Assembly: GCA_042562855.1 (NCBI GenBank)
Contig: JBHPNE010000002.1
Location: 7,643-71,642, forward strand
Source: Elusimicrobiota bacterium
GTDB taxonomy: Bacteria > Elusimicrobiota > Endomicrobiia > Endomicrobiales > JAPLKN01
Reading direction: 5' to 3'
Length of the DNA stretch: 64,000 nt
Part shown: in pieces, positions 1 through 64,000 of the stretch
How positions within the stretch are numbered: the first letter of the stretch is position 1
Layout of the letters: each line of letters opens with the position of its first letter
The notes under the pieces: model-generated
Database searches by the model: none
The model's input: the letters and a program-made list of their open reading frames with translations, nothing else
Told to the model about the DNA's origin: nothing
Translations under genes and position numbers: made by a program

Positions 1-109
1 AAAAACAATCTTGTTGTCAGGGAAAAAACTCTTAACAATGTAAATATAAAAGCCGGGAAAAAAACGTTTGTTATAGTTAGAACGGCAATTTAAGAACTTG
101 AGGTGAATT

Positions 110-1144
110 ATGAAAAAAATCGTACTTTCATTTGTATGCGTGTTGTTTTTCAGTGTTTCAGTTTTTTCTGCGAAAATGCCTGGCTGGGTTAAGAAAGGAA
201 AAAGTAAGGAATACCCCCAAGGAAAGTATCTGGTTGGTATAGGCATGGGAGAAAATCTAGATTCTGCCAGGTCCAATGCGATGGCAGAGATTGCTAAAGT
301 GTTTGGCGCACAGATCGAACAAATCTCGGAAGATGTTAACACGAGTAAAATCACGACTAAAGGCAAAAAATCAAAAGAGAGCAGCGAAATGGATTCGGCA
401 ACAAAGACCAACGTTACGGTCGGAGAAAATATTGAGGGAATAGAGATCGTAGATAACTGGTTTAACAAAAAGAAAGAAATCCATTATGCAATGGCTGTTT
501 TAGACAAGCGTAAGATGGTAAAGACCTTGTCAGAAAAAATATCGGATCTTGAAGAGCATATTAAGAACCAAGTAGATCTAGCACATGAAACGCCCTCAAG
601 TATTGACAGGATCAGGGCATTAACCCGCGCTTTGGTATCCACCGCAGAAAAAGAGTATTTTGTAAACAGAAGAAGAGTTATTGATTCTGCTGATGTTCCG
701 GACCTGCCTTCGGGATTCTCAAAGTCGGACATAATAAATGTTAGAGAAAAAGCAATTAAAAACGTTGTTTTTGTTGTAGATTCAGGCGAACACAAAAAAT
801 TAAAAAGTGCCGTTAATGACAGAATTACCGGAATGGGTTTTAAAGTTTCAGACAGTATTCCAGAAAACAAGGCAAGATCTGTTGTTTTAGTAAAATGCAA
901 TACACAAATTTCACCTCTAGATAGAGGCCATCCAAAATGGAAATTCTACAGTTGGAAAATAAATGTGGATATGAAGGAAGTTTCTTCTAAGGAGGGGAGT
1001 TTCGCAGCTATTTCAGAAAAAGGCCAATCGTCGCATTTGAGCGTGGAAGCGGCGAAAAGTAAAGCAGAGGCAGATTCGGAGAGTAAATTAGCATCGGTTG
1101 TTGAAGAAAGGATTAAGCACTATGTTTTTGGCGGAGTAGAATAA
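110..1144 (+). CDS. Secreted LPP20-like protein (hypothetical)
   Basis: 344-aa ORF with an N-terminal signal peptide (MKKIVLSFVCVLFFSVSVFSA). The mature start PGWVKKG...KYLVGIGMG...ARSNAMAEIAKVF has the same pattern as the next ORF and, from memory, the LPP20 lipoprotein family. GAGGTG lies just upstream of the ATG. Confidence 0.6.
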   Translation: MKKIVLSFVCVLFFSVSVFSAKMPGWVKKGKSKEYPQGKYLVGIGMGENLDSARSNAMAEIAKVFGAQIEQISEDVNTSKITTKGKKSKESSEMDSATKTNVTVGENIEGIEIVDNWFNKKKEIHYAMAVLDKRKMVKTLSEKISDLEEHIKNQVDLAHETPSSIDRIRALTRALVSTAEKEYFVNRRRVIDSADVPDLPSGFSKSDIINVREKAIKNVVFVVDSGEHKKLKSAVNDRITGMGFKVSDSIPENKARSVVLVKCNTQISPLDRGHPKWKFYSWKINVDMKEVSSKEGSFAAISEKGQSSHLSVEAAKSKAEADSESKLASVVEERIKHYVFGGVE

Positions 1145-1257
1145 ACTAAATTTTAAAAAGGAGGATTTTCCCAAAGGGACAAATCCTACAAAAAACACCT
1201 AAAGGAGATTTAGTCCCAAGGGACAAATCTTATAAAAAAAGCGTAAAGGAGATTTAG

Positions 1258-1797
1258 ATGAAAAAGATGCACTTAGTTGTTTTTGCAGCTTTGTTTGCGA
1301 TTTTAGCTGGTTGTGCAAGCGCCCCCAAAAGACCGGATTGGATAGCGAAAGGTGCCGGAGCATTCCCGAAAGAGAAAAAGGTTTTGTATGGAGTCGGAAT
1401 TGCAGAAGGCATTAAATCCGAAGCATTAAGAAGAACAACAGCAGACAATCGTGCAATAGCTGAAGTTTCAAAGCAGCTTTCCACAATGTCTACCTCCATG
1501 ATGCGTGACTACATGAGTTCCGCGCTTGCAACTGAAGAAGAAAAGACAAAAGGTGAACAGTATGTAGAAAATACTGTTAAGACTTTTTCTTCAAACACTG
1601 TTTCCGGCATAAAAATATCAGATCGTTGGGATGACGGAAAGGTAACATATTCACTGGCAGAGCTTGATATTGAGGCTTTGAAAAGCATGGCTCAAAATAT
1701 CAGCCAATTAACAGATCAGGTAAGAGATTATATCAAAGCAAATGCTGAAAAAGCTTTTGATAAATTGGAAGAAGAACAGGCAAAAAGAGTAAACTAA
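1258..1797 (+). CDS. LPP20-like lipoprotein
   Basis: 179-aa ORF with lipobox ILAGC|AS. PDWIAKG...LYGVGIAEG...ALRRTTADNRAIAEVSKQL parallels ORF 110-1144. SD AAAGGAG lies 7 nt upstream. Confidence 0.65.
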   Translation: MKKMHLVVFAALFAILAGCASAPKRPDWIAKGAGAFPKEKKVLYGVGIAEGIKSEALRRTTADNRAIAEVSKQLSTMSTSMMRDYMSSALATEEEKTKGEQYVENTVKTFSSNTVSGIKISDRWDDGKVTYSLAELDIEALKSMAQNISQLTDQVRDYIKANAEKAFDKLEEEQAKRVN

Positions 1798-1979
1798 GTT
1801 AAAAGCAGGAAAAGGCAGGTTAAGGCTGAGGTTAAGAAAAATACGTATTTAAAAATTAGTATTACGTATAAATCTTTTCTTAATCTTAACCTGTAGTTGA
1901 CAGTTGCCGCCATCGTCCCCGCCGAAAGCTTTGCATTCAGGCGGGCCCGCCAAACTACAAAGTTGTTGGCGGGTAGGAT

Positions 1980-2270
1980 GTGAAAATGTATTATTATATT
2001 TATGTTTTATATAGTAAATTAGATAATAGGTTTTATGTTGGTTATACTAAGAATTTGAAAGAAAGGATTAAAAGACATTTAACTTCGGAGAACCATACAA
2101 CTAGTAGGTTTAAGAGCATAGAATTGGTTTATAGTGAAGCGTGTAAAAATGGGAAAGATGCAAGGGTACGGGAAAAACAACTAAAGACGGGATTTGGCAG
2201 GGGTTACATAAAAAAGAGAATAAAAAATTATCTTGATAGTAATAGTATACGAAGTGCCGCCATCGTCTAG
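1980..2270 (+). CDS. GIY-YIG nuclease-family small protein (UPF0213-like)
   Basis: Contains YYIYVLYS...RFYVGYTKNLKERIKRHL...ARVREKQLK, the classic GIY-(10)-YVG / R / E layout. The start may be GTG 1980 or ATG 1986. The last 15 nt overlap the 5' end of tRNA-Glu. Confidence 0.75.
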   Translation: MKMYYYIYVLYSKLDNRFYVGYTKNLKERIKRHLTSENHTTSRFKSIELVYSEACKNGKDARVREKQLKTGFGRGYIKKRIKNYLDSNSIRSAAIV

Positions 2271-2330
2271 CTGGTTTAGGACATCGCCTTCTCAAGGCGG
2301 AGATCACGGGTTCGAATCCCGTTGGCGGTA
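2256..2330 (+). tRNA. tRNA-Glu (anticodon CUC)
   Basis: 75-nt cloverleaf read by eye. Acceptor GCCGCCA/TGGCGGT (G1-U72 wobble). Anticodon arm TCGCC-TTCTCAA-GGCGG. T arm ACGGG-TTCGAAT-CCCGT. The ATCGTCTAG...TAGGACA core resembles E. coli tRNA-Glu. No encoded CCA. Confidence 0.9.
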
Positions 2331-2352
2331 GATTTTCTCAAAAGGATATAGA

Positions 2353-3627
2353 ATGCTTGATATCAAATTAATTCGTGAAAATGCAGAAAATATTTCAAAG
2401 GCTCTTGAAAAACGCGGTAAAAAGTTTTCTTTTAATGAGCTTTTGGCTTGGGATAAGGAAAGGCTAACCGTTCTTTCAGAAACGGAAGCATTAAGGGAGA
2501 AGCGCAATAAATCCGCTGAAGAAGTGGGCAAGCTAAAAAAGCTGAAAAAAGAACCTGCAAATAAATTAATTGAAGAAATGAATTCTGTCCGCGAATTGAT
2601 AAAAGAAAAAGAACAGAGTTTGTCGGTACTGGAACAGAAAATTGATAATTTTCTGCTAAACATACCTAATATACCTGATGAAACCACTCCGATAGGAAAG
2701 AATGAAAAGGAAAATAAAGTAATTAAGGAAGTCGGCAAAATAGAAAAGCTGGATTTTAAGGCCAGAACCCACTGGGAAATAGGGGAATATCTTGATATAT
2801 TGGATTTTGAGACAGCTGCCAAGCTTTCGGGGGCAAGATTTTCTCTTCTTAAAGGAGCAGGATGCGTGCTCGAGAGGGCGTTAATCAGTTTCTTTATTGA
2901 TACCCATGCAGAAAACGGTTATACAGAAATACTGGCTCCATATCTTGTGAGTGCAAAATCCATGCAGGGAACGGGCCAGCTTCCGAAATTCAGTGAGGAA
3001 TTATTTAAATGCAGCGACGATGATTTATATCTTATTCCGACAGCTGAAGTATCTATTACGAACATGCATCGTGATGAATTTATGGACGAAAAAGATCTGC
3101 CTAAAAAATATGTTTCGTATTCTGCGTGTTTCAGAAGGGAAGCCGGTTCATACGGCAAAGATACAAAGGGCTTGATAAGAAACCATCAGTTCAATAAGGT
3201 TGAATTGGTAAAGTTCACTAAACCAGGTGAATCTGCAAAAGAGCTTGAATCTTTGACAAAAGACGCTGAGGAGGTCTTGAAAAAACTGGGGTTAACTTAT
3301 CGCATAAATGAACTTTGCAGCGGTGATATCGGTTTTTCTGCATCAAAAACTTATGATTTGGAAGTATGGATGCCCGGCGAGCAGAAATGGAGAGAAATAT
3401 CCTCCTGCTCAAATTTTAAGGATTTTCAGGCCAGAAGAATGGATATCAAGGTGCGCTATAATGATAAGAAAAAAGATTTCGTGCATACCATAAACGGTTC
3501 GGGCGTTGCTGTGGGCAGGACATTTGCTGCGATTTTAGAAAACTATCAACAAAAAGACGGGTCAGTAATTGTTCCTGAAGTTCTAAGGCCTTATACAAAA
3601 TTTGACAAGATTACTGCAGCAAAATAA
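2353..3627 (+). CDS. serS: Seryl-tRNA synthetase
   Basis: 424 aa. [13 protein letters not shown]-terminal coiled-coil arm. Class II motifs [16 protein letters not shown]. Confidence 0.95.
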
Positions 3628-3631
3628 CTAT

Positions 3632-4396
3632 CTATTTCTTTTCTTCTTTTTTACCCTCAATCCAGTTCATAATATCATTTTCTGTTCTTCCGTTAAACAT
3701 GCCTACACCGTGTCCTCTTCTAGTCGTTATAAAGGAAGCTTTCGGATTGTCTTTAATAATTGAGTATAGAATCGCACTGCTTTTAAAAGCATAAATATCC
3801 TCTGCAGCAGCCACTATTGCAACCTTTTTTGTTTTATACGGATCAATATTTTCCAAGGTCTTCAAACCCATGTATTCAAGCCCGGGGGAAAGTAACACTA
3901 TAACGGGTACTTCGTAGTGGGATGCGCCGTAGATCATTGCAACGTTAGCGCCTATACTTGCTCCTATCAAGCCTATTTTATGCCTTTTAATTTCTTTTTC
4001 AGATATTAAGAAATTTATAACACTATTTAAGTCAACAATCATGTTTGTCCATTGGTCGGTTTCTGTGGGGTCTCCAAAAAAATTATAATTAAGTATGTTG
4101 CCGTCATCAACCTTATTGCTTTCCCCATGACCTCTTGCATCATAAGCTAAAACACCGTAACCTTTTCTCGCTAAAATCCCCTGCAGATGTTTCCATTCTT
4201 CCTTAGAGCTTCCAAGCCCATGAAGCAGTACAAAAGTCACCTTATCGGGACTGCCTGGTTTTATGAATGAACCATATATCTTAACACCGTCATTTGTAGA
4301 AAAGCTGATTTTATTCACTCGTATTGTCGCGGCAGCATTTAAAAGAACCGGCAGAAATATAAGTATTGCTAAAACAGTTTTAAATCTTAATTTCAT
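3632..4396 (-). CDS. Secreted alpha/beta-hydrolase
   Basis: 254 aa with a signal peptide. HGLGSSKEEW oxyanion region, nucleophile elbow GASIGA, C-terminal RRGHGVG His. Convergent with serS, with only 4 nt between the stops. Confidence 0.75.
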   Translation of the reverse strand: MKLRFKTVLAILIFLPVLLNAAATIRVNKISFSTNDGVKIYGSFIKPGSPDKVTFVLLHGLGSSKEEWKHLQGILARKGYGVLAYDARGHGESNKVDDGNILNYNFFGDPTETDQWTNMIVDLNSVINFLISEKEIKRHKIGLIGASIGANVAMIYGASHYEVPVIVLLSPGLEYMGLKTLENIDPYKTKKVAIVAAAEDIYAFKSSAILYSIIKDNPKASFITTRRGHGVGMFNGRTENDIMNWIEGKKEEKK

Positions 4397-4443
4397 AATT
4401 AATCTCCTTTAAAATAAAACCCTGGACACTATAATAGCATTTT

Positions 4444-6521
<2,078 letters not shown>

Positions 6522-6747
6522 CTATAAATTGGACACATATTATAACACTATCATTGATTAAATGCAAAAACAAACAGTATAAATCAACGTATTTCGGCAA
6601 AAAACGCTTAAATTACAGTCAGAATTTTTCACATTTTTTTCACATTTTTCTAGTGCATTATTTTTTGGAAATTAATAGAATGTATAAGCATTAATTAAGG
6701 AATTTTGGTGTACTATATCTTTTGTTGAGAAGTGGGGGGTTGGCAGT

Positions 6748-7287
6748 ATGAAGTGCAGTGCCAAAAATAAAAGAATCTTCATTTCATTTTTCATCATCGC
6801 TTTTCTTACGATGAATGCGTTTTTTCCGAAAGGATTAATAGCGTCAATAAACACCACCTCGTTAGATGTTCTTCTTAAAAGCCAGACAACATTGTTATAT
6901 TATTCCAGCTTTGCCATAGCTCCTCTTAAAATCGTAGAAAAATTAATTTCAAGAATTAACACAAACCGCTTGGGCAACAAAACAAGTAAATCGGACAAGC
7001 CAAATAAAAAAGAAACAAACACTGCTTCACAATTTTTCACGTTAAATGGTGTAGAAAACATTAAGTCCGGTACTAGTTATAAAAATAGCAACAACAAAAA
7101 TCATTTAGGAACTTCTTTTACGGAAAAGATACCATTTGTGTCGTTTTTTTCCGGCCACGGTATGGCGTGTATGAACTTTCCCTCGGCGGGGAGTTTTGCC
7201 ATATTTTTATTTATTCTTGTAAGTATCGTATTATTGCCTAGAGGGAGTTTAGACGAATATATAGCATCCAACAAAAATAGAGTTTGA
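6748..7287 (+). CDS. Hypothetical bitopic membrane/secreted protein
   Basis: 179 aa. N-terminal hydrophobic segment (IFISFFIIAFLTMNAFF), N/K/S/T-rich middle, C-terminal hydrophobic segment (GSFAIFLFILVSIVLL) followed by PRGS. G-rich SD upstream and a terminator directly after. No family recognised. Confidence 0.5.
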   Translation: MKCSAKNKRIFISFFIIAFLTMNAFFPKGLIASINTTSLDVLLKSQTTLLYYSSFAIAPLKIVEKLISRINTNRLGNKTSKSDKPNKKETNTASQFFTLNGVENIKSGTSYKNSNNKNHLGTSFTEKIPFVSFFSGHGMACMNFPSAGSFAIFLFILVSIVLLPRGSLDEYIASNKNRV

Positions 7288-7289
7288 AA

Positions 7290-7322
7290 ACACGGTTAGC
7301 TAAAACTAACCGTGTTTTTTTA
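7290..7322 (+). terminator. Rho-independent terminator-like hairpin
   Basis: ACACGGTTAG (7290-7299) / CTAACCGTGT (7306-7315) form a perfect 10-bp stem with a 6-nt loop, followed by a T7 run. It sits about 33 nt upstream of the giant-ORF start codon. Confidence 0.7.
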
Positions 7323-7354
7323 TTTAAAAATAAAAAATCCTGGGGAGGATTGTA

Positions 7355-10300
7355 ATGAGCAAAATAAAAAGAATTTTTGAAAAGGTGAGTGAAAGATACT
7401 TAAAAAAGCTATCCATTCCGGAACCTTTTGTCGAGGTTTTTGTAAATTTTAAAAAAGGGATTGCGGTTACTACAGCATTGGCATTTCTTTTCACTTCAGT
7501 ATTTGCGCAATCAATTTTTGCATTTACCGATACTAAAGACTTTTCAGATAAAAAAGTCCGCGAAACCTTAAACACGTTCACTATTCCTTATACGATAGGC
7601 AGGGTAACAGACGGAAAATATTATGGCAGCAAAAAAATTGTTATAAACATTCAAGATCTGCATTGCCATGCGGAAGTTCAGGGAAATATTAACAAAATAA
7701 TTGGTTTGTTGGACGATGCATACTCCATTTCAAAGGTGTATATAGAAGGTAGTAGCGGAGACCTCGACACCTCTTGGGTAAAAGCCATAAAAAATGAACA
7801 GTTAAGAAACAAAATAGTGGAAACATTCGTAGAATCCGGAAGGCTTACGGGTGCGGAGTACTATTCCATTCAAAAGAATAAACCAAAAATGCTTAAAGGT
7901 GTAGAAAACGAGAGAATTTATAAGAATAATGTGGTCCGTCTTGGTAAAATATTGGATCAACGCGAAGAAATAGCGGCTCAAATCCCCGCAGTAAAACAAG
8001 AGCTAAGTAGACTAAAAGATAAGTATTACAGCAGATATAATAAAAGGTTAGAGAAATTGCTTACTAGGTATGGAAATAATGAAATAAATACAGAAAAATT
8101 TTATAGGTTACTTGAAAAGTTGGCAAAAAAATCGAAGGTTGATTTTTATGAGTTTGATACAATTAAAAAACTTATTAGCTTAATGAAAGAGCAAAAGAGG
8201 TTAAAATATAAAATAATTAGCAAACAGTTGGCTTCTTATGTTAAACACTTAAAAGACAAGATGCCATACGCAACGTATAAGCTTTTGCTTGAAAAAACAA
8301 GTAATTTTTCAAAATTAGATGAAGTATACACCCACTTAAAAAAACTGTCCTATGCTTATAAAATCAACTTAAGCACAAAATATTCGGAACTAAATAAGTT
8401 TTTCGACTTCATTGATGCGAATCAAAAAATTAACCCAATAGACCTTGTTAGTGAAGAAAGAAAACTAATACAAAAAATCCATCAGAAAACATCTCAGAAT
8501 ATTGCGGAAGGTGAAATTGCCTTTATTTCAGATTTCTTCGCATACTTGGAGGAGTATTTAAATAACAAAATTTCAGCAAATGATTACGAATATTTTCAAA
8601 GAAACAGCAAAGATTTTAAAAAATTGTGGGCAAAATATGTATATTCAGAAAAAATTACAAATCTTGCTCCTTATTATGATTTGTTTGATGTTTTCTATAA
8701 GGTTAACATTGAAAGAAATAAATATTTTATCGAAAACACTCTGGGGAATATCCCGGTACTAAATAGTGGGATAAGTCCAGTTGCAGATATTAACCATATT
8801 GATGAAACATTAAAATCGTTAAAGAATGCCAAAGAAATAATTGTTTTGGTAACGGGTGGTTTCCATACTGAAGGATTGGAAAGATTGCTCAGCAGAAGGG
8901 AAGTTTCTTACCTTGTAATCACTCCGAATGTTACGAAGGATACAAAATTTGCTGACACTGTTTATAATAAGTTTGCAAAACAGCAAGCAAAACGGTTTGC
9001 TTCTCAAACGATGGCTTTAGAAGCCTATTCTAAAAGTTTAGCAACGGGTACCATGGACGAAATTAAACTTAAAGTAGTTCGCGACTTTGCGCAAGATCAG
9101 TTAAAAATTGCATTTAAAGGTAAAAAACCAGAAAAGATTGCCGAGGATATAAACAGCGTTTTTCAAAACAAGGAAAATAATTTGGAAGGAAGTTTTTCAT
9201 ATTTTCCGGAAAAATCATCAGAGAAAGGGAATAAGTATTATTTTGAATATAAGTATAAGGACAAAACTGTTTCTTTGCTTTTGTCGGCGGAAGATGAAAT
9301 AACGATATTTGATACAAAATTTCATTATTTTAAATATCTCTTAAATTCCAAAGAAATAGTAAAAAAAGAAGATGAAAAGGCTGTTAGTTGGGATTTAAAT
9401 AAAATAATGCAGTCTGCTCAAGCTAAGAATCTGGTCGATTTAATTAATGAATTAGTCGAATTGGAGGAAGAATCAGGGCAATATTTAACAGAGTTTAATA
9501 AATCCATAAAAGTAGTATTTATTGAGATGGTTAAAAACAAGATAAGAAGCCAACAAACTTTAGAAGACATTGCCGAGGATTTCGGTTTTTCAAGAGACGA
9601 TACCATTCAATTCAGAAAATCACTCGCGAGTACAGGATTAGCCTTCGCTACAAGACAAGAAGAGTCACTTACTTTAAAGTCAACTTATAGAAAATATAAA
9701 AGCCTTTACAATTTCTTTCATAGAAAGAAAAATCATTTACCCGAAGATTGGACTAACAGAGAAAAGTACGGGGATGAATATGTAAAACAGATGAAGAATG
9801 CGGAAATCTGGCTTGCGCCAATAGTTGAATACGCTAAAATCAGGCGTATTTCAAATGCTTGGAACGAGAAGAAAAAAGAGTTAATAAATGAATTTTTTGG
9901 TGGACATGAATGGAACGAAGATCAAGAAAAGAGAAAATATGCAAAAGGAGGAATTAAAGATATAAGTGAATCCATGGAAAAGGGATCAGTGATAGGTACT
10001 ACTTTAGGTATTATAATTGGTTTGACAATTCAAATAACTCTGTGGATGATTTTTAGCATAGAAAAAATGTCGGCATTGGGAGTAGTGACAATGTTGTACA
10101 TAGCCACACCTGTCATTTTTATTATTTTAGCATCATCTTTGGGAGCGTTTATAGGACATGCCGTTAGCCATAGAAAATATGACAAAGAATATGGAACTAA
10201 GACTAAAGCGGAAAAAGAAAAACTTGAAAGAGAGGGAAAAGAAGTCATCGAGGCACCACTGACAACTGATGTTACAACATTTGAATTGCTAGAGTTGTAT

Positions 10301-13300
10301 TTAAAAAAAGAAGCAAAGAAAGTCTTAAAGAGAGAATTAAAAGATAAGGAACTAGATCTAATTTATGACATAATATCCATTAATGCAAGAATGTATCCCG
10401 GTTATATTTCAAAAAACGATATGTTACAAATACTTGCTGAAGAGATTAAAATGATTATTAATAATTTTAATAATGTGTTTGGCAAGCTACCTTCCGAAAA
10501 AGAGTTGAGCTTATTTTTTGAAAATATAAAATTGAGCCCCGATATTCAAGAGACAGAATCGGAAATGAACAAGATAGTAGAAAAAATACTTAAAGTAAAT
10601 GAGATGTATGACAAATATTTCAATCGTGAACCTGATATCGAAGAATTAATGTTTATTATAGGCCAAATAAATAGCAAGAAAAATAAGGATGATATTATTG
10701 CTGGTATAGAAAAAATACTTGAAAGCATAAAAATAATAGTTAAAGAGTATACACATGAAAAAGAACTTACAAGAAACGAAATTATCTATATTTACAAAGA
10801 GGAGCTAAAAGCCAGCAAACCAAACAAGGAAAAAATATATTTGAAAATGTTGTTAATTCAAAATATATTTAGGCAAAATGTTAAAAGACTTCCCAACGCT
10901 AGAGAAATGAAGTTAATTTCATACAAAACAGAAAGTCAGGAGGAGATAATTGAAAGAATAGAACAAATATCTCTGGTAAGAAAATATGTAAAAGACGAAA
11001 TAAATTATTTACATTTAATGGAGCTAACAGAAATATTAGTAAACAATATCTTAGACATAAAAAAAGGTGACAGGAAGCGCAAGATAACTAAAATATTAAA
11101 AAACTTGAAAATACTTAAGGATGTTTATAGGGAAATATTTGGTTTGCCCGTAATTATACGGGATGCGGAATCTTACAGGAGACAAATCGGAGAAGAATTT
11201 AGTGAGCAAACGGTAAGAGAATATTTATTGAACGTAAAATCACAAAAAGATGAAATTAAAAGGGTTATGGAAATACTGGCAATATTATACGACGAGGGAA
11301 TTACCGGAGTAAAAAAACAAGAATTTATCGATGCGATTGCATACCAATACGGTGTAAATATTGCGAATCTGTTCAGAGAATCATTAATTGACGGCATGGA
11401 ATATATGATAGAATCCCCGGTTACAAATAATATTGATTTCAAAGTATCAGATGAGTTAAAAAGTAAATACGGCGATAAGAATAAAGACAATACCGAATTT
11501 ATATTGAAAAGGATAAGTGAAGCGATATATTTGAAACAAATAGATGACATGCTTGAGGATAAACTGGAGATCACAAGCAGTCTCATTTCACAAAGAGATG
11601 ACCATTTGACTTTTAAAATACGAATAAAAAATGAAGTTGACGAAAAAATGATTATATTTCCGATAAGTAAAAGTAAGAAAAAATATTTTGAAATTGAATA
11701 TCAGATGCTTAAAAAACTCGGGAGTCTGCTCGGTACATTGGAAGTATCGGCAGAAACAGAAGAAATATGCATGAGAAGCGGAAAGTTGGAAGCAATAATA
11801 ATGGAAGACAAAATCGATAAGGAGCAATATGAAACCTTACAAATGATATTAGAGTTTCACATAGAACGGGCCTTGCAAATAGCAGCCGGTAATAATGAAA
11901 TTAGCATATTTAATATTGATGAATATAAAGACAATTATGAAGATGTTTCAAAAGATGCTGCAGAAACATTAAAAAATATAATAATCGAGGCAAAAGAAAT
12001 TTTAGGAAGAAACCCTAGTCTTAAGGAAATATTGGGGATCTCAAAAATTTACTTGAAAAAGCCGCATATAACATCAATTGGGGTTTCTGTTAAAACGTAC
12101 GTAGGAGAGATAACGGAAAAGAGAGCAATAAGGCTAGCGTTCGCTGTGGGTATCGTTAGAGCTTGGCTGAATGATGGCGTTGATACAGATGAATTGTGCA
12201 AAACTTTATATTTAAAATTGATAGAAAACATAAAATCGGAGAAAGAAATATTTGACGATATTGAAAATATTGCAGTAGAATACTTTAGCAGTAACCCTAA
12301 TGTCGCTTTCAAAAATGAATTTAAGAAACAGTATAACTTGGAACAAAAAAGTAACGAGGAAATTATTATCGGTATATTGGAAGATGTATTTGGATCGGAA
12401 TATTTACCGTATAAAGCTGAGCTAATAAAGTTGCGAATGGCGGAAATAGAATTTGATAAAAGGGCGCCTCTGGGAAGGAATATTGTAGAAGTATGGATTA
12501 ATGGGTCACAAAAGGGAATGTTTGATGTAATGTCAAAATTAAAATATGCAAATTGGAGAAAGCTGGAATCAAGCCTCATTAGTATTTTAGATATAAATGC
12601 GGTAAAGGAAATAAAAGCTTTGGAAAAATATAATTCAACTTTCGTTGTCGATGAATCGAAGTACAAAAATTTATTAGACAGAGTTACAAGCTATTTGTCA
12701 AAATTCAAATTATCATATAGCAGCAATATTGATAGCGAAAAATCAAAAAAAATAATAGGAGATCTGGAAAACTTAAAACATGGCATCAAAAATGCACTAT
12801 TAGAATATTACAAAAACTTTGGCATAAATCGAGGAGATAATTTAAATAATGATGTATCTAAATGTTTGCGGACTGTAGTTTTACACGGTGAAGATCCGGA
12901 AGAGGTAGTTAAAAGGTTAGGTTTAAAAGTTTTAAGTAATATGGGGCTTGAAGGCGCACAAGGACAAGCACAGCAGGTGGAACTCACTCAACCAAAAACA
13001 ATTGAGGAAGCGGTTAAAGATTTTACTTCCCAAAATGGCAGTCAAAAAGAAATCAAGGCCCAAAATATTGCGGTAAAACTCGGGAAAAGGTATGAAAATG
13101 AAATTACTTTAGAAAAATTAAAAAACCGTGAAATATTTAAGACAATTAAAAATCTTGTGAAAGATGAGTTCTATAAAAGTGACGAAATGATAAGGTTGAT
13201 AGTACTATATGCGGCTCTATACAAGGCTCCTCGCACAGAGGCATTCAAGCTAGCATTCAGATCCAAAAAATTTGTTGATGGGCATAAAAACTTCAACGTA

Positions 13301-16300
13301 AAACAAAAAGGCAAACTGCTAGAAAAAACCAAAGAGATCCAGGAAAAAGGTTATAGTCTGAAAGTGGCACGTGGGCTTGCAATTATTGCAGCAATTGCAG
13401 CATTTGCAGTTACATTTGCAGTATTTGTTATACCGATTGCATTTATAAAATTAGTAATGAGTATGGTTACTGTGACCATAGCCTTTTTTGTGCCCCCGCT
13501 CCCATATTATAAAAAAATAAAAGGGATACATTTTGAAGAGAATTTAGAATTTCTTAAAACTGGAAAAGGCTTACTTCTTATGCAAGAGGATGGAAAAGAA
13601 AGCGCAGAATTAACTCTTGTAGAAAAGCTGAAAAAGAAATTTACTACCCCTAAAACTATAGATTTATCCACATTTGATTTTGATGCAATGGTTAAATTTG
13701 CAAACGAAAATAAAAAAAGTAATATGTCCTCGGATGTAATATTTGTATGCGTAATCCATGCGTCTATAGAAATTTATGGTCGTTACCAAAATAGTATCAA
13801 TGTACAATTAAAAGAAAAAATAAGTGAGAAAATTATTTACACTTCTTCAGGAGAAGACCTTAGAAAATTATTTAGTGAATTATTGAATTATAATCCTGAT
13901 ATTAAAGCTATGTCTGATTTAGAATTAAAAATAGATTCAAAAATAATTCGAGAATTTGTTAATAAAAGTATAGATGATGCCATAGAAAAACATGAACATA
14001 AAGGGTTGGTAATGCAAATAAAAGATGATATTTTAGAACAAATATCTTACAAGCAAAGAATTTTGGAACAAATTCTGGAAATAATACCCGATGAGCTAAA
14101 AAAAGGTATTACTGCAGAAAAAATACAGGAATCAGTTATTACTGATAATATTGATAATCAGTACAGGTTAAAAAACAACCTGCCCCCAACAATAGTTTTT
14201 AGCGGTGACTTATTCAAGGGATCGTTAAAAGAAACTCCTGACTATATTGCTTTCACTATTGATAAAGAATTTGTAGCAGTAAATACTGTTTTTGGAGAAT
14301 TTGGAAAAGGGGGATTAAGATATTATCCGCCTTCTTCAGAAGAATTTTATGACAGCAAGATTAAAGGAGAAGCTGTAAAACAAGTTTTTATAGAAGATAT
14401 TGATCTTGCAAATGCTATGGATTTAAAAAATATATTTGCAGATGTATTTTTCACTGGTGGGAAAACAATTATTTTAGCAAAACCTACCGTTAAAAAGGAG
14501 GAAGCATTAAGAACACATAAAGATGGAATCATTGAACGTTGGGCCGCTTCTTCAATAATGGCAGGTATGCTCTGCACGCATTACATAGCCGGTCCAGATA
14601 TGAATGCAGGTGACAATGATATGCAGAGGTTAGTTGAAATAGCAGATGCTGTTCAACGTGCTTTATATGAAATGGATCCTGAAAAATATGCCCACTTTAG
14701 AGAACCTTTAAGAGCCACAACTAGTACACCAGACGGATTTTCGCATATGAATTGGCAGGTAACAAGTACAACAGTGTTGTTTGCGCTTCTAACATTACTT
14801 CAGGATAAAAAGGTATGCGAAAAATATGATATTAAAAAAGACGAAAATGGAGATATCAGTATTATTATACAGGGCTTCGGAGATGTTGGAAGTGGTATAG
14901 TAAAAATACTGTATGATACTATAAGGTCCGAAAAAGAGATTATTAAAATTGACAATATCGAGTATGATGTTGATATTATTGAAAAAAATAGAATTTCTCC
15001 AAATCAAACAGAAATTAACGGAAGGAAATACAAAACAAAAAAAGTAAATGAAGATTACATACTACGTCCTGATTATGGAATAAAGGTTGTTGGATTGACT
15101 ACCAGTTGGATGAATGATGAGAATAATCCTGAAATTGGTGGTATATACAACGAAAATGGCTTAGATCCGGACGAATTGATACGGTTGAGAGAAAAAATAG
15201 AAAAATATGGTACAACATCGGTAAATCTTCATAAAGATTATAATGATAAAGAAGATACCGGTGTAACAGTAAGAGGGAGTAGCCGTGACGTGCTAACAAA
15301 GCCAGCCAACTTTTTAATTCCTGCAGCAGGGCCGTCGCAATTTACAAGCAGAGAATTAGAGCCTGACCCACAAGCTATAATAGACAACGGTTATGTTCTT
15401 GTTGAGGAGCTCGATGTAGATGGCGTAATTGAAGGAGCCAATGATTCTTTCAAGAAAGGTGTTGCGGAAATATTTCATCATGTTTTGCATAAGTTATTTT
15501 TGCCAGGTCCAATGTGTAATGCAGGCGGAGTACAGACATCTCAAGATGAATGGACGTACATTATTTTGATTGGATTGGAGGAAGTAATAAAAAATATGCT
15601 AAGTCTAAGAGAAATAACACGTTCAAAAATTACCACTTTAACCATTTATAATATACGAAGAATTTTAGAGGAGTTGAAAAAATCCGAATACAAAAAAACC
15701 CCATCAGATATTTTAGACGAATTTGTAAATTCTATTAGAGATCAAATGAAAAACATTGATGAATATGATCAGATTATTATTGATCGAATTACTAATACTA
15801 TTATTGATAAATTTCGTAATAGAAAAGATATTGCAAAAATAATTGCAGAATTTACTTATGCAAGAAGAAAAGCAATGAATAATATTGAAGTATCGGACGA
15901 AGCGATAGATGATATTATTCAAAATATTAAGCAAGGAGATCATTTTAAGGCCAGGTCATCAGCATATGAGCTTAGGCTATTGGATCTTAATAGACTATCG
16001 GCTAAGAAAAGATATGCATTAGTTATGAGATTAATAGGAATTGTAAGGGATATAGGATTATCGTATAAAATTCGCGGCGCAGTAGTTGACAGTTTATCTT
16101 CTATTGCAATAAACACTCCTGATACTATTGAGGGGCAAAGATTGTCTGATGCCATAAAGCAAAGTCTGAACTCATTAATTAATAATCCTAAATTCCTTAA
16201 TCTGTATCCATATATTTGGTCGACTAATCTTAGGATCAACCATTTTAAAGTTAAACATGATGAAAAAATTGAGCAGGGAAAACTGCCAAATGTAGAATCA

Positions 16301-19300
16301 TTAGGTTTTCTAAAAAAGCATGGAACATCTGGCTGGCGCAAAGGCTTAAAAGCTTCTTGGGAACAGGATTTAGCTTGGGAACAGGATCTAACAAATCTTG
16401 CTATTGAAATGAAGCTCGAAAAGAATTTTCTTAAAAGATCTCATAAAAGAGCGTTTATCATTGAAGTACAAAAAAAAGTAGAAAAATACTTCTATTCACT
16501 CAACAAAGATAGAAATATACAGAAAATAAAAGATGAAAAAGAACCTGGAATATTCAATACTCCTGTTCTCGCAACTTACAATCGAGAATTTAAAAATGAA
16601 ACAATGAGGTATGCATTGCGCCATGGGCTTTTGTCTAAAGTTCCTACAGTGGGGTATCTTCGTGAAAATATTGAGAAGTATAGAGAGCATTATGAAGCAT
16701 TTGATTATTCCGGTGATAGTGCAAGTGCATCACGGTTGACGGTTGAAAACATGAAAGCGTTGGAAATAGTGGTGGAGATGGCTGAGAATGATGAAATTGA
16801 TAATGATACAAAGGTAGATATTGGTTTTATGAATTGTTCAATGAAAGATGAAAAAAGGATAGTAGTGTATAGGTTTAAGGGAAAACACGTGATAGAAACT
16901 CAGAAATATGAATTAAACAGTGCAGGCGATAGCGTTGTGCAGATTGGGGAAATACTAGAAGTATACACTTTAGATAAGTTTAGAAATATTAACGACGCTG
17001 AGATTAAAGAAAAGTTAGTTCATTTGTACAACAATGGAGTATTGATGTATTACCTAGAAAAATTTGTAAAACTAGAAGGCAATGAAAACAATATTCAAAT
17101 TCTTAATAACATTAAGAGAGTGTTAGAAAAGTTCAAATGGTCTAAAGCCAAAGAAGGCTTTGAGCCTGGCGATGTTGCACTAGCATTTCATAGCCAAGGA
17201 TATAGAATAGGTAAAATATTTGGTGATGCTAATTTGTCACTTATTACAGACACTCGTCAAAAAAAGGACAAGTTGCCCTTTGTAAATGAATCGAGTATTA
17301 AAAAGGCCATTGAATTCTTTAAAGAGCCTAACAAATCCGAGCAAGAAGAAATAAGCAACTTTTTTGATAATTTCGAAGAAAATTATGGATATAAATGGGA
17401 CGAAGCCCTCGGCAGTACCATAGTTCAGCAAATTGCAGGTGCAGGGGAATATGTAAGCATTCCGTATGACCACTTTGTAAAAATATATCTTTGGGCAGCA
17501 TACAAAATAGCTCCGTATAAGGAAGACATAAGAGATAAATCGTTTGCCAAGGGGCATATACACTATACTCCGGATCAAATAAAGGAAGTAGATAACGATG
17601 TTGAAAAAAGTATTGCAAAAATTGAAAGTATAGATGATCTTGTTATGGACCTCATAATTTCTTTCGTTGACTATTCTCTGATTCCAGAAATTCAGAAAGA
17701 AGCTACAAAATTAGCGGAAAGCATTTCAAAAAACATTAAAGATGGAATGGAGTCCATACTTCATCTTAAACACAATATAGAGACAGTGCCAGGTGAAGGA
17801 TTGCCTTGGGTGCAAGATGAAGATAGTGAAAATCTAGAACAACTAAAACAAGGTATTTTTGATAAAATAATGAAAGCAGAGGAATCTTCTCTCAAACCAC
17901 ACAAACCATATTATGATGAAGATGAATCAAAAAAACAGGCAAAAGATCTTTCTGAGGCAATAATTAAAAAAGACACTGATGATATTCGTTTTTATGTGAA
18001 AAAAATAGTGTTAAGATATGCTGGAGCGGATTCTGAGCATTTTCAAAGTACCTATTTTGACATAGTCAGGTACTGCAAAAAACTTGCTTGGTATCTTGGA
18101 GAATTGAAAGAAATAGAGGAATATTCACCGTATTTTGAAGTGATAACAGTAGCAATGGTGCAGTCATATGAAATGATAATCCCAATTATTGAACAATCTA
18201 TCATAACATTAAACGAAGAAAAAAATGATAATTACTGGACTAAGGGAAATGCAAAGGCAATAACGGAAGGATTAGGGGGGGTTACAGAAGGAGTCAATAA
18301 TTTATTAACAGACTTTAATAAAAAATTTGTTACCTCAAATATGGTTAAAATTTGTAAGGATTTGAAAGGAAAAGCTGATAAACTCGAAAAAAGTACAAAG
18401 GAATTCTTGAAACACATGGATGCAGTGATTGAACTTATGGAACTTATTAAAATAGTGATAGTGGATGAAAAAAATGTTCCGTTTGATAAGCTTAAGCTTG
18501 GTGAGGATTTGAAAGGTAAGTATATCATGAAAGTTGGTTTGGTAGAGATTATATGGGGTACCGATAAGGATAAAGTCCTTGGCATGCTCCGTGAGTTTGT
18601 GACACATGATTCTCGTAAATATGTAAAGCATGAGTTAATTTATATTTTAATAGAATACATAGGAAATACATTTAAACTTGATGCAGCCTTTTTTAATCAT
18701 GATGATGTGAAAGCGTTTATTCCTGAGCTTGTGCGTAAAAAAATAATTAAAAATATCAAAGAGGGAGAAAAATGGTATAAACAGACAATACATGACCCGC
18801 TTATTGTGGAAATATTGGAAGAAAGTTATAAAATAAAAGGTACGGCAAATAGACATGCACTAAACAATTTAGTCGAAGGAATATTTCTAAATGATAAAGA
18901 TGCAATCATTTATGGTATCAGAGAGTTAACAGCGGACAACATAAAGAAATCTGAATCGTTTGAAGAAAAATATGGCGATGCAATACAGTTTTGTAATGAT
19001 TATATTTATTTTATGGGTAAATTGAAAGGCAGAGTTGAATTTGAATCACATTTTAAGGCAATAACAGTGGCTATGGCTCAGGCGTATAGAAACATAGCTT
19101 CAATTGCGACCGAAGCGATAAAAAAGTTGGAAGAAAATGAATATGAAGAGCAATCAGTTGCAGCAAACAGGAATGCGATTTTGAAAGTATTGGAAGAATT
19201 GGACAAGAATTCTAAGGAGCTTCTGACTGGATTTTCGCCTGAATATATTAATGATGAAATGGTTAAAATTAAGAAGGAACTTGAGAATGAAGTATGGCAG

Positions 19301-22300
19301 CTTATGGTGTCAGATATTCAAATTGATAATGAACTTAAAAGGTATGCGGAAAAGCTTAAATTTGATCCCGAAGAATTTATTTATCTCAAAGGGTTATATA
19401 AGCAATTTATAGAAAGCGTTGGGAAGAAGGAGGTTGCAAAGATATATCTCGGAGACAATTTCAAAAGTGCATCGCAAATGTCAGAAACAGAGAGGAGAAA
19501 ATGGTTTGGTCCCGAATATAATGATATTAAAAAAGATCATAAAAAAAATGTTAAAGCTGCCAAGACAGTAAATGTTATAGAAAAACGTATGAATGGAGGA
19601 ATTTGGACATCTGCTCTGGAAAAAATGGAATATTTAAAGAGAATATTGAACGATTTGTCTGATAGGGGAGGAAGGTTTACAAAAGATGGAAAATGTTTCA
19701 TTGGCCCAAAATCTACGGATCTTTTCTTTGATGTCGAAGGAGTTATCTATATTGATAGCGAAGGCAAGGAAGGATTGCGTACAGTAAAAGTAAATATATC
19801 AGAAGCAAGAATATTGCAGTTGCTAGAGTCAGTTGAGAGAAAAGAATATGCTAGTGTTTCCATACAACAATTGGCAAGTCAAAAAACAATAGATGCTATA
19901 AATGACCTATACGATACAATCTATTTGTACGACAGGATGGATGATAGGATCCCCAGTGATAAGAAGCGCGCTTATAAGGAAATACTGGAAGAATATGAAA
20001 TGTATAGGGAGCCGTTAATCCAGGGAACCCTTCCGACCATTGATCCCAAAACAAATAGATTATCAGAAAAATTTCTTGCACCCGGAGGACATGGATATTG
20101 GGCTTTTAAAGAGTTCTTAACCATTCTAGGGGTAGAAAAAGAGGAAGCTGAAAATATTATTGTTGTTATAGCTAATGAGGACGGGCTTAATAATTTATAC
20201 GATCAGAATTTAATAGGGTATATGAAACGCACTGACCTTCCGGTTATGTTACTCTCGACAACAAGAACAGCTTTAGATAATAAAGGAGGTTTATTTGGAA
20301 TATTAGAACGTATTCTTGCAATGCTAGAGGCAAAGGAAGCAGAATTATCAGGCAGAGATAAACTTGGAATGTTTTATAAAATGGGACTTATACCGGGTTT
20401 TGGAGAATTGGGCAAAGAACGATTCAATCTTAATACGTCATTGTTTAATGTTGAAAAACTTTCTCCGCTTCTGAAAGAGCTTGTTGATGATATAATTGGC
20501 AAAGAGCGGTTTTATGAAATTATAAAACCTCCATTATTGCAAAATATTAAAAAAGGAGAAGTTGGAAATCCTAATGATCCACCAAGAATTCAGATGGAGG
20601 GATTGTTGGCATCAGTTATTTTAGAACTTAACAGTTATTTTTTATTATTAGGAGATAGTCCAGAAGATAGTAGAGTAAAAAATTTGCTTAGAACAAAAGG
20701 AATATTAAGAAAAAATGATAAGGGGGAAGAGATTGTTCGTTTTGTTGAAGTTATCAATATAGACACTGAAGATAGGACAGATTTCTTTACTCCTATAAAA
20801 ACACCGATTGATTTTTGCTTACAATACAATAGTGATTTATTTGGAGTTAATGCAAAGACATGGAAATTAAAATATCAGAAAAAGGGTGCATTGCCTGCCT
20901 TTCAGCTACATCCTTTCTATAACAGTCTAGACCAAATGGAAATAGCATTTGGTAATACAAGTACAGTTGGTCTTAAAGCACTCACAATAAATGGCAAAGT
21001 ATATTTTCCTGACACAATATTGGAAGGAAATGTATTAATGGCGTGTTTTACCGATGAACCATTTGATTTAACGCTTCAAGAGAACAGAGAACAATTGATA
21101 GAAGTTTTTGATTTGGCACTTCAAGAGAACATGATAGAAGTTGGTGGAGGATCTGGGATAAGCGAGGTAGATGGAAAACTTAAATTAAAAAATATTGCGA
21201 TAACAATCGACAAAGATGGAAGAATTTCTGTTAATGGAATGGGTAAACTTTCTGAAGAAAAAATGCTGATTTTGCCCATAACAAAGAAAATTTCTGCAAG
21301 AATAATTAGATTGTTTGGAGGAGATCCCGCAAAGCATCAGAAAGTCTATAAAGCTTTGGCTTTCATTCTGGCACCTATAATAGAAACGGTTCTATTAATA
21401 TTTTATTACCTCCCATCTGTTTTTTCAAAATCTACTGAAGACCATCCAACGGGCCTTTCAAAATTCGCTGAAGACCATGACCCTGCGACACAAGAAGAGA
21501 GAGGTCAGCTTAAAAAAGGGGTAAAAGCTGTTGTAAAAACGGGCCTTCTTTTTGCATTTGCTGCAGGGATTTATTTCTTATCTTTATTCATATTGAACCC
21601 TTCATTAGCTTTGATAGCATCTAATTGGTTATCGAACGCTCTAGAAATATTAGTTTTGTTTGTTGTAGGATTAGTTGCGGGACACGCCGGAGTAAACATT
21701 GTAATTTGGAGGAAGCAGAAGCATTTAATTATTAAAAGAGATAATGACACTATAATACAGGTTGATTCTCCTGACGACGGAGCAAAATTCGCTGTTGATA
21801 AACTTGCGAGAACTATCAGGGAAAATGATATTATAGGCAAGGAAACAGTGGTAATGTTAGCTACTGGTGGTACTATGGAGCCGTTTTATAACGAACTTGT
21901 ACGCAGAAACAAATTGAGCTCAAAACATAAAAATTATCTTAATCTCTCTAACTTGATTATTTTTAATTTAGACGAATATGAAGGAATTGAAATTTTCAGA
22001 AATGAGATTTTTGAAAATTTAATAGAAGAAACAAATGTAAATCCTGATAATTTCTATTTCTGGTATGGTAAAAATCCGATAAAAGAACAAATAGAACGAA
22101 TGGAAAAACTGATTTCAAACTACGGCGGGATTGATTTTGCTTTCGTAGGTATAGGCGCAAACGGCCATGTAGGGAAAAATGAGCCTGGGACAAATCCGGA
22201 AGTTTCTGGAGCAGTTGTGATAAGTCCGCAAACAAGGCGTGACAACGCCAGGGCGTTTGATAATAAAGAAGAATTAGTCCCGGAAAAGTGGTTCGGTTTT

Positions 22301-24922
22301 GGCTTGGAGCAGATTTTTGCAGCCAAAGAAATTTATTTAATGGTATACGGTCATAGCAAAGCAGGGGCAATATTAAAAACTCTAAATGGGCCGGTTACGG
22401 ACAATGTCCCGGCAACCTACTTTAGAAATCATCCGAACATGCACTATGTTTTGGATAAAAAAGCTTCATCTTATCATTTAATATTTGAACAAGTGGTAAA
22501 AATGCTGGAGGATCAAAAAAAGACAAATGTAGGCATGTTATATGGCGGATCAATAAGGGGCATTATTGTAGGGTATCTAGAATCTCGTTGTCCAATAAAT
22601 GAAATTGCCCCGGATCTTGGAAAAGATTTTGGCATAGCTGTTTCAAAGCAATATGGGAAAGACGATTACCTAAATTCATCTGAAATTGAACATGCAAGAG
22701 ATTTGGCGAATCTTGGCGGTGCAAGAGTTGTTGTTGCTATGCCCTTGCCCGAAGGAATAAACAAGAGAAACTTTAAAGAGCATTCCCTAATAAATATGTG
22801 TGATACAACCGAGAAACTATTAGGGTTTCGTATTGTTGGCAAAGGAAGATCAAACGTGTATGCTACCGAAATCAAGACAAATAAAGGCAAAGTAGCGGTA
22901 TTTTTCTATAACAAAGCAAAAGTGGAACATGGTTTTGAGATAATGCATTGGATAACAGAAATGCCTGTTACGTTAGAGGTTTTGCATAGGTCCTTTAAAA
23001 ATTTTAACTTAAAAGTAATTGAAACTGATAGACCAATATCCTTGGAAGATTTTGATATCAGTAAAAATTTTGAAAATTCTATCATAGTGTTTAACAAAAT
23101 TGGAGACCTCAAAAAAGATAGAGTCAAAACTGGTTATGATATGACGCTAACAGAAAAAACCGATATATACGATTATTTTATTCTTCTAAATAATTTTGCA
23201 AACAGAAAGAAAGAAGAATTTACTGCTTCCGATCCTATTATTTCTGAAACTATAAATATTAACGAAAATATTGAAGAATTGGAATCTTCTTTATCGGAAG
23301 AAAGCCTGGATAACATGCAAAAAAGGAGTGTCGATACTATAGTGCTCAGGTCTTTGCCTGAACAATTATCATCAGAATGGTTAGAAAAATTGAGCAACGC
23401 AATAAATTTGGCCCATAACAAAAAATTGAAAGTGGTAATTGACTATACAGTCAATAAAAAGTTCACGCAAAATAACTACATGGAAAATTTTTCTGCCGAC
23501 ATGAAAGTTATTCTTAAAAAATCAAACGCGGACGGCGTAAGATTGGATTTCTCAAGCTTGAAGTTAGGTTTAGATAATTATCCAAGATTAGGAATGCTTG
23601 CTATTAAAAAATTCAAAAGCACCATAATAAAATTGAGAACCATAATAATTAAAACAAAACCGGGGGCAATAGTTGGTAGTATTTTGCCTGAGATTTTATT
23701 CCCTGAGACAATGAAGCCTAAGATTCCAATTAAAATCACTCCTGAATCTTCTAAGATGACTGATGGTGAAAAATTAGTGCGGAAGATATATCTTGAAGAT
23801 TTAGACAGGCATTATTTTGAAAAATACAAGAATAGTTATCTTGAAGAAACGGATTTGGAAATTTCGAAACTCTTTAAGAATCTTAATATTAAAAAGGTTG
23901 TAAGAGTTTTATTCGGAAACAATATTCCAGAAAATACATCCAATTCCTGGCTTGAAATCTGCTTAAATGACAACAAGGGCTTAAAAGTGCCTTTAGGCGG
24001 CTTTGGTGTTGATATCAAGGAATTAGAAACCAAATTGTCAAAAGATTTAATAAAGGATGTGGAGATTTTAGGATTGCCGGCTGAACTGGCCAAAGAGATT
24101 TTTGAGACATATGAAGCTCGTTCACTAATAAGCAATATAACTCAACTGTTTAAAAATAAGATTGAAAGCAGAAAAAATAGTCCTGATTATAGATTTCAAA
24201 AGGGAAGACACAGAGCTCTTAATATTAAGAAAAGATACATAGTGCCATACACAGGCAGTGAAAAAATAGCAACTATTGTTCAAGTTTTAAGTGAATATCT
24301 AAGCTTAGATGATGAAAATGTGGAATCGTGGTATAAGAAAAACGAAGCAGTATTGAAAGCATTATTAGAAAAGCATGATTTGAAAATCTTGAATAACTCT
24401 GCAGATGTGAAAAAACAATCACAGATTCATGAAGCAGCCGGATATTTGCTCGGATCCGCCGAAAGAGTTCTTGCTGAAGACCTGATAAAAAAGGAAAACT
24501 TTACAAAGAAGCACGCCGAGTTATACGCAATGGCGCACGTTAAAACTCTTTTACAACCTCATCTTATTCATGCTGATTCCATGAAGAGTGATTTTTCAGG
24601 TTTAAATCCTGAGACAGTACATAAAGCATCAAATTATTTTGATCAGTATAAAAAAGCGATGGCCCTGGCAAATGAAGCTATACGTTTACATGGCGAAAGC
24701 GGGAAATATACTGCTGAAGAAGTATACGATATTGCGGATGAAGCAATAAACCTATTGGCTGATTTACTTGAAAACACGACACCAGCAGGTCAAGCTGCGA
24801 CTACGCTTCAGGAGCTCCTTGATGTTTTTGGAGACAGAGAATCAGGATCCTTAGCTGAAAAAATCGGCAAAGAAGCCATGATCAGTATCGAAGCGGTGCA
24901 AAGCATAACCACTGCTGCATAA
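7355..24922 (+). CDS. Giant multidomain membrane protein (5,855 aa), function unknown
   Basis: Single open frame of 17,568 nt. GGAGG lies 6 nt upstream of ATG 7355, and a terminator lies about 25 nt after the TAA. No other frame in the same span stays open beyond ~205 codons. Contains TM segments and three enzyme-like domains (listed as sub-features). Confidence 0.85.
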   Translation: MSKIKRIFEKVSERYLKKLSIPEPFVEVFVNFKKGIAVTTALAFLFTSVFAQSIFAFTDTKDFSDKKVRETLNTFTIPYTIGRVTDGKYYGSKKIVINIQDLHCHAEVQGNINKIIGLLDDAYSISKVYIEGSSGDLDTSWVKAIKNEQLRNKIVETFVESGRLTGAEYYSIQKNKPKMLKGVENERIYKNNVVRLGKILDQREEIAAQIPAVKQELSRLKDKYYSRYNKRLEKLLTRYGNNEINTEKFYRLLEKLAKKSKVDFYEFDTIKKLISLMKEQKRLKYKIISKQLASYVKHLKDKMPYATYKLLLEKTSNFSKLDEVYTHLKKLSYAYKINLSTKYSELNKFFDFIDANQKINPIDLVSEERKLIQKIHQKTSQNIAEGEIAFISDFFAYLEEYLNNKISANDYEYFQRNSKDFKKLWAKYVYSEKITNLAPYYDLFDVFYKVNIERNKYFIENTLGNIPVLNSGISPVADINHIDETLKSLKNAKEIIVLVTGGFHTEGLERLLSRREVSYLVITPNVTKDTKFADTVYNKFAKQQAKRFASQTMALEAYSKSLATGTMDEIKLKVVRDFAQDQLKIAFKGKKPEKIAEDINSVFQNKENNLEGSFSYFPEKSSEKGNKYYFEYKYKDKTVSLLLSAEDEITIFDTKFHYFKYLLNSKEIVKKEDEKAVSWDLNKIMQSAQAKNLVDLINELVELEEESGQYLTEFNKSIKVVFIEMVKNKIRSQQTLEDIAEDFGFSRDDTIQFRKSLASTGLAFATRQEESLTLKSTYRKYKSLYNFFHRKKNHLPEDWTNREKYGDEYVKQMKNAEIWLAPIVEYAKIRRISNAWNEKKKELINEFFGGHEWNEDQEKRKYAKGGIKDISESMEKGSVIGTTLGIIIGLTIQITLWMIFSIEKMSALGVVTMLYIATPVIFIILASSLGAFIGHAVSHRKYDKEYGTKTKAEKEKLEREGKEVIEAPLTTDVTTFELLELYLKKEAKKVLKRELKDKELDLIYDIISINARMYPGYISKNDMLQILAEEIKMIINNFNNVFGKLPSEKELSLFFENIKLSPDIQETESEMNKIVEKILKVNEMYDKYFNREPDIEELMFIIGQINSKKNKDDIIAGIEKILESIKIIVKEYTHEKELTRNEIIYIYKEELKASKPNKEKIYLKMLLIQNIFRQNVKRLPNAREMKLISYKTESQEEIIERIEQISLVRKYVKDEINYLHLMELTEILVNNILDIKKGDRKRKITKILKNLKILKDVYREIFGLPVIIRDAESYRRQIGEEFSEQTVREYLLNVKSQKDEIKRVMEILAILYDEGITGVKKQEFIDAIAYQYGVNIANLFRESLIDGMEYMIESPVTNNIDFKVSDELKSKYGDKNKDNTEFILKRISEAIYLKQIDDMLEDKLEITSSLISQRDDHLTFKIRIKNEVDEKMIIFPISKSKKKYFEIEYQMLKKLGSLLGTLEVSAETEEICMRSGKLEAIIMEDKIDKEQYETLQMILEFHIERALQIAAGNNEISIFNIDEYKDNYEDVSKDAAETLKNIIIEAKEILGRNPSLKEILGISKIYLKKPHITSIGVSVKTYVGEITEKRAIRLAFAVGIVRAWLNDGVDTDELCKTLYLKLIENIKSEKEIFDDIENIAVEYFSSNPNVAFKNEFKKQYNLEQKSNEEIIIGILEDVFGSEYLPYKAELIKLRMAEIEFDKRAPLGRNIVEVWINGSQKGMFDVMSKLKYANWRKLESSLISILDINAVKEIKALEKYNSTFVVDESKYKNLLDRVTSYLSKFKLSYSSNIDSEKSKKIIGDLENLKHGIKNALLEYYKNFGINRGDNLNNDVSKCLRTVVLHGEDPEEVVKRLGLKVLSNMGLEGAQGQAQQVELTQPKTIEEAVKDFTSQNGSQKEIKAQNIAVKLGKRYENEITLEKLKNREIFKTIKNLVKDEFYKSDEMIRLIVLYAALYKAPRTEAFKLAFRSKKFVDGHKNFNVKQKGKLLEKTKEIQEKGYSLKVARGLAIIAAIAAFAVTFAVFVIPIAFIKLVMSMVTVTIAFFVPPLPYYKKIKGIHFEENLEFLKTGKGLLLMQEDGKESAELTLVEKLKKKFTTPKTIDLSTFDFDAMVKFANENKKSNMSSDVIFVCVIHASIEIYGRYQNSINVQLKEKISEKIIYTSSGEDLRKLFSELLNYNPDIKAMSDLELKIDSKIIREFVNKSIDDAIEKHEHKGLVMQIKDDILEQISYKQRILEQILEIIPDELKKGITAEKIQESVITDNIDNQYRLKNNLPPTIVFSGDLFKGSLKETPDYIAFTIDKEFVAVNTVFGEFGKGGLRYYPPSSEEFYDSKIKGEAVKQVFIEDIDLANAMDLKNIFADVFFTGGKTIILAKPTVKKEEALRTHKDGIIERWAASSIMAGMLCTHYIAGPDMNAGDNDMQRLVEIADAVQRALYEMDPEKYAHFREPLRATTSTPDGFSHMNWQVTSTTVLFALLTLLQDKKVCEKYDIKKDENGDISIIIQGFGDVGSGIVKILYDTIRSEKEIIKIDNIEYDVDIIEKNRISPNQTEINGRKYKTKKVNEDYILRPDYGIKVVGLTTSWMNDENNPEIGGIYNENGLDPDELIRLREKIEKYGTTSVNLHKDYNDKEDTGVTVRGSSRDVLTKPANFLIPAAGPSQFTSRELEPDPQAIIDNGYVLVEELDVDGVIEGANDSFKKGVAEIFHHVLHKLFLPGPMCNAGGVQTSQDEWTYIILIGLEEVIKNMLSLREITRSKITTLTIYNIRRILEELKKSEYKKTPSDILDEFVNSIRDQMKNIDEYDQIIIDRITNTIIDKFRNRKDIAKIIAEFTYARRKAMNNIEVSDEAIDDIIQNIKQGDHFKARSSAYELRLLDLNRLSAKKRYALVMRLIGIVRDIGLSYKIRGAVVDSLSSIAINTPDTIEGQRLSDAIKQSLNSLINNPKFLNLYPYIWSTNLRINHFKVKHDEKIEQGKLPNVESLGFLKKHGTSGWRKGLKASWEQDLAWEQDLTNLAIEMKLEKNFLKRSHKRAFIIEVQKKVEKYFYSLNKDRNIQKIKDEKEPGIFNTPVLATYNREFKNETMRYALRHGLLSKVPTVGYLRENIEKYREHYEAFDYSGDSASASRLTVENMKALEIVVEMAENDEIDNDTKVDIGFMNCSMKDEKRIVVYRFKGKHVIETQKYELNSAGDSVVQIGEILEVYTLDKFRNINDAEIKEKLVHLYNNGVLMYYLEKFVKLEGNENNIQILNNIKRVLEKFKWSKAKEGFEPGDVALAFHSQGYRIGKIFGDANLSLITDTRQKKDKLPFVNESSIKKAIEFFKEPNKSEQEEISNFFDNFEENYGYKWDEALGSTIVQQIAGAGEYVSIPYDHFVKIYLWAAYKIAPYKEDIRDKSFAKGHIHYTPDQIKEVDNDVEKSIAKIESIDDLVMDLIISFVDYSLIPEIQKEATKLAESISKNIKDGMESILHLKHNIETVPGEGLPWVQDEDSENLEQLKQGIFDKIMKAEESSLKPHKPYYDEDESKKQAKDLSEAIIKKDTDDIRFYVKKIVLRYAGADSEHFQSTYFDIVRYCKKLAWYLGELKEIEEYSPYFEVITVAMVQSYEMIIPIIEQSIITLNEEKNDNYWTKGNAKAITEGLGGVTEGVNNLLTDFNKKFVTSNMVKICKDLKGKADKLEKSTKEFLKHMDAVIELMELIKIVIVDEKNVPFDKLKLGEDLKGKYIMKVGLVEIIWGTDKDKVLGMLREFVTHDSRKYVKHELIYILIEYIGNTFKLDAAFFNHDDVKAFIPELVRKKIIKNIKEGEKWYKQTIHDPLIVEILEESYKIKGTANRHALNNLVEGIFLNDKDAIIYGIRELTADNIKKSESFEEKYGDAIQFCNDYIYFMGKLKGRVEFESHFKAITVAMAQAYRNIASIATEAIKKLEENEYEEQSVAANRNAILKVLEELDKNSKELLTGFSPEYINDEMVKIKKELENEVWQLMVSDIQIDNELKRYAEKLKFDPEEFIYLKGLYKQFIESVGKKEVAKIYLGDNFKSASQMSETERRKWFGPEYNDIKKDHKKNVKAAKTVNVIEKRMNGGIWTSALEKMEYLKRILNDLSDRGGRFTKDGKCFIGPKSTDLFFDVEGVIYIDSEGKEGLRTVKVNISEARILQLLESVERKEYASVSIQQLASQKTIDAINDLYDTIYLYDRMDDRIPSDKKRAYKEILEEYEMYREPLIQGTLPTIDPKTNRLSEKFLAPGGHGYWAFKEFLTILGVEKEEAENIIVVIANEDGLNNLYDQNLIGYMKRTDLPVMLLSTTRTALDNKGGLFGILERILAMLEAKEAELSGRDKLGMFYKMGLIPGFGELGKERFNLNTSLFNVEKLSPLLKELVDDIIGKERFYEIIKPPLLQNIKKGEVGNPNDPPRIQMEGLLASVILELNSYFLLLGDSPEDSRVKNLLRTKGILRKNDKGEEIVRFVEVINIDTEDRTDFFTPIKTPIDFCLQYNSDLFGVNAKTWKLKYQKKGALPAFQLHPFYNSLDQMEIAFGNTSTVGLKALTINGKVYFPDTILEGNVLMACFTDEPFDLTLQENREQLIEVFDLALQENMIEVGGGSGISEVDGKLKLKNIAITIDKDGRISVNGMGKLSEEKMLILPITKKISARIIRLFGGDPAKHQKVYKALAFILAPIIETVLLIFYYLPSVFSKSTEDHPTGLSKFAEDHDPATQEERGQLKKGVKAVVKTGLLFAFAAGIYFLSLFILNPSLALIASNWLSNALEILVLFVVGLVAGHAGVNIVIWRKQKHLIIKRDNDTIIQVDSPDDGAKFAVDKLARTIRENDIIGKETVVMLATGGTMEPFYNELVRRNKLSSKHKNYLNLSNLIIFNLDEYEGIEIFRNEIFENLIEETNVNPDNFYFWYGKNPIKEQIERMEKLISNYGGIDFAFVGIGANGHVGKNEPGTNPEVSGAVVISPQTRRDNARAFDNKEELVPEKWFGFGLEQIFAAKEIYLMVYGHSKAGAILKTLNGPVTDNVPATYFRNHPNMHYVLDKKASSYHLIFEQVVKMLEDQKKTNVGMLYGGSIRGIIVGYLESRCPINEIAPDLGKDFGIAVSKQYGKDDYLNSSEIEHARDLANLGGARVVVAMPLPEGINKRNFKEHSLINMCDTTEKLLGFRIVGKGRSNVYATEIKTNKGKVAVFFYNKAKVEHGFEIMHWITEMPVTLEVLHRSFKNFNLKVIETDRPISLEDFDISKNFENSIIVFNKIGDLKKDRVKTGYDMTLTEKTDIYDYFILLNNFANRKKEEFTASDPIISETININENIEELESSLSEESLDNMQKRSVDTIVLRSLPEQLSSEWLEKLSNAINLAHNKKLKVVIDYTVNKKFTQNNYMENFSADMKVILKKSNADGVRLDFSSLKLGLDNYPRLGMLAIKKFKSTIIKLRTIIIKTKPGAIVGSILPEILFPETMKPKIPIKITPESSKMTDGEKLVRKIYLEDLDRHYFEKYKNSYLEETDLEISKLFKNLNIKKVVRVLFGNNIPENTSNSWLEICLNDNKGLKVPLGGFGVDIKELETKLSKDLIKDVEILGLPAELAKEIFETYEARSLISNITQLFKNKIESRKNSPDYRFQKGRHRALNIKKRYIVPYTGSEKIATIVQVLSEYLSLDDENVESWYKKNEAVLKALLEKHDLKILNNSADVKKQSQIHEAAGYLLGSAERVLAEDLIKKENFTKKHAELYAMAHVKTLLQPHLIHADSMKSDFSGLNPETVHKASNYFDQYKKAMALANEAIRLHGESGKYTAEEVYDIADEAINLLADLLENTTPAGQAATTLQELLDVFGDRESGSLAEKIGKEAMISIEAVQSITTAA
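7600..8940 (+). other. Giant ORF sub-region: possible Tiki/ChaN/TraB-superfamily-like bilobed domain with a long helical insert
   Basis: VINIQDLHCHAEVQ...VYIEGSSG near 7640-7750 and IIVLVTGGFHTEGL near 8841-8880 resemble the H/E ... GxxH signature of that superfamily. Motif-level only. Confidence 0.25.
9800..10190 (+). other. Giant ORF membrane module copy 1
   Basis: AEIWLAPIVEY ... FFGGHEWNEDQEKRKYAKGG ... two hydrophobic helices (VIGTTLGIIIGLTIQITLWMIF; ALGVVTMLYIATPVIFIILASSLGAFIGHAV). Confidence 0.6.
13185..13550 (+). other. Giant ORF membrane module copy 2
   Basis: LIVLYAALYKAPRTE ... KFVDGHKNFNVKQKGKLLEK ... two hydrophobic helices (GLAIIAAIAAFAVTFAVFVIPIAFI; LVMSMVTVTIAFFVPPLPYY). 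Confidence 0.6.
14180..15700 (+). other. Giant ORF domain: Glu/Leu/Phe/Val-dehydrogenase-like (GDH-like)
   Basis: GKGGLRYYP; LANAMDLKNIFADVFFTGGKTIILAKP; IAGPDMNAGDNDM; IIIQGFGDVGSG; GIYNENGLDPDEL; LIPAAGPSQ; VIEGANDSF; LPGPMCNAGGVQTSQDEW. These are collinear with the canonical GDH motif order. Confidence 0.7.
17938..19303 (+). repeat. Giant ORF internal duplication of a ~150-aa helical module (copies ~17938-18385 and ~18857-19303)
   Basis: FEVITVAMVQSYEMI vs FKAITVAMAQAYRNI; KKDTDDIRFYVKKI vs LNDKDAIIYGIREL; NNLLTDFNKKFVTSNMVKICKDL vs KELLTGFSPEYINDEMVKIKKEL. Confidence 0.7.
19480..21250 (+). other. Giant ORF domain: UDP-sugar pyrophosphorylase-like (UDPGP family)
   Basis: KRMNGGIWTS (compare KLNGGLGTSMG); LAPGGHGYWAF (compare PPGHGD); VVIANEDGLNN (compare VSNIDNLG); TTRTALDNKGGLFG (compare KTRADVKGG); FNLNTSLF; IQMEGLLASV; RTDFFTPIKTPIDFCLQYNSDLF (compare RSRFLPVKTTSDLLLVMSNLY); LTINGKVYFPDTILEGNV C-terminal beta-helix-like tail. 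Confidence 0.72.
21340..21725 (+). other. Giant ORF membrane module copy 3
   Basis: ALAFILAPIIETVLLIFYYL ... KFAEDHDPATQEERGQLKKG ... hydrophobic helices (GLLFAFAAGIYFLSLFILNP; ALEILVLFVVGLVAGHAGVNIVIW). Confidence 0.6.
21765..22480 (+). other. Giant ORF domain: glucosamine-6-phosphate deaminase / 6-phosphogluconolactonase-like (NagB fold)
   Basis: VVMLATGGTMEPFYNEL; IIFNLDEY; FAFVGIGANGHVGKNEPG; RRDNARAF; IYLMVYGHSKAGAILKTLNGPV; VPATYFRNHPNMHYVLD. Collinear with E. coli NagB, with the Asp/His/Glu catalytic positions present. Confidence 0.8.
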
Positions 24923-24945
24923 AGGCAATAGAGTTTATAAAAAAA

Positions 24946-24978
24946 CAGGTATACAAAAATCGTATACCTGTTTTTTTG
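24946..24978 (+). terminator. Rho-independent terminator of the giant ORF
   Basis: CAGGTATAC (24946-24954) / GTATACCTG (24962-24970) form a perfect 9-bp stem with a 7-nt loop and a T7 run. It is preceded by an A-run, so it could act bidirectionally. Confidence 0.8.
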
Positions 24979-25059
24979 TTTACTCAAATACAAGATAAAT
25001 AATGTAAATAGAAATGATGTAATGCTAAAATATGGAAAAATATTTTTTTCAGCAAATAC

Positions 25060-25088
25060 TTGACAAAATATAGCACATAATGTACAAT
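25060..25088 (+). promoter_or_regulatory. Sigma70-type promoter candidate
   Basis: TTGACA (25060-25065), 17-nt spacer, TACAAT (25083-25088). It lies 42 nt upstream of ATG 25130. Confidence 0.55.
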
Positions 25089-25129
25089 AACAACGCAATA
25101 TAGAAAAACTAAGTACGGCATGGCAAAAT

Positions 25130-25387
25130 ATGGAAAATAATGTTGGCCAAAAAGACACTAAGCAGGTAATGGATATCAGGGAGCTTTCTGAATATCTCGG
25201 TATCGGTAAATCAAAGATTTACAACCTAATACGCAACAAAAAAATTCCTGCATCCCGCATTGGGCGGCAGTATAGATTTTCAAAAGAAGTTGTTGATGCT
25301 TGGCTTAAAGAAAGAATAATAACAACAAAAGAAGACGCAAATTTGTCCTTGTTCAAAAAAGAAAAAATAAATGAGAATAAAGGATAG
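25130..25387 (+). CDS. Excisionase-family / MerR-like helix-turn-helix DNA-binding protein
   Basis: 85 aa. MDIRELSEYLGIGKSKIYNLIRNKKIPASRIGRQYRFSKEVVDAWL is the typical HTH_17 pattern. Confidence 0.8.
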   Translation: MENNVGQKDTKQVMDIRELSEYLGIGKSKIYNLIRNKKIPASRIGRQYRFSKEVVDAWLKERIITTKEDANLSLFKKEKINENKG

Positions 25388-25462
25388 CAATTTGCGTTTT
25401 TTTTTGGTATAAGTTTAGGCGTTCATTAATTGACGCACAAAATAAAAAGGAGGTGACACACA

Positions 25463-25726
25463 ATGGCAGAAAAAGTTGCTAAAGCAGGAGTAAAAAGAGT
25501 AGACGGGTATCTCTACTTCATTGACAAAGCTGGAGATATCTCTCGTGCAAAAATGGCTCGCGGAGGTAAGAAAGGCGGTCAAAAAGAAAAAGTAAAAAAA
25601 GTTGGAGTAAAGAAAGCATCAGGGTATCTTTACTTCATGGATAAAGCCGGTGATGTTTCCCGTGCGAAAATGGTTCGTCGCGGCGGCGGAAAGAAAAAGA
25701 AAAAAGCAAAGAAAAAGAAAAAATAG
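25463..25726 (+). CDS. Lysine-rich tandem-repeat miniprotein (hypothetical)
   Basis: 87 aa with a strong SD (AAGGAGGTG). Two copies of GVK+xxGYLYF(I/M)DKAGD(I/V)SRAKM(A/V)R. Poly-Lys C-terminal tail. Confidence 0.7.
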   Translation: MAEKVAKAGVKRVDGYLYFIDKAGDISRAKMARGGKKGGQKEKVKKVGVKKASGYLYFMDKAGDVSRAKMVRRGGGKKKKKAKKKKK

Positions 25727-25865
25727 ATTTCTTTTTAAAATAGTGGTCGCTTGAGGGACCTGATAATTTAGGGTTTGAACCTCGGACTAAGCTATAAGCC
25801 AATATATAAGGGCCTTTGCATATCTCGTCTTTATGAGATGGAGGGCTCTTTTATATTTTTGTGTG

Positions 25866-25895
25866 TTGACACAAATTTTACAAATTTGCTAGAAT
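25866..25895 (+). promoter_or_regulatory. Sigma70-type promoter candidate for tRNA-Val
   Basis: TTGACA (25866-25871), 18-nt spacer, TAGAAT (25890-25895). It lies about 28 nt upstream of the tRNA. Confidence 0.5.
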
Positions 25896-25922
25896 TATCG
25901 ACCAATATTTCAAATATATGTT

Positions 25923-25995
25923 GGGCAGTTAGCTCAGCTGGAAGAGCACTTCCCTTACAAGGAAGGGGTCGTAGGTTCGAACCCTACACTGCCCA
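25923..25995 (+). tRNA. tRNA-Val (anticodon UAC)
   Basis: 73-nt cloverleaf. GGGCAGT/ACTGCCC acceptor; GCTC..GAGC D arm; CTTCC-CTTACAA-GGAAG anticodon arm; GTAGG-TTCGAAC-CCTAC T arm. No CCA. Confidence 0.9.
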
Positions 25996-26034
25996 TTTTA
26001 TTTTTTAGTCAACAATAATTCACCGGAGGGAACA

Positions 26035-27960
26035 ATGCTTTCCAGAAAACTTTTATTTTTATCAGTTTTATTTTTTGCAGGAAATTTTTCTTACTTATCT
26101 GCCGAGTCATTTCCGCTTTTCGACAAAGGGACAGAAAAAATTGTTAAATACGGCGAGTATGGAGAATTCACCAATGTGGGGAAACCAAATTATAAATATG
26201 TAATCAAAAATAAGGCTGCATTAAGACAAGCTGTAGGCGAAGGTATTTACCCCAATGTAAAAAGTGTGTTGCGCGACCCGGCTTATAAAAAAGCCAACAA
26301 AGAAGGAAAGTTAAGCGGAAATATCTGGGACTACATTAACACCGATAATCATGGTTTAAATTTTTATAAATGGGCTACTTCAGCGCAGGAACCGGGCACA
26401 AAACTTTATTACACGGCACTTGCCCTGGAAAGGGGCGGAAATATCGCTCATGCGATAAAGGCTTATTATGCAACCGTTGTCCATTGGCCGAAGTCAACTG
26501 GTTCAACATACTGGGGTACGGTTTGGTATATTGCTCCTGTGTCCATAGACAGGATAAGATACCTGACAAAAAAATATCCAAATTTAGGCATGAAACTTGT
26601 TGGCTGTTCTATACGGGTAAAAAATGGTTTTGATAACGACAAAAATAACGACGAGTTTATAATTCACCCTGGTAAAATGATAGAGGCCACGCCGGAAGAC
26701 TTCGTACAGAAAAGAGAGCCCATCGAAAAAATGAAGGTCCTGGAAACCGTTGGTGAAGGAAAAGTAAAATTAAAAAAATATGAAAACAGGCATTGGCAGT
26801 TGTTTGTGAGCGGCGTGCCTTACATTATCCGCGGCATGGCGTATTCTCCTAACAAAGTCGGTTTGAGCCCGGACAACGGTACATTAAATGTTTCAAGAGA
26901 CTGGCAATTTGCCGATTATAACAACAACGGAATTATTGACGCTCCGTTTGAATCATATCTTGATAGAAATGGTAATAATAAAAGGGATAATGACGAAAAA
27001 ATAGTCGGTGATTTTACGCTTATGAAGAACATGGGTGTAAATACACTAAGGCTTTATCATCATCCGGATTTCAATAAAGAACTATTACGCAAGGGTTATG
27101 AAGATTATGGCTTCATGTATTTGATGGGGGATTTTATCGGTATGTATACCGCAGGATCCAATGCGGACTGGTATTATGGTACCGATTATACAAATCCGGA
27201 AGATATAGATAATATGCTTGAAAGCGTGAGCAAAATGGTCAAGGATTACAGGAATGAGCCTTATATTTTAATGTGGGTTTTGGGAAATGAAAATAATTAT
27301 GGTGGTCCTGGTGAGCCGGGCGTAAGTGCCGGTTCAGGATGTCGGGCAAAGATCCAGCCGGAAGCCTACTACAAATTTGTAAATAAAGCTGTAAAACTTA
27401 TAAAGGCATTAGATTCTCAGAAAAGACCGGTTGCTGTATGTAACGGAGATACCCTCTACTTAGATATTTGTGCAAAAAATGCCCCAAAATTAGATGTCTT
27501 TGGGGCAAATTGCTACAGAGGAGAACAGGGTTTTGGGTCTTTATGGTGGGACGTGAAAGATATTTACGATAAACCCGTTTTGATTACGGAATATGGATGT
27601 TCTGCACATCATTCAAGGTGGCCGAAAAAGCGTTCAGACAATGCTCAAGCAAGATATCATATCGGAAACTGGCTGGATTTAGAGTCTAACTTCGCCGGTT
27701 TTGGAGAGGGTAATGCTTTAGGCGGTATCGTTTTTGAATGGACAGATGAATGGTGGAAAGCCGGCCCACCTCCGCAATTTAGCCCCATTGAACAGGATAA
27801 AGTAGGTAAGTTTGGAGCACCTTTTCTGGATGGTTGGAGTTATGAAGAAGTATTGGGAATAACTACTCAAGGCGATGGAACGGATAGCCCGTTTTTACGT
27901 ACTTTAAGGCCGGCATTTTTTGCTTACGAAAGTCTATGGAGAAAATACAAAAGTAAATAA
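26035..27960 (+). CDS. Secreted glycoside hydrolase, clan GH-A (beta/alpha)8 barrel (GH2/GH5-like)
   Basis: 641 aa with a signal peptide. GVNTLRLYHHP, MWVLGNENNYG (acid/base NE), ITEYGCSAH (nucleophile E), FEWTDEWWK. Confidence 0.7.
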   Translation: MLSRKLLFLSVLFFAGNFSYLSAESFPLFDKGTEKIVKYGEYGEFTNVGKPNYKYVIKNKAALRQAVGEGIYPNVKSVLRDPAYKKANKEGKLSGNIWDYINTDNHGLNFYKWATSAQEPGTKLYYTALALERGGNIAHAIKAYYATVVHWPKSTGSTYWGTVWYIAPVSIDRIRYLTKKYPNLGMKLVGCSIRVKNGFDNDKNNDEFIIHPGKMIEATPEDFVQKREPIEKMKVLETVGEGKVKLKKYENRHWQLFVSGVPYIIRGMAYSPNKVGLSPDNGTLNVSRDWQFADYNNNGIIDAPFESYLDRNGNNKRDNDEKIVGDFTLMKNMGVNTLRLYHHPDFNKELLRKGYEDYGFMYLMGDFIGMYTAGSNADWYYGTDYTNPEDIDNMLESVSKMVKDYRNEPYILMWVLGNENNYGGPGEPGVSAGSGCRAKIQPEAYYKFVNKAVKLIKALDSQKRPVAVCNGDTLYLDICAKNAPKLDVFGANCYRGEQGFGSLWWDVKDIYDKPVLITEYGCSAHHSRWPKKRSDNAQARYHIGNWLDLESNFAGFGEGNALGGIVFEWTDEWWKAGPPPQFSPIEQDKVGKFGAPFLDGWSYEEVLGITTQGDGTDSPFLRTLRPAFFAYESLWRKYKSK

Positions 27961-28073
27961 TATTAAAAATGTGCCCATTTTTCTTGTTATTTTTTGAATT
28001 ATTCAGGCTCATGTTGTCAGTTTTTAAAAAGTGTTTTCGTATTATAAAGTCAATATGAAAATGCGAAAAATAC

Positions 28074-28102
28074 TTGACTTATTTGAAAACATTAGATAAA
28101 AT
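28074..28102 (+). promoter_or_regulatory. Sigma70-type promoter candidate, possibly giving a leaderless mRNA
   Basis: TTGACT (28074-28079), 17-nt spacer, TAAAAT (28097-28102). ATG 28111 lies only 8 nt after the -10 element, with no SD. Confidence 0.45.
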
Positions 28103-28110
28103 AATAAGAA

Positions 28111-30432
28111 ATGCGGATAAAAATTCAGCAGTTACTCTTTTTTTCTTTTTGTTTTCTATGTTTTTACACTTCTTTAGGCCATGCTTATGATAGGCTAGGT
28201 TTAGGGTCTGTCAGAATAAAACCTGAGTTGCGTTTTGATTATTATTCTCATAAGCTTGATGACAAATGGTCTACAACACGTTCTGGTTACAAAGATATAA
28301 ATTACAACTACACGCACGATCCTTCCACAACAACCACAAACGATTGGGAAACAGTCTCTGGACAAACTTTACTATTAGACATGGAGTTTAATCCCTCCAG
28401 GAATTTATCTGCTGATTTAGGATTTAAATTTATCAACGACTACGCGGATAAATTTTGGATGCCTATAAACCTCGAGCATAGAATGAGTGCCGACGGTACC
28501 AGTTTCTATTGGGAACGCGGAAAAGTAAACTATAAAGTAAACAACTGGGCTAACGTTCAGTACTTAAGAGGAAAACCTTTTAACGGCTGGGGTTATGAAG
28601 GGGACATGTTTGGCTTATTTCCTCCTCAGAATGATACTTCACAATATTTAAGAGTATCGGGAAGTCCTGTTCCCGAAATGTGGCAAATAAATATTAATAA
28701 GAGAAAATTTGGAAAATTACAGGTAATATATGGACCGGAAGCGATTTGGGACTATAAAAACGGCGTATACATAAATTACGCTTTTCGAAAATTCAAAGCA
28801 GATTTTAATCTTATTTGGATAGATCATATAATTCCTTACGGGGATCCCGACGAGAGGATGAAAACGGCAGAAATTGCCTCAAGATTTAAATTTTATGGCA
28901 ATCCTTTGGAAATAGGTTTAATGTATCGTCCTTTTAGATTGGACAGAGAATATACTTATGTCGAAAATGTAGCTTTGGGCACGGGTGTGGGCGGCTCCAA
29001 ATATTTAGAAAAAACCGAAACTACCAATGCAAATGATGCCGTTGGCTATAGCGCAAAAATAAGATTTAGGAAAAAGTTGTTGGCTGATGAAGTATCACTG
29101 CGTTATGCGTATCAGGGATTGGTTGCCGGCAATAAACAAGAGACAGAGGTAGATATTTCGCAAAAGATTTCAAAGAAAAATTATATGGGATTAAGTTATA
29201 TCAGGCGTCAACCGCTTTTAGGCCCCGTTCCTTATGTTTGTGACGGTACTATTGCAAATCCCGGCCCGGCATTGTTATTACCACGCGGTCCTGAAAGCCC
29301 CTTTTGGGTAGGATGGGGAGATCCCAATACCGGAGATAACAGAGATGCTCATATTATTTCTTTGGTCCATACTTATGACCCTACTCCCGAATCTTGGTTT
29401 TATCGATATGAACCGAATTTGGTAGAAACGTGGAATTTAAATCCTTTAGAAAAATCCAAGTATTCTTGCGGAGCTGCGCTGACGCTAACCAGCTATCCTG
29501 GAGGAACGGATAGACTTCTTTATAAAGACAGTCTGGGAAGAATGCTTTGGGATGAACCTTACACAACAGGTGCTTGGGCTACGGATAATTTTATTACAGA
29601 GTTCAAAATGATAAACAGGGTGGTTTTAAGGAATTGGCAGATGAATATTGATTTTGCCTTCGGAGATTCCCTTGCAACAAATAGCGTTGCTTATACCACT
29701 TCAACTCTTGAAGGCAAGGCCATCACGAATTATTTTACGGTGGGTGTATCATTAAAAACCGGTCCGTATAACGGCCGCATAAGATACAGCAAAGACTACT
29801 GGGGCCCGGAATTATGGCATCGCCAATACGGAGAAACTTTCGACACTCTTTATCAATTTGATATAAGTCGTGATTTCAATGATATGATAAATTTTGGGAT
29901 AGGTTACACATCTGCTAAAGAGACGGATGATAAATATATTACCACGGAACTAGGCGCCTATGATGAAATACGCTGCTCTTTAACAGTAAAATTCGGAACA
30001 ATTACCGCAGACTTTAAAGAAAAAACCAAGAAAAAAACTTTTGCAAAACTATACGGCATAAGGCCCGGCATGGACGATAAACCTCCGTATGTAAAGCTGG
30101 CTGTATCTGGCATGTCTTTTTCTCCCAACGGCGACGGTATAGACGATAAAATACTCTTGAAACTTTCTGCTGTCGATAATAACAGCGGAATATATGAATG
30201 GAAGGTTCTGGTAAAGGATACGAACGGAAATGTAGTTACGACGATTTCTGGCGAAGGACAGCCGCCGGAATCTGTTTGGTGGAACGGAGCTTATGCCAGA
30301 GGAGATAGAATAATTGCTCAAGGCGATTATACATTGCAGCTAGTGGCCACAGATGGCGCAGGAAATAAAGGAACATCAGACGTATTTGATGTTTACATAA
30401 TAACTGATCAAAGGTGGAATATAGGACGATAG
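28111..30432 (+). CDS. Putative outer-membrane beta-barrel protein with C-terminal FlgD-Ig-like domain
   Basis: 773 aa with a signal peptide. Aromatic-rich alternating beta-strand-like sequence throughout. C-terminus has SFSPNGDGIDD...YEWKVLVKDTNGNVV...WWNG...GDYTLQLVATDGAGN. Confidence 0.5.
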   Translation: MRIKIQQLLFFSFCFLCFYTSLGHAYDRLGLGSVRIKPELRFDYYSHKLDDKWSTTRSGYKDINYNYTHDPSTTTTNDWETVSGQTLLLDMEFNPSRNLSADLGFKFINDYADKFWMPINLEHRMSADGTSFYWERGKVNYKVNNWANVQYLRGKPFNGWGYEGDMFGLFPPQNDTSQYLRVSGSPVPEMWQININKRKFGKLQVIYGPEAIWDYKNGVYINYAFRKFKADFNLIWIDHIIPYGDPDERMKTAEIASRFKFYGNPLEIGLMYRPFRLDREYTYVENVALGTGVGGSKYLEKTETTNANDAVGYSAKIRFRKKLLADEVSLRYAYQGLVAGNKQETEVDISQKISKKNYMGLSYIRRQPLLGPVPYVCDGTIANPGPALLLPRGPESPFWVGWGDPNTGDNRDAHIISLVHTYDPTPESWFYRYEPNLVETWNLNPLEKSKYSCGAALTLTSYPGGTDRLLYKDSLGRMLWDEPYTTGAWATDNFITEFKMINRVVLRNWQMNIDFAFGDSLATNSVAYTTSTLEGKAITNYFTVGVSLKTGPYNGRIRYSKDYWGPELWHRQYGETFDTLYQFDISRDFNDMINFGIGYTSAKETDDKYITTELGAYDEIRCSLTVKFGTITADFKEKTKKKTFAKLYGIRPGMDDKPPYVKLAVSGMSFSPNGDGIDDKILLKLSAVDNNSGIYEWKVLVKDTNGNVVTTISGEGQPPESVWWNGAYARGDRIIAQGDYTLQLVATDGAGNKGTSDVFDVYIITDQRWNIGR

Positions 30433-30463
30433 TAAATAATAGAAAATCACAGAAGAGGAGATT

Positions 30464-31705
30464 ATGATGAAAAAGATTTTTTGTTTGTTAATTGCTGCAT
30501 TTTTTATGCTTGGTAGTGCTGGTTTTGTTTATGCGGAATCAAGTACGAGCAGTGCTGAAGATTCTTCAAGTGTGAATTCAAAGAAGAAAAAATCTTCCAG
30601 GCCAAAAAGATCTTCAAGGAAAAAGAGAACTTATTCGAAAAAGAAATCTACAAAGTCTTCAAGATCTAGAAGATCAAGGACAAAATCCAAGGAAGATAAA
30701 GAAGAACCAAAGAAGAAAGGGAAAAAAACAGTTGAAAAGAAAGAATCCCCTAAACCGCAAAAATCAGCTGTTTCCAAAAAAAAGAAAGAAGAAGAAGCAA
30801 AAGCAAAAAAGGCAGCACAAAAGGCTGCAAAGGAAGCTGAAAAGAAAGCTGCAAAACAGAAAGCGGCGAGAGAAGCGTCTTTGAAAGCAGAAGCAGAAGC
30901 AAAAGCAAAAGCCGATGCAATTGCAAAAGCGAAAGCAAGGGCAGCTGCAAGGAGACGCTCAAAAGAAGAAGCCCGAGCAGAAGCGAAAACTCATGCAGAG
31001 TCGCAGTACAAAAATAAAATTCAGTCCGAAGCAAGAGATGCAGCAAAAGAAGAAATGGAGAGAAAGGCAAGAATCGCAGCTAGAGCAAGAGCAAAAGCCG
31101 AGCAAGAGAGGAAAACAGCTGAAGCTGCAACAGCTGCTGCGTTAGAGCGTGCTAAAGAATCGAAAAGAGGACAACGGAAAGGTAAGGGTAAGTTTACTCC
31201 GTTTCTGGTGTATAGCGACAGAGGGGCGAGAGGGAGCCACTTTTTCCCGACCGGTTGGATGGGAGATTATGGCGACTTAAGGGTAAATCCTGGCTATACA
31301 GCGAAAGTGCATAGCGGACAGACAAGCTTTCAGATACAGTACAATGCTAGAATGGCCCAAAATGCAGGATGGGTTGGAATGTATTGGCAATATCCGGCAA
31401 ACAATTGGGGTAATCGTTCAGGATATAATTTAACTGGTGCACGAAAACTTACCTTCTGGGCTTGCGGAGAAAGAGGCGGAGAAATTTTATCTGAAATTAA
31501 GATGGGTGGTATTAGCGGAGAATTCGGCGATTCAGATTTCTCGTCTATCGGCCCGATTGAACTGTCTGATAAATGGCAAAAGTACACCATAAATCTAGCT
31601 AACAGGGACCTGACAAACGTTATTGGCGGTTTCTGTTTTGCGGCAGCAAAGGATGATAATCCAAACGGTTTTACGATATATTTTGATGATATAATTTATG
31701 AATAA
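30464..31705 (+). CDS. Secreted protein: S/R/K-rich basic tract + A/K/E-rich helix + CBM-like beta-sandwich
   Basis: 413 aa with a signal peptide. KKKKSSRPKRSSRKKRTYSKKKSTKSSRSRRSRTKSK; a long AKAKKAAQKAAKEAEKKAAKQKAAR... TolA-like segment; C-terminal GWVGMYWQYP...KWQKYTINL...FTIYFDDIIYE. Confidence 0.6.
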   Translation: MMKKIFCLLIAAFFMLGSAGFVYAESSTSSAEDSSSVNSKKKKSSRPKRSSRKKRTYSKKKSTKSSRSRRSRTKSKEDKEEPKKKGKKTVEKKESPKPQKSAVSKKKKEEEAKAKKAAQKAAKEAEKKAAKQKAAREASLKAEAEAKAKADAIAKAKARAAARRRSKEEARAEAKTHAESQYKNKIQSEARDAAKEEMERKARIAARARAKAEQERKTAEAATAAALERAKESKRGQRKGKGKFTPFLVYSDRGARGSHFFPTGWMGDYGDLRVNPGYTAKVHSGQTSFQIQYNARMAQNAGWVGMYWQYPANNWGNRSGYNLTGARKLTFWACGERGGEILSEIKMGGISGEFGDSDFSSIGPIELSDKWQKYTINLANRDLTNVIGGFCFAAAKDDNPNGFTIYFDDIIYE

Positions 31706-31727
31706 AGGGTAATACACAGAATAAACG

Positions 31728-32390
31728 ATGCATAAATTAAGGAACTATTTCATTATTTTTAGTCTATTGTTTCTTCCGGTGTTTTTTGGATGCAGTGATA
31801 ATCCTCAAAGCAACCTGGTAAGTCCTCAAGTTTTCCCGGGGAACACAGCTTGGGGAGACTGGGTGTTGTACGACGATGAATTAAAAAATAATGGTGACTT
31901 CATATTTTTGCGGTCTCAGGAAGGCCAGACTATCAATGTCAGTGTTTTCGATAAACCTGGAGTCGGATTCAAATGTATGATGTATTCCTGGGACGGAAGT
32001 GAAGTGACTGATTACACAACAAATACCAGAGAGTTTGACTGGGTGGGGTTCAGGCTGGCTGTGCAGGATTCAAACGATCCGAATTCACCTGCAAATAAGG
32101 ATATTACGCCTGGGGCATACACAAAGATTTCTTTCATGATAAGAGGCGAGCTGTACGATGATGTCGTGGCAAAGCTGAAATTTGAAGCAACTCCATCGAT
32201 TACAAATACATGGACCAGTAACGTCGGTGATCATGTAATAACCGATGATTGGGTAAGATATGAGTTTCCTATAAGCGGAGCGAGTGCCAGCAATATTCAG
32301 GATTATTTAATAGTTGTTTACGAGTATTCCGGCGCAGAGCAAGGCCATGGCGGTACAATTTTTCTTGACGACATAAAATTAACGAAATAA
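31728..32390 (+). CDS. Lipoprotein with CBM-like beta-sandwich domain
   Basis: 220 aa. FFGC|S lipobox-like site. DWVGFRLAV...DDWVRYEFPI...TIFLDDIKLTK, paralogous to the C-termini of 30464-31705 and 32921-33850. Confidence 0.55.
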   Translation: MHKLRNYFIIFSLLFLPVFFGCSDNPQSNLVSPQVFPGNTAWGDWVLYDDELKNNGDFIFLRSQEGQTINVSVFDKPGVGFKCMMYSWDGSEVTDYTTNTREFDWVGFRLAVQDSNDPNSPANKDITPGAYTKISFMIRGELYDDVVAKLKFEATPSITNTWTSNVGDHVITDDWVRYEFPISGASASNIQDYLIVVYEYSGAEQGHGGTIFLDDIKLTK

Positions 32391-32407
32391 TTTGGAGTAA
32401 TTCTTAA

Positions 32408-32899
32408 ATGAAAAAAAAGTTGATTGTATTTATGATATGTATTTTTATTCTGCCCGTTTCTCTAATGGCTGAAAAAGCCACATATCTGGATTTCATTGAA
32501 TACAATAATAAAAATACGGTGGTAAGAGCAGTTCTTTTGCCTGGATGGGGACAGTTTTTTAATAATCAGGATACCAAGGGTTATATAATTGCCGGTGGGT
32601 CATTGTTTTTTTTAGTTTCTTCCATGTATTATGGATTCGAGGCGGACAAAGCCTATGAAAAATATGAAAAAGCGGGGTTAATTAATGATACGAGTAATGA
32701 CTTGTATTCTGATTATGAGTCAAAAAACAATTTGACGCAGATTTCCACATACACAATTGCCCTTCTTTGGATATACGGTATAGTAGATTCATACATAGTG
32801 GCAAAGAAGACAACCTTGGACGGAAAGAAAAACGACGGCATTAGACTGGCCTGCAACAACGGGAAGGATTTAAAATTAATTTTTACTAAGCATTTCTGA
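32408..32899 (+). CDS. DUF5683-like small membrane protein
   Basis: 163 aa. Signal/TM, RAVLLPGWGQFFNNQDTKGYIIAGG motif, further hydrophobic helices. Confidence 0.5.
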   Translation: MKKKLIVFMICIFILPVSLMAEKATYLDFIEYNNKNTVVRAVLLPGWGQFFNNQDTKGYIIAGGSLFFLVSSMYYGFEADKAYEKYEKAGLINDTSNDLYSDYESKNNLTQISTYTIALLWIYGIVDSYIVAKKTTLDGKKNDGIRLACNNGKDLKLIFTKHF

Positions 32900-32920
32900 A
32901 GTAGCGCAGTTTGAGGTTAA

Positions 32921-33850
32921 ATGAAAAAAGCTTTGTTTTTATTATTATCTATAGGAATCGTATTTAACTTTCTTTCTTGTACTTCAAAGAAGAACAGGTT
33001 ATCTGTAGACACATTAAATATCACTATAGATCCGGGCTCCGTGATAGCTAATAAAGGTGCACAAGTTACTTTGAAGGCATTGGCAACAAGCGCACAGAGT
33101 ACTGATCCCGACATATCTCCGACCTGGACAATAGACAATATTAATTTAGGAACAATAAGCCCAGCCACGGGAAAGACAGTTACATTTACAGCAGGTACGA
33201 CCCTTGGTACATCGGTTATTTATGCTCAATACGGGAGCATAAGAGCCTCAGTGGGTGTAACTGTCGGAGACCTCACACCGAATTCTGTGCCTAATGATAT
33301 GTACGGTGTTTTCATTGAACAAATGATGTTATCCTCGGCGCATAAGCTTTTATTTGATGTCTATAATTCTTCAACTGATGTTGCCAACTCAAATCCTGAC
33401 GGTGGGTATGCTGGGCAATTTAATTGGGCAGTTATGAGCGATGCATATGGAGCCGGAGAGTATAGCGAAGGGAGTAAGGGGCTTAAGGTTGTTGTAGCTG
33501 CTAGTGGGGGAGGTTGTGGGTGGGGTGGTATTTATATGCAGTTTGGATATCAAAGCCCGAGTTCAACAAATAAGGTCCCAACTGATATGTCCAGATTTTC
33601 AGGAGGATACCTAAAATTTGACCTGCGCACTACTAAAGAAGTCGGTGTTAAGATTGATGATTTACCGGCGGCTGATGTATATGCGACTACTTATGGAGCT
33701 GTGTTGGACGATAAATGGCATTCGGTCTCAATTCCCTTAACGGTGTTTACAGATATTGATTTAAATGCGATAGAAGCATTATTCATTATACTTAGCGATG
33801 GGGACACTAATTTTACATTTTACGTAGATAATATTCGTTGGGAAAAATAA
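32921..33850 (+). CDS. Lipoprotein: Big_2-like Ig domain + CBM-like beta-sandwich domain
   Basis: 309 aa. FLSC|TS lipobox. ITIDPGSVIANKGAQVTLKALATS...TFTAG...VIYAQYGSIRASVGVTV (Ig-like). GWGGIYMQFGY...DKWHSVSIPL...FTFYVDNIRWEK. Confidence 0.55.
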   Translation: MKKALFLLLSIGIVFNFLSCTSKKNRLSVDTLNITIDPGSVIANKGAQVTLKALATSAQSTDPDISPTWTIDNINLGTISPATGKTVTFTAGTTLGTSVIYAQYGSIRASVGVTVGDLTPNSVPNDMYGVFIEQMMLSSAHKLLFDVYNSSTDVANSNPDGGYAGQFNWAVMSDAYGAGEYSEGSKGLKVVVAASGGGCGWGGIYMQFGYQSPSSTNKVPTDMSRFSGGYLKFDLRTTKEVGVKIDDLPAADVYATTYGAVLDDKWHSVSIPLTVFTDIDLNAIEALFIILSDGDTNFTFYVDNIRWEK

Positions 33851-33944
33851 CTCTTGACGATATAACATATACAGGTTATATAGAAGTTGAAATTAACAGT
33901 GCTTGTTTAGTACTGTTTTATTTTTTATTCAAATCTTTAAAAAA

Positions 33945-35456
33945 ATGATAAACAAAACCCCTGTCCAAAATAATTTTCTCAGATATTTTGTTATTATTTG
34001 TTTGTTAATTAATTTTACCTCAAGAAATGCAGAAATTCTTCTTGGCTCTAATTACATTGACAAAGAGTATAGAAATTCATTTCTTTCTTCAAATCTTCAA
34101 AAAAACTATTATAGTATACAGGTTCAGACGCTCCGTTTTTTCGACCGTCAGCGTTCGGATGTAAACGGTCTTGTGGAAAGTTTTCGCGGAAGCGCAAGAT
34201 ATATGTATGATATTTTTACAAAGTCGTTTGCATATGGGCAGTATGGGGCTTTAGACGCACAATCTTTTACATACGATGGCTCAATTGCGATTTTGTCTTA
34301 TCTTGTCTCTGGCCAAATCCGTAAAGCCAGACAAATGCTTGATGTGTACAGTCACGAGTTTTATCATCTTAAAAATGGAAACATGGGATTATTAAATTGC
34401 TATGCAACAGATAGACCATCAAATGGCGGTTTAGCTATGGGGATTGACTCAAGAATACACCTTGGTCCTAATATGTGGGTTACAATAGCGGGTTTGCAGT
34501 ATACCGCAATAACCGGAGACCTTACTTATCTGGATTTTTTAATTGACGAAATGAAATGGGCACAGTCCTTAGAACACTATGTTTTTCCCGATGGCAGGCG
34601 AGGTGGCGTAAGCATGGGATTCGGCTGGGGGGCGGATTGGAGTAAAGTATTTTCTACCGAGAATAATGTGGATTATTATGCCGCACTCATAATGATGAAA
34701 GAAATATATGAAAAAGGAGGCGATAAAGTAAGGCATATATTTAAAGCGAATGACTATGGACCAAAAGATATGATATCGGAAATAGTGGGCCTTAGGCGTT
34801 GGCTTAAACAAGTAATTTATGATAAGGAAAACGAATATTTAACCGTGGGATTTAATGAGCACGGTGTCGACAGGGTAGCAGCACTAGACACTGTATCTTG
34901 GACCATTGCTGCGTTGGGTCCAAAAACTCTCAAAAAAATGGGTATTGATCCGTTCAAACTAATGGATTTTGCCGAAAGAAATTTTTTAGTAACCGATGAA
35001 ATTAGCGGCGTGAAAGTAAGCGGATTTGATTTCACAAATACCGAAAGCAGAGGCAGAGATTTAAAAATGATGTGGATGGAGGGGACAGGTTTTCATATTG
35101 TTGCTTATCAGGTTATGTCGGATTATGCCGACGAACTCGGATTATATGATTTGGCGAAAAAATACAGGAAAAAAGCCAAGATATTTTCCGATGAGTTGCA
35201 ATATGCCTCGGTTCTTGTCAATTTTAAAGACGGTGCCCTCCCCTATACTTCAAAAAAACCAAAAGAGAAAGAAATAATATTGACATTTAAAGATGAATGG
35301 GAAATACCCCGCGGCAACAAGGGCCAATGGGTGGCTTCATCATCATCCACGGGGTGGAGATTTCTTTCCCTAGCCGCATTTAACCCCCTTTCTTTTAACC
35401 ACAAAACTGTATATTATAAACTGTTCGCTTCTTCCGATACTGCAAGACTTCGATAA
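33945..35456 (+). CDS. Hypothetical membrane-anchored protein, possibly (alpha/alpha)6-toroid glycosidase-like
   Basis: The ORF track starts at TTG 33903, but ATG 33945 (MINKTPVQ...FVIICLLINF anchor) is more plausible. LGPNMWVTIAGLQYTAITGDLTYLD and WMEGTGFHIVAYQ are reminiscent of six-hairpin enzymes. The function call is weak. Confidence 0.35.
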   Translation: MINKTPVQNNFLRYFVIICLLINFTSRNAEILLGSNYIDKEYRNSFLSSNLQKNYYSIQVQTLRFFDRQRSDVNGLVESFRGSARYMYDIFTKSFAYGQYGALDAQSFTYDGSIAILSYLVSGQIRKARQMLDVYSHEFYHLKNGNMGLLNCYATDRPSNGGLAMGIDSRIHLGPNMWVTIAGLQYTAITGDLTYLDFLIDEMKWAQSLEHYVFPDGRRGGVSMGFGWGADWSKVFSTENNVDYYAALIMMKEIYEKGGDKVRHIFKANDYGPKDMISEIVGLRRWLKQVIYDKENEYLTVGFNEHGVDRVAALDTVSWTIAALGPKTLKKMGIDPFKLMDFAERNFLVTDEISGVKVSGFDFTNTESRGRDLKMMWMEGTGFHIVAYQVMSDYADELGLYDLAKKYRKKAKIFSDELQYASVLVNFKDGALPYTSKKPKEKEIILTFKDEWEIPRGNKGQWVASSSSTGWRFLSLAAFNPLSFNHKTVYYKLFASSDTARLR

Positions 35457-35644
35457 TATCCCAATAGACTCACCATTGTACGATGTTTACAACTCAAAAT
35501 TTCTTTGGTATAATACCAGTAACTACAAAAAGCTTTGTAATTACAGAGGAATTATGCAAAAGCTTTCAGTTTCCTTCTTTATTAGTCCAACCAGATCAAG
35601 TTTTAGTTCTTATCTTAAAATCAGTAGCAAATATTGGAGATACT

Positions 35645-36361
35645 ATGCATAAAAAGACGTTGTTTTTTTTCTTAATTATTTCTCTCATATTTATTTCGCA
35701 GTTTTCTTATGCGGCAGTAACTTCTGTATCAAAAAGCACTTCTACGGCAGTAGCATCCCTTACAGGTACAGGCAATGTTAGTATGAGCATTGAATTACTG
35801 AATCTTACAGGCGGATCAACTACTCAAATTTATTGGAATACAGCTGGTATAGATCTTGGTACAACTACCTGGCGAAGATCGGATTCTTATATTTTACTGC
35901 ATGCAACATTTACATCTGCAACCGGTGGCGTCCAAATTTACACGGACAATAAAGATGGGGCTGCGGACCCGCAATATGTTGGGGTAAGCACGGCAGCAGG
36001 ACTGGTTTGTGTAAGTTCTCCCACTGCAAATCCCTTACCGACTTGCTGGCGTATTGTTGCTACGTCTACGGATACGCTAACTATCGAAGAGACAGGTGTT
36101 TCTTCTTTGTACAGTACTGAGATAGGTGCCGGTTACTTGTGTTTTTTGTTTATGAAAGATGTTAGTGTGCCTGGTAATTTTTCTGATGGCGATGATGACG
36201 TTACCGTTGTGGATTGGGCACGGGGCATTCATCATTCCGAAGGCGAATGGGGGCAGGAATCCACCCCGTTTTATATATATATCGGAGCGAATTTTAATGG
36301 TGCGGAAGCGGGGAAAGTTTATAAATGTTCTACACTGCTGATAGAAGCTTTTACAGAATAG
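35645..36361 (+). CDS. Secreted subunit-like protein, paralog 1 of a novel family
   Basis: Start moved to ATG 35645 (GGAG 5 nt upstream), which gives a signal peptide MHKKTLFFFLIISLIFISQFSYA|AVTSVSKST. Motifs GGVQIYTDN, PQYVG, CWRIV, CFLFMKD, HSEGEW, YIYIGANF, LLIEAFTE-stop are shared with 37210-37923 and the C-terminal half of 38674-39912. Confidence 0.7.
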   Translation: MHKKTLFFFLIISLIFISQFSYAAVTSVSKSTSTAVASLTGTGNVSMSIELLNLTGGSTTQIYWNTAGIDLGTTTWRRSDSYILLHATFTSATGGVQIYTDNKDGAADPQYVGVSTAAGLVCVSSPTANPLPTCWRIVATSTDTLTIEETGVSSLYSTEIGAGYLCFLFMKDVSVPGNFSDGDDDVTVVDWARGIHHSEGEWGQESTPFYIYIGANFNGAEAGKVYKCSTLLIEAFTE

Positions 36362-36380
36362 TGTTGTTTGGGGGAAGAAA

Positions 36381-37124
36381 ATGTTAAAGAAAATATTTTT
36401 ATTTATTTTATGTTTATCGATTAGCCCGTACGCTTTTGCGGGCTTGTCTATTGAGCCGTCCCGAACGGAGATTACGCTAAAGCCCGGCGAATCATTCAAT
36501 GGGTTTTATGTAGTAAAAAATGATTACAACACGCCCATTGATGTTGTTGTATCGGCAAAAAACTGGTTTATGCTCCCCGACAATAAGGATGTAGAAGTTA
36601 AAGATTGGCTTAATATTTCCAACAAAACAGTTCATTTGGAACCGGGCCAAAGTTCCGAAGTTCCTTTTGAAGTAAATATTTCTTCGGGGATGGAAGGTGT
36701 TTTGGTTGGCATGTTTTCATTCACGCCCAAGACTAAAATAAAACAAAATATAACGATGGTGGTTAGTGTTTCAGTTTTTGCAACCGTTTCCGGAACAGAA
36801 AAAATAGCTTGGGGAGTTACAGACATAAAGTTTGAAAAAGATAAACTTCAAGTTTCAGCAGAAATAGGAAACAGCGGTAATATCCATGTACGGCCTCAAG
36901 GTTTTGTAAAAATTATGAAGAAAAATAAGGAAATTGCAAAATTTGAATTTATTGAAGGAAGGCCGGTATATCCGGGCTCTGAAAGGGTAATTGTTGCAAG
37001 ACATGATCAGGGATTAAAAAAGGGAAAATACGATGTTTTGGTGAATATATTTGCTTTTGATGAAGAAGTTGAAGCGCAGTTTAAAATGAAAATCGGAAAA
37101 TCCGGAGAAATCAGCGTAAAATGA
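36381..37124 (+). CDS. Periplasmic two-domain Ig-like protein, PapD-like chaperone candidate (copy 1)
   Basis: 247 aa with a signal peptide. GLSIEPSRTEITLKPGES...YVVKNDYNTPIDVVVSAKNW resembles the first-strand/N...P.xVxxW layout of pilus chaperones. Second beta-sandwich: NSGNIHVRPQGFVKI...GKYDVLV. Confidence 0.4.
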   Translation: MLKKIFLFILCLSISPYAFAGLSIEPSRTEITLKPGESFNGFYVVKNDYNTPIDVVVSAKNWFMLPDNKDVEVKDWLNISNKTVHLEPGQSSEVPFEVNISSGMEGVLVGMFSFTPKTKIKQNITMVVSVSVFATVSGTEKIAWGVTDIKFEKDKLQVSAEIGNSGNIHVRPQGFVKIMKKNKEIAKFEFIEGRPVYPGSERVIVARHDQGLKKGKYDVLVNIFAFDEEVEAQFKMKIGKSGEISVK

Positions 37125-37209
37125 AAAGGGTAGTTATTTACTTATCTCGAATCTTTTTATAGAATGGAAATATAGTTAATACTGTAACAAGGGTTATATA
37201 GGAGGAATA

Positions 37210-37923
37210 ATGAGTTTTAAAAAGTTTTTAGTTTTAGTTGTTTTTACTTTATTGACTGCGCCTTCAGCGCATGCGGCATTTTCAAGTGTAGCTAAGTCGA
37301 CTTTTACTGCGGGAGTTTCCTTTGCATCTGCCGGAGAGGTGTCATATAGTATTGCTTTTGAAAATCTTGTTGGCGGGACCACAACGCAGGTCTATTGGAC
37401 CCCCGGAGATATTACTATCGGTTCAACAGATTGGAGAAGAGCAGATTCTCGCGTAGTGCTTTATTCAACAATTACGGCGGCAACAGGAGGCATTCAGATT
37501 TATACTGACAATTCAACTCCAGTCGCAAGCCCTCAATACACCGGTTCAAATGATCCTGCAGGTTTAGTAGCCGTGGAGGATACTTCAGCGGATCCGTTGC
37601 AGATGTGCTGGAGAATAGTAGATGCTTCAACCGATACTCTTACAATTGATCAGAATGGATCTACTCTTTACAGCACGGAGTTAGGGGTTGCATATCCTTG
37701 TTTCTTATGGATGAAAGATGCTTCAGGCCCAAGTGCGATGACAGGCGGAGAGGAATATGTGACGATGCGTGAGTCCGGAGGAAGGTTACAACATGCAGAA
37801 GGCACATGGGCAGATGATGCTGTTTCGCCGGACTATATATATTTTGGCGCAAAATTTACTAATGCATTAACGCCAAGAACTTATCAGACATCAACTTTAA
37901 GAATAGAAGCATTTACGGAGTAA
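37210..37923 (+). CDS. Secreted subunit-like protein, paralog 2
   Basis: 237 aa. Signal peptide ...APSAHA|AFSSVAKSTFT. GGIQIYTDN, PQYTG, CWRIV, CFLWMKD, HAEGTW, YIYFGAKF, LRIEAFTE-stop. Confidence 0.75.
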   Translation: MSFKKFLVLVVFTLLTAPSAHAAFSSVAKSTFTAGVSFASAGEVSYSIAFENLVGGTTTQVYWTPGDITIGSTDWRRADSRVVLYSTITAATGGIQIYTDNSTPVASPQYTGSNDPAGLVAVEDTSADPLQMCWRIVDASTDTLTIDQNGSTLYSTELGVAYPCFLWMKDASGPSAMTGGEEYVTMRESGGRLQHAEGTWADDAVSPDYIYFGAKFTNALTPRTYQTSTLRIEAFTE

Positions 37924-37924
37924 G

Positions 37925-38677
37925 ATGCTCAAAAAATTTTGTTTAACAGGACTTATATTTTTTCTGGGGGCAGGTTTTCTTTCTGCAAGCATAACTGTTA
38001 CTCCTTCAAGGGTTGAGATTTCCTGTAAGCCAGGGCAAGGAACAAAAGGGGTATATGCAGTTACTAGCAGGTATAGTGAGACCGCAAACATTGCCGTCAA
38101 AATAAAAGACTGGTTTGTTTTGCCTGAAAATGAAGGGATTGCTGTTGATAAATGGCTGAATGTAGATACAGATGTATTAATCCTTAAGCCGGGTGAAAGC
38201 AGAGAAATCAAATTCGAAGTATCTGTGCCCAGCAGTGCAGTCGGCGTTTTAGTAGGGATGATATCTTTTTCGCCAGGATTTAAAGAAAATACCAATGTTC
38301 AACTGGTTATCAGCGTGCCGGTTTATGTTCTCATTGAGGGAACAGAAAAAATAGAGTGGCAAATAAAAGACTGTGATTTTAAATTTCATGAAAACGAATT
38401 TCAGGTTTCTTGTGAAGTTGCAAACAGCGGAAATATACACATTAGGCCGAAAGGTTTTGTAAAAATTACGAAGAAAAATAAGGAAATTGCAAAATTTGAA
38501 TTTATTGAAGGAAGGCCGGTATATCCGGGCTCTGAAAGGGCAGTTATAGCGAGATACGGTAAAGAATTAGAAAAGGGAAAATATGATGTTTTGGTAAATA
38601 TATCTGCTTTTGAAAAAAATAGGGAAGAAAAGTTTAAAATGAAGATAAATAAATCCGGAAAACTGAGCGTAAAATGA
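37925..38677 (+). CDS. Periplasmic two-domain Ig-like protein, PapD-like chaperone candidate (copy 2)
   Basis: 250 aa. Paralog of 36381-37124 (SITVTPSRVEISCKPGQG...; NSGNIHIRPKGFVKITKKNKEIAKFEFIEGRPVYPGSER). Starts 1 nt after the stop of the preceding gene. Confidence 0.4.
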   Translation: MLKKFCLTGLIFFLGAGFLSASITVTPSRVEISCKPGQGTKGVYAVTSRYSETANIAVKIKDWFVLPENEGIAVDKWLNVDTDVLILKPGESREIKFEVSVPSSAVGVLVGMISFSPGFKENTNVQLVISVPVYVLIEGTEKIEWQIKDCDFKFHENEFQVSCEVANSGNIHIRPKGFVKITKKNKEIAKFEFIEGRPVYPGSERAVIARYGKELEKGKYDVLVNISAFEKNREEKFKMKINKSGKLSVK

Positions 38678-39912
38678 GAAAAATAGTATTTTCATTATTA
38701 ATTATTTCTGTTTGTGTCGTTTATACTTTTGCTGCAAACATCGGCAACGATGTTTATGCCGTATATTCCGAGACTTATGAAGGCGTAGAATATGATGTGC
38801 TTAATCCTACAACTCCTGCAAATCCTGATGGCGGCTTTATGGGTGCTTGGCAGTCCGATACTGGATCAACGACACTAGAAGCTGATTTTACTGCTGCTGG
38901 ATCAACTGAGGTTTTAGAAGGACTCAAAGTAACAGTTCCAACTGGAAATAAAGGCGGCGGAGTTTGGATGCAGTTTGGATATAGTACGGATACTCCAAGA
39001 GTTGATGAGACTGATCAAATAGCTACAGATATGAGCTATTATTCGGGTGGAACCATTGAATTTTGGGTAAAAGCATCAACTCATATTCAGATAGGAATAA
39101 GAGACGGTGTAGGCGACCATAATAAAAATATAAGTTCTTTTTGTGCATTAGATGGCCAATGGCATTATGTTTCAACTACTATAGCATCTTTTGGTGTAAA
39201 TATGACTCAAATTCGGCAACCTGCAAAGTTTCATTCTTTGTGGAACGCTGGCGGATGGACGGAAGATGTGTTTTTTTGGATTGATAATGTGATATGGAAA
39301 AGTTCTAATACCCAAACGCTTGATATCACTTTAAAAAACATAAGCGACAATAACACAACAAGTCAGATAACATGGAGTAATGTTGAAAATGTTTTAACTA
39401 GTACCAATCCTTGGAAAGCTGCTGACCAGTATGTTGAGATGATGCTCGACTATTACAAGCCCGGATGGGGTATACAGATTTATACCGATAATTTACATGC
39501 AAGTGCCACTCCCCAGTATACAGGTTCAGGCGACCCAGCCGGTTTAATTGATGCTTCTTCAACAACTATACGTATGCCCATGTGCTGGCGTATGGTTGAT
39601 GTCACAACCGATACTTACAACATGGTTGAAGGAACTGATAATAAGATATACGGCACCGCTTTTGGGGGGCAGGATAGTATTTATCCCTGTTTTTTGTGGA
39701 TGAAAGACAGAGGAACGACTGGTGCTGATATATTTGTTGACGGCGAAGACGCTGTTACCGTATGGGATAATAGAGGCATACAGCATGCTGAAGGAACCTG
39801 GGGTGGAGCAGTGTCCCGCAATTATATTTATCTCGGAGCAAAGTTTGAAAATGCCGTTACACCAAGGACATATAAAACGAGCATGCTGATAATAGAATTA
39901 TTTTATGAATAG
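38674..39912 (+). CDS. Fusion protein: CBM-like beta-sandwich (N) + subunit-family domain paralog 3 (C)
   Basis: 412 aa with a signal peptide. N-terminal half GGGVWMQFGY...GQWHYVSTTI...FFWIDNVIWKS. C-terminal half GWGIQIYTDN, PQYTGSGDPAGL, CWRMV, CFLWMKD, HAEGTW, YIYLGAKF, LIIELFYE-stop. ATGA overlap with the upstream gene. Confidence 0.7.
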   Translation: MRKIVFSLLIISVCVVYTFAANIGNDVYAVYSETYEGVEYDVLNPTTPANPDGGFMGAWQSDTGSTTLEADFTAAGSTEVLEGLKVTVPTGNKGGGVWMQFGYSTDTPRVDETDQIATDMSYYSGGTIEFWVKASTHIQIGIRDGVGDHNKNISSFCALDGQWHYVSTTIASFGVNMTQIRQPAKFHSLWNAGGWTEDVFFWIDNVIWKSSNTQTLDITLKNISDNNTTSQITWSNVENVLTSTNPWKAADQYVEMMLDYYKPGWGIQIYTDNLHASATPQYTGSGDPAGLIDASSTTIRMPMCWRMVDVTTDTYNMVEGTDNKIYGTAFGGQDSIYPCFLWMKDRGTTGADIFVDGEDAVTVWDNRGIQHAEGTWGGAVSRNYIYLGAKFENAVTPRTYKTSMLIIELFYE

Positions 39913-41035
39913 AATATTAACTTACTTATTATCCTTTTTGTTTATATTCGCAATGGCGAAAACAGCTGAGGCGGCTTTTGCTTCTGTTTCCATTTCTACT
40001 ATCACGATGTATGTTTCTTTTTCCGGCGTAGCCCCGCCAGAAACAGACTCGCCCGTAATAACGCATAAATCGTTAGAGCGTATTTCTTCACTGACAAGAA
40101 CCGTAGTTACGACCGGTACTGTTACGGATGCAACAGGAATAAACTCTCTTTCTATGCATCATTGGACAGATTCGAACGTAACTTTATCAACGGAAACCGC
40201 AACTATTACAGGATCTCCTACAAGTTATAATTTTCAATTTTCTCTAACGGTGGATAATGCGGCATCAGCATTTTATTATTATTTCAGATCGGCGGACATT
40301 AGTGCAAATTCAGTAAAAACCAGCACCATTACAGTTTCTAACATAGGCGTTTCTCAAATCTCATCAGCCGGCACAAACGGTGGGGAGATAACCTTGCCCA
40401 GCGGCGATCAATCCCACGGAAATACATCTTTAAATCTTCCTGCTGGGGCATTGGCTCAAAATACAAATATTACAATAACCGAGCTTTCTCCTTCAGATAG
40501 TTTGGTTGCTTTGGGAAAAGACGCTACACCTGCGGTTTCAGCATATCGTTTTGACCCTGCAGGGTTACAGTTTGGCGCCAACAGTTTGTTAACGTTGTTA
40601 TATTCAGAGCAGGCATGGACAGGTACACAGGAAGAAAACTTGCGCATTATGTGGTGGGATGGTTTTGAGTGGCGCTTAGTTGGCGGCACAGTTGATATGG
40701 ATGCAAACACTGTTTCTGCATATATCAGACATTTCAGCATTTATGCATTGTTTTCTATACCACTTCTTACCGATGACGATTACAGGGCAAAGGAAAAAAT
40801 TATTACGCCTGCCACAATCGACGGAAAAAATGATTTTGCAACATTTGGAGGCATCGGCTTAGAAGATACTGTTAACATCTATGATATTAAAGGTTCGAGG
40901 GTAAGATCTCTAAACGGAACCTCTATTTGGGATGGAAAAGATGAAGATGGAGATATCGTAGAAAGTGGATTATACGTGTATCAGATTAAAGTAGCGGGGA
41001 AAATTATAAGTGGTACCATTGTAGTAGCAAAATAA
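39905..41035 (+). CDS. Surface protein with subunit-like mature N-terminus and FlgD-Ig / T9SS-CTD-like C-terminal domain
   Basis: 376 aa. Signal ...AKTAEA|AFASVSISTIT. Middle SAYRFDPAGLQF...WWDGFEWRLVGG...HFSIYALF module. C-terminus VNIYDIKGSRVRSL...WDGKDEDGDIVESGLYVYQIKVAGK...IVVAK. Confidence 0.55.
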   Translation: MNRILTYLLSFLFIFAMAKTAEAAFASVSISTITMYVSFSGVAPPETDSPVITHKSLERISSLTRTVVTTGTVTDATGINSLSMHHWTDSNVTLSTETATITGSPTSYNFQFSLTVDNAASAFYYYFRSADISANSVKTSTITVSNIGVSQISSAGTNGGEITLPSGDQSHGNTSLNLPAGALAQNTNITITELSPSDSLVALGKDATPAVSAYRFDPAGLQFGANSLLTLLYSEQAWTGTQEENLRIMWWDGFEWRLVGGTVDMDANTVSAYIRHFSIYALFSIPLLTDDDYRAKEKIITPATIDGKNDFATFGGIGLEDTVNIYDIKGSRVRSLNGTSIWDGKDEDGDIVESGLYVYQIKVAGKIISGTIVVAK

Positions 41036-41036
41036 A

Positions 41037-41960
41037 ATGAAAAAAATATGTATTTTAACCATTCTTTTTCTTTCCTTGACTAGCATGCTTTCCGCAGCTT
41101 TTAAGGATTCTGGTTGGGGAGTTCGCCCTTTAGGTATGGCGGGGGCATTTACTGCCATTGCGGACGATTCCAATGCACCTCTCTTTAATCCGGCCGGTTT
41201 AGCTGTCATGGAAGAGAATGAAATATCATTAATGTCTGCAAAGCTTTTTACAGGGCTTGAAGGCGTGGATATTAGTTTGAATTATTTAACCTATATAAAT
41301 GTGTTTGATGAAAGTGTTGGAAATTTTGGTATTACCTGGGCCGCAATGTCATCCTTAAATTTATACAGAGAGGATACAGTCAATATATCATACGGCCGTA
41401 GTATTTATAGCGACGAATATGATTTAATGGTTGGAGCAAACTTGAAATACCTTTCTCATACATATACTTTAGATGTGAGGACCGCAGACGACCCTGTTTT
41501 TGCAAACGGAACAATAAGAGGCGTCGCAACTGCTGACATTGGATTTTTGTTTATGTTGCCGTATCCTGCAGTCTCCTTTGCCGTTGTAGGGAAGAATTTA
41601 TCAAGCCCTGACATTGGCTTAGAAACTTTAGATAAAGTTCCGAGCGAATATGTATTTGGAGTTTCATATTTCAATGAAAGAATGCCCTATATTACATTTC
41701 CGATGTGTACATTTGCTTTGGATTTGGTAAGCAGAGATAAAACCATGGATTACCGGTTCGGATTTGAAACATGGATATCTGACGAACGATTAGCGATACG
41801 TTCCGGAATATGCTCTCAGTCATTTAACATAGGTGTCGGATATGAGTTTGAGGTTATGTTTGATAAAGCACTTTCCGTTGATTATGCATTTGCTTTTCCT
41901 CTTGAAATTGAGGAGACAACAGGATCTCATCGAATCGGATTAACCTTCCGTTTTCCTTAA
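41037..41960 (+). CDS. PorV/PorQ- or UPF0164-like outer-membrane beta-barrel protein
   Basis: 307 aa with a signal peptide. GWGVRPLGMAGAFTAIADDSNAPLFNPAGLA is the hallmark N-terminal motif of that barrel family. Terminal ...GLTFRFP. Confidence 0.55.
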   Translation: MKKICILTILFLSLTSMLSAAFKDSGWGVRPLGMAGAFTAIADDSNAPLFNPAGLAVMEENEISLMSAKLFTGLEGVDISLNYLTYINVFDESVGNFGITWAAMSSLNLYREDTVNISYGRSIYSDEYDLMVGANLKYLSHTYTLDVRTADDPVFANGTIRGVATADIGFLFMLPYPAVSFAVVGKNLSSPDIGLETLDKVPSEYVFGVSYFNERMPYITFPMCTFALDLVSRDKTMDYRFGFETWISDERLAIRSGICSQSFNIGVGYEFEVMFDKALSVDYAFAFPLEIEETTGSHRIGLTFRFP

Positions 41961-41969
41961 AAAATATGA

Positions 41970-41998
41970 TTGACTTAGAATATATTGTTTTGTAGAAT
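41970..41998 (+). promoter_or_regulatory. Sigma70-type promoter candidate for the trx operon
   Basis: TTGACT (41970-41975), 17-nt spacer, TAGAAT (41993-41998). Confidence 0.5.
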
Positions 41999-42029
41999 TC
42001 TTTAGTATTTTGTTTACAGGGAGGAAGAA

Positions 42030-42350
42030 ATGTCTGACATTATAATAACGGAACAAAATTTTGAATCTGAAATCTTAAATTCGTCCATACCGGTTCTTGT
42101 TGATTTTTGGGCTCCATGGTGCGGTCCTTGCAGGATGCTTGCTCCGGTTATCGAGGAACTAGCAAAAGAGTACGATGGTAAGCTTAAAATAGCGAAATTA
42201 AATACTGATGAATGCGGCAATCTGGCCGGGCAGTACAAAATATCATCTATCCCGACATTGATTTTGTTCAAAGATAAGAACCCTGTTCAGACTATAATAG
42301 GATTTAAAGCAAAAAATGAAATTAAAAAAATTATTGAAAATGAATTGTAA
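42030..42350 (+). CDS. trxA: Thioredoxin
   Basis: 106 aa. [16 protein letters not shown] active site. Confidence 0.95.
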
Positions 42351-42858
42351 AATATTTTATTTACCCTTTTTTTTTATTTCATTTTGCGTGTCAATCGTCT
42401 CAGCGGAAATTTTAATAGATGCTCCCGATTTTACGTTAAAAGATTTAGATAGCAATGAGATAACTTTGTCGGATTACGAAGGAAAAGTTGTATTTTTAGA
42501 TTTTTGGGCCTCGTGGTGTCCTCCTTGCCGCATGTCTATACCTGTAGTAGAAGAACTTTATGAGAAATTCAAAGATGAAGATGTAGTTTTTTTCGGGATC
42601 AATATGGAAAGCGATGTAAATAAAGTAAGCGGATTTGTACAAGCAAACGATATGAAATACAAAATATTGATGAGGGATCAAAAGGTAGGAAGACACTACG
42701 GTATCAGAGGTATCCCGGCGTTTTTTATAATAAATCAAGACGGCCAGATAGTTGATAAATATGTAGGTTATGATCCAAGTATGAGTAAAATATGGGAAGA
42801 AAAAATCCAATCTTTACTTGATGCTTCATCTCCCGCCAAGAAAAAGGCAAAAAAGTAA
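42316..42858 (+). CDS. Exported TlpA/ResA-like thiol:disulfide oxidoreductase (redoxin)
   Basis: [16 protein letters not shown]. Signal peptide. The real start may be ATG 42340 ([12 protein letters not shown]...). Confidence 0.8.
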
Positions 42859-42862
42859 AAAA

Positions 42863-43798
42863 ATGATACAAGCAAATAAATACGATCTCATTATTATTGG
42901 TGGTGGTCCCGCAGGTCTGACCGCCGGTTTATATGCATCCCGTGCCAAATTAAAGACACTTTTGTTGGAGAAAATGGGCTGCGGTGGACAGGTTATGATA
43001 ACAGATCGCATAGAAAACTATCCGGGGTTTCCCGACGGATTAAGCGGTTTTGAATTATCAGCAAAAATTGAAGAGCAGGCTAAAAAATTCGGCCTTGAAG
43101 TGAAATTAGAAGCAGTAAAATCAATACAAGTAAACGATCTCAAAACCGTGATAACTGATTCGACTAAATACGCTGCATCAGCAGTTATTATTGCAACGGG
43201 TGCCAACTACAGGAGAGCTGGTGTTCCGGGTGAAAACGAACTTATCGGCAAAGGTGTATCTTATTGTGCAACTTGTGATGCCGCATTTTTTAAAGAAAAG
43301 GACGTTGTAGTAATCGGCGGAGGAGATTCAGCAATACAGGAAGCGCTATTTTTAACCAAATTTGCAAAAAAAGTAAAAATTGTACATAGAAGAGACCAAT
43401 TGCGCGCAACAAAAATACTTCAGGATAGAGTCCTTGCAAATGACAAAATTGAAGTATTGTGGGGTTCAATAGTTACCAAAATATTGGGGCAGGAAAAGGT
43501 CAGCGGCGTAGAGCTGAAAAATGTCAAAAGCGGAAAAGTGAGTTCCATAAATACTGACGGAGTATTTGTGTTTATCGGTTTTGTGCCGAATACATCCTTT
43601 GTTGAAGATATTTTAAAACTAACCGAAACAAAACATATAACTACCGATTCGAATATGCAAACCCCTATTGAAGGTTTGTATGCTTGCGGAGATGTTAGGG
43701 ATAAACTGCTAAAACAAGTGGTTACAGCCGCAGGCGACGGAGCAACAGCTGCATTTGCTGCGCAGCAATATTTAGACAAAAAGAAAGAAAGCATTTAA
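42863..43798 (+). CDS. trxB: Thioredoxin-disulfide reductase
   Basis: Start moved from 42818 to ATG 42863 (MIQANKYDLIIIGGGPAGL). CATCDAAFF redox site; VIGGGDSAIQEA NADPH site. Confidence 0.92.
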   Translation: MIQANKYDLIIIGGGPAGLTAGLYASRAKLKTLLLEKMGCGGQVMITDRIENYPGFPDGLSGFELSAKIEEQAKKFGLEVKLEAVKSIQVNDLKTVITDSTKYAASAVIIATGANYRRAGVPGENELIGKGVSYCATCDAAFFKEKDVVVIGGGDSAIQEALFLTKFAKKVKIVHRRDQLRATKILQDRVLANDKIEVLWGSIVTKILGQEKVSGVELKNVKSGKVSSINTDGVFVFIGFVPNTSFVEDILKLTETKHITTDSNMQTPIEGLYACGDVRDKLLKQVVTAAGDGATAAFAAQQYLDKKKESI

Positions 43799-43823
43799 TC
43801 TACGTTTGACTTACCTATAAGCT

Positions 43824-46517
43824 ATGGCAAAACTCTTTTTAATCGACGGCAACGCGTATATCCACAGAGCATACCATGCAATACCGCCTCTGACAAATTC
43901 AAAAGGGGAAATGGTAAATGCTGTTTATGGTTTTATACGTATGATGCTAAAGATCCTAAGGTCAGAAAAGCCAGATTATGCAATAGTGTGTTTCGACTAT
44001 CCTGCTCCGACATTTCGCCATAAATCATTTAAAGAATACAAAGCTAATAGAGTAGAAATTGATGATGAGTTAAAAAATCAGATGCCGCTTGCGCGAGAAG
44101 CCGCAAAAGCGCTGAATTTGTTTTCAATAGAAAAGGCAGGTTATGAAGCCGATGATTTAATAGCTACCTTAGCACATCAGGCAAAAAAGGATGATGTAGA
44201 GGTAGTAATAGTAAGCGGTGACAAGGATGTCAGGCAACTTGTTGACAAAGGGATAAAGGTTTGGGATGAAGGCAGAAATATTTTTTACGACAGGGAAAAG
44301 GTAGTTGAAAAATACGGACTTGAGCCCAAGCAGTTAGTTGATATGTTTTCTTTGATGGGCGATGCTTCCGATAATATTCCTGGTATAAGAGGGGTGGGTG
44401 AGAAAACTGCAATAAAGCTTATAAAAGAATACGAAAGTCTCGAAAAACTGCTAAAAAACACAAAATCTTTGACCGGCAAGCTTCAAAGTATGATTTCTGA
44501 CAATTCGGATGATGCTTTAAAAAGTAAAGAATTAGTGACTTTATGTGATGATGCTCCGATTGATATATTATGGAAACATGGCTTGGTTAATGCACCCGAT
44601 AAAAAAGCTTTAGAAGAATTTTTAAACCGCATGGAATTTAAAAGTTTGATAAAAGAAATATCTTCTTCCGGCTGGACTCTGAAGTCGGTTAGCCCCGTTG
44701 ACAAAAAGATTAGTACAAAAATAATATTGGAAACGAAAGCATTGGATAAATTGATTGCAGAAATAAAGTCCAAAGGTTTAGTGTCGGTAGATCTGGAAAC
44801 AACAAGTACCGACCCTTTGAATGCGAAAATGGTAGGGATATCTATTTCGATTAAGGCGACTGAGGCGTACTATATTCCTGTTGGACATAGCTATCTTGGG
44901 GTAGAAAAACAATTGCCGATTAATCAGGTGTTGGAAAAGCTTAAGCCAATTTTGCAAGATAGTAAAATTAAAAAGTATGGACAAAATCTAAAATATGAAA
45001 TTTTAGTATTTAAAAAATATGGTGTTGAAATGGAAGGTATTTATTTTGACTCTATGGTTGCTTCATATTGTCTTAATCCATCAAGATTTTCACATGGCTT
45101 AAAAAGCATTGCGTTGGATTTTGTAGGTTTTAAAATGACTGAAATTGAAGAACTGATAGGAAAAGGAGTTAAACAGACAACTATAGACAATATCGACATA
45201 AAAAGAGTTTCTGATTATGCTGGAGCAGATGCTGTTTCTGTATTGATGCTTGCTAAAGTATTTATCCCAGAGCTCAAAGAAAAAAAACTGGACAAGTTGT
45301 TTTACGAAGTTGAAATGCCTTTAGTAAACATTCTGGCAGAGATGGAGAATCTCGGTATTAAAATAGATATAGAACATTTGAGGGACTTGTCAAAAGAATT
45401 TCAGAACATGTTAAATGCTCATGAAAAAAGCATTTATTCAATAGCAAAACAAGAATTTAATCCAAATTCACCAAAACAGGTTGCTGCTGTTTTATTCGAA
45501 AAACTTAAACTCCCCGTTGTGAAAAAAACAAAAACAGGATATTCTACCGATGAGGAAGTTTTGCTTGAGCTCTCGAAAAAACATGACCTGCCCAAGAAAT
45601 TGCTTGAGTATAGGGAAATACAAAAACTAAAATCAACGTATATTGATGCGCTTATTTCATTGCAAGACAGCAAAACCGGCAGAATTCATACATCATTTAA
45701 CCAGGCCGTAACATCAACGGGACGTTTGTCGTCAACAGAGCCGAACATGCAGAATATCCCCGTAAGAAGTGAGTACGGCAGAAAAATAAGAAGTATTTTT
45801 ATTCCTGAAAAGAATCACATTCTTTTGTCTGCGGATTATTCCCAGATAGATTTGCGTGCGCTTGCCCATATTTCAAACGATGAGGTTCTCATCAAGGCAT
45901 TCAAAAATAACGAGGACATACACAAAACAACGGCAAAAGAAGTATTTGATGTGAGTGACAAAGAAATTGACGATGATTTGAGACGAATCGCAAAATCTAT
46001 AAATTTCGGCATTGTTTACGGTATCTCGCCTTATGGTTTAGCGCAGCAGTTGGATATACCAAACGAGAAAGCAAAGGATTATATAGACAGGTACTTTAAT
46101 AAATATAAGGGCGTAAAGAAATGGATAGATAATTTGCTTAGTGAAACTAGAAAAACTGGATATGTTTCAACTTTACTTGGAAGAATAAGGTATTTACCGG
46201 ATATAAATGCAAAAAACGGACTAAAGAGAGGTTTTGCAGAAAGAATGGCCATGAATACCCCGATTCAAGGTACTTCGGCAGACATTATTAAGGTTGCGAT
46301 GATTAATTTGGTAGATAAAATCGATAAAGAAAATATCGGCATAAGGATGTTGCTCCAGGTTCATGACGAATTGTTGTTTGAGATAAAAAAAAGTGACCTT
46401 GATGAGGCCATAATTTTAATCAAAAATGAAATGGAAAATGCAGTTAAATTAAATGTGCCGGTTCTTGTCGATATCAAAACAGGAAAGAATTGGTCGGATA
46501 TGGATAAAATCAAATGA
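43824..46517 (+). CDS. polA: DNA polymerase I
   Basis: 897 aa. 5'-nuclease LIDGNAYIHRAYHA; 3'-5' exo VSVDLETTS; pol motifs DYSQIDLRALAH, SINFGIVYG, QVHDELLFE. Confidence 0.95.
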   Translation: MAKLFLIDGNAYIHRAYHAIPPLTNSKGEMVNAVYGFIRMMLKILRSEKPDYAIVCFDYPAPTFRHKSFKEYKANRVEIDDELKNQMPLAREAAKALNLFSIEKAGYEADDLIATLAHQAKKDDVEVVIVSGDKDVRQLVDKGIKVWDEGRNIFYDREKVVEKYGLEPKQLVDMFSLMGDASDNIPGIRGVGEKTAIKLIKEYESLEKLLKNTKSLTGKLQSMISDNSDDALKSKELVTLCDDAPIDILWKHGLVNAPDKKALEEFLNRMEFKSLIKEISSSGWTLKSVSPVDKKISTKIILETKALDKLIAEIKSKGLVSVDLETTSTDPLNAKMVGISISIKATEAYYIPVGHSYLGVEKQLPINQVLEKLKPILQDSKIKKYGQNLKYEILVFKKYGVEMEGIYFDSMVASYCLNPSRFSHGLKSIALDFVGFKMTEIEELIGKGVKQTTIDNIDIKRVSDYAGADAVSVLMLAKVFIPELKEKKLDKLFYEVEMPLVNILAEMENLGIKIDIEHLRDLSKEFQNMLNAHEKSIYSIAKQEFNPNSPKQVAAVLFEKLKLPVVKKTKTGYSTDEEVLLELSKKHDLPKKLLEYREIQKLKSTYIDALISLQDSKTGRIHTSFNQAVTSTGRLSSTEPNMQNIPVRSEYGRKIRSIFIPEKNHILLSADYSQIDLRALAHISNDEVLIKAFKNNEDIHKTTAKEVFDVSDKEIDDDLRRIAKSINFGIVYGISPYGLAQQLDIPNEKAKDYIDRYFNKYKGVKKWIDNLLSETRKTGYVSTLLGRIRYLPDINAKNGLKRGFAERMAMNTPIQGTSADIIKVAMINLVDKIDKENIGIRMLLQVHDELLFEIKKSDLDEAIILIKNEMENAVKLNVPVLVDIKTGKNWSDMDKIK

Positions 46518-47137
46518 AAAAAGAAAAAAATCATCTAGTAGTTGGTCTAACCGGAGGTATTGCAAGCGGAAAAACAACCGTCGCAAAAGAATTTGCCCGT
46601 TTAGGTGCGAAAATAGTTGAGGCGGACAAAATAAGCCGCCAATTATTTAAGCCTGGTCAAACAACGTGGAAAAAGGTTATTAAAGCTTTTGGAAAAACTA
46701 TTTTGAAAAAAAATAAAGTAATCGACAGGAAAAAGCTCAGCCGTATTGTATTCGAAGATTTGAAGAAACGGAAAAAATTAGAGAAAATCACACATTCAGA
46801 AATTATTTCTGAAATAAAAAAAAGGGTAAACGCTCTTTATAAAGATAAACGGGTAATAGTGATCGATGCACCTCTTTTGTTCGAAGCGCGCCTAAACTCC
46901 TTAATGGACAAAATAATTGTAGTATGGTGCCTACAGTACGAGCAGATTAAAAGGCTTAAATCCCGGGATAAAGTTCAAAGTGATTTTGCATTAAAGCAAA
47001 TAAAATCGCAGATATCGCTGAATAAGAAAAAAAACATGGCCGATTACGTAATACTGAATTCATCAAGAGGAGAAAAAGCGAACCTGAAAAGGCAAGTCTT
47101 CAATTTGTGGAAAGAGTTGACAAAAAGTTTTAAATAA
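46514..47137 (+). CDS. coaE: Dephospho-CoA kinase
   Basis: 207 aa. VGLTGGIASGKTTV P-loop. ATGA overlap with polA. Confidence 0.9.
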   Translation: MKKEKNHLVVGLTGGIASGKTTVAKEFARLGAKIVEADKISRQLFKPGQTTWKKVIKAFGKTILKKNKVIDRKKLSRIVFEDLKKRKKLEKITHSEIISEIKKRVNALYKDKRVIVIDAPLLFEARLNSLMDKIIVVWCLQYEQIKRLKSRDKVQSDFALKQIKSQISLNKKKNMADYVILNSSRGEKANLKRQVFNLWKELTKSFK

Positions 47138-47426
47138 GTATAATATCCATGTCACTTACACATGCGAGCGAGCTTTCCTCAAACAAAATCAACAAAAATT
47201 ATTTTAAATGTATACACTGAAATTTGTCGAACTTTCCGAAAATGCATAAACTCCTTAGGAACAAATTCCTTTATATTAATATCTTAAATTAATGAAAAAA
47301 CTTTATCTATAAACTTGTACACATCTTTATTATCAAAATATCATAATAAATATGAATTTAATCAGGAGGAGTATCCTACACTATGTTCAGGATCAATCTT
47401 ATTAAATTACTTAAAGGAGATTTGAA

Positions 47427-48701
47427 ATGGAAAAATCAATGGATGTTACGGCTCTGTCGAAAAAAACGATTAATGAGTTAATTTCTCTCGCAAAAGAACT
47501 TAAGCTGGAATACGCTACGGGATTAAGGAAGCAGGAGCTAATTGCAAAGATTCTGGAAGCTCAAACCAAAGAGAACAATCTTGTCTATGATGAGGGTGTA
47601 TTGGAGATTTTGCCGGATGGATTCGGTTTTTTAAGATCACCGGATTACAATTATTTGCCGGGTCCGGATGATATCTATATATCGCCTTCCCAAATAAAGA
47701 AATTTGCGCTCAGAAAAGGGGATACTGTCTCGGGCTATGTACGCCCCCCGAAAGATCAGGAAAGGTTTTTTGCTCTTTTGCAGGTCAAATCCGTTAATGG
47801 CCAGGATCTGGATAATATCAGGGAACGTTCATTATTTGATAATCTCACCCCTTTATATCCGGAATCTAAGATAAAACTGGAGACAAAAAGGACTGAAATT
47901 TCAACAAGAGTGTTGGATTTGATGGTCCCAATCGGAAAAGGACAGAGAATGCTTATCAATGCTGCTCCAAGAACCGGAAAAACGGTTCTTTTGCAGAAAC
48001 TAGCCAATGCCATAACTGAAAACAATCCTGAAATTGTGCTCATGGTGCTACTGATTGATGAGCGTCCCGAAGAAGTTACCGATATGCAGCGCTCAGTTAA
48101 AGGCGAGGTTATATCCTCAACATTCGATGAAGCTTCGGACAGACATACTCAAGTGGCGGAAATGGTTATAGAAAAGGCCAAGAGACTGGTTGAACATGGA
48201 AAGGATGTGGTTATACTACTCGATTCTATTACCCGTCTTGCCCGTGCTTACAATACCGTCACTCCTTCAAGCGGTCGAGTATTATCCGGCGGTTTGGATT
48301 CAAATGCGCTTCAAAGACCGAAAAGATTTTTCGGAGCAGCAAGAAATATTGAAGAAGGCGGAAGTCTTACCATCATCGCTACATCACTGGTCGAAACAGG
48401 AAGCCGCATGGATGATGTTATTTTTGAAGAATTTAAAGGTACAGGTAATTCAGAAGTTTATTTGGATAGAAAACTTGCCGACAGGAGAATATTTCCTGCA
48501 ATAGATATAACACGATCGGGTACCCGAAAAGAAGAACTTCTACTTGAAGAGGATGAACTTAACAAAGTTTGGATACTTAGAAAAGTTATTTCTTCATTAA
48601 ATGCTATTGATGCTATGGATATGCTGAATGAAAAATTATCAGCTACGAAATCTAATAAAGATTTCCTCAAATCCATGGAACTTTCAAGCATGGAGAAATA
48701 A
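47427..48701 (+). CDS. rho: Transcription termination factor Rho
   Basis: 424 aa. Rho N-terminal/CSD GFGFLR; Walker A APRTGKT; [10 protein letters not shown]; a 290-nt leader upstream. Confidence 0.95.
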
Positions 48702-48779
48702 TAAAGAGAAAATGCGCTGGAGATAATTCTATACTTTCTCTGGATTAATCTTAATAGATGTTTAAAGGAGATTTAAAAA

Positions 48780-49637
48780 ATGAAAAAGCAACTAGTGATT
48801 TCAATTGTTTTGGGAGTGTTAGCATCAATATTCGTTGCACTTTATCTTATATCACTGGAATCGACCTACAAAAAAGGTGCACAGAAAGTAAAAGTTTTAA
48901 TCGCAAGTAAATATATTGAAAGCGGAGTTATGGTTGATGATTCTATGGTAAAGGATGTTGCTGTTCCAAAGGATTATATCCAGCCTAAAGTAGCGAGATC
49001 ATTGAAAAATTTATTGAGTTCTGATGGAAAGTATGTTTTTATGACCGTTTGCCCAATTGAGAAGGATGAGCAAATAGTAATGACAAAACTCTCAAAATTG
49101 GGAGTTGATACAGGGATATCCTCCATTATCCCAACAAATACAAGATCAATAACAATTTCCTTTAATTCTGAAATGATTTCCAATATTATTAAACCTGGAA
49201 ATAAAGTGGATATTGTGGGTGTTTTCGACTACAGCAATAAATCATTTGCCGAGGAGAAAATTTCGATCACTTTGTTACAAAATGTACTCATTCTTTCTGT
49301 GGGAGATTCTGTTTTGGGGTCATTAAAAACATCGCTTGACCCGAAAAGTAAAAATGAAATGTTTTCATCATCATATTCAGGAAACATCCCAGTTTCTTTT
49401 GCTCTTTCACCAAAAGAGGCAGAATTACTAGTTCTTGCCACAGAGCTTGGAGAAATTAGGTTATCTTTAAGGCCAATGGGGGATTCTTCAATTTTTGATA
49501 CTAAAGGAACGAAAATTAATGAGGTTTCAAAAAATATTAAGGTAGGCAGTAGCGCTGAATATGATGTAAACTCTAAGAATGTACAAAAACGACAAAAAGA
49601 GATAATGAACATTCTTAACAAATATCAAAGCAAATAG
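48780..49637 (+). CDS. cpaB: Flp/Tad pilus assembly protein CpaB/RcpC
   Basis: 285 aa. N-terminal TM, SAF-like KVLIASKYIESGVMVDDSMV, C-terminal beta-clip region. Immediately precedes the tad ATPase. Confidence 0.75.
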   Translation: MKKQLVISIVLGVLASIFVALYLISLESTYKKGAQKVKVLIASKYIESGVMVDDSMVKDVAVPKDYIQPKVARSLKNLLSSDGKYVFMTVCPIEKDEQIVMTKLSKLGVDTGISSIIPTNTRSITISFNSEMISNIIKPGNKVDIVGVFDYSNKSFAEEKISITLLQNVLILSVGDSVLGSLKTSLDPKSKNEMFSSSYSGNIPVSFALSPKEAELLVLATELGEIRLSLRPMGDSSIFDTKGTKINEVSKNIKVGSSAEYDVNSKNVQKRQKEIMNILNKYQSK

Positions 49638-49648
49638 AATAACTAATT

Positions 49649-51691
49649 ATGGGAAAATTTATATCTTTAATTGATACGAATGATAATTTAAGGGGCAAGG
49701 TTTTAGGGGTTAATCTTGCCATTTCTATTTCCGAACAGACAAATGCCAAGGTTCTACTTATGGACCTAAGTTTCTCCGGGAATAAAACTATCGAGTATTT
49801 GCTGGATTTTGATCCTAAGAAAACAATACTAGATCTATTAAAGATAAGCGATAAACTAGACGGTAGCATAATAAACGGATATATAAATAACCACTCTTCT
49901 GGGGTTGCATTTTTAGAGGGAATCGATTCTTCGCAAAAAAAGTATGTAGTTAGAAAGGATTTGCATAATATTTTAGGCACAATTTCAACAGCCTACGAGT
50001 ATATTGTACTCTTGCTTCCGGATTCGCATGACGATGTTTTAGCGGAACTTGTAGATGTGTCTAATGCTGTTGTTTTATCTTTATACCCCCATTTAGTATC
50101 AATGGAAAAAGCAAAAACGTTTTTAAGTTGGACTCAGGAATGGCATTTTCCTATCAAAAAATGCCAAGGCTTATTAAACGTTCAGAAATCAAAAAATGAA
50201 ATTGAGAAGGAAAAAATTGAGGACTATTTAGGAATAAATATTCAATCAGAAATAGAGTATAATCAAAATCAAATTGAGTTACCGCTTAGCAAAACTTCCC
50301 AAGATGTGAAAATAAAGAAGTATTCCAAACAGGTATTAAATAGTATATCCGAAGAAAAATCTTTTGACTTTAAGCCTGGTATATCTAAGGGAGAGAATAA
50401 ACTTAGTATTGATTATAATGCCATTAAAGAAGATATTCATAGAAAATTAATAGAGCGAATGAGCGAAAGCAAGATAAATTTAAATGAGTTATCCGACACG
50501 AAAAAAAATTCTGATATTTACGATAAGGTTAGGAAAACAATTCAAGAATTGGTTTCAAAAAATGATGACATCAAATCTAAAGAAGAAAGAAAAATATTAG
50601 TAGATGAGATGGTCAATGAGGCACTTGGTTTAGGATGTTTGGAAAAGCAGTTAAAAGATGCTTCGGTGACTGAAATAATGGTCAATGGACCGGATGATAT
50701 ATTTGTTGAAAAAAACGGGAAAATTTATAAAATTGATGAAAAGTTTGTATCAAAAGAACAGCTTTTAACAATAATTGATCGTATAGTTTCACCTATCGGG
50801 AGAAGAATTGATGAGTCATCTCCTATTGTGGATGCAAGACTTATGGACGGATCAAGAGTGAATGCTGTTATACCTCCCTTATCATTAACAGGTCCTACAT
50901 TGACAATAAGGAAATTTTCTCAAAAAAAACTCACCGTTGAGGATCTTATTAATTTCGGAGCTCTTACGCCAAAAATAGCAAAATTCATAGAAGTATGCAT
51001 CAAAATGCGAAAGAATACTATTATTTCCGGTGGTACAGGATCTGGTAAAACAACTTTATTAAATGTCCTTTCATCTTTTATACCTTCTGACGAGAGAATA
51101 GTGACAATAGAGGATTCTGCAGAGTTAAAATTGCCGCAAGAACATGTTGTAAGATTAGAATCTAGACCTCCTTCAATAGAAGGGAAAGGAGAGATTCCAA
51201 TTAGACGACTTGTTATCAATGCTTTAAGAATGAGACCAGATAGAATTGTCGTAGGAGAATGTCGGGGCGGTGAAACATTGGATATGCTTCAGGCAATGAA
51301 TACCGGACACGACGGATCCTTGACTACAATCCATGCGAATTCACCAAAAGACGGGATTTCTCGTATAACAACGATGGTAATTATGGCGGGAACTGAGCTT
51401 CCTGAAAAAGCAATTCGCGATCAAATCGTTTCTGCTGTTAATATAATAGTTCAGTTATCTAGGTTTTCAGATGGATCGAGAAAAATTACAGAAATTGCTG
51501 AAATTAGAGAAGGGAAAAATGATCAAATTGAAATAGTACCAATAATCGAATACGAACAGACCGGAATAAAAGATGGCAAAGTTGTAGGTAAATATGTGGC
51601 TACTGGCAATACTCCTCTATTTATTAAGGAAGCCAAACAAAAAGGTATTCAGGTGGATAAAAGTATTTTTAAGCAAGGAGAATTGGTTTAG
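49649..51691 (+). CDS. cpaF: Tad secretion ATPase CpaF/TadA with N-terminal TadZ/CpaE-like (degenerate ParA/MinD) extension
   Basis: 680 aa. C-terminal ITEIMVNGPDDIFVEKNGK, GGTGSGKTTLLNVL, VGECRGGE, GHDGSLTTIHAN. The N-terminal ~250 aa are MinD-like (VLLMDLS...YIVLLLPD) without a canonical P-loop. Confidence 0.8.
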   Translation: MGKFISLIDTNDNLRGKVLGVNLAISISEQTNAKVLLMDLSFSGNKTIEYLLDFDPKKTILDLLKISDKLDGSIINGYINNHSSGVAFLEGIDSSQKKYVVRKDLHNILGTISTAYEYIVLLLPDSHDDVLAELVDVSNAVVLSLYPHLVSMEKAKTFLSWTQEWHFPIKKCQGLLNVQKSKNEIEKEKIEDYLGINIQSEIEYNQNQIELPLSKTSQDVKIKKYSKQVLNSISEEKSFDFKPGISKGENKLSIDYNAIKEDIHRKLIERMSESKINLNELSDTKKNSDIYDKVRKTIQELVSKNDDIKSKEERKILVDEMVNEALGLGCLEKQLKDASVTEIMVNGPDDIFVEKNGKIYKIDEKFVSKEQLLTIIDRIVSPIGRRIDESSPIVDARLMDGSRVNAVIPPLSLTGPTLTIRKFSQKKLTVEDLINFGALTPKIAKFIEVCIKMRKNTIISGGTGSGKTTLLNVLSSFIPSDERIVTIEDSAELKLPQEHVVRLESRPPSIEGKGEIPIRRLVINALRMRPDRIVVGECRGGETLDMLQAMNTGHDGSLTTIHANSPKDGISRITTMVIMAGTELPEKAIRDQIVSAVNIIVQLSRFSDGSRKITEIAEIREGKNDQIEIVPIIEYEQTGIKDGKVVGKYVATGNTPLFIKEAKQKGIQVDKSIFKQGELV

Positions 51692-52566
51692 TGGAATTAA
51701 TTCAAAACATTTTTATACTTAAGATTTTAGGGGGAATATTTATTACTTGTTTTGCTATTTCTATAGTATTTTTACTATTTTCCCTAAAAAATAACAGTAA
51801 AAGACAGAGCTCATTAGATTTTAGTAAATTAAACTTTACTAAAAATTTAAAAACAATGTCGAAAAGTCAGGATATGAAGGAATTAGGTAAACTAAGAGTT
51901 ATAATTTCGATAGTTGTTTTTGTTATATTTCTGTTTATTCTGGGGAACATTTTATTTTCAATATTAGCGGCTTTGGCCATATTTTTTGGCACAGACATGT
52001 ATTTAAAGAGAAAAAATAAACTTCTGTTGGAATCATTTGATAATCAATTGATAGAAGCACTTGGTATGATCGCTAATTCTGTTAGGGCCGGGCAATCTCT
52101 ATTACAGTCTCTGGAAGCTGTGGCAAAGGAAAATTTAGAGCCTATATCAAAAGAATTCGAAAATGTTGTAAAACAAATACACTTAGGGTCATCCATGAAA
52201 AAGGCTTTGTCCGAGATGACAATGATAAAAAGAAGTAAAAATCTTGAGATCGTGGTTAATTCAATAAATTTGGTGCAAGAAACCGGTGGAAATCTTGGTG
52301 AGATACTGATGAGAATAGCTGAGACCATACGAGAAAGGAAAAAAATAAAGGGGAAGATCGATAGTCTGACTGCTCAGGGGAAGACATCTGGTTTTGTTAT
52401 AGGAGCTGTACCGTTTTTATTATTGGGAATACTATATTTCCTTGAGCCGGATATAATGGGTCTATTATTTACCACATTAGCCGGGAATATTATGCTTTTT
52501 GTTGCAATATGCATGATATTTATGGGTATGTTTTTTATAAATAAAATTGTTGATATCGATATATAA
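51691..52566 (+). CDS. tadB: Tad pilus inner-membrane platform protein TadB (T2SS F family)
   Basis: 291 aa. GTG start overlapping the cpaF stop. T2SSF-like LIEALGMIANSVRAGQSL. 3-4 TM helices. Confidence 0.8.
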   Translation: MELIQNIFILKILGGIFITCFAISIVFLLFSLKNNSKRQSSLDFSKLNFTKNLKTMSKSQDMKELGKLRVIISIVVFVIFLFILGNILFSILAALAIFFGTDMYLKRKNKLLLESFDNQLIEALGMIANSVRAGQSLLQSLEAVAKENLEPISKEFENVVKQIHLGSSMKKALSEMTMIKRSKNLEIVVNSINLVQETGGNLGEILMRIAETIRERKKIKGKIDSLTAQGKTSGFVIGAVPFLLLGILYFLEPDIMGLLFTTLAGNIMLFVAICMIFMGMFFINKIVDIDI

Positions 52567-52568
52567 AC

Positions 52569-53468
52569 ATGGATAAAAATCAATTATTGGTTGCATTTAT
52601 TATTTCAGTCTTAGTTGGAATCGCTGTTTTTTTATTAGTAAATTATTTATTAATAATAATTGGTAAGCTTAGTTATGAGAAGAGATTTAAGGAAAAAACA
52701 GATTCAAAACAAATTAAGTTGAAAATTAAATTGGCGGGCATATTTCTTTTTTTAGCAGAAAAAATAGGGGAATTCATAGGAAAAATTAAGTTAAAAAAGC
52801 TAGATTTTTATTGCAATAACATAAACAATAAACTGAATGTGTTAGGCTCTGAATATAAAAATATAAATCCTTACACTTTTATCGGAATACAGATATTAAT
52901 GGCATTAGGCTCTATCATTGTATCTGCATTATTGCTTGAAATTTATGATATTTTAATTCTAGTAATTTTTTCAGCTGTTTCTTCATATTTGCCGATTCTT
53001 TTTATTGATGAGAAAGTAAAACTAAAGCATAAGGCAATTTTTAGACAAATACCGGATGTGTTAGACCGATTGACACTAATGGTAGATGCAGGCTTAGATT
53101 TTAATAATGCTTTTAATAAAGTACTGGCGGATGAGAAAGGAGAGTTAATACAGGAGTTTTTAATTGTCCAACAAGAGACAAAGCTTGGGAAATCGAGGAT
53201 TGATGCACTTGTAAATATGGCGTCAAGAATAAACTACACACCGCTCAACACGGTTATCAATACAATAACAACTTCGATAAAGACGGGGGGAAGCATTGCC
53301 TCAGCATTGAAAACATTATCAGATCAGTTCAGAACAGAAAGGTCACAGCTTGCCGAAAAACTAGCCAGTCAGGCGCCAATAAAGCTTATGGGGCCGTTAA
53401 TACTTCTTATATTTCCTACAATATTTATAATACTTTTTGGCCCTATCTTATTATCATTTTCCAGGTAA
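52569..53468 (+). CDS. tadC: Tad pilus inner-membrane platform protein TadC (T2SS F family)
   Basis: 299 aa. IPDVLDRLTLMVDAGLDFNNAF T2SSF motif; TM helices at both ends. Confidence 0.8.
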   Translation: MDKNQLLVAFIISVLVGIAVFLLVNYLLIIIGKLSYEKRFKEKTDSKQIKLKIKLAGIFLFLAEKIGEFIGKIKLKKLDFYCNNINNKLNVLGSEYKNINPYTFIGIQILMALGSIIVSALLLEIYDILILVIFSAVSSYLPILFIDEKVKLKHKAIFRQIPDVLDRLTLMVDAGLDFNNAFNKVLADEKGELIQEFLIVQQETKLGKSRIDALVNMASRINYTPLNTVINTITTSIKTGGSIASALKTLSDQFRTERSQLAEKLASQAPIKLMGPLILLIFPTIFIILFGPILLSFSR

Positions 53469-53474
53469 AATATT

Positions 53475-54566
53475 TTAGTTTACAATGAGGATTGTGCCGG
53501 CGATAGTTTTTTCTTTGTTTTCCACCGCAATTATTTCAATTCCATTACCATTAATAGTTTCGTTGTGGGTTTTAAACGGGCTGGATGCAGCAGTTTTGAA
53601 AAGACTTAAAAATTCGGATGGCGCATTTATGTCTAGGATATGCAATGTCTTGCCTTTAATATCATTTTGATTAAGGGACAAAAATTTTAGAGCTTTCTCA
53701 TTAGCAGAAATGATTCGATTATCAAAGTTGAAAATTGCTATACCCTTGTTGAAATGTTTTGTAGCTTCTTGAAAAATACTAATAAGTGAATCAACCCCTG
53801 ATTGCGAATGTTTATTGTCAGTGCCCCCTGACTCACTCAATATTTTATTAATAAGAGCTACTAGTTCTTCAAAATCTCTATTCTTATCAACTGATAATTT
53901 TCCGTTTTTGCTTAATAAAGCTGATTCTATCGAATTTTCAATTTTTATTAAAGGCAAAATAACTACATGATGCATAAGTAATGCGAAAATAAATCCTGTA
54001 ACAAGAAGAATCAAAAGTGAGGCATAAAAATATGCTATCTTCATTCTGTAAGCTTCTTTGCTTATTTTTTCGGAAGACAAATTAATGCAGAGAGTGTAAG
54101 TTGAGTTAACTGGCCGTGAAAAAAGATAAGCTTTTTCGTCTTTGACGTACTGCATATAATACTTTTTTGTTTCAGCCGCTTTTTTAGATAGGGAATCGTC
54201 GTATATCTTGCCCCATTCCGCAGTGTTGTTGTGAGTTAAAACTTTTCCGTTCGTGTCAATTATATAAACATTGCTAACATCACTAATTTTTGCAATATTT
54301 TCAATATGACTTATCAAAGACAAATCATCAGTGTTTTTTATAGCCTGATTTATTTGATCTATGGATACATCAAAAATTGTTTTAGATTTTTCAATAGAAA
54401 TGGCGCTTATTATTTTTTTTTGCTTGGGAATGTACTGAAACTGATACAGGTAAAAAATTAGAAAAGACAGAATAATCAATGAAAGGAAGACTAATTTTAT
54501 ATGTAAGCTCGTTAAATTTTTAAGCATGATAGCGTGTTTTATAACAAAAATTGATTGATTTGTCAA
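53475..54566 (-). CDS. Membrane sensor-like protein (periplasmic Cache-like region, second TM, HAMP-like linker, PAS-like domain), no output domain
   Basis: 363 aa. Two TM helices flank a ~150-aa extracytoplasmic segment. C-terminal GIAIFNFDNRIISANEKALKFL...GKTLHIL is PAS-like. Confidence 0.5.
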   Translation of the reverse strand: MTNQSIFVIKHAIMLKNLTSLHIKLVFLSLIILSFLIFYLYQFQYIPKQKKIISAISIEKSKTIFDVSIDQINQAIKNTDDLSLISHIENIAKISDVSNVYIIDTNGKVLTHNNTAEWGKIYDDSLSKKAAETKKYYMQYVKDEKAYLFSRPVNSTYTLCINLSSEKISKEAYRMKIAYFYASLLILLVTGFIFALLMHHVVILPLIKIENSIESALLSKNGKLSVDKNRDFEELVALINKILSESGGTDNKHSQSGVDSLISIFQEATKHFNKGIAIFNFDNRIISANEKALKFLSLNQNDIKGKTLHILDINAPSEFLSLFKTAASSPFKTHNETINGNGIEIIAVENKEKTIAGTILIVN

Positions 54567-54598
54567 AAAAGCCTAAAAAGACCGCATGTTTTTTAGAT

Positions 54599-54627
54599 TT
54601 GCTATTAAGTAAAAATTTTTGTAAAAT
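54599..54627 (+). promoter_or_regulatory. Sigma70-type promoter candidate for secA
   Basis: TTGCTA (54599-54604), 17-nt spacer, TAAAAT (54622-54627). Confidence 0.4.
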
Positions 54628-54660
54628 CAACTGATATTTCAAATTGAAAGAGGCAAAAAG

Positions 54661-57294
54661 TTGATTCTAAATCTGTTTAAATCCATTTTTGGTTCGCAGA
54701 ACGAACGAAATATGAAAAAGATCCAGCCTATCGTAGATTCTATTAATGCGATGGAGTCGGATCTTGAAAAATTGTCAGGCGATTCACTTAAGGCAAAAAC
54801 TGATGAATTTAGATCTCGTTTGGATAAAGGTGAAAAACTGGATGATATACTTCCTGAAGCTTTTGCCTGCGTAAGGGAAGCTTCTAAACGGACAATAGGC
54901 TTACGACACTTTGATGTACAGCTTATCGGGGGTCATGTTTTACATAGCGGTAAAATTGCTGAAATGAAGACCGGTGAAGGTAAAACGCTTGCTGCGACAT
55001 TAGCTGCGTATCTTAACACACTGGGAGGCAAAGGAGTACATATCGTAACTGTTAATGATTATCTTGCAGAGCGTGATATGAAATGGATGAGCCCTATCTA
55101 TAATGCATTAGGACTTACAACAGGATGTGTATTGAATGATATGTCGCATGAAGAAAGAGTAGCAGGATATAGTTGTGATATTACTTACATAACAAATAAT
55201 GAACTTGGATTTGATTATTTGCGTGATAATATGGTCACATCCAAGGATGAAAGAGTCTTAAGGGAACTAAATTTTGCTGTTGTTGACGAAGTTGACTCAA
55301 TTTTAATAGATGAGGCCCGCACGCCTCTAATCATTTCAGGAGCAGCTGAAGAATCCACTGACAAATATCAGATATGTAACAGGGTTATTCCCAGCTTAAA
55401 GGGAAGAGCTATCACAGAAACAGAAGAAATAGCGGCGAAATATTCCGGGACCGATCTTTCCACAGGGTTTGACTATATTGTAGATGAAAAAAACCATTCC
55501 GCAGTTATGACCGAGCAAGGCTTGCAAAAATCAGAAAATATGCTCGGAGTAAAAAATATTTATGATGATTTACAGGCTGAATGGGTCCACCATTTGACCC
55601 AGGCTTTAAAAGCGCACAATCTTTTTAAAAGAGATGTGGATTATGTTGTAAAAGACGGGGAAGTTATTATTGTGGATGAATTCACGGGTCGTCTTATGCC
55701 CGGCAGACGCTGGTCGGAAGGGCTTCATCAGGCAGTTGAGGCAAAAGAAAATATTAAAGTTGCTCAAGAAAACCAGACGCTTGCCACCATAACTTTCCAG
55801 AATTTTTTCAGGATGTATAAAAAACTATCCGGCATGACAGGTACGGCTCTAACGGAAGCCGCCGAGTTTTGGGAAATATACAAGCTGGATACAATAGAAA
55901 TTCCAACAAATATGCCAATGATCAGGGAAGACAATGCCGATCTGATTTACCGCACTGCCAAGGAAAAATATGATGCGATTACCGGTGAGATAGAAAATCT
56001 TTGGAAAAAAGGCCAACCTGTTTTAGTCGGAACGAAATCGATTGAGCAGTCGGAAAGGATTTCTTCTATCATAAGACGCAAAGGAGTCCCTCACCAGGTT
56101 CTAAATGCAAAATTCCACGAAATGGAAGCACAGATCATCGCTCAGGCAGGCAAAAAGAGCGCGGTTACAATTGCTACGAATATGGCCGGACGAGGTACGG
56201 ACATAGTTTTGGGAGGAAATCCTTCTTCGTCTGATGAGGCAAGTTTTGTTAAAGAAAGCGGCGGACTGCACATATTGGGAACTGAAAGGAATGAATCCCG
56301 GCGAATAGACAACCAGCTTAGGGGCCGTTCCGGCCGTCAGGGAGACCCTGGGTCTTCAAGATTTTTTCTTTCACTGGAAGATGATTTGATGAGGTTATTC
56401 GGATCTGAAAGAATTTCCGGGCTTATGCAGAAAATGGGTATGCAGGATGGCGAGGAAATACAGCATCCCTGGATTTCAAAAGCAATAGAGAATGCCCAGA
56501 GAAAAGTAGAAGCGATGAACTTTGATATGCGTAAACACCTCCTTGATTATGATAATGTAATGAATAAGCAGAGATTATCTGTTTACAGATTACGCAATGA
56601 AATACTGGAAGGTGAAGATTTATCTCTGACCATTAAAGATATGTTGGATGAGTCCGTGGAAGAAAAGCTTGCCATGTGGGCTGATGAAAAAAAATATGCA
56701 GAAGAATGGGATTGGCCAAGCCTTCTTGCCTGGCTGACCCGTACATTTGAAATAAAACTAAAATTTAACGAAGAACAAATGCTTTACATGAAGCATGAAA
56801 CTTTGAGAGATTTATTGAAAGAAGAAGTTGAATCTGCTTACAAAAAAAGAAAAGAACAATTAACAGGTCCGATGCTTCTTCATGTCCAACGCATGATACT
56901 TCTGCAGATGCTTGATACCGCCTGGAAAGATCACTTGTATGATCTTGATCAGATAAAAAAAGGTATAGGCCTAAGAGCCTACGGGCAAAAAGATCCTAAA
57001 ATTGAGTATCAGAAAGAATCATTCAGACTTTTTGAACTTATGATGAACCGCATACGCGAAGGAACAGTGGAATACTTATTCAAAATAAAAATTACCCCAG
57101 AACCTGCAAGAAGGACCCAACCGATACAGTTGGGCAGAGGATCGGATAGTCAGGTCGTTGAAGGTTCCCCGGGGGACGTACCTTTGCAGAGCAGTCAACA
57201 GCCGAGCGCTGTCCAAACTATTAAAAAAATAGGGAGAAATGATCCTTGTCCATGCGGCAGCGGGAAAAAATATAAAAAGTGTTGCGGTAAATAG
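54661..57294 (+). CDS. secA: Preprotein translocase ATPase SecA
   Basis: 877 aa with a TTG start. MKTGEGKTL Walker A, DEVDSILIDEARTPLIISG, TNMAGRGTDI, C-terminal Zn finger CPCGSGKKYKKCCG. Confidence 0.95.
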   Translation: MILNLFKSIFGSQNERNMKKIQPIVDSINAMESDLEKLSGDSLKAKTDEFRSRLDKGEKLDDILPEAFACVREASKRTIGLRHFDVQLIGGHVLHSGKIAEMKTGEGKTLAATLAAYLNTLGGKGVHIVTVNDYLAERDMKWMSPIYNALGLTTGCVLNDMSHEERVAGYSCDITYITNNELGFDYLRDNMVTSKDERVLRELNFAVVDEVDSILIDEARTPLIISGAAEESTDKYQICNRVIPSLKGRAITETEEIAAKYSGTDLSTGFDYIVDEKNHSAVMTEQGLQKSENMLGVKNIYDDLQAEWVHHLTQALKAHNLFKRDVDYVVKDGEVIIVDEFTGRLMPGRRWSEGLHQAVEAKENIKVAQENQTLATITFQNFFRMYKKLSGMTGTALTEAAEFWEIYKLDTIEIPTNMPMIREDNADLIYRTAKEKYDAITGEIENLWKKGQPVLVGTKSIEQSERISSIIRRKGVPHQVLNAKFHEMEAQIIAQAGKKSAVTIATNMAGRGTDIVLGGNPSSSDEASFVKESGGLHILGTERNESRRIDNQLRGRSGRQGDPGSSRFFLSLEDDLMRLFGSERISGLMQKMGMQDGEEIQHPWISKAIENAQRKVEAMNFDMRKHLLDYDNVMNKQRLSVYRLRNEILEGEDLSLTIKDMLDESVEEKLAMWADEKKYAEEWDWPSLLAWLTRTFEIKLKFNEEQMLYMKHETLRDLLKEEVESAYKKRKEQLTGPMLLHVQRMILLQMLDTAWKDHLYDLDQIKKGIGLRAYGQKDPKIEYQKESFRLFELMMNRIREGTVEYLFKIKITPEPARRTQPIQLGRGSDSQVVEGSPGDVPLQSSQQPSAVQTIKKIGRNDPCPCGSGKKYKKCCGK

Positions 57295-57304
57295 GAGCAA
57301 ATGA

Positions 57305-58537
57305 GTGAAAAAAGCTGCTAAAGGCCAGACCATAAATTTAGAAGTAAAAATTTTATATAAAATTATCGAGATAATAGGCATCTCAAAAGACTTAGACAGT
57401 CTTTTGAACCAGATTGCGCATACATTGGCAGTAAATTTAAAAGGTGACAGTTGTTTTATATATCATGCAGATCACAATTCGCATACGTTGAAACTCTCCG
57501 GTGCGTGGCCTCCTCATCCTTATCACGTCGGCAAAATACATCTTGAAGAGGGGGAAGGAATAACGGGATGGGTTGCAAAACATAAGACTACAGTTTGTTT
57601 AAGTAAAAAAGCGTATAAAGATTTAAGATTTAAAATTTATCAGAATATCCCGGAAGATAAATTCGAAGCTTTTTTATCGACACCGATTATCTTGAAAAAA
57701 GAAGTTATCGGCGTAATAAATATTTTTAATAAAAAACCCAAAGCATTCAGTAAAAATGTTATTCAGCTGTTAAACAGTATTGCCAGTCAAATTTCCGGCG
57801 CCATTGAAAAAACCAAACTTGTTGAGACCACAGAAAAAAAAGCTAGACAACTGCAGACCATAGCCAAGCTTTCCAGCAGCATAGTTTCTAACGCTTACTT
57901 AAACGAAATATTACAGCTTATCGTTACAATGACAGCGCAAATGATGGATTCAAAGATTTGTTCGCTGATGCTTTTAGATGACAAGAAACAGGAATTAAAA
58001 ATTGCCGCCACACAAAGCCTTTCTGATGAATACAAAAGGAAGCCCGCCATAAAATCGAACAGTTCCGTCTCTGGAGAAGCGTTAAACAGCAAAAAACCTG
58101 TTGTTGTTGTTGACGTGACGAAAGAGCCTAAGTACGGTTATCCCGAAATAGCTTCAAAAGAAGGACTAAAATCAATGATTGCGGTACCGATGTTAATAAA
58201 AGATAAACCGATCGGCGTAGTTAATTGCTATACAACGAAAGAACACATATTTAGTGAAGAAGAAATTAATTCACTTCAGACCATTGCAAACCAGTCCGCA
58301 ATCGCAATTGAAAACACCAATCTTTTAGAAGAATCAAAGAATACAAAAGAAGCGCTTGAAACAAGGAAAATTGTTGAGCGGGCAAAAGGCGTGTTGATGA
58401 GAAGCAGGCACATCGGAGAAGACGAAGCTTTTAATTTTATTCAAAAACAGGCGATGGATTTGAGGCGTAATATGCGTGAAATATCTGAGGCCATCATACT
58501 GTCTGAAGGTATAAATAAAACGGGTCCCAAGTTGTGA
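57305..58537 (+). CDS. GAF-GAF-ANTAR RNA-binding regulator
   Basis: 410 aa with a GTG start. Two GAF-like blocks (GITGWV...; GEALNSKKPVVV...). C-terminal ANTAR IVERAKGVLMRSRHIGEDEAFNFIQKQAMDLRRNMREI. Confidence 0.75.
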   Translation: MKKAAKGQTINLEVKILYKIIEIIGISKDLDSLLNQIAHTLAVNLKGDSCFIYHADHNSHTLKLSGAWPPHPYHVGKIHLEEGEGITGWVAKHKTTVCLSKKAYKDLRFKIYQNIPEDKFEAFLSTPIILKKEVIGVINIFNKKPKAFSKNVIQLLNSIASQISGAIEKTKLVETTEKKARQLQTIAKLSSSIVSNAYLNEILQLIVTMTAQMMDSKICSLMLLDDKKQELKIAATQSLSDEYKRKPAIKSNSSVSGEALNSKKPVVVVDVTKEPKYGYPEIASKEGLKSMIAVPMLIKDKPIGVVNCYTTKEHIFSEEEINSLQTIANQSAIAIENTNLLEESKNTKEALETRKIVERAKGVLMRSRHIGEDEAFNFIQKQAMDLRRNMREISEAIILSEGINKTGPKL

Positions 58538-58577
58538 TTGCTGGTCCCTCCAAAATATTCTAAAGAATAGGTTTTTA

Positions 58578-60089
58578 ATGTTAAAGAAAAAGTTATCAGG
58601 TTGTTTGATGTCGTTGTTAACCGGCCTTTTACTTATTTTGTCTTTTCCCTCGTCAAATCTATTTTTTCTAGCCTGGTTTGCTTTTATCCCGCTTCTTTTA
58701 GTGGTCGACAATGAAAACATCTCTAATTCACTGTTGTATGGATTTATTGCAGGTTTTGTTTCCAGTGTCGGCACACTGTATTGGATAGTTCCAATGGTGG
58801 AATTAAACACCGGCTCTTGGATCCAGGCGGGAGCCTGTTTGTTGATGCTCGGAATATATTTATCTCTTTTTGTTGTTCTTTGGGTTTTTCTAATAAAAAT
58901 ATTTAAGCCATTTGTTTCAGATTGGGTTTTTGTTATTTTTGTCGGAGCATCCTGGGTGAGCTTGGAATATATAAAGACCTATTTGTTTACCGGATTTCCT
59001 TGGCCCATATTGGGGTATTCTCAATGGAATTTTATTAGCTTTATCCAGCTAGCGGAATATACGGGTGTATTTGGGATATCATTTTTAGTAATAGTTGGAA
59101 ATTTACTAATTTATGAATTCTTAAAGAGCAGAAAAATACTGTTTTACAGAGTCCTTATCGGTATCATTGTATTTATCAGTGTATTTGGGCTAATTTCAGT
59201 AAAAAAACCTCTTGAGCAGAGGCCTTCGGTTTTGGTGGGAGTCATACAGGGAAATATTGATCAGCATAAAAAATGGGATAAAGCTTATAGGGGCGAAATT
59301 ACGCGTACTTACAGCAGTTTAGTGAGTAAAGTATCTGAAAAAAAACCGGGAATAATTATTTGGCCTGAGACGGCGATTCCGGGATATTTGCCGTGGGACA
59401 GGACATTACTTGAATGGACAGGTAATTTAGTAAAGAATACTCGTGCCTTCAATATCGTTGGAACACCTTATTATAACGGAAATGAAGTCTACCATAATGC
59501 ATCAGCAGTGTTTGACCCGGGCGGGAAAATAACCCAATGGCACAAGAAAATCCATTTGGTTCCGTTCGGAGAATTTGTACCTTTAAGAAAAATATTTTCG
59601 CCTGTATTTGCCGTATTAAATACTCTGGGCGATTTTAGCAAGGGAAAAGAAATAAATGCATTGACCGTTGGACAGATAAAACTAGGCGTTACAATTTGTT
59701 CAGAAAACTTGTTCGGAAATTTAGTACGAAAATTTGTTAAAAACGGAGCAGAAATAATTGTAAATCAGACAAATGATGCCTGGTTTTTAAAGACCGCTGC
59801 ACCAAGGCAGCATTTTATTTTTAATATTTTCAGAGCAATAGAAAATAGAAGATTTGTCGTGGTAAGCGCTAATACCGGAATTTCAGGGGTTATTGACCCT
59901 AGGGGTAAGATTATCAGGCAAACTCAAACTTTTAAGCAGGACTATTTTGTCGAAAAATTAATCCCGCAGAAAAGAATAACTTTTTATACATTATTCGGAG
60001 ATGTTTTTGCTTACTTGTGCATATTATTTGTTTTTTTTATAATTGGTTTTAAAATAATTAAAATTAGCAGTAGTGGGAGAACCCTATGA
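58578..60089 (+). CDS. lnt: Apolipoprotein N-acyltransferase
   Basis: 503 aa. Multi-TM N-terminal part. CN-hydrolase domain with WPETAIP, HKKIHLVPFGEFVP, VTICSENLF (E-K-C triad). Confidence 0.9.
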   Translation: MLKKKLSGCLMSLLTGLLLILSFPSSNLFFLAWFAFIPLLLVVDNENISNSLLYGFIAGFVSSVGTLYWIVPMVELNTGSWIQAGACLLMLGIYLSLFVVLWVFLIKIFKPFVSDWVFVIFVGASWVSLEYIKTYLFTGFPWPILGYSQWNFISFIQLAEYTGVFGISFLVIVGNLLIYEFLKSRKILFYRVLIGIIVFISVFGLISVKKPLEQRPSVLVGVIQGNIDQHKKWDKAYRGEITRTYSSLVSKVSEKKPGIIIWPETAIPGYLPWDRTLLEWTGNLVKNTRAFNIVGTPYYNGNEVYHNASAVFDPGGKITQWHKKIHLVPFGEFVPLRKIFSPVFAVLNTLGDFSKGKEINALTVGQIKLGVTICSENLFGNLVRKFVKNGAEIIVNQTNDAWFLKTAAPRQHFIFNIFRAIENRRFVVVSANTGISGVIDPRGKIIRQTQTFKQDYFVEKLIPQKRITFYTLFGDVFAYLCILFVFFIIGFKIIKISSSGRTL

Positions 60090-61181
60090 TTAAAGAATTA
60101 AAGGAAAAAGTAAATGCTTTAAGGAGGTCTCTTTGAAGTAGACCAGAAAAAAAGAGATATAACGAAGCTTGAAGGGGAAATTTCTAAAACTGATTTTTGG
60201 AATAATCAGAATAGCGCCAAAGCGGTAATGTCAAAATTGAACCGTCTAAAAACTTCTGTTAGACATTGGGAAAAACTAAACACAGATCTTGGGGATTGTG
60301 AAGCTCTGCAGCAGCTTGCAGAAGAAGAGCATGATGAAGGAGCAAAAAAAGACACTGACGAAGCAATAAAAAAAATATACACAGAAATACAGCAGTTGGA
60401 AGTAGAGACAAAGCTTTCCGGTGAATATGATATTAATAACGCCATATTGTCCATTCATGCCGGAGCAGGAGGAACAGAGTCCTGCGACTGGGCGGATATG
60501 CTCTTAAGAATGTATAACAGATGGGCCGAAAAAAAAGGTTTTAGAGTAGAAATTGTGGATTATTTAGCAGGAGATGAAGCAGGGGTAAAGAGTGTTACTT
60601 TTATTGTTAAGGGCGAATACGCCTTCGGTTATTTACAGGCTGAACTGGGTGTTCACAGGCTGGTTAGAATATCTCCATTTGATTCCAATAAAAGAAGACA
60701 TACCTCGTTTTGTTCGGTAGATGTTTTACCCGAAATTGACGATGATTTCGACATAAAAGTTGAAGAAAAGGATCTGAGGATAGATACTTATAGGGCATCG
60801 GGCGCCGGAGGCCAGCATGTTAATACAACCGATTCTGCTGTTCGTATAACTCATACACCCTCAGGGATTGTTGTCCAGTCTCAAAGTGAGAGGTCCCAGA
60901 TAAAAAACAGAGCGACGGCAATGAGAGTATTGAAGTCCAAGCTTCATGAGATTGAACAGGAGAAAAAAAGACGCTCAGTTGAAAAACACTACGATGAAAA
61001 GGGCGACATTGCATGGGGAAGCCAGATAAGGTCATACACTTTTATGCCGTATCAATTGGTGAAGGATCATAGGACCGGCCATGAAGTACCGCAGGTGGAT
61101 TTGGTAATGGATGGCGAGATTGATTCATTAATTTCGGCCTATCTAACGTGGAAAGTGGAAAAATCGATTAAAAATGAGTAA
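60086..61181 (+). CDS. prfB: Peptide chain release factor 2 (programmed +1 frameshift at 60131-60136)
   Basis: Frame 0: ATG 60086 ... AGG AGG TCT CTT TGA (stop 60134-60136). The +1 frame continues as EVDQKKRDITKLEGEISKTDFWNNQ... into ORF 60228-61181, which has the SPF and GGQHVNTTDSAVRITH motifs. Confidence 0.92.
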
Positions 61182-61215
61182 AATATCCATTATTACGGTG
61201 TTTTTCCGGAAAGTA

Positions 61216-61244
61216 TTGACAAAATTGAGAAAATCGTATATAAC
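61216..61244 (+). promoter_or_regulatory. Sigma70-type promoter candidate for tRNA-Gly
   Basis: TTGACA (61216-61221), 17-nt spacer, TATAAC (61239-61244). Confidence 0.45.
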
Positions 61245-61279
61245 TTCAATGTGTTTTGATCTTTATATTTTGTACAAAT

Positions 61280-61350
61280 GCGGGCGTAGTCTAATGGTAA
61301 AACCCTAGCTTCCCAAGCTGGTGACGTGGGTTCGATTCCCATCGCCCGCT
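61280..61350 (+). tRNA. tRNA-Gly (anticodon CCC)
   Basis: 71 nt. GCGGGCG/CGCCCGC acceptor; CTAGC-TTCCCAA-GCTGG anticodon arm; GTGGG-TTCGATT-CCCAT T arm; discriminator U. Nearly collinear with E. coli tRNA-Gly(CCC). Confidence 0.92.
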
Positions 61351-61395
61351 CTTTTAATTTTAATTATAAAACAGCTCAATAAAGGATGCTACAGC

Positions 61396-62550
61396 ATGCG
61401 TTTCTTTGATATTTTCAAAAAAACAAAAAGTGAAAAATCCATACCTAAAAAATTTGAACAAAATTCTAAAATAGCGCAAAATATTACTCCTTTCCACAAC
61501 ATCCCTGATTACGCGAGAAACAAAGAATCTGCATTATTTGCTGAAGAATTGTATGCGAAGGCCCTGTCCGAGATAAAGCTAATATCGAATAATACAATAT
61601 CAAACATTTCCTGTGACAAGGAAATTTTTTCCATACCGGAAATTATAAAGCTTGTAAAAAACGGGAACAGCGATATTCTTGCCTTGGCCTATTTGTCCAC
61701 TAAGTACGTCTATTTTTACGGACATTGCGTAAATGTGTGTATATTTTCTATTTTTTTAGGCCATGGTTTGGGCCTCAGTGATGCAAAATTAGAGGTTCTG
61801 GGGCTGTGTGCTATGCTTCATGACATTGGAATGATAAAAGTTATGAACATTGCCCTTAAAAAAAGCAAGCTTAAGCAAAAGGAAAGGGAGGAACTTTCAA
61901 AACATAAACAATATGGGCAGGAGATATTAAAGAGTTTGCTCTTTATTCCCGACGAAACAAGAAAATTCCTAACCGATCTCATGGATGAAATAGAGCTGTA
62001 CAAAAAAGATCCGACGCTGGTCAAATCTTCAAGACAGAGTGACTTATACAAGTTTTCAAGGATCATAGCCATATGCAATATATATGAAGCCATCACTCAT
62101 CCCAGGGTATTTAGAGAACGTTTTTTGCCTTATCATGCTCTAAAAACGTGGCAGGTTACTACTCAATCGCAAATAGAAGATCAGAGTCTTTCTGCGCACA
62201 GCGCTTTGAGAAAGATGATTTCTTCCTCAAAACACGATTTTGATTCCGAAATAGTAAAAGTCTTTATAAATAAAATCTCCCTGTATCCTCCGGGTAGCTA
62301 TGTCAGACTGAATACTGATGAAATAGCTAGAGTGATAGAAACCAATGCCGGAATGCCTACAAGGCCGATTGTCCGTTTAGTTTTAGACAAAAATTCCCAG
62401 CGGCCTCTGGATTTCAGAGTGGATGATTTATCAAATAATAAAATGCTTTTTATAAAAGAAGCAGTGGATGAGACCAATTTGAATGTTTCTGACAGCTGCA
62501 TAATGCAGGAACTGTCAGAAAGCCGTTGGTGGAACAAAAATATCAACTAA
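61396..62550 (+). CDS. HD-domain (HD-GYP-like, GYP motif not evident) signalling phosphohydrolase
   Basis: Start moved to ATG 61396, because the track start 61321 overlaps tRNA-Gly. HCVNVC..., LCAMLHDIGM, LSKHKQYGQEIL, ICNIYEAITHPRVFR. Confidence 0.65.
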   Translation: MRFFDIFKKTKSEKSIPKKFEQNSKIAQNITPFHNIPDYARNKESALFAEELYAKALSEIKLISNNTISNISCDKEIFSIPEIIKLVKNGNSDILALAYLSTKYVYFYGHCVNVCIFSIFLGHGLGLSDAKLEVLGLCAMLHDIGMIKVMNIALKKSKLKQKEREELSKHKQYGQEILKSLLFIPDETRKFLTDLMDEIELYKKDPTLVKSSRQSDLYKFSRIIAICNIYEAITHPRVFRERFLPYHALKTWQVTTQSQIEDQSLSAHSALRKMISSSKHDFDSEIVKVFINKISLYPPGSYVRLNTDEIARVIETNAGMPTRPIVRLVLDKNSQRPLDFRVDDLSNNKMLFIKEAVDETNLNVSDSCIMQELSESRWWNKNIN

Positions 62551-62567
62551 TTTAAGGAGTTTTTCTG

Positions 62568-64000
62568 GTGGATCAAAATGAACCGGATATTTATGATTTT
62601 CTAAAAGTTGTTAAAGAGAAAATATTTCTTATTTTGCTGGTAACGGCACTATCGTTAAGTGTCGTTGTTTTTTTTACTCAAAATCAAAAGCCGATGTATA
62701 AAGCAACGGCGACAGTAAACATAGAGCCCGATATTTTTTCTATGTTCAGGCTTTCCCCCATATATATCCCTACCAAAGAATTCAATACGGAAATAAAATT
62801 ACTAAATAGCACGTTTTTTTGCAAAACAATTGCTGAGAAAATGAATCTTTTGAGCACTGATGTTTCAGACGAAGAAAACTCAAAAATCATTGAACGTATA
62901 AAACCTAAAATATCCGGAGCTTATGTAAAAGGAACAGGGTTAGTTAAAATTTCGGCAGTGTCTACTGATGCGGATCATGCGGCAGAACTTGCCAATGCTG
63001 CGGCTTCGGTTTACATTATAAATGGCACGGCAGGACGCCGTAAGCAGATAAAACAGGCTAGAAATTCGATAGAGGTTCGGATCGATGAAGCAAAACTGAA
63101 TTTAACGGAATCTCAAAATAAACTAAGGGTTTATAATAGAAAATATAAAATTAGCACCCTTGGACAGCATTTAGTATCGGAGCTGGTTGATACAGAAAAT
63201 AAGAAAGAGGAATTACTGACCAGGTACAGGGAAAGGCACCCTGAGGTTAAAAAACTTGATGCGAAAATCAAGAATATTGAACAGAAAGTAAAAAAACTGC
63301 CTGCTTCTGATATAGAATTCACCAAATTGACCAGAGAAGTTAAAACAAACGGTGAGATATTGTCTCTGCTTCTCAAAAGATATAAACATGCCCAAATGCT
63401 GGATTCTGAAAAAACTGTCTGGGCAACTATTGTGTCTCCTGCCGTTAAGCCTCAAGAACCAATAAGCCCTGATAAAGTATTTAATTATTCCGCGGGCGTT
63501 ATTTTGGGTTTTTTCTTTGGAATATTGATCGCCATGATTGTCCAGCGCATGGATACAACTGTTAAAAACATTAAGCATGTAGAAAAGTATTTAGCTCTTC
63601 CGGTTCTCGGAATTATTCCGAAAATTATAACCGACAGTAAGCGAGGCCCATTAACTAAAACGGCATTTAAAAATAGACGTAACATTGGGCCTGAAAGGTC
63701 AAAATTATTGATTTATCACAAAGATAAATCGTTATTTGTTGAAGCTTTCCATAAAATGAGAGCTAGTTTAAACCTCGCTCATTTCAGCAAAGAAACAGAA
63801 AGGGGGAAAATTATTGCATTTACCAGCGCAGGAATCGGTGAAGGCAAATCATTAACGGCGGCAAATTTTGCATTGTCCTTTGCGCAAAGCGGAGCCAAAA
63901 CATTGTTGATAGAAATGAATTTTCGCCATCCTTCCTTGCATGAAATGTTCGGGCAAAAAATAGATCCCGGCATTTCGTCATGCCTGGTCGGAATAAAAAA
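62568..64000 (+). CDS. Polysaccharide co-polymerase (Wzz/GumC-like) fused to BY-kinase domain, 3'-truncated by the window edge
   Basis: Not in the ORF track because there is no stop within the window. My translation from GTG 62568 (GGAG upstream): VDQNEPDIYDFLKVVKEKIFLILLVTALSL...coiled coil...second TM GVILGFFFGILIAMIV...ITSAGIGEGKSLTAANFALSFAQSGAKTLLIEMNFR (Walker A). Confidence 0.75.
   Translation, partial: MDQNEPDIYDFLKVVKEKIFLILLVTALSLSVVVFFTQNQKPMYKATATVNIEPDIFSMFRLSPIYIPTKEFNTEIKLLNSTFFCKTIAEKMNLLSTDVSDEENSKIIERIKPKISGAYVKGTGLVKISAVSTDADHAAELANAAASVYIINGTAGRRKQIKQARNSIEVRIDEAKLNLTESQNKLRVYNRKYKISTLGQHLVSELVDTENKKEELLTRYRERHPEVKKLDAKIKNIEQKVKKLPASDIEFTKLTREVKTNGEILSLLLKRYKHAQMLDSEKTVWATIVSPAVKPQEPISPDKVFNYSAGVILGFFFGILIAMIVQRMDTTVKNIKHVEKYLALPVLGIIPKIITDSKRGPLTKTAFKNRRNIGPERSKLLIYHKDKSLFVEAFHKMRASLNLAHFSKETERGKIIAFTSAGIGEGKSLTAANFALSFAQSGAKTLLIEMNFRHPSLHEMFGQKIDPGISSCLVGIK

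Follow-up and report, generated by a model that had tools for sequence, protein, structure and literature searches.

Layout of the giant protein

The window, a 64,000-nucleotide stretch of one contig from an Elusimicrobiota bacterium, carries an open reading frame of 5,855 amino acids (nt 7355–24922), with a GGAGG Shine-Dalgarno sequence 6 nt 5' of its ATG; this frame and all the features described below lie on the + strand. Hydrophobic stretches (Kyte-Doolittle value of at least 1.6 in a 19-residue window) are found at only four places in the whole 5,855-residue protein: residues 36–57, 878–940, 2001–2052 and 4664–4787. The three internal ones are exactly the hydrophobic places named in an earlier note on this DNA. 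The first (nt 7460–7525), ending in ...VFAQSIFA, is a putative signal peptide or signal anchor and resembles the AxA-type signal peptides of the protein's relatives. It is followed by block A, which is the N-terminal domain conserved across the family (residues ~60–565, nt 7532–9049; motifs IQDLHC..EVQ and VTGGFHT.G), for which Pfam and NCBIfam gave no match.

Four copies of a module recur along the protein, and in each of them the motifs AP..E, F...H and H...(N/H) follow one another in this order, over residues 812–950, 1946–2072, 3373–3482 and 4655–4794. Copy 1 (residues 792–950, nt 9728–10204) has HLPEDWT upstream of its motifs and a lysine-rich patch after them; it contains APIVE (nt 9815–9829), FFGGH (nt 9893–9907), a predicted transmembrane (TM) pair (residues 880–933, nt 9992–10153) and HAVSH (nt 10157–10171). 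Copy 2 (residues 1946–2072, nt 13190–13570), the nearest to the family consensus (FVDMH), contains APRTE (nt 13226–13240), FVDGH (nt 13271–13285), a TM pair (residues 2005–2052, nt 13367–13510) and HFEEN (nt 13529–13543). Copy 4, located between copies 2 and 3 (residues 3373–3482, nt 17471–17800), has APYKE (nt 17510–17524), FAKGH (nt 17543–17557) and HLKHN (nt 17762–17776), with amphipathic acidic helices in place of a hydrophobic pair. In copy 3 (residues 4636–4794, nt 21260–21736), with KMLILPITKK upstream of the motifs and RKQKHLIIKR after the TM pair, APIIE sits on a hydrophobic helix (residues 4664–4691, nt 21344–21427), followed by FAEDH (nt 21464–21478) and a TM pair (residues 4727–4789, nt 21533–21721) that encloses HAGVN (nt 21683–21697).

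Copies 1, 2 and 3 have a predicted TM hairpin separating F...H from H...(N/H), copy 4 having none, and the helix pair that the earlier note described as ending near a histidine is thus present in these three. Its count of three copies and four blocks, however, was too low: the copy at residues 3373–3482 had been missed, and with it the giant protein is divided into five blocks. Since copy 4 lacks membrane helices, the Glu/His/His motif set, and not the hairpin, defines the module; and since the AP..E-bearing helix of copy 3 is itself hydrophobic, the helix count of that copy is two or three and not certainly even.

The copies lie at domain borders, as illustrated by the glucosamine-6-phosphate deaminase (NagB)-like domain (residues 4808–5040, nt 21776–22474) that begins 14 residues past copy 3. 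Two other enzyme-like domains are present, one similar to UDP-glucose pyrophosphorylase and the other to Glu/Leu/Phe/Val dehydrogenases, the latter within the block that separates copy 2 from copy 4 (residues ~2317–2734, nt 14303–15556); all three are highly divergent. Outside the module, residues 3531–3677 and 3838–3983 (nt 17945–19303) form an internal duplication with 30–35% identity.

Similarity among the copies

The pattern AP..E occurs four times in the protein (residues 821, 1958, 3386 and 4673), followed in all four cases within 40 residues by F...H (residues 847, 1973, 3397 and 4704); with the motif patterns partly set after inspection of the sequence, 5,000 composition-preserving shuffles gave a mean of 0.02 such pairs and a maximum of 2. 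H...(N/H) then appears 69–84 residues past the F...H histidine, again in four out of four (residues 935, 2059, 3470 and 4777). These numbers bear out the recurring module of about 125 residues between large blocks put forward in the earlier note. The Glu-to-His spacing varies among the copies (11–31 residues). Apart from the hydrophobic Glu helix of copy 3, both Glu and F...H lie in segments of amphipathic or hydrophilic character.

Direct similarity, on the other hand, is weak. Copy-versus-copy alignment, a check suggested in the earlier note, gave Smith-Waterman z-scores of 2.4–4.0, and leave-one-out HMM scores among the copies did not exceed 7 bits. BLAST aligned copies 2 and 4 with 24% identity over 142 residues (E 0.07), a marginal match that together with the motifs makes up the support for copy 4. 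Homology of the copies is supported by the motif statistics and by the external relatives. In a chance reading, the three hydrophobic segments would be TM hairpins of a generic kind with no common origin, in a protein rich in Lys and Ile, and their motifs would be accidental. The weak pairwise and leave-one-out scores and the partly post hoc motif patterns speak for this reading, but we consider it very improbable: AP..E is paired with F...H in all four copies, and the relatives described below provide independent evidence.

The earlier note also suggested searching metagenomic proteins with a module HMM; when 1.84 billion proteins were searched exhaustively with a profile, nothing except the giant protein itself was returned. 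Residues 780–4800 and the four-copy alignment, used as direct homology queries, likewise recovered the giant protein alone, and the module copies had no matches in Pfam, NCBIfam or PDB. AlphaFold2 models of copies 1 and 3, built from the four-row alignment, were unusable (pLDDT 50 and 54).

A family of giant exported proteins

The neighbourhoods of BioA led to long open reading frames homologous to residues 32–565 of the giant protein (E 1e-97, 32% identity), and a scan with a block-A alignment located 34 loci, several per genome and mostly in Endomicrobia/Elusimicrobiota. In the candidate set, residues 32–565 are 30–40% identical to at least 30 loci, with E-values down to 2e-128, and three Omnitrophota MAGs contain block-A relatives at 22–27% identity. 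Members have in common a signal peptide, an N-terminal block of ~500 residues, a variable middle with enzyme-like domains in it and, at the C-terminus, a tail that ends in ...AA. The tail of the giant protein (~44 residues, nt 24788–24919) ends in ...EAVQSITTAA, fitting the family pattern ...(I/L)L.AA at the C-terminus, and the upstream tail pattern 'AATTLQELLDVFGDRE' is common to the giant protein, loci L187, L192 and L201, and others; the likeness of the tails is by pattern only, the comparison with relatives by phmmer not being significant. Outside block A, BLAST found no similarity between the giant protein and its relatives. The giant protein is therefore a member of a family of very long proteins, mostly from Endomicrobia/Elusimicrobiota and with weaker relatives in Omnitrophota. 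We define this family of giant exported proteins here, having found no description of it. An HTH_17 gene was also considered as a constant downstream neighbour of these giant genes, an idea that did not survive checking.

The internal TM clusters of the relatives contain E, F..MH, two TM helices and HA..N. Of 68 TM-cluster windows, 22 contain F...H followed 40–105 residues on by H...(N/D/H); among control windows drawn from the same proteins, 10 of 752 do, which makes the enrichment 24-fold. An alignment of 20 external modules with 13–38% identity has F, H and H invariant. From the F...H...Q/R/K motif of the earlier note, F...H holds in all four copies of the giant protein, while the Q/R/K part is not conserved in the relatives.

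These external modules also connect the copies to one another. A profile built from 14 of them gave 25.2 bits (E 2.8e-8) for copy 2, and the isolated copy 2 segment scores 34.2 bits, above the maximum of 27.7 from 500 layout-preserving shuffles. For copies 1 and 3 the best external match is the same site in L196/L197 (residues ~720–826, E 5e-4 to 3e-3), where 'IIAPIIEAPLL' stands against 'ILAPIIETVLL', and copy 1 is recovered by an iterated search begun with copy 3. An HMM built from the L196/L197 modules only, whose motifs are not separated by a TM pair, gave three positive scores, namely copies 1, 3 and 2, in register. Accidental resemblance is hard to reconcile with the copy 2 match (E 3e-8, with layout-preserving controls), with independent external HMMs that rank the modules on top, or with the 24-fold motif enrichment at TM clusters across the family.

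We conclude that the internal hydrophobic clusters of the family are copies of one module, with a predicted order of a helix bearing a conserved Glu, a short helix ending in F-x-x-x-H, a polar stretch of about 25 residues, two TM helices and, where the second of these ends, H-x-x-x-N. The four copies in the giant protein are diverged paralogues, one of which has lost, or never had, the TM pair. The module is a hallmark of giant exported proteins in Endomicrobia/Elusimicrobiota, beyond the one studied here.

Possible relation to Rce1-like/CPBP proteases

Among the 20 external modules, three match the Rce1-like/CPBP family PF02517, and every other Pfam family matches at most two. The L193 module ('FIAPVLEELIFR...FSAAH...HSINN') matches full-length at 22.6 bits against a gathering threshold of 22.4 (E 1.3e-4), and L206 and L178 score below gathering (16.9 and 11.8 bits). 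Real CPBP proteins, taken from plasmids for this comparison, have P..EE...R, F...H and H...N invariant; aligned with them by hhalign, four CPBP-like giant-protein modules reached a probability of 87% (E 4e-6). 'Typical' external modules gave 0.7% against CPBP and 2.6% against the CPBP-like giant-protein modules, neither of them significant, with the motifs alone in register. For the giant protein's own copies, PF02517 was absent from the Pfam results at E up to 10, hhalign probabilities against the real CPBP alignment were 0.2–1%, and CPBP HMMs scored at most 0.4 bits or did not report the protein. By Pfam, hhalign and HMM scores alike, the statistics do not identify these copies as CPBP.

The earlier note knew of no described domain corresponding to the module. 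In terms of direct Pfam, NCBIfam or PDB matches it was right, but some of the relatives' modules are recognizable as Rce1-like/CPBP. Because in some relatives the module grades into that domain, its fold is probably one already described, in divergent form, and not wholly new.

Rce1-like/CPBP (Abi) proteins are glutamic intramembrane endopeptidases such as MmRce1, bacterial Abi immunity proteins and MroQ of S. aureus, with AP..EE...R, F...H and H...N placed on helices 1, 2 and 4 of their core. The module has three motifs in the same order and local context, with Pro three residues before Glu, Phe four before the first His and Asn four after the second His, and the last motif may likewise close the last helix of a helical core. 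There are also differences. Motif 1 of PF02517 (Glu-Glu-x3-Arg, usually AP..EE..FRG, on a TM helix) is absent from all four copies, the module having a single Glu and mostly no second Glu or Arg: the residue after AP..E is Y, A, D or T, and Arg stands at +5 in copy 1 only, with Lys in copy 4. Motif 2, F-x-x-x-H, is present in every copy, though in hydrophilic segments. Motif 3, H-x-x-x-N, lies within TM2 in copy 3 (HAGVN), outside hydrophobic segments in copies 2 and 4 (HFEEN, HLKHN), and is HAVSH in copy 1. Unlike in CPBP, the Glu and F...H segments of the module are not membrane-embedded (except for the Glu helix of copy 3), and copy 4 has no TM helix of any kind. Spacings diverge as well, with 11–31 residues from Glu to His against ~32 in CPBP, and 68–84 from His to His against ~35. 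Finally, CPBP is a stand-alone protein of ~220 residues, while the module is repeated inside a protein of 5,855.

On balance, we tentatively propose, with confidence a little short of even, that the most likely origin of the module is the core of an Rce1-like/CPBP glutamic intramembrane endopeptidase, of which it would be a stripped-down descendant with the first two core helices moved out of the membrane. SpdC of S. aureus, an inactive scaffold with the CPBP fold, offers a parallel in which a CPBP-derived membrane domain is reused outside classical CAAX processing and is fused to, or works with, other domains. SpdC has lost the catalytic residues and kept the full TM core; the module, in contrast, keeps the residues and partly loses the membrane embedding.

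A proposed membrane staple with a conserved polar site

The explanation that we favour, with confidence slightly better than even, is that throughout the family the module staples the protein to the membrane and holds a conserved polar site; it may derive from CPBP. The hairpins would fasten the chain at three points along its length to the cytoplasmic membrane, with most of the blocks on the side where the exported N-terminal block lies. This same-side arrangement, also put forward in the earlier note, is plausible, although copy 3 may have an odd number of helices. Since a hairpin returns the chain, Glu and the first His would be found at the same membrane face as the His/Asn pair, and together these residues could make up a single polar site that probably binds metal or water. 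Glu/His/His stay constant while the rest is at ~20% identity, and they are kept without TM helices, so that selection probably acts on this site and not on anchoring alone.

Purely structural anchors with no CPBP relation, which would only tether and space the enzyme-like blocks, are possible, though we judge them clearly less probable than the staple. AP..E and F..GH would then cap the two ends, N and C, of a juxtamembrane helix whose length varies, and H...N would be a helix-end motif. The range of Glu-to-His distances is what such caps would lead one to expect, and the surroundings of Glu and F...H are amphipathic or hydrophilic. Capping commonly prefers Pro at helix N1, Glu near N3 and Gly at C'; the giant protein's copies and typical external modules, moreover, show no significant CPBP profile similarity. 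However, copy 4 and the L196/L197 modules keep the motif set despite the missing TM pair, and anchoring therefore cannot explain its conservation. The invariance of F, H and H across the 20 divergent external modules, and the fact that some relatives' internal TM clusters carry a bona fide Rce1-like domain with the same motifs, also speak against simple anchors.

A more radical alternative is that the modules still work as CPBP-type proteases, partly released from the membrane, each cutting the exported precursor at or near itself, which would turn a polyprotein into five membrane-tethered or released proteins. Catalytic-type Glu, His and His are kept in the copies and across the family (Asn in three of four copies), the modules sit exactly between blocks, and cleavage by embedded peptidase domains is already proposed for giant genes in one preprint (bioRxiv 10.1101/2023.11.21.568195). 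A short motif, 'aKLEL(P/G)', brackets many external modules on both sides and could be a recognition site; its echo is seen around copy 3 (KMLILP, KHLIIK), but it is weak or absent at copies 1, 2 and 4. With motif 1 degenerate (a single Glu, usually no Arg) and no significant CPBP link for the giant protein's copies, we consider self-processing unlikely. Were it true, the giant open reading frames of Elusimicrobiota/Omnitrophota would be true bacterial polyproteins yielding several separate membrane-stapled periplasmic enzymes.

Giant bacterial genes have so far been regarded mainly as curiosities. In the passages of two preprints consulted here, TM helices of Omnitrophota giants are counted and not treated as conserved units (bioRxiv 10.1101/2023.11.21.568195; 10.64898/2026.06.07.730766), and a term search of the text of 10.1101/2023.11.21.568195 found no mention of CAAX, CPBP or Rce1. 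Internal TM clusters that are copies of one unit with protease-type residues would provide a concrete handle, with few Glu/His/His positions, defined block borders and a profile to find the unit in other giants. If CPBP-derived, the module would be a fold that lost half its membrane embedding yet kept its polar residues.

The Omnitrophota giants, presented in these preprints as 'multi-enzyme metabolic', membrane-anchored proteins (bioRxiv 10.1101/2023.11.21.568195; 10.64898/2026.06.07.730766), resemble the protein studied here in their very long reading frames, signal peptide and scattered TM helices, in their highly divergent copies of central-metabolism enzyme domains, and in being sequence orphans. 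They differ in size (at least 10,000 residues, against 5.9 thousand) and in phylum, the present protein belonging to Elusimicrobiota; SecA and BioA are 68% and 64% identical to those of Elusimicrobia/Endomicrobiales MAGs.

Four copies of a motif-based module in the giant protein

Our analysis points to a conserved, repeated membrane module, possibly related to the CPBP family (Rce1-like glutamic intramembrane endopeptidases, Pfam PF02517), in giant exported proteins that form a family not described before. The giant protein itself (5,855 aa) is encoded by a single ORF at 7355-24922 on the forward strand, with the ribosome-binding site GGAGG just 5' of it. Hydrophobic stretches of membrane-spanning length occur only at aa 36-57, 878-940, 2001-2052 and 4664-4787, that is, one N-terminal signal-like segment and three hydrophobic hairpins. 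The last three stretches are the sites where the earlier note had placed a membrane-hairpin module, and hydrophobicity confirms them. The module does recur at all three, but its copy number is four rather than three: regular-expression scans of the protein found exactly four AP..E motifs (aa 821, 1958, 3386 and 4673) and exactly four F..(G/D/E)H motifs (aa 847, 1973, 3397 and 4704), revealing an extra copy at aa 3373-3482. Along the protein, the copies are numbered 1, 2, 4 and 3 (aa 792-950, 1946-2072, 3373-3482 and 4636-4794). In all four, the F..H motif lies 11-31 residues C-terminal to the AP..E glutamate, and an H...(N/H) motif (aa 935, 2059, 3470 and 4777) follows the F...H histidine by 69-84 residues. 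Copy 4 carries an acidic amphipathic sequence where the other copies have two hydrophobic helices.

Overall similarity between copies is weak, with no leave-one-out HMM score above 7 bits and a BLAST alignment of copies 2 and 4 at 24% identity over 142 aa (E 0.07). Pairwise alignments give weak z-scores of 2.4-4.0. The four AP..E/F..H pairs compare with a mean of 0.02 and a maximum of 2 in 5,000 shuffles of the giant protein. The internal case for the module is motif-based, with patterns that were partly set after inspection of the sequence.

The impression that the module is unlike any described domain agrees with direct searches, as its copies have no matches in Pfam, NCBIfam or PDB. Wider protein searches yielded nothing beyond the giant protein: it was the sole match of a word-seeded search with aa 780-4800, the four-copy profile had no matches in a word-seeded search, and the same profile, run exhaustively with HMMER against 1.84 billion representatives, matched only the giant protein, in four stretches. 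For copies 1 and 3, AlphaFold2 gave all-helical models with pLDDT 50-54, which were set aside.

A family of giant exported proteins

The family was found by synteny, fetching loci around BioA homologues in Endomicrobia and inspecting their long ORFs. Two of these are similar to the giant protein over its aa 32-565, one at 32% identity (E 1e-97) and the other at 30% (E 5e-60). An alignment of this conserved N-terminal domain, block A (7532-9049, aa 60-565; ~500 aa with IQDLHC..EVQ ... VTGGFHT.G), retrieves 34 loci. Most are from Endomicrobia/Elusimicrobiota, whose genomes hold several each; three from Omnitrophota and one from Planctomycetia are more distant, with block A identities of 22-27% in the MAGs of these groups. 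Block A has no match in Pfam, NCBIfam or PDB. Family ORFs range from 2,300 to >3,900 aa and begin with classical AxA signal peptides, followed by internal hydrophobic clusters. Outside block A there is no BLAST similarity among the members, in agreement with the 'architecture conserved, sequence unique' pattern reported for long proteins of Omnitrophota.

In almost all complete members, the chain finishes with ...(I/L)L.AA behind a conserved ~45-aa pattern shared by the window protein: '..a.tIyeLi..Ya.RK', ~15 aa, and 'a..iL.AA' at the C-terminus. In the window protein this tail occupies 24788-24919 on the forward strand (aa 5812-5855) and ends ...EAVQSITTAA; the same pattern closes long ORFs in the family loci L179, L184, L187, L190, L192, L196-L198, L201-L203, L099 and L144. 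Such a tail might act as a signal for sorting or degradation.

A clear NagB-like domain also lies in the C-terminal block, at aa 4808-5040 (E 2e-28 to PDB 2bkv). Its nearest relatives include two multi-enzyme fusions of 1.7-2.0 kaa that start with a hydrophobic signal-like segment and lack internal TM modules. The two shorter multi-enzyme proteins, P0004 and P0005, end in ...LVSA and ...FAVAA, respectively. P0005 (1,999 aa) combines FBPase, transaldolase and NagB-like domains, and on its contig (ENA sample ERZ27297570) lies in tandem after two more large genes, one of >2,859 aa and the other of 2,429 aa with starch-synthase and methyltransferase domains; this contig suggests that multi-enzyme giant genes form arrays.

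In the accessible parts of published accounts, giant proteins of Omnitrophota combine many TM helices with divergent metabolic domains, Elusimicrobia are noted as rich in huge proteins, and the TM helices are merely counted. Term searches found no CAAX, CPBP or Rce1 in the 2023 giant-gene preprint (bioRxiv 10.1101/2023.11.21.568195), nor 'CPBP' in any of the listed papers on giant or huge proteins of these phyla.

The module across the family

For a census of the module, every internal TM cluster of the family proteins was taken with 110 aa upstream, using windows from the same proteins as controls. Of 68 TM-cluster windows, 22 contain an F...H with an H...(N/D/H) 40-105 aa further on, compared with 10 of 752 control windows. 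The consensus of these external modules reads G..E, ~13 aa, F(V/A).MH, ~25 polar residues (R..GA..I), two TM helices and (N)...HA.(H/Y)N; across an alignment of 20 (13-38% identity), the F, H and H are invariant.

A profile built from 14 'typical' external modules (eight loci) matches copy 2 with 25.2 bits (E 2.8e-8), and a broader 21-module profile does so with 19.1 bits. Taken in isolation, the copy-2 segment reaches 34.2 bits, against a mean of 9.1 and a maximum of 27.7 for 500 shuffles keeping the hydrophobic layout, while the reversed giant protein scores -9 with the external module profile. Copies 1 and 3 share their best external match, the same site (aa ~720-826) of loci L196/L197 (E 5e-4 to 3e-3), the aligned stretch being 'IIAPIIEAPLL' versus 'ILAPIIETVLL'. 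An HMM from the four L196/L197 modules alone has positive scores at three places, namely copies 1, 3 and 2, with the motifs in register, and an iterated search begun from copy 3 recovers copy 1 with 66 bits. Since a TM pair between the motifs is absent from copy 4 and from the L196/L197 modules alike, the constant part of the module is the motif set, not the hairpin.

Many external modules (L185, L186, L195, L203) carry 'aKLEL(P/G)' on both sides as a bracket, first ~30 aa ahead of the Glu and again ~10 aa beyond H...N. Copy 3 shows an echo at matching distances, KMLILP upstream (~21260-21280) and KHLIIK downstream (~21719-21736). On this thin evidence, the bracket may serve for recognition or pairing.

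Relation to the CPBP fold

Motif order and local context (Pro at -3 of the Glu, Phe at -4 and Asn at +4 of the His residues) resemble those of Rce1-like/CPBP proteins; in reference CPBP proteins, taken from annotated plasmids, P..EE...R, F...H and H...N are invariant. Some family modules can be recognised as CPBP domains from their profile scores. In L193, the first internal cluster ('FIAPVLEELIFR...FSAAH...HSINN') reaches 22.6 bits with PF02517 (E 1.3e-4, matching the full model), above the Pfam gathering score of 22.4 bits. Lower scores come from a module of Omnitrophota (16.9 bits) and from L178, the closest relative (11.8 bits). Together, these CPBP-like modules match real CPBP with an hhalign probability of 87% (E 4e-6). 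PF02517 matches 3 of 20 external modules, any other Pfam family at most 2.

CPBP membership of the window copies is not demonstrated: compared with real CPBP, they give hhalign probabilities of 0.2-1% and no HMM score above 0.4 bits. The 'typical' modules are linked to the CPBP-like ones solely by in-register motifs (hhalign probability 2.6%). A CPBP origin of the window modules is favoured by the motif set and by the family context. Their Glu-to-His spacing is shorter than in CPBP, the second Glu and the Arg are lost, and the F...H segment is hydrophilic, which speaks for heavy remodelling or for independence. Weighing both sides, we rate a CPBP origin at slightly less than an even chance.

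Proposed working of the module

The modules sit at domain borders of the giant protein, and their Glu, His and His(Asn) are conserved while the rest drifts. Mechanistically, the N-terminal block would be exported, as in the signal-peptide-bearing relatives. Each hairpin would then enter the membrane and come back, leaving the blocks on one side, stapled every ~1,100-1,400 aa, and the motifs flanking the hairpin would converge at one membrane face into a single polar site. In copy 3, a possible third spanning helix may place the last block on the opposite side. Candidate roles for the polar site are metal binding, hydrolysis or cutting of the giant protein itself; the thinly documented 'aKLEL(P/G)' bracket would be compatible with a recognition site.

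Genomic setting

Ordinary bacterial chromosome genes flank the giant gene (SerRS, BioA/BioD, PolA, Rho, SecA, Lnt, RF2), with T9SS-like and Tad-pilus genes also among the neighbours. Best identities are to Elusimicrobia/Endomicrobiales MAGs (SecA 68%, BioA 64%), all other sources being lower, which places the organism among uncultured Elusimicrobiota close to Endomicrobia. The G+C content of the giant gene (7355-24922) is 30-34%, compared with 37-41% in flanking genes. Further downstream, within 39905-41960 and 48780-53468, the same strand carries genes of T9SS type, for a CHU_C/FlgD_ig C-terminal domain protein and for PorP/SprF, as well as a Tad/Flp pilus cluster with RcpC, a T2SSE ATPase and two T2SSF genes.

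Immediately 3' of the giant gene lies a small HTH_17 (excisionase-type) gene at 25130-25387, and HTH_17 genes likewise lie 3' of the gene for P0004, a distant relative. The pairing is probably a coincidence, since none of the 34 family loci examined has such a gene. An 87-aa ORF at 25463-25726, with no Pfam match, is composed of a 22-aa repeat in two copies (VKRVDGYLYFIDKAGDISRAKM and VKKASGYLYFMDKAGDVSRAKM) plus a poly-Lys tail. Finally, the block between copies 4 and 3 harbours an internal duplication of ~145 aa, unrelated to the module, at 17945-18385 and 18866-19303 (aa 3531-3677 and 3838-3983; 30-35% identical, E about 1e-7).

Follow-up and report, generated by a model that had tools for sequence, protein, structure and literature searches.

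A giant open reading frame (ORF) from a metagenome-assembled genome (MAG) of an uncultured Elusimicrobiota bacterium contains a segment that sequence comparison and structural modelling place, as a true but strongly diverged homologue, in the ELFV (Glu/Leu/Phe/Val) dehydrogenase superfamily, closest to glutamate dehydrogenases (GDHs). We analysed it within a stretch of 64,000 nucleotides, referred to here as the window. The segment is the core of a larger, evolutionarily mobile unit, the GDH-HEAT cassette, in which a helical lead is followed by a two-domain GDH-type core and a HEAT-like helical tail. The cassette is predicted to be, most likely, an NAD(P)-linked amino-acid dehydrogenase, and the explanation that we consider best, at somewhat better than even chances, is a divergent ELFV dehydrogenase core of a mobile cassette, carried as cargo by a multi-enzyme giant protein stitched to the membrane. 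The main features of the ORF are as follows.

7355..24922, plus strand: giant ORF, 17.5 kb, 5,855 aa (NCBI MFC1500921.1, locus ACFL58_00525, 'hypothetical protein', Elusimicrobiota bacterium MAG)
7460..7522, plus strand: N-terminal hydrophobic segment, aa 36-56, resembling a signal peptide or signal anchor (hydropathy)
7532..9064, plus strand: 'head' domain, aa ~60-570 (30-44 % identity to >100 giant Elusimicrobiota/Endomicrobia proteins)
9986..10171, plus strand: hydrophobic hairpin 1, aa 878-939, a pair of transmembrane-length helices linked by 'EK' (hydropathy)
13355..13507, plus strand: hydrophobic hairpin 2, aa 2001-2051, a pair of transmembrane-length helices linked by 'K' (hydropathy)
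13970..16228, plus strand: GDH-HEAT cassette, aa 2206-2958 (end-to-end alignment, AF2, Foldseek)
14135..14764, plus strand: substrate-binding domain (domain I), aa ~2261-2470 (alignments, AF2, hhalign, weak PF02812 match)
14765..15559, plus strand: Rossmann (dinucleotide-binding) domain, aa ~2471-2735 (PF00208, alignments)
15560..16228, plus strand: all-helical HEAT-like tail, aa 2736-2958 (alignment with relatives, AF2 helical repeats)
19352..21394, plus strand: UDP-sugar-pyrophosphorylase (UDPGP)-like module, aa ~4000-4680 (PF01704, E 2e-8)
21344..21712, plus strand: hydrophobic cluster of about three transmembrane helices, aa 4664-4690, 4725-4750 and 4756-4786 (hydropathy)
21761..22471, plus strand: glucosamine-6-phosphate-deaminase (NagB)-like module, aa ~4803-5039 (NCBIfam, PF01182)

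The GDH-type core and its active site

A GDH-like (ELFV) domain inside the giant ORF had been predicted from motifs read by eye between positions 14180 and 15700, and profile, profile-profile and structure matches all support this assignment. All the quoted motifs occur in frame and in collinear order inside the single ORF.

14303-14329, plus strand: GKGGLRYYP, aa 2317-2325
aa 2354-2358, plus strand: AMDLK
aa 2365-2377, plus strand: FFTGGKTIILAKP
aa 2411-2423, plus strand: IAGPDMNAGDNDM
aa 2503-2514, plus strand: IIIQGFGDVGSG
aa 2596-2608, plus strand: GIYNENGLDPDEL
aa 2654-2662, plus strand: LIPAAGPSQ
aa 2691-2699, plus strand: VIEGANDSF
aa 2716-2733, plus strand: LPGPMCNAGGVQTSQDEW

The two Pfam models named in the original prediction gave different outcomes: PF00208, the C-terminal NAD(P)-binding domain, matched aa 2595-2734 above its cut-off (46.3 bits vs 23.4; E 5.7e-12), whereas PF02812, the N-terminal substrate/dimerisation domain, matched aa 2317-2427 below it (15.9 bits vs 25.3; E 0.011). 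A GDH-only profile (canonical GDHs) detects the region at 83 bits, and the profile of the cassette family matches PDB GDHs at E 6.4e-34 and Leu/Phe dehydrogenases at E 1e-15 to 1e-16. Alignment of the family with 14 canonical GDHs by hhalign (probability 100 %, E 3.3e-44, 362 columns) also takes in the N-terminal substrate domain. Scores for the NCBIfam GDH equivalog models are 17-29 bits, far under their cut-offs of 536-750 (best 28.6 vs 620; 16.5 vs 536). In the AF2 model of the cassette (pLDDT 82.7, pTM 0.85), the beta-alpha-beta elements of the Rossmann domain are present, and the 50 matches listed by Foldseek for this model are all GDHs or close relatives (E 5e-15 to 5e-13), with target TM-scores of 0.53-0.66 against 50-kDa GDHs.

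The three lysines and the Asp of the PD motif, likewise predicted to be retained, are indeed kept: HMMER, MAFFT and hhalign align K2358, K2370 and D2415 with bovine K114, K126 and D168, and K2318 aligns with bovine K90. These residues and the neighbouring features are given below.

14306..14308, plus strand: K2318, K90 equivalent (distal carboxylate); FGKGGLRYYP aligns with canonical PCKGGIRFST
14426..14428, plus strand: K2358, K114 equivalent (alpha-carboxylate); Lys in 49/58 family members
14462..14464, plus strand: K2370, catalytic K126 equivalent; Lys in 48/59 family members
14597..14599, plus strand: D2415, catalytic D168 equivalent, GPD motif; Asp in 53/59 family members
14873-14890, plus strand: GxGxxG fingerprint, G2507, G2509 and G2512 (alignment)
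14930..15073, plus strand: 48-aa insertion, aa 2526-2573, between the GxGxxG helix and beta-2 (alignment; low AF2 confidence)
15101..15103, plus strand: T2583, end of Rossmann beta-2, followed by a 9-aa insertion (alignment)

The Rossmann domain also carries PAAG, EGAN (N2696, the N349 equivalent) and NAGGVQTS (S2729, the S381 equivalent; Ser in 58/62 family members), and the distal-carboxylate pocket pair K90 and S381 is kept as K2318 and S2729. Across 68 family members, the key active-site positions are 81-97 % conserved, with the GxGxxG glycines found in 65/67, 65/67 and 56/67, and the window copy keeps the active-site set although its identity to each relative is no more than 23-30 %. Catalysis is nevertheless not universal in the family, because the K114, K126 or D168 equivalents are gone in ~10-19 % of its members.

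Several canonical features are altered. The GGGKGG turn reads TGGKTI in the window copy, T-I replacing G-G after K2370, and the residues that follow the catalytic Lys are T/S plus V/I family-wide. The HGR-motif Arg (bovine R211) is absent, with M or N at its position and no conserved Arg across the family. At the end of beta-2, where canonical GDH controls have Glu, 63/66 relatives have Asp or Asn, and Thr occurs in the window copy alone (1/66). The sizeable insertions that had been noted after the first motif and after the dinucleotide loop are both real: the former, of ~17-20 aa after the GKGG strand, is common to relatives, whereas the latter, of 48 aa, is confined to the window copy, which has two further, smaller insertions.

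The cassette, its relatives and the giant protein

Although the domain placed at 14180-15700 is real, the unit to which it belongs is larger, a cassette of ~750 aa. A phmmer comparison with the free-standing protein P0001 gave E 1.6e-35 at 99 % query coverage, and coverage was 97-100 % for P0002 and P0003. Pfam HEAT was undetected in the window copy; its tail aligns with those of HEAT_2-positive relatives and is all-helical in the AF2 model, and the family profile matches alphaRep/HEAT designs. The family signatures GGF-x-H-x-x-W (the end of domain I), QGFGDVG, EGAN(N) and N-x-GG-x-x-x-S are present in the window copy as GFSHMNW, QGFGDVG, EGAND and NAGGVQTS. As judged from the alignments, the cassette defines an undescribed, rare ELFV subfamily, marked by distinctive signatures, the HEAT-like tail and a permuted order of internal strands.

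The family comprises 88 representatives at E<=1e-30, ~65 of them true members (roughly 65 clusters in 1.84 billion). Free-standing cassettes occur in Altiarchaeales and Gemmataceae, and those inside large or giant ORFs in Omnitrophota, Planctomycetota and Elusimicrobiota; many sit internally in proteins of 1.2-5.9 kaa, and Omnitrophota and Planctomycetales loci have open frames of >4,800 to >7,200 codons around the cassette. The relatives have only the cassette in common with the giant ORF, and a close orthologue of the window copy was not found among them. Partner domains in relatives include Kdo-kinase, RNAP alpha-CTD, GGDEF, REC, HPr, M54 peptidase and LysM, and we found no conserved operon or partner domain pointing to a substrate among the relatives and their loci.

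The giant ORF carries at least three enzyme-like modules (GDH-type, UDPGP-like and NagB-like) behind its N-terminal signal-anchor and head domain. The UDPGP-like module is 27-33 % identical to modules in P0018 (three copies), P0019 and P0094, and the NagB-like module matches NF002557 (E 2e-43) and TIGR00502 (E 5e-38), both under the equivalog cut-offs. The head, a domain of ~510 aa with the family motifs H..H, E and GGFH and the invariant residues H103, H105, E131 and H504, had no Pfam or PDB sequence match; its AF2 model (pLDDT 78.8) gave a weak Foldseek match to erythromycin esterase EreC (E 0.025). This region (aa ~30-570) alone is common to 118/119 giant Elusimicrobiota proteins of 2.8-7.8 kaa, which bear other enzyme domains (PGM, PGI, PGK, PFK, PEP-utilisers and UDPGP). 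The original prediction regarded a soluble oxidoreductase fold in a giant membrane protein as unusual, but the same cassette recurs in other giant ORFs, and giant multi-enzyme membrane proteins with HEAT scaffolding have already been described in Omnitrophota (bioRxiv 10.1101/2023.11.21.568195; bioRxiv 10.64898/2026.06.07.730766). Huge proteins are also documented in the literature as enriched in Elusimicrobiota.

Tethering of the giant protein to the membrane, also predicted, draws its support from hydropathy; all topology and signal calls used here are crude heuristics of this kind. They suggest ~8 transmembrane helices in the giant ORF. The N-terminal hydrophobic segment is preceded by a Lys/Arg-rich tail of 35 aa, and the same signal-like N-terminal layout, often with an AxA-like motif after it, was found in 108/113 head-family giants, which average 5.3 hydrophobic regions each. 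Ahead of the cassette lie the net-positive N-tail and then 1+2+2 predicted transmembrane helices, and formal topology accordingly places the cassette, by prediction, outside the cytoplasm, with the NagB-like module on the other membrane face. Among cassette relatives, a signal-peptide-like N-terminus was called in 29/53 informative proteins, vs 1/39 canonical GDH controls, and the further transmembrane helices of these relatives are even in number; P0140 joins a signal peptide, LysM and the cassette.

Proposed function and alternatives

The comparisons above establish the homology and fold of the cassette, its retained residues, its boundaries and its recurrence in other proteins; for its catalysis, cofactor, substrate, location and assembly, we infer the following scheme. 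The Rossmann domain would bind NAD(P)(H), and the missing acidic residue of beta-2 may point to NADP or to a changed mode of binding. The cleft between the two domains would take an amino acid or 2-oxo acid that bears a distal carboxylate, via K2318, K2358 and S2729, and K2370 and D2415 would perform a GDH-like reversible oxidative deamination. The hydrophobic hairpins between modules may stitch the chain to the membrane and, together with the HEAT-like tail, could keep the enzyme in a membrane-anchored multi-enzyme assembly. The departures from canonical GDH tell against this explanation, as does the predicted position of the cassette, and of many relatives, outside the cytoplasm, where no NAD(P) pool is known.

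That the giant ORF is a mis-assembly or a fusion of separate genes, the GDH-like gene being really free-standing, appears extremely improbable. Such an artefact would fit the MAG origin of the DNA, for which an identical contig was not found, and the free-standing cassettes of other phyla. However, a stop-free run of 5,855 codons in DNA of 33 % GC has a chance probability of P ~1e-228, the remaining five frames over 7355-24922 contain 173-665 stops each, and base composition is uniform along the ORF. Furthermore, hydrophobic hairpins and other modules flank the cassette in frame, the very long ORFs around the cassette in other phyla come from independent assemblies, and the head domain is common to >100 independent giants. 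A more serious contender, still clearly less probable than an active dehydrogenase, is a pseudoenzyme or binding module that has the GDH fold and nucleotide site without turnover and acts, with its HEAT-like tail, as an amino acid or nucleotide sensor or as a structural or docking unit. The most conserved residues of the family, the GxGxxG glycines and the family-specific His and Trp, exceed the catalytic Lys (81 %) and Asp (90 %); the glycine-rich turn and R211 are gone, the ribose-binding position has a unique Thr and the insertions are disordered; this and many related proteins are predicted to be exported to sites with no known supply of NAD(P)H; and the partner domains of relatives are often of signalling or binding types (GGDEF, REC, HPr, LysM). 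Yet the full K/K/K/D set and the S381 and N349 equivalents persist at 23-30 % identity, a pattern difficult to account for unless the active site is under selection, and the free-standing cytoplasmic members resemble ordinary enzymes.

The altered pocket could also mean an active ELFV-type dehydrogenase with a non-glutamate substrate (another amino or amino-dicarboxylic acid, possibly related to the cell wall or amino sugars) that works with the NagB-like and UDPGP-like modules, an alternative that we consider rather unlikely. The loss of R211 and the change of GG to T-I would reshape the substrate pocket, and amino-sugar and cell-wall partners recur: NagB-like, UDPGP-like and a weak MupG_N match in the giant ORF, LysM in P0140, a weak PIG-L match in P0139, and SLT-like and polysaccharide-deacetylase genes adjoining an archaeal homologue. 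Nevertheless, the equivalents of K90 and S381, which define the glutamate-type distal-carboxylate pocket, are kept, and the amino-sugar link is not systematic, given the Kdo-kinase, RNAP alpha-CTD, GGDEF, REC, HPr and M54 peptidase domains of other carriers. In none of 52 related loci did a NagB or UDPGP homologue lie closer than 10 kb to the cassette, and in the giant ORF the NagB-like module lies, by formal topology, across the membrane from the cassette.

As a further and tentative possibility, to which we give a low probability, the GDH-type cassette may be deliberately exported to the periplasm or surface via a Sec-type signal, here and in about half of its relatives, to act on metabolites or nucleotides derived from a host, prey or the environment, or in a non-redox role such as binding. 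If exported, the cassette would be an unusual case of an extracytoplasmic NAD(P)-fold dehydrogenase, and Elusimicrobiota and Omnitrophota giants would display part of 'central metabolism' outside the cytoplasm.

In Omnitrophota, Elusimicrobiota and their relatives, the giant multi-enzyme membrane proteins are among the most poorly understood of bacterial gene products, and the cassette offers a handle on the activity of their modules, the membrane side on which these lie and the processing of the chain. GDH-type chemistry is simple to follow by NAD(P)H absorbance, the catalytic residues are identifiable and a free-standing form of ~750 aa exists; thus, a module of this size, found again in further giant proteins and in apparently secreted ones, provides an easily assayed way into giant-protein function. 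If the preferred explanation of an active dehydrogenase is right, the giant proteins would be real membrane-anchored metabolons. The strand-order permutation, signatures and HEAT-like tail of the subfamily also bear on GDH evolution.

Comparison with known systems

The window module shares its two-domain fold with the hexameric ~50-kDa GDHs of cattle and humans (1NQT/6G2U), Thermococcus profundus (1EUZ), Pyrococcus furiosus (1GTM) and Thermotoga maritima (1B26), with Foldseek E ~1e-14 and target TM-scores of 0.57-0.66, and K90, K114, K126, D168, N349, S381 and GxGxxG are all collinear at 14-18 % identity. It differs from them in reading TGGKTI for GGGKGG, in lacking R211, in its additional insertions, helical lead and HEAT-like tail, and in lying within a 5,855-aa membrane protein. 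GGF-x-H-x-x-W and QGFGDVG/EGANN are signatures peculiar to its family. Leu/Phe/Val dehydrogenases (3VPX, 1C1D) belong to the same superfamily, but the window module scores far better against GDHs. P0094, an Elusimicrobiota-type giant of 6,752 aa, has a Leu/Phe-type dehydrogenase module (TIGGTR, GGSK), in which the GKGG-motif Lys, kept in the window module, is not Lys.

The GDH core of the 180-kDa NAD-GDH of Mycobacterium smegmatis (L-GDH180; 7JSR, 9HUX) lies, like that of the cassette, between long helical N- and C-terminal regions, and this enzyme gave the best Foldseek query coverage (query TM-score 0.49-0.50 over ~860 columns, identity 11-12 %). However, L-GDH180 is a soluble enzyme outside any multi-enzyme chain and without transmembrane segments, and no large-GDH (L-GDH180/115) model was among the six families reported in the Pfam search of the giant ORF at E<=0.1.

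The Omnitrophota giants ('Archaeovorins', West-Roberts et al. 2023; 'multi-enzyme metabolic clusters') resemble the window ORF in their many transmembrane segments, HEAT-type scaffolding, several central-metabolism enzyme domains per ORF and puzzling predicted extracellular location, and the GDH-HEAT cassette also occurs inside giant ORFs of Omnitrophota MAGs. A glutamate dehydrogenase domain is unmentioned in bioRxiv 10.1101/2023.11.21.568195 and bioRxiv 10.64898/2026.06.07.730766. The published Omnitrophota giants are >=10 kaa, whereas the window ORF, from Elusimicrobiota, is 5.9 kaa. A divergent SecA DEAD-helicase domain is stated for most of them; SecA_DEAD (PF07517), C39 and S8 domains were absent from the window ORF (Pfam, E<=0.1), the head domain of which is Elusimicrobiota-typical, unlike those giants.

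The nearest relatives found are the free-standing GDH-HEAT proteins of Altiarchaeales, Gemmataceae and others, such as P0001, P0002 and P0003 (the last annotated at NCBI as 'Glu/Leu/Phe/Val dehydrogenase, partial', contig DSAL01000116.1), in which lead, core and tail align end to end with the window copy at 23-30 % identity and the family-specific motifs are shared. In contrast to the window copy, which is part of a membrane protein, they are soluble, with neither signal peptide nor transmembrane segment. The 48-aa insertion is missing from the free-standing members, in which Asp or Asn stands at the position of T2583, and in most of them the K90-motif hairpin follows the K126 strand, a permuted arrangement, whereas the window copy retains the canonical order.

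The giant open reading frame and its modules

Positions 7355–24922 of the + strand form a single enormous frame of 5,855 codons. The chance of a stop-free run of this length is ~1e-228 at the base composition of the window, and the other five frames hold 173–665 stops; thus, a frame this long did not arise by chance. An exact look-up identified the product as NCBI MFC1500921.1 (locus ACFL58_00525), annotated as "hypothetical protein" and encoded on a 78.6-kb contig of a MAG from an Elusimicrobiota bacterium. The neighboring genes, which encode seryl-tRNA synthetase, BioA, BioD, DNA polymerase I, and tRNAs, confirm that this is an ordinary bacterial chromosome, and we regard an assembly artefact as very unlikely. 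The giant gene has a higher AT content than the flanking genes (GC per 2-kb bin, 0.30–0.345 vs 0.37–0.41). Lys (11.1%), Ile (9.8%), and Glu (9.4%) are abundant in the protein, and Cys accounts for 0.3% of its residues. BLASTP (E ≤ 1e-3) detected no internal repeats. Two regions of ~1,000 residues each, aa 940–2000 (nt ~10172–13354) and aa 2960–4000 (nt ~16232–19354), have no significant Pfam or NCBIfam match, the sole match being a sub-threshold DUF4214. The modules recognized in the protein are the following.

7460–9064, + strand (aa 36–570): head domain with a signal-anchor-like segment; invariant H103, H105, E131, and H504 (IQDLHCH, EG, GGFH)
14180–15700, + strand (aa 2276–2782): GDH-type motifs, within the GDH-HEAT cassette (family HMM envelope, aa 2206–2958)
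19352–21394, + strand (aa ~4000–4680): UDP-sugar-pyrophosphorylase (UDPGP)-like module; PF01704, E 2e-8
21761–22471, + strand (aa 4803–5039): NagB-like (glucosamine-6-phosphate-deaminase) module; NF002557, E 2e-43, and TIGR00502, E 5e-38, both scoring under the equivalog cut-offs

A search with residues 1–5000 of the giant protein retrieved 168 proteins, almost all of 2.8–7.8 kaa and from Elusimicrobiota/Endomicrobia. In BLASTP comparisons, 118 of 119 giants shared only residues ~30–570 with the window protein (30–44% identity), the remainder being different; thus, the window protein is one member of a large family that combines a conserved head with variable enzyme cargo. Elsewhere in this family, the cargo includes phosphoglucomutase, PGI, PGK, PFK, PEP-utilising enzymes, adenylate kinase, NUDIX, HD, radical SAM, and HEAT domains, among others. 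The UDPGP-like module is 27–33% identical to modules in five other listed giants, one of which (P0018) carries three tandem copies, and a module similar to the NagB-like one is present in giant P0091; a MupG_N-like match in the window protein is weak. The head domain had no match in Pfam, NCBIfam, or PDB sequences. For its AlphaFold2 model (pLDDT 78.8), the best Foldseek match was erythromycin esterase EreC (E 0.025, TM-score 0.17–0.24), so that an Ere/Tiki/ChaN-like hydrolase fold is only a weak lead.

According to precomputed Pfam domains, only one other listed head-family giant, P0094, contains an ELFV module, which is of the Leu/Phe-dehydrogenase type, as opposed to the GDH-type cassette of the window protein. 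ELFV-type cargo therefore entered such giants at least twice. In P0094 (6,752 aa, JGI), this module spans aa ~3330–3720 (motifs TIGGTR, GGSK, and ANAGG) and is accompanied by PGK, PEP-utiliser, UDPGP, and HEAT domains; the head region is distantly related (27% identity over aa 32–287).

The giant gene and a tRNA-Val gene are directly followed, at positions 26035–42858, by ~16 same-strand ORFs, nearly all with signal-peptide-like N-termini and almost without Pfam matches, the exceptions being a GH2 TIM-barrel, DUF5683, Big_2, and a sub-threshold CHU_C/T9SS-type C-terminal domain. The window opens with two adjoining LPP20-family lipoprotein genes (110–1797; PF02169, E 1e-12 and 5e-7).

The GDH-HEAT cassette

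The original prediction, made by eye, placed a glutamate dehydrogenase (GDH)-like domain in the middle of the giant ORF; all the motifs it quoted are present in 14180–15700, collinear and in frame, and PF00208, a canonical-GDH profile, hhalign, and AlphaFold2 with Foldseek agree that the domain is genuine. Of the two Pfam families proposed for checking it, PF00208 (ELFV_dehydrog) matched aa 2595–2734 well above its cut-off (46.3 vs 23.4 bits, E 5.7e-12), whereas PF02812 gave a weak match to aa 2317–2427 (15.9 bits vs a cut-off of 25.3). A phmmer search of the PDB with the single module sequence was marginal (best E 0.023), so that profiles were needed for this comparison. The profile of the module and its nine nearest relatives matched 93 PDB sequences at E ≤ 0.01, with best E-values of 6.4e-34 for glutamate dehydrogenases and 1e-15 to 1e-16 for Leu/Phe dehydrogenases; designed HEAT-like alphaRep proteins matched the tail of the cassette, down to E 1.8e-25. 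Conversely, a profile built from canonical GDHs only found the giant ORF alone in the six-frame translation of the window (83 bits), and hhalign aligned the cassette family with 14 canonical GDHs over 362 columns (probability 100%, E 3.3e-44). The AlphaFold2 model of aa 2201–2960 has a mean pLDDT of 82.7 and a pTM of 0.85, with weak parts at a 48-residue insertion and short loops. GDHs or their close relatives account for all 50 Foldseek matches listed from the PDB (E 5e-15 to 5e-13, probability 1.00), with target TM-scores of 0.53–0.66 for 50-kDa GDHs.

Only a dozen relatives of the module were found among 5.8 billion proteins, each at 23–32% identity. Several of these are ~650–830-aa proteins of Altiarchaeales, Gemmataceae, and Omnitrophota with PF00208 and HEAT repeats, and the window protein aligns with them over their full length, through a helical lead (TNAF..R motif), the GDH core, and a helical HEAT-type tail. 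When 1.84 billion cluster representatives were searched exhaustively with HMMER, 88 proteins scored at E ≤ 1e-30, about the level at which canonical GDHs begin; ~65 of them are true members. In many members, the cassette is internal to proteins of 1.2–5.9 kaa. By BLASTP, the cassette alone is common to the window protein and the family members (22–28% identity), except that P0185, P0219, and P0280 also share a distant version of the head domain. No orthologous giant protein was found; the similar-sized P0177 (5,865 aa) and P0147 (5,817 aa) share the cassette only. Among GTDB genomes, the cassette lies within ~740–840-codon frames in Altiarchaeales and Gemmataceae, and inside frames open across the entire fetched locus (>4,800 to >7,200 codons) in Omnitrophota and Planctomycetales MAGs. 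Partner domains in other carriers are Kdo-kinase-like, RNAP alpha-CTD, GGDEF, REC, HPr, M54 peptidase, and LysM. The neighbors of a free-standing archaeal homolog (locus L004) are housekeeping genes without operon logic.

The beta-hairpin with the GKGGxR motif (K90-type; bovine GDH numbering is used for canonical residues) precedes the K114/K126 motifs, as in canonical GDH, in nine members including the window copy (aa 2317–2370). In 13 others (P0001, P0003, P0004, P0144, P0012, and P0147, among others), it follows these motifs, and a degenerate remnant of the hairpin is kept at the original place. This change of order amounts to an internal permutation of the substrate domain.

Active site, topology, and proposed function

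Residues were aligned with HMMER, MAFFT, and hhalign, which concur, and the numbering of K114, K126, and D168 was taken from PDB chain alignments. As originally proposed, the three lysines and the aspartate are retained at the aligned positions (K2318, K2358, K2370, and D2415).

Motifs of the window copy, their canonical GDH counterparts, and equivalent residues
FGKGGLRYYP; canonical PCKGGIRFST; K2318 = K90
AMDLKN; canonical LMT(F/Y)KC; K2358 = K114
FTGGKTIILAKP; canonical FGGAKGGISIDP; K2370 = K126
IAGPDM; canonical VPAPD(Y/M); D2415 = D168
IQGFGDVGSG; canonical VQGLGNVGYH; GxGxxG
LIPAAGPSQF; canonical LIPAALENVI; no key residue
IEGAND; canonical GEGANG; N2696 = N349
NAGGVQTS; canonical NAGGVTVS; S2729 = S381

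The roles ascribed here to K114, K126, and D168 are those familiar from the GDH literature. Departures from canonical GDH are also evident. The catalytic K2370 is followed by T-I, where canonical GDH has two glycines. R211, the arginine of the HGR motif, is M/N in the window copy and is conserved nowhere in the subfamily, in which an almost invariant GGF-x-H-x-x-W takes the place of the motif. At the end of Rossmann beta-2, 63 of 66 relatives have Asp/Asn and the canonical controls have Glu, whereas Thr (T2583) is unique to the window copy, where nine extra residues come after it. The NCBIfam GDH equivalog models score far under threshold, and for this reason, as well as for the altered glycine-rich turn and the missing R211, the module is not filed as a canonical GDH.

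Hydropathy indicates ~8 transmembrane-length helices in the giant protein (aa 36–56, hairpins at 878–939 and 2001–2051, and ~3 at 4664–4786); members of the head family have 5.3 hydrophobic regions on average, of which about half are as long as a hairpin. At the N-terminus, a tail rich in Lys and Arg leads into a hydrophobic stretch followed by small residues, a layout that looks like a Sec signal peptide or a signal anchor whose N-terminus stays in the cytoplasm. Of 113 head-family giants, 108 have a net positive tail, and an AxA-like motif often comes next. With two hairpins between the N-terminal segment and the cassette, the formal topology has the NagB-like C-terminus in the cytoplasm, whereas the head, the cassette, and the UDPGP-like module would lie outside it. 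N-termini were informative in 53 cassette representatives: 29 begin like a signal peptide and have further transmembrane helices, even in number, upstream of the cassette; in one, the number is odd; 19 (the free-standing ones) have neither feature; and four are ambiguous, with upstream transmembrane segments and no signal-peptide-like start. The same heuristic flagged 1 of 39 canonical GDH-size controls. In the elusimicrobial member P0140 (locus L008, 405–4706), the cassette occurs together with a LysM domain and a textbook signal peptide. To the extent that a crude hydropathy heuristic allows, these N-termini are independent support for export. However, some false positives of this heuristic on other window ORFs argue against export, as do the cytoplasmic cofactors needed by GDH, UDPGP, and many cargo domains of the sister giants (kinases, radical SAM, AAA+, and GGDEF), and the authors of the work on Omnitrophota giants themselves distrust such location predictions.

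The homology, fold, residue retention, limits, and recurrence of the cassette were observed; its activity, cofactor, substrate, location, and any cooperation with other modules are inferred. We lean, by a modest degree, towards an amino-acid dehydrogenase that is NAD(P)-linked and has a glutamate-type distal-carboxylate pocket, docked in a membrane-anchored multi-enzyme chain. The substrate carboxylates would be held by K2318, K2358, and S2729, and the chemistry would be carried out by K2370 and D2415, as in GDH. The Rossmann domain would hold the dinucleotide; in it, T2583 replaces the customary acid or amide, a hint of NADP or altered binding. The HEAT-like tail and flanking hairpins would dock the enzyme in the chain.

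The main alternative, that the cassette is a non-catalytic module for nucleotide or amino-acid binding or for scaffolding, is possible but distinctly less probable. Across 68 members, the equivalents of K114, K126, D168, and S381 are conserved in 49/58, 48/59, 53/59, and 58/62 sequences, respectively, and the GxGxxG glycines in 65/67, 65/67, and 56/67. Most members look catalytically competent and a minority do not, and nucleotide binding is the best-conserved trait of the family. An active enzyme with a substrate other than glutamate, for which the loss of R211 and of the glycine-rich turn speaks and against which the retained K90 and S381 equivalents do, seems less likely still. We also considered an ammonia relay from the NagB-like module to the GDH-type domain, or a general amino-sugar link, and found support for neither: the partner domains of other carriers are unrelated, a NagB or UDPGP homolog occurs near the cassette in 0 of 52 related loci, and the formal topology places the NagB-like and GDH-like modules across the membrane from each other.

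Relation to known systems

A bare PF00208 call is not new, since automated pipelines already attach this family to the giant protein. Our literature searches found no account of GDH-HEAT fusions or of giant proteins with a GDH domain, and the preprints on Omnitrophota giants and the survey reporting enrichment of huge proteins in Elusimicrobiota do not mention a glutamate dehydrogenase domain. Four aspects appear not to have been described before: that the GDH-HEAT cassette makes up a rare and mobile subfamily of its own, that it often accompanies signal peptides and lies in giant proteins, that the strand order within it is permuted in some members, and that Elusimicrobiota have a head-plus-cargo family of giants. 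Above all, the cassette allows the activity and location of giant-protein enzyme modules to be tested directly.

The module works like the ELFV dehydrogenase superfamily and is a member of it. The cassette also resembles the large GDHs (L-GDH180), in which a GDH core is likewise flanked by long helical regions, at 11–12% identity in Foldseek alignments; this likeness is structural only, and membership was rejected. Over ~860 columns of the 180-kDa enzyme of Mycobacterium smegmatis (7JSR/9HUX), the query TM-score is 0.49–0.50, compared with 0.34–0.39 on 50-kDa GDHs, with better coverage of the whole cassette (model aa 2201–2960), flanking helices included. Such helical flanks around a GDH core may be convergent or ancient. 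Proteins of >5,000 aa are enriched in Elusimicrobiota according to the survey, and the giant proteins of Omnitrophota combine multi-enzyme metabolic clusters, HEAT scaffolding, and many transmembrane segments (bioRxiv 10.1101/2023.11.21.568195; 10.64898/2026.06.07.730766). The window giant works like these multi-enzyme proteins and has the same architecture, but it belongs to another phylum, differs in size and head domain, and is without the SecA-like domain.

Follow-up and report, generated by a model that had tools for sequence, protein, structure and literature searches.

The question raised by this locus is why a single bacterial polypeptide should carry three domains that resemble enzymes of otherwise separate reactions. 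Within the window, a 64,000-nucleotide stretch of a contig from an Elusimicrobiota genome, one giant open reading frame (7355..24922, plus strand, as are all features within it; 5,855 codons, the stop codon being counted in the coordinates), here called P0001, had been described preliminarily as encoding domains similar to glutamate dehydrogenase (GDH), UDPGP-family uridylyltransferases and NagB, and the presence of all three on one polypeptide is borne out. The same description proposed a cytoplasmic, hairpin-tethered metabolon, in which NagB would free NH3 and fructose-6-phosphate from glucosamine-6-phosphate, the dehydrogenase would fix the NH3 as glutamate, and UDPGP would activate hexosamine-1-phosphate. 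The reactions of NagB, GDH and UDPGP fit together chemically and each depends on cytoplasmic cofactors, which speaks for such a unit. Taken as a whole, the earlier interpretation is partly supported: the metabolon itself we regard as improbable, and we favour, with reasonable confidence, the reading that P0001 is a giant membrane protein of a large family, fitted with interchangeable, lineage-specific enzyme cassettes and lacking a dedicated amino-sugar/ammonia pathway.

A reading frame of this length calls for a check on its integrity. It stems from a metagenome-assembled genome of 1.12 Mb in 54 contigs (60% complete), and a search of a 5.8-billion-protein collection with residues 2275-5060 returned the giant protein itself as the sole match, with no identical or near-identical giant; both points would suit a chimeric assembly or the read-through of several genes. 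Against this, the 5,855 sense codons run uninterrupted through DNA of 31-34% G+C, the ATG is preceded by GGGGAGGA, a strong Shine-Dalgarno/ribosome-binding site, a family head at the start and a family tail at the very end lie in the same frame, and the same architecture recurs in more than 100 independent assemblies, making an artefact exceedingly unlikely. A small gene upstream (6748-7287), considered as a conserved partner, has no counterpart beside the other giants examined and was dismissed in that role.

In the explanation favoured here, the proteins of this family would be ordered as a Sec-type signal peptide, a conserved head of ~550 residues, an enzyme-cassette body and a C-terminal tail, the body being made up of divergent metabolic-enzyme cassettes in a lineage-specific series, with helical linkers between them and two-helix hairpins as tethers. 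P0001 possesses both the signal-peptide-like N-terminus and the conserved head by which membership was judged. Its N-terminal region (residues 36-620) is common to at least 100 other giants of 3.2-7.8 kaa (best E 1e-136), whose taxon label, where given, is Elusimicrobiota or Endomicrobiales. The first element is a hydrophobic segment (7460..7522, residues 36-56) that follows a K/R-rich n-region and has the appearance of a Sec-type signal peptide or signal anchor; a signal-peptide-like N-terminus is seen in 87 of 101 family members. The head proper (7523..9154, residues 57-600) shares 28-44% identity with the heads of other giants and displays the invariant residues IQDxH...EG...R...GGxH in the family alignment. 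Its AlphaFold2 model (pLDDT 81.6) consists of an alpha/beta core split by a helical insert of ~280 residues. While a PDB sequence search with the head gave nothing informative, the top Foldseek matches of the model were EreC (6xcs, 6xcq), BcR135 (3b55), ChaN (2g5g) and HopBA1, all non-significant (E 0.24-2.5, TM-scores about 0.2). Two invariant features of the head, a His/Glu cluster near its start (IQDLHCHAE...EG) and a GGFH motif towards its end, are points in common with the erythromycin-esterase/ChaN/TIKI/TraB superfamily, from which the head differs by the interruption of its core; the head is possibly of the erythromycin-esterase/ChaN/TIKI type, which we take as a lead and not as demonstrated membership.

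At the opposite end, family members finish in ...x(I/M)L(A/S/G)AA-COOH, and the terminus ...AVQSITTAA of P0001 is of this type; a terminal AA is found in 64 of 101 family members versus 2 of 647 (0.3%) ordinary ORFs of its own genome. Between these ends, the bodies of the relatives contain PFK, hexokinase, PGI, PGM, TIM, PGK, enolase, PPDK, glycogen enzymes, NagB and GDH, the precomputed Pfam content differs from protein to protein among 100 head-sharing giants, and each block of P0001 is common to a different set of giants. Elusimicrobiota are rich in huge proteins, which have been left uncharacterised in the literature (PMC11573180); in the papers found, the head-body-tail family is undescribed, and so far it has been seen mainly in Elusimicrobiota (Endomicrobiales-type).

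The first cassette (14222..15634, about residues 2290-2760) resembles the ELFV dehydrogenases. Its NAD(P)-binding domain is recognized by PF00208 with 47.1 bits (E 3.3e-12, cut-off 23.4), whereas the substrate domain PF02812 stays below its cut-off (15.9 versus 25.3 bits), and a PDB sequence search with this region produced nothing informative (best E 0.014). Alignment to the canonical motifs of the GDH of P0097 places K2318, K2358, K2370 and D2415 at the positions of K89, K113, K125 and D165 in Clostridium symbiosum GDH, of which K125 and D165 are catalytic and K89 and K113 bind substrate. The Rossmann motif QGFGDVG is found at residue 2506, accompanied by EGAN and NAGGVxxS; the three lysines, the aspartate, EGAN and NxGGV..S are collinear with those of canonical enzymes such as 1euz and 1b26. 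In contrast to these enzymes, the cassette holds large inserts, has ATTS...PH in place of the TGK...GGS..R segment, and is part of a clade, some 50 representatives in size, that is almost restricted to long proteins. This clade was traced through 49 relatives among 1.84 billion representatives, and of 24 cassette relatives, most keep the Lys/Lys/Lys/Asp set. The cassette of this type in P0097, with a BLAST E of 0.004, was rejected as a specific relative. A UDPGP, PGM or NagB cassette accompanies none of the 49, and within the order 104 genomes yielded no relative of the GDH cassette, a distribution that disfavours the metabolon. In our preferred account, the ELFV-dehydrogenase-like cassette would derive from a rare clade almost confined to long proteins.

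The second cassette (19484..21220, residues 4044-4622) resembles the UGPases of eukaryotes and has a C-terminal beta-helix. PF01704 detects it with 32.5 bits (E 5e-8, cut-off 22), and its borders were set by a profile of 12 giant-embedded copies, which in turn matches eukaryote-type UGPases with E-values of 1e-17 to 1e-14 (3gue, E 9.3e-18); core and C-terminal beta-helix both align with this group (3gue, 1z90, 2oef, 3r2w and 2i5k; profile E 9e-18). The motifs GPKS, PGGHG, NEDG, DxKGG, FNxN and TPIK are kept. Differences from the known UGPases are the embedding in a giant protein, a long insert between nucleotide loop and GPKS, and the loop itself: the KLNGGLGT of UGPases aligns with NGGxGxS of the cassettes, and where the relatives have NGG(L/I)G(T/S)S, P0001 reads NGGIW(4084)TS. 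The glycine-rich pattern GG(L/Q)GT is accordingly absent from P0001, its last glycine, more than 90% conserved in an 11-sequence cassette alignment, being replaced by tryptophan (GGIWTS), a substitution that may weaken or alter nucleotide binding. This change weighs against the metabolon; it would fit the proposal, discussed below, that the cassettes are no longer enzymes.

In the giants of relatives, 13 copies of the UDPGP cassette were counted, often in tandem and flanked by complete PGM_PMM I-IV domains, not by NagB, and these phosphohexomutase cassettes keep the motifs TASHNP, DGDADR, GEESAH and RPSGTEP. The preliminary notion that sugar-phosphate and sugar-nucleotide enzymes are strung together in giant ORFs is in this respect well founded, and the coupling of UDPGP with PGM, a local pathway segment within the family, is a point in favour of the metabolon. 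In P0001 itself, only HGTSGWRKG (16319..16345, residues 2989-2997) corresponds to a mutase. This weak phosphohexomutase-like motif, noted previously with a start one base off, equals the first motif (FGTSGWR) of the relatives' phosphohexomutase cassettes and is family-specific: GTxGWR occurs four times in 628,772 giant-protein residues, the other three occurrences all being that first motif, while about 2e-4 would be expected by chance in the giant ORF. No phosphohexomutase domain follows it, and the giant ORF has no such match to Pfam or TIGR01455; the four PGM_PMM domains with the Ser, Mg, sugar and phosphate loops (TASHNP/DxDxDR/GEESG/RxSGTEP) are not present. A degenerate domain was likewise rejected, as an HMM built from three relatives covers only the 16-residue motif (-3.4 bits) and hhalign gives a probability of 4.8%. 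Because no domain follows, we read HGTSGWRKG as probably the vestige of a phosphohexomutase cassette; P0001 has no mutase domain to supply a metabolon with hexose-1-phosphate. Under the cassette explanation, the UGPase-like cassette would come from a clade that elsewhere adjoins phosphohexomutase cassettes, of which only the first mutase motif survives here.

The third cassette (21752..22474, residues ~4800-5040) has the whole NagB fold of ~240 residues: TIGR00502 aligns over positions 3-245 of 259 (E 7.4e-38), NF002557 gives E 6e-43, Bacillus subtilis NagB (2bkv) E 7.5e-30, and PF01182, in a genome scan, 30.5 bits, above its cut-off. With 130.3 bits against the TIGR00502 cut-off of 236.9, the score remains below the equivalog level; this, together with the embedding in a giant protein after a membrane module, sets it apart from stand-alone NagB (2bkv; E. 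coli 1cd5), to which the homology is nevertheless clear. In the 2bkv alignment, D4873, H4938, E4943, R4961 and K5002 correspond to E. coli D72, H143, E148, R172 and K208, the catalytic and substrate-binding residues of the E. coli and B. subtilis structures. All five are kept, and the intact catalytic residues of the NagB and GDH cassettes count for the metabolon. In the NagB cassette of P0055, on the other hand, catalytic residues are lost (D72 to T, E148 to M).

The NagB cassette is continued by a C-terminal block (22475..24919, residues 5041-5855) that ends in the family tail ...VQSITTAA. For this block, a PDB sequence search gave nothing informative and an AlphaFold2 model built on a two-sequence alignment was unusable (pLDDT 40). 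The combination of NagB and C-terminal block is common only to one giant of the same family, G001:C14, and a search of the genome contigs with this pair found no related locus. This closest relative of the block lacks the GDH and UDPGP cassettes, which argues against a functional unit of the three, and the NagB-like cassette was probably inherited jointly with the C-terminal block.

A co-evolved amino-sugar/ammonia unit, as originally envisaged, is not supported. The trio of GDH, UDPGP and NagB is absent from every other protein examined, including the 100 head-sharing giants, whose enzyme sets differ; among some 150 related giants the cassettes are freely combined, which is the random assortment that contradicts the proposal. 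The three cassettes of P0001 would rather have been gained or retained independently of each other. The inventory of stand-alone genes gave a divided answer. Relatives with such giants keep canonical glmS, glmM and glmU, which does not favour a metabolon. In the organism's own genome, glmU is present, also to the detriment of that idea, and glmS, glmM, stand-alone gdh and stand-alone nagB were not found, which counts in its favour; this inventory is not decisive since the genome is only 60% complete, and a supplying role for the cassettes could still exist in this organism.

The location of the cassettes was approached with a crude hydropathy script, not a trained predictor. Hairpin 1 (9986..10171) comprises helices at residues 884-902 and 907-925, joined by a four-residue loop, and hairpin 2 (13355..13507) helices at 2008-2026 and 2028-2046, so that the polypeptide has four helices between its signal peptide and the block with GDH and UDPGP. 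Module 3 (21344..21712) starts with a hydrophobic helix A (4668-4686), followed by a hairpin (4729-4747 and 4765-4783); in the orthologous module of G001 the hairpin alone is seen, and the membrane elements in the giants of G008, G032 and G014 are hairpins likewise. Relatives carry an HExxH motif after their first hairpin, which is absent from the giant ORF. The earlier statement that membrane hairpins separate the enzyme domains is correct for NagB, the sole cassette of the three beyond a membrane module (module 3, which it follows directly), but not for GDH and UDPGP, which reside in one inter-hairpin block (residues 2052-4663), ~1,300 mostly helical residues apart.

With a conserved signal peptide and an even number of helices, GDH and UDPGP come to lie on the trans side, which argues against a cytoplasmic location and is contrary to the topology that the metabolon demands; in this hydropathy-based model, both cassettes are probably on the side of the head, outside the cytoplasm. 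Along these lines, several proteins with the GDH cassette have a signal peptide and otherwise no membrane helix. The hairpin flanks are K/R-rich on both sides, a cytoplasmic sign by the positive-inside rule and one that would favour the metabolon; the signal is weak, as lysine makes up 11% of the whole giant protein. The side of NagB depends on helix A of module 3, for which a membrane-spanning position is uncertain; if all three hydrophobic helices of the module count, NagB may even face the opposite side from the other two, a further point against the metabolon. In the family explanation, the dehydrogenase and UGPase cassettes would most likely be displayed, hairpin-tethered, on the trans side of the cytoplasmic membrane and not in a cytoplasmic metabolon. 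For enzymes that depend on NAD(P), UTP and sugar phosphates, it is not obvious what could serve as substrate outside the cytoplasm, an observation that speaks against the family/export explanation.

The cassettes might instead be pseudo-enzymes, i.e., ligand-binding or structural modules that a giant protein with a surface, adhesion or scaffold role retains for their fold or for sugar/nucleotide binding. The predicted extracytoplasmic location without cofactors agrees with this, as do the residue losses in NagB-like cassettes of other giants and the strong divergence of all cassettes from their housekeeping counterparts, with hardly a match between the GDH cassette and canonical GDH. It is difficult to reconcile with the Lys/Lys/Lys/Asp set and Rossmann motif maintained throughout the giant-specific GDH clade, whose sequences are only 30-40% identical, with the complete set of NagB residues in P0001, and with the Ser, Mg, sugar and phosphate loops retained in the PGM cassettes of relatives. 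Without catalysis, this degree of conservation is difficult to account for, and we consider loss of enzymatic function rather unlikely. Judged from the catalytic residues that they keep, the NagB and dehydrogenase cassettes are probably still active on sugar phosphates and on amino acids/2-oxo acids, respectively. A more far-reaching version of the family explanation, which we put forward only tentatively and find about as doubtful, sees a secreted or surface multi-enzyme system of active, cofactor-dependent cassettes with Sec export and hairpin tethers, in which the esterase/TIKI-like head and the ...LAAA tail would act as processing, sorting or degradation signals and the substrates would be host or prey metabolites or periplasmic phosphorylated sugars. 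If so, UDP-sugars or hexosamine phosphates, for example, could be converted into importable forms.

Giant multi-enzyme membrane proteins are known from Omnitrophota, and P0001 is a variant of these. According to passages in West-Roberts et al. 2023 (bioRxiv 10.1101/2023.11.21.568195) and Nielsen & Lui 2026 (bioRxiv 10.64898/2026.06.07.730766), the archaeovorin-type giants of that phylum are membrane-associated, many with signal peptide and membrane helices, and embed divergent TIM, PGI, FBPase, PGM/PMM, PPDK and starch synthase domains as well as HEAT repeats; their metabolic domains are predicted to be extracytoplasmic, which is noted there as a puzzle. Many membrane helices and embedded divergent sugar-metabolism enzyme domains are what P0001 shares with the archaeovorins in the passages of the former paper (10.1101/2023.11.21.568195). 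It differs from them, as far as these passages go, in phylum and size (5.9 kaa versus more than 30 kaa), and neither the archaeovorin length of at least 30 kaa nor, at E ≤ 0.1, the Pfam families for SecA_DEAD, glycosyltransferases, NUDIX and peptidases were found in P0001. The keyword-searched passages of West-Roberts et al. contain no glutamate dehydrogenase, uridylyltransferase or deaminase, and those of both papers make no mention of the conserved head and ...LAAA tail that define the Elusimicrobiota family.

For the giants of Elusimicrobiota, a concrete anatomy emerges of signal peptide, head, swappable enzyme cassettes between hairpins, and tail. When such genomes are annotated, NagB, GDH, UGPase, PGM and other domains of this kind that are embedded in giants should consequently not be counted as housekeeping steps of a metabolic reconstruction. 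The co-occurrence of intact catalytic residues with a signal peptide makes it testable whether cofactor-dependent enzymes of central metabolism are really exported, and the same question applies to the giants of Omnitrophota. The investment is a large one: ORFs of at least 3,000 codons, of which the 1.12-Mb assembly holds at least eight, cover ~12% of it.

The region 14180-22480 was found to be the interior of a single uninterrupted ORF on the forward strand (7355..24922, 5,855 codons, 31-34% G+C), whose ATG is preceded at a distance of 5 nt by a strong ribosome-binding site, GGGGAGGA. Its product, P0001, carries exactly three enzyme families according to Pfam and NCBIfam, an ELFV dehydrogenase, a UDPGP and a NagB domain, and these searches, together with a match to B. 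subtilis NagB (2bkv), confirm the three enzyme-like domains in one ORF that had been proposed in the preliminary description. A signal-peptide-like segment (aa 36-56, by hydropathy) is followed by a conserved N-terminal domain, the head (aa 57-600; 7523-9154), a first membrane hairpin (aa 884-925), a block of ~1,080 aa, a second hairpin (aa 2008-2046) and the first embedded enzyme-like domain, or cassette, which is GDH-like (about aa 2290-2760). The membrane hairpin thought to separate the GDH and UDPGP cassettes is not there; their spacer consists of ~1,300 aa of helical sequence, including the motif HGTSGWRKG (aa 2989-2997). The UDPGP-like cassette (aa 4044-4622) and the NagB-like cassette (aa 4800-5040) flank a third membrane module (aa 4668-4783), and a C-terminal block of 815 aa (22475-24919) completes the protein. 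Immediately upstream (6748-7287) lies a gene for a 179-aa protein with hydrophobic segments at both termini, without a Pfam match and without a counterpart beside the other giants examined.

The trio of cassettes is best read as one of many cassette combinations within a family of head-body-tail giants, rather than as an amino-sugar/ammonia unit that co-evolved. The genome assembly of the window (G000; 1.12 Mb, 54 contigs, 60% complete) contains eight or more ORFs that are 3,000-7,232 codons long (contigs C4, C10, C11, C12, C13, C24 and C51), amounting to ~12% of its bases; several of them fill whole contigs and are thus probably even longer. A search with the head of P0001 against 5.8 billion proteins identified at least 100 further giants (P0002-P0101; 3.2-7.8 kaa), those with a named source all belonging to Elusimicrobia, Endomicrobium, Endomicrobiales or Endomicrobiaceae, which establishes family membership. 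The mosaic nature of the bodies is equally clear, as the precomputed Pfam contents vary between individual head-sharing giants. They comprise enzymes of glycolysis and gluconeogenesis (PFK, hexokinase, PGI, FBPase, TIM, PGK, iPGM, enolase, PPDK), of sugar activation and storage (PGM, NTP-transferases, glycogen phosphorylase, starch synthase, debranching enzyme, GH77), further metabolic domains (RpiB, the PRPP-synthetase N-domain, NagB in P0055, GDH in P0097), and non-metabolic domains such as ABC1 kinases with M48 peptidase, phosphatases, AAA+ domains and HEAT repeats. The metabolic theme of the proposed unit is upheld, but not the unit itself: neither the Pfam lists nor our own cassette profiles placed GDH, UDPGP and NagB together in any of the 100 giants. 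Furthermore, in BLAST comparisons with the giants of G000 and its relatives each block of P0001 has a separate partner set, i.e. nine giants for the head (28-44% identity), eight for the UDPGP cassette, often with two copies per ORF, none for the GDH region, and for NagB plus the C-terminal block solely a same-family ORF of 5,228 aa in the relative G001 (contig C14; 26% identity over ~1,000 aa). This ORF has neither a UDPGP nor a GDH cassette.

The head is marked by the invariant residues IQDxH, EG, R and GGxH. Its AF2 model (11-sequence alignment, pLDDT 81.6) gave erythromycin esterase EreC, BcR135, ChaN and HopBA1 as best Foldseek matches, none significant (E 0.24-2.5); these modelled likenesses would be consistent with the IQDxH...EG...GGxH motifs, without being proof. 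The C-termini of P0001 (last 13 codons, 24881-24919), P0002-P0101 and the giants on G000 contigs C4 and C13 follow the consensus S-(V/I)-x-A-(V/I)-(R/K)-(S/A)-(I/M)-L-(A/S/G)-A-A-COOH, and 64 of the 101 head-bearing giants end in AA, compared with 2 of 647 ordinary ORFs of G000. By analogy with the ssrA degradation tag, whose ...LAA end it resembles, this tail may serve as a signal for a protease, for sorting or for secretion. Three family members carry an HExxH motif 100-150 residues past the first hairpin (HELTH, ~aa 840, L014 in G008; HEARH, ~aa 817, L012 in G032; HEYRH, ~aa 823, L011 in G014), which could indicate a zinc-protease-like domain; P0001 lacks the motif.

The GDH-like cassette matches PF00208 (47.1 bits, E 3.3e-12), with the N-terminal dehydrogenase domain PF02812 under the cut-off at 15.9 bits. 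In an alignment that included 24 relatives and, as a more canonical GDH domain, that of P0097, it retains GKGG (K2318), K2358 twelve residues before GGK, GGK (K2370), GPD (D2415), QGFGDVG, EGAN and NAGGVxxS. Most clade members have these motifs despite just 30-40% identity, which argues for a working dehydrogenase. For the NagB-like cassette (TIGR00502, E 7e-38; NF002557, E 6e-43; 2bkv, E 7.5e-30), the 2bkv alignment equates D4873, H4938, E4943, R4961 and K5002 with E. coli D72, H143, E148, R172 and K208, which we take from published NagB structures to be catalytic or binding residues; judged by sequence, the catalytic set is intact. It is the best preserved of four cassettes compared, the others being partly degenerate: in P0055 (aa 693-929) the catalytic Asp and Glu are replaced by Thr and Met, and those of G001 contig C14 and G012 contig C21 lack the Arg. 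The C-terminal block shares 34% identity with the C-terminus of the G001 giant; family and PDB searches gave no match, and a low-confidence AF2 model suggests a beta/alpha repeat at its residues 258-400.

The UDPGP-like cassette (PF01704, 32.5 bits, E 5e-8), aligned with 12 copies from the giants of relatives, retains GPKS, PGGHG, NEDG, DxKGG, FNxN and TPIK. Its nucleotide loop, however, is altered to GGIWTS, versus GG(L/I)G(T/S)S in the other copies and GGLGT in solved UGPases, so that activity of this cassette appears doubtful or altered. The loop change and the degenerate NagB copies would suit a reading of the cassettes as pseudo-enzyme binding modules, to which we give a minor share of the probability in view of the GDH and NagB residues; the GDH and NagB cassettes are presumably catalytically active. 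Giant proteins totalling 628,772 residues contain GTxGWR four times, once within HGTSGWRKG (chance expectation in P0001 ~2e-4) and three times in relatives, as the initial motif of phosphohexomutase cassettes. No mutase domain was found after HGTSGWRKG in P0001, and it is read as the vestige of a lost phosphohexomutase cassette. Complete PGM_PMM I-IV domains directly follow the UDPGP cassettes of giants L010 (G005 contig C15), L014 (G008 contig C11) and L011 (G014 contig C59); in G005, a phosphohexomutase cassette has UGPase-like cassettes on either side, and a UDPGP cassette is also preceded by complete PGM_PMM I-IV. The loops of these PGM_PMM cassettes are preserved, with TASHNP as the Ser loop, DGDADR for Mg, GEESAH for the sugar and RPSGTEP for the phosphate. 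The UGPase-mutase pair thus recurs in the family as a UDP-sugar module, whereas the UGPase-NagB pair does not.

Conservation of domain order, expected of a dedicated unit, was not borne out. Relatives of the GDH cassette occur in 0 of 104 genomes of the order; only 49 were found in 1.84 billion representative proteins, almost all within long proteins, and none has a UDPGP, PGM or NagB cassette. Canonical glmS, glmM and glmU are present in all of G001, G005, G008 and G014, and stand-alone gdh in G001 and G014. G000 has canonical glmU and a PGM/PMM-type mutase; glmS, glmM, stand-alone gdh and nagB were not found, an absence that is not decisive in an assembly just 60% complete and that leaves some room there for the idea that the giant supplies missing steps.

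Topology was called with a hydropathy script. The N-terminus of P0001 has a K/R-rich n-region and a hydrophobic core of 19-21 residues with ...VFAQSIFA at its end; relatives show textbook signal peptides at the equivalent position, and a segment of this kind is present in 87 of the 101 family members. Four clear membrane helices (two hairpins, loops of 1-4 residues) separate it from the GDH/UDPGP block, and the element after the head is likewise a two-helix hairpin in G008, G032 and G014. This even count places both cassettes on the side of the head, which a working signal peptide would make the trans side. In agreement with this parity reading, several proteins with the same GDH-type cassette possess a signal peptide but no further helix, and in P0097 the GDH domain adjoins the head without an intervening helix. 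With the three hydrophobic helices of module 3, NagB would come to lie across the membrane from the other two cassettes, but the helices that match the first of them in modules 1 and 2 are not hydrophobic, and in G001 the orthologous module is a hairpin only, so that the side of NagB is ambiguous. Against export stand the K/R-rich hairpin flanks and the dependence of the cassette enzymes on NAD(P), UTP and sugar phosphates; still, a cytoplasmic metabolon of the three domains is improbable given helix parity and the unrepeated trio. Display of the GDH and UDPGP cassettes on the trans side of the membrane is the most likely reading, and P0001 is a clean example of cofactor-dependent enzymes apparently exported inside giant proteins.

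The closest described systems are the Archaeovorin-type giants of Omnitrophota, which likewise embed TIM, PGI, FBPase, PGM and PPDK between membrane helices, and for which the same contradiction between export topology (DeepTMHMM) and cofactor-dependent enzymes was reported; its authors also mention large genes in Elusimicrobiota. The literature passages searched contained no description of the conserved head and tail. P0001 lacks the SecA-like, glycosyltransferase and peptidase domains of the Archaeovorin-type giants and its family has a conserved head and tail of its own.

Follow-up and report, generated by a model that had tools for sequence, protein, structure and literature searches.

A UDP-sugar pyrophosphorylase-like domain with a tryptophan in its nucleotide-binding loop, embedded in a giant Elusimicrobiota protein and member of a bacterial clade

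The giant open reading frame and its domains

The window, a stretch of 64,000 nucleotides from the MAG of an uncultured Elusimicrobiota bacterium, contains a giant open reading frame, whose product is deposited at NCBI as 'hypothetical protein ACFL58_00525 [Elusimicrobiota bacterium]'. All nine motifs on which the initial annotation had based a UDP-sugar pyrophosphorylase (UDPGP) domain were found in frame within this one ORF. The following features were assigned:

7355..24922, + strand: giant ORF, 5855 aa (17.6 kb), 100% identical to MFC1500921.1
7427..9214, + strand: N-terminal module (aa 25-620), Pfam-dark, shared with large proteins bearing the UDPGP clade described below
13352..13507, + strand: hydrophobic cluster (aa 2000-2051) with K/R-rich flanks, Kyte-Doolittle scan
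14303..15556, + strand: highly divergent Glu/Leu/Phe/Val dehydrogenase (GDH)-like domain (aa 2317-2734), Pfam PF00208, E=1.6e-11
19259..21250, + strand: UDPGP-superfamily domain (aa 3969-4632), by family HMM envelope, Pfam, AF2 and Foldseek
21341..21712, + strand: hydrophobic cluster of 3-4 helices (aa 4663-4786), Kyte-Doolittle scan
21818..22471, + strand: glucosamine-6-phosphate deaminase (NagB)-like domain (aa 4822-5039), PDB 2bkv, E=6e-30

Most of the giant protein was Pfam-dark in a ten-segment scan at E<=1. Self-BLAST revealed no internal repeats; an internal repeat was detected by Smith-Waterman alignment with a shuffle control. Eleven other large proteins carrying the UDPGP clade start with the module at aa 25-620, which is approx. 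40% identical to its counterparts in P0134 and P0003 (E around 1e-135). The module matched no Pfam family, and its only phmmer match in the PDB was a marginal one to phosphoserine-phosphatase (E=0.011). The GDH-like domain also gave a PF02812 match under the gathering score (E=0.0076), and phmmer returned no PDB sequence for this region at E<=0.01. The NagB-like domain reached 31.6 bits with Pfam PF01182 (gathering score 27), and its PDB match 2bkv is annotated as glucosamine-6-phosphate deaminase. Around aa 5313-5400 a weak MupG_N match (E=0.0013) stayed below the Pfam gathering score. PGM, glycosyltransferase and kinase domains were not detected in MFC1500921.1 by Pfam scans.

The hydrophobic cluster at aa 2000-2051 probably forms a two-helix hairpin, which would serve as N-terminal membrane anchor of the segment containing the GDH-like and UDPGP-like domains. 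About 30 residues separate the end of the UDPGP-like domain from the second cluster at aa 4663-4786. Judged from hydropathy and the positive-inside rule, the UDPGP domain probably resides on the cytoplasmic face. Elsewhere in the window, an ordinary stand-alone SecA gene is located at 54661-57294.

Fold, active-site residues and nucleotide-binding loop of the UDPGP domain

The domain had originally been placed at 19480-21250. Its end was exact, while the family HMM envelope shifted the start upstream to 19259. The isolated domain matched Pfam UDPGP (PF01704) with E=2.2e-9 and 37.0 bits, above the gathering score of 22, the match being limited to profile positions 148-249 of 413. Comparison of the domain with the PDB by phmmer recovered UGPases exclusively, and the residue-level alignments gave back the motif pairings proposed earlier. 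A family profile built from 20 sequences likewise matched UGPases exclusively (E=4.6e-20) and no UAP or USP chain. The AF2 model, calculated with a 20-sequence alignment, reached a pLDDT of 87.3 and a pTM of 0.89 (pLDDT 32.8 in a single-sequence run) and displays three parts, namely an N-terminal helical region, a Rossmann-like catalytic core and a C-terminal beta-helix. In a Foldseek search with this model the top 35 matches were all UGPases (best E=8e-22, TM 0.66 on target), and approx. 540 columns were aligned to 1z90, 2icy, 2i5k, 3r2w and 4r7p. The model thus superposes on UGPases, whereas USP and UAP1 were matched more weakly (around 1e-11, TM 0.39-0.49). The proposed beta-helix-like tail was borne out as well: it pairs with LDHLTITGNVFLGKDVTLRGTV of yeast Ugp1 in both phmmer and profile alignments, and the AF2 model places beta strands at query residues 496-525 and 562-589.

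UDPGP was not listed at E<=0.1 when the 3000- and 3355-aa halves of the protein were scanned with Pfam, and no NCBIfam model matched the domain or its clade, as would be expected of a chance resemblance without UDPGP homology. This explanation was ruled out by the domain-level Pfam match, the profile match to the PDB, the Foldseek alignment with its full-length coverage and the collinear order of the catalytic motifs. By sequence and predicted structure, the region is a genuine UDPGP-superfamily domain of the kind found in eukaryote-type UDP-sugar pyrophosphorylases, and the fold assignment of the initial annotation holds. Within the domain the following elements were located:

19583..19618, + strand: nucleotide-binding (NB) loop KRMNGGIWTSAL (aa 4077), 140-copy alignment
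19709..19711, + strand: Lys4119 of the IGPKS motif, invariant (142 of 142)
20078..20107, + strand: APGGHGYWAF (aa 4242) with His4246, His in 148 of 149
20165..20194, + strand: VIANEDGLNN (aa 4271) with Asn4274 and Asp4276, Asn in 150 of 151
20261..20299, + strand: TRTALDNKGGLFG (aa 4303) with Asp4308, Lys4310, Gly4311 and Gly4312, aligned with KTRADVKGG
20423..20446, + strand: FNLNTSLF (aa 4357), canonical FNTNN; the profile pairs FNtN with FNTNN
from 20588, + strand: IQMEGLLASV (aa 4412), in frame in the giant ORF
20774..20815, + strand: RTDFFTPIKTPIDF (aa 4474) with Lys4482, Lys in 146 of 146
20942..21250, + strand: C-terminal beta-helix-like subdomain including LTINGKVYFPDTILEGNV (aa 4543, 20981), by alignment and model

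Residue equivalences were taken from HMMER alignments to UGP chains and residue roles from PMC5381698 and PMC5832301. According to motif and profile alignment, Lys4119 is the equivalent of hUGP1 K127 and AtUGPase K99, which contact phosphates (PMC5381698, PMC5832301). His4246 corresponds to hUGP1 H223 and AtUGPase H192 and is aligned with APPGHGD of L. major UGP, while Asn4274 and Asp4276 correspond to hUGP1 N251 and D253 and are aligned with SNGDNLG of the yeast and T. brucei UGPs. Among 153 sequences the Asp of TRTALDNKGGLFG is conserved in 152, the Lys in 146 and the two glycines in 149 and 151; its KGG corresponds to AtUGPase K256 and G258. In FNLNTSLF, Asn4360 (hUGP1 N328) is kept, and Leu4359, found in this copy only, replaces a near-invariant Thr (149 of 152). 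Lys4482 corresponds to K396 of hUGP1, the RFLPVK lysine, and is aligned with RFLPVKT of yeast Ugp1. Altogether, the equivalents of hUGP1 G115, G116, K127, H223, N251, D253, N328 and K396 are all present, and the columns of K4119, H4246, N4274, D4276, N4360 and K4482 are 93-100% conserved in the clade. Mutation of these eight hUGP1 residues lowered activity to <=0.15% where the protein was soluble (PMC5381698 Table 2). The copy ranks among the top 7% or so in the number of departures from conserved columns. Of 30 positions conserved across the clade, it keeps 27. This, together with the presence of the eight residues tested in hUGP1, points to selection still acting on the active site; binding alone could explain the pattern as well.

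The altered glycine-rich loop reported initially is real, but the anomaly is narrower and sharper than described. The register M-N-G-G-I-W-T-S aligns without gaps to M-[ND]-G-G-[IL]-G-[ST]-S of the family, and the clade consensus PMDGGIGSSVxR resembles the canonical KLNGGLGTSMG. Of the UDPGP glycine loop L-x-G-G-x-G-T/S the first two glycines are kept, while the third is replaced by Trp4084 (codon TGG at 19604-19606). Of 140 aligned copies of the domain, 139 have Gly at this position, and only the present one has Trp. The third loop glycine is also Gly in canonical UGP, UAP and USP. Five residues past Trp4084, Glu4089 takes the place of a clade-conserved Arg (135 of 140) and is adjoined by Lys4090. 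The loop therefore departs from the clade signature [ML]-[DNQ]-[GA]-G-x-G-x-S-x-x-R at two positions, G to W4084 and R to E4089.

As MFC1500921.1 is carried on one contig only, the Trp has no independent confirmation, and a single substitution (GGG to TGG) arising from a MAG assembly or sequencing error would hide a protein with a normal Gly. We regard such an error as very improbable. Among the Gly codons of the ORF, GGG is used least (47 of 303), the two neighboring glycines are encoded by GGA, two steps away from TGG, the 17.6-kb frame is otherwise intact, and the domain departs from the conserved residue at two further positions, as real divergence predicts.

A bacterial UDPGP clade and its fusion partners

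An exhaustive phmmer search of 1.84 billion representative proteins returned 286 proteins at E<=1e-3. The values for 149 other representatives ranged from 1e-134 to 1e-24. An HMM built from 20 clade sequences, this domain among them, matched the domain with E=1.5e-186 over HMM positions 15-606 of 609, and PF01704 also matched 15 of the 20 members (best E=3.7e-20). Members with a name belong to Omnitrophota or Elusimicrobiota and are termed UTP--glucose-1-phosphate uridylyltransferase at NCBI. We also scanned one genome per GTDB species with two clade motifs derived from a five-sequence alignment; in this biased sample of taxa, the 18 loci obtained included 10 from Omnitrophota, 5 from Elusimicrobia/Elusimicrobiales and 1 labelled Deltaproteobacteria. 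A literature search retrieved no biochemically characterized clade member. As far as sequence comparison goes, the domain is part of a discrete, deep and uncharacterized bacterial clade, which occurs mainly in Omnitrophota and Elusimicrobiota. The view that the family is sparse in bacteria does not apply to these bacteria.

Nor is the fusion to a giant protein unexpected, as had been supposed, since embedding is usual in the clade: 79 of the best 150 of the 286 matches are longer than 750 aa, 11 of them longer than 3000 aa and 6 longer than 5000 aa. In Omnitrophota, clade relatives are found in proteins 1,700 to 7,900 aa long. Embedded and stand-alone copies are conserved to the same degree, with mean deviations of 0.72 and 0.70, respectively, at the 30 most conserved columns (p=0.74). 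In a neighbour-joining tree the copy studied here clusters with other long-branch copies, a placement to which we attach no phylogenetic meaning.

Among the fusion partners detected, PGM/PMM was the most frequent; in 8 relatives it lies a short distance downstream of the clade domain, and Pfam confirmed it for P0027 and P0082. Other partners were ADK (adenylate kinase), PGI, ROK kinase and NagB; the pairing of NagB with UDPGP recurs in relative P0090 with the domain order reversed. An NDK (NDP-kinase) domain was found in a neighboring large protein (1643 aa) of a relative. One stand-alone clade member has a PGM gene 2 kb upstream, and one lies among the GT2, GT4, Wzy_C and WecG genes of an exopolysaccharide cluster.

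Possible functions and comparison with known systems

We favor the interpretation, with a probability of about 0.6, that the domain is a sugar-1-phosphate uridylyltransferase module of a membrane-tethered multi-enzyme protein and that the present copy probably has weakened or altered catalysis. By homology, clade members would convert sugar-1-phosphate and UTP to UDP-sugar and PPi in a reversible reaction, the most likely substrate being a hexose-1-phosphate such as glucose-1-phosphate. The domain would constitute one station between two transmembrane-helix clusters, with the GDH-like domain upstream and the NagB-like domain past the next membrane cluster. The partners of its relatives (NagB, PGI, ROK, phosphoglucomutase, adenylate kinase and NDP-kinase) would together convert phosphates of hexoses or amino sugars into a nucleotide sugar. 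Since Pfam scans detected no PGM, glycosyltransferase or kinase domain in MFC1500921.1 itself, this pathway logic is borrowed from the relatives.

With the Gly to Trp and Arg to Glu changes in its mobile NB loop, the copy is expected to bind nucleotide or UDP-sugar still, while catalysis would be slow or nucleotide handling altered. Loss of catalysis is possible, if less probable. The domain would then be a pseudo-enzyme kept as UDP-sugar- or nucleotide-binding sensor or as structural scaffold. Such a role would be in line with the replacement of a glycine kept in all but one of the 140 copies, with the two further deviations at near-invariant positions and with the lower model confidence near the loop (pLDDT 65-82, model residues 41-80). 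Glycines of the NB loop in hUGP1 are highly sensitive to mutation, G115D retaining 0.004% and G116A 0.07% of activity (PMC5381698 Table 2), and by analogy with G116A in the same loop Trp4084 may abolish catalysis. Against a pseudo-enzyme, the third glycine (hUGP1 G118) was not among the residues mutated in PMC5381698, Lys4090 beside Glu4089 could substitute for the lost Arg, and the retention of 27 of 30 conserved positions and of all eight hUGP1-tested residues speaks for selection on the active site, though binding alone could account for it.

Another interpretation concerns the substrate. The NagB-like domain in the same polypeptide, the NagB and UDPGP pair of P0090 and the MupG_N match would suit a UAP-like UDP-GlcNAc/UDP-GlcN pyrophosphorylase, which together with the NagB-like and a possible MupG-like region would act in salvage of amino sugars or peptidoglycan sugars. 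The Omnitrophota giant-gene preprint speculates in a similar direction that glycosyltransferase domains of the giants could turn cell-wall degradation products into storage compounds. We nevertheless consider an amino-sugar enzyme unlikely. Structure and profile are clearly nearer to UGPases than to UAP1/AGX1 (Foldseek approx. 1e-21 versus 1e-11; UGPases only in the PDB profile search), the partners PGM/PMM and PGI fit glucose as well as amino sugars, and the MupG match falls below the Pfam gathering score. More improbable still is a scheme in which the clade is a standard block of membrane 'metabolic assembly-line' proteins that channel hexose and amino-sugar phosphates to nucleotide sugars, the Trp-containing station having turned from a catalyst into a UDP-sugar sensor that gates NagB and GDH. 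Fused NagB, PGI, PGM, kinase and pyrophosphorylase stations would, in such proteins of Omnitrophota and Elusimicrobiota, make nucleotide sugars at the membrane.

The clade is a bacterial branch, not described before, of a UDPGP family that is otherwise found mainly in eukaryotes, and it is repeatedly fused, in 'Rosetta-stone' fashion, to phosphoglucomutase and further sugar-phosphate enzymes. For part of the giants of Omnitrophota and Elusimicrobiota, which are largely unannotated, it supplies a specific biochemical role that can be tested. UDP-sugar formation would join the activities that the giants may carry, in keeping with a speculation made earlier in which such proteins build glycans or storage polymers from scavenged sugars. 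The natural Gly to Trp exchange in the NB loop of a domain that keeps all other catalytic residues offers a ready test of loop tolerance, and also of whether enzyme domains of giant proteins decay into binding modules. Existing ideas are not overturned, and the value of the finding is moderate.

The Omnitrophota giants ('Archaeovorins', sugar-metabolism module) share with the present protein a very long ORF in which more than one transmembrane cluster is combined with divergent domains of metabolic enzymes. They are reported to carry PGM/PMM, PGI, ROK, GT5 and GT1 domains (10.1101/2023.11.21.568195; 10.64898/2026.06.07.730766), whereas UDPGP, pyrophosphorylase, GDH and NagB domains are unmentioned in these two sources. 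The protein described here has 5855 aa and stems from a MAG labelled Elusimicrobiota, and SecA_DEAD, HEAT, GT5 and dockerin domains were not detected in it by Pfam. The Archaeovorin type is characterized by a SecA DEAD-like domain, HEAT repeats, GT5/GT1, many TM helices and a length well beyond 10,000 aa (West-Roberts et al. 2023 preprint); the present protein has just the multiple TM clusters in common with it.

Among pyrophosphorylases, UAP1/AGX1 and USP, which form other clades of PF01704, have the superfamily and the reaction type in common with the domain, but the structural match is much weaker; an amino-sugar substrate would go well with the co-occurring NagB-like domain. Bacterial GalU-type UGPases catalyze the same reaction and are the usual bacterial route to UDP-glucose. 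They belong to another Pfam family, PF00483 (NTP_transferase), which had no match in this domain. The eukaryote-type UGPases (UGP2, Ugp1p, AtUGPase and Leishmania UGP; PF01704) have the three-part fold with C-terminal beta-helix in common with it, as well as the collinear NB loop, GPKS Lys, PGHG His, NxD, KGG, FNTN and PxK Lys. Identity in the structural alignment is just 15-18%, and the domain exceeds the solved UGPases by about 130-200 residues (HMM envelope of 664 aa versus 469-528 aa), with approx. 25 extra residues between NB loop and GPKS Lys and with additional N-terminal helices. The clade further differs by a specific Arg after the NB loop, and this copy by the Trp in place of the third loop Gly and by its position within a 5855-aa membrane protein.

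Identity and fold of the UDPGP-like domain

The UDPGP-like domain is encoded within a giant ORF, whose 17.6-kb stop-free frame is not attributable to chance because the G+C content there is ~31-36%. An identical product is recorded at NCBI from a MAG contig of 78.6 kb, as MFC1500921.1 ('hypothetical protein ACFL58_00525 [Elusimicrobiota bacterium]'), and the surrounding genes are ordinary chromosomal ones (SerRS, BioA/BioD-like, PolA, Rho, SecA, Lnt, T2SS ATPase and three tRNAs).

7355-24922, plus strand: giant ORF, single uninterrupted frame, 5855 aa
19259-21250, plus strand: UDPGP-like domain, aa 3969-4632 (envelope of the A1 HMM, the clade profile, in the window protein)
25922-25996: tRNA-Val, between the giant ORF and a 641-aa GH2 gene
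41037-41960: PorP/SprF-like gene, directly beyond an ORF series

The GH2 gene (26035-27960), next after the giant ORF and tRNA-Val, encodes a protein of 641 aa that contains a TIM-barrel domain of the GH2 type (E=1.6e-12). At L005, a relative's locus, a giant protein of the UDPGP clade likewise has a GH2_C domain next to it, in a fusion with NDK and ILEI. The ORF series (28111-41035) comprises same-strand frames of 160-770 aa; seven of them were scanned and displayed little or no Pfam annotation, the sole match being a sub-threshold FlgD_ig. Together with the PorP/SprF-like gene, the series may constitute a cell-surface or secretion locus.

All nine motifs on which the initial annotation had based a UDPGP domain were found in frame at aa 4077-4560. 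Scanned alone, the region matched a single Pfam family, UDPGP (PF01704; E=2.2e-9; 37 bits, gathering score 22). A phmmer search against PDB sequences retrieved solely UDP-glucose pyrophosphorylases (UGPases) and one marginal unrelated chain, and the alignments reproduced the motif pairings proposed before.

Motif pairings, window domain = UGPases, in the phmmer/PDB alignments
APGGHG = APPGHGD
IANEDGLNN = SNGDNLGA
TRTALDNKGG = KTRADVKGG
IQMEG = YQLET
FFTPIKT = RFLPVKT
LTINGKVYF...LEGNV = LTITGNVFL...LRGTV

Because the motifs are in frame, PF01704 is matched and the pairings recur in the PDB alignments, the resemblance is real and far above chance. The end of the domain agreed exactly with the initial annotation, while the A1 HMM envelope begins ~220 nt before the start assigned there.

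An AlphaFold model built with the A1 alignment reached a pLDDT of 87.3 and a pTM of 0.89. The first 35 PDB chains found with this model by Foldseek were all UGPases (Arabidopsis, sugarcane, Aspergillus, yeast, human, Leishmania and T. brucei), with E-values of 8e-22 to 8e-17, TM-scores on the target of ~0.58-0.66 and 15-18% identity over ~540 columns. Leishmania USP and UAP1/AGX1 enzymes followed with E ~1e-11 and TM-scores of 0.39-0.49. The predicted fold is thus UGPase-like over the whole domain length, including the C-terminal beta-helix, and by the Foldseek ranking UGP is nearer to it than either UAP or USP. The Pfam match and the structure comparison proposed for checking the UDPGP identification were positive, and the identification was correct.

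Extent of the clade and sizes of its proteins

Canonical UGP, UAP and USP families are very large. When 1.84 billion representative proteins were searched exhaustively with phmmer, only 286 scored E<=1e-3, 114 of them E<=1e-30; this is far below the numbers of those families, so the query did not reach them. As judged from sequence, the UDPGP-like clade is a separate, deep branch. In A1 the window domain is aligned with 19 stand-alone members of ~600 aa each. The A1 profile matched 16 PDB sequences, all eukaryote-type UGPases (best T. brucei 3gue, E=4.6e-20); 15 of the 20 members individually matched PF01704, and no NCBIfam model covering A1 members was found. Named members are called 'UTP--glucose-1-phosphate uridylyltransferase' at NCBI and stem from Candidatus Omnitrophota and Elusimicrobiota MAGs; a 7066-aa JGI protein of the clade is labelled 'phosphoglucomutase'. 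A motif scan of genome contigs covering one genome per GTDB species gave 18 loci (10 Omnitrophota, 5 Elusimicrobia/Elusimicrobiales, 1 'Deltaproteobacteria' MAG and 3 without taxon), taxon counts that represent a biased sample, being obtained with two motif patterns only.

The best 150 of the 286 representatives contained 158 domain copies by the A1 HMM, with at least two copies in four proteins. Among these 150, 71 are <=750 aa long, 79 exceed 750 aa, 11 exceed 3000 aa and six exceed 5000 aa; many are metagenome fragments, and the lengths are lower bounds. As 79 of the 150 exceed 750 aa, embedding in a big protein is the norm of the clade, and the giant-protein context, which the initial annotation had considered unexpected, is less surprising than thought. 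Giant-gene neighbours are frequent at loci with giant proteins of the clade (L005 16861-20533 and L007 1-4955, with a 9457-aa ORF in L005 and Pfam-dark ORFs of 1076 and 1354 aa in L007), suggesting clusters of giant genes around these proteins.

Active site and nucleotide-binding loop

In AtUGPase, uridine is held by Gly87, Gln162 and Gly191, glucose by Leu85, Asn220, Gly258, Glu271 and Asn293, and the phosphates by His192, Lys256 and Lys99 (PMC5832301). Residual activities of hUGP1 variants are 0.004% (G115D), 0.07% (G116A), 0.15% (K127A), 0.01% (N251L), 0.06% (D253L) and 0.04% (K396A) (PMC5381698 Table 2). Motif and profile alignment identified M4079, G4081, G4082, K4119, G4245/H4246, N4274, D4276, K4310/G4312, E4325, N4360 and K4482 as the window equivalents. 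All of these residues are kept, in columns 93-100% conserved across the clade.

The altered glycine-rich loop noted initially was borne out and proved more specific, a single Trp unique in the clade. Of 140 copies, 139 have the third glycine (hUGP1 G118), and only the window copy has Trp there (Trp4084). A clade-specific Arg five residues further on (135/140) is replaced by Glu4089, with Lys4090 adjacent, and the Thr of FNTN (149/152) is Leu4359 in the window copy only. With three deviations in the 30 most conserved columns the window copy belongs to the top ~7% (9 of 130 copies with >=3; median 0). A one-base sequencing error at the TGG codon of Trp4084 is possible but not favoured, as GGA encodes both preceding glycines and the giant ORF uses GGG less often than any other Gly codon. 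These data show that the domain belongs to a bacterial clade of the UDPGP superfamily and that its catalytic residues are complete except in the nucleotide-binding loop.

By analogy with its homologues, the domain would bind UTP and a hexose-1-phosphate and form UDP-hexose. The loop normally closes over the nucleotide phosphates (PMC5832301, PMC5381698); with Trp and without Arg, catalysis is probably slowed or altered, and binding may be retained despite the change. Conservation in the 30 columns is equal in embedded and stand-alone copies (mean 0.72 versus 0.70 deviations; Mann-Whitney p=0.74). The embedded domains, as a class, look like working enzymes.

Neighbouring domains, putative pathway and Omnitrophota giants

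Further domains were assigned in the window protein.

7427-9214: N-terminal module, aa 25-620, with hydrophobic anchor (aa 35-58) and motifs DLHCH and GGFHTEG
14303-15556: Glu/Leu/Phe/Val dehydrogenase-like (GDH-like) domain, aa 2317-2734, Pfam PF00208, E=1.6e-11
21818-22471: NagB-like domain, aa 4822-5039, PDB 2bkv (glucosamine-6-phosphate deaminase), E=6e-30

The N-terminal module recurs at the extreme N-terminus of 11 other large clade proteins (~40% identity, E ~1e-135 with P0134 and P0003) and looks like a shared 'head' of UDPGP-carrying giants; it matched no Pfam family and, in PDB, marginally a phosphoserine phosphatase (E=0.011). The GDH-like domain is very divergent, with recognisable GKGGLRYYP and GFGDVGSG motifs; it had no PDB sequence match at E<=0.01 and is absent from the other 149 clade representatives. 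A ~230-aa helical module is duplicated (17945-18628 versus 18866-19555; aa 3531-3758 versus 3838-4067; Smith-Waterman 191, shuffles 42 +/- 7) just upstream of the UDPGP-like domain and extending into its N-terminal part. The duplication may be what is left of a second, tandem copy; tandem UDPGP-like domains occur in P0002, P0003, P0008 and P0085. The well conserved NagB-like domain (NLDEY and NGHVGKNEPG, the latter matching NGHxGxNEPG) directly follows the TM cluster behind the UDPGP-like domain. Downstream, ~23291-23554 (aa ~5313-5400) could be a TIM-barrel glycosidase-like region, with matches below Pfam gathering scores to MupG_N (6-phospho-N-acetylmuramidase family, E=0.0013) and GH5 cellulase (E=0.04).

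Hydropathy revealed TM clusters at aa 35-58, 877-939, 2000-2051 and 4663-4786 with K/R-rich flanks toward the large soluble segments. By the positive-inside rule, segment 2052-4662, which carries the UDPGP-like domain and the GDH-like one, would lie in the cytoplasm, as would the C-terminal segment with the NagB-like domain; NTP and NAD(P) are available in that compartment.

A PGM/PMM domain is fused in eight relatives, in most closely after the UDPGP-like domain (P0064, 137-762 then 780-1291; P0018, P0025, P0057, P0003) and less closely in P0027.

Precomputed Pfam lists of relatives
P0027: UDPGP, PGM_PMM I-IV, ADK
P0082: PGM, PGI; neighbours an NDK + GH2_C protein and a 9457-aa protein
P0090: Glucosamine_iso, UDPGP (NagB pairing in reversed order relative to the window protein)
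P0115: ROK (weak)

One stand-alone member overlaps the end of a WecG-type glycosyltransferase gene within an exopolysaccharide cluster (also GT2, GT4, Wzy_C, pyruvyl transferase and hexapeptide transferase), and a second, from an Elusimicrobia MAG, has a PGM/PMM gene 2 kb away. Such associations would be expected for an enzyme using sugar-1-phosphate and supplying glycosyltransferases. Across the window protein and its relatives, a coherent, unproven scheme can be drawn: NagB would convert GlcN-6-P to Fru-6-P and NH4+, the ammonium possibly being taken up by the GDH-like domain; PGI would form Glc-6-P, PGM Glc-1-P, and the UDPGP-like domain UDP-Glc for glycan. Pfam scans detected no PGI or PGM domain in the window protein itself.

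A literature search found no paper linking UDPGP to Omnitrophota, and neither of two Omnitrophota giant-gene preprints, nor one supplement, mentions UDPGP, pyrophosphorylase, GDH or NagB. Classification as an Archaeovorin was rejected, the 5.9-kaa window protein being without SecA_DEAD, HEAT and GT domains. The giants described in these preprints are TM-rich proteins with divergent PGM/PMM, PGI, TIM, FBPase, ROK, GT5 and GT1 domains, and the location of their metabolic domains is debated (10.1101/2023.11.21.568195; 10.64898/2026.06.07.730766).
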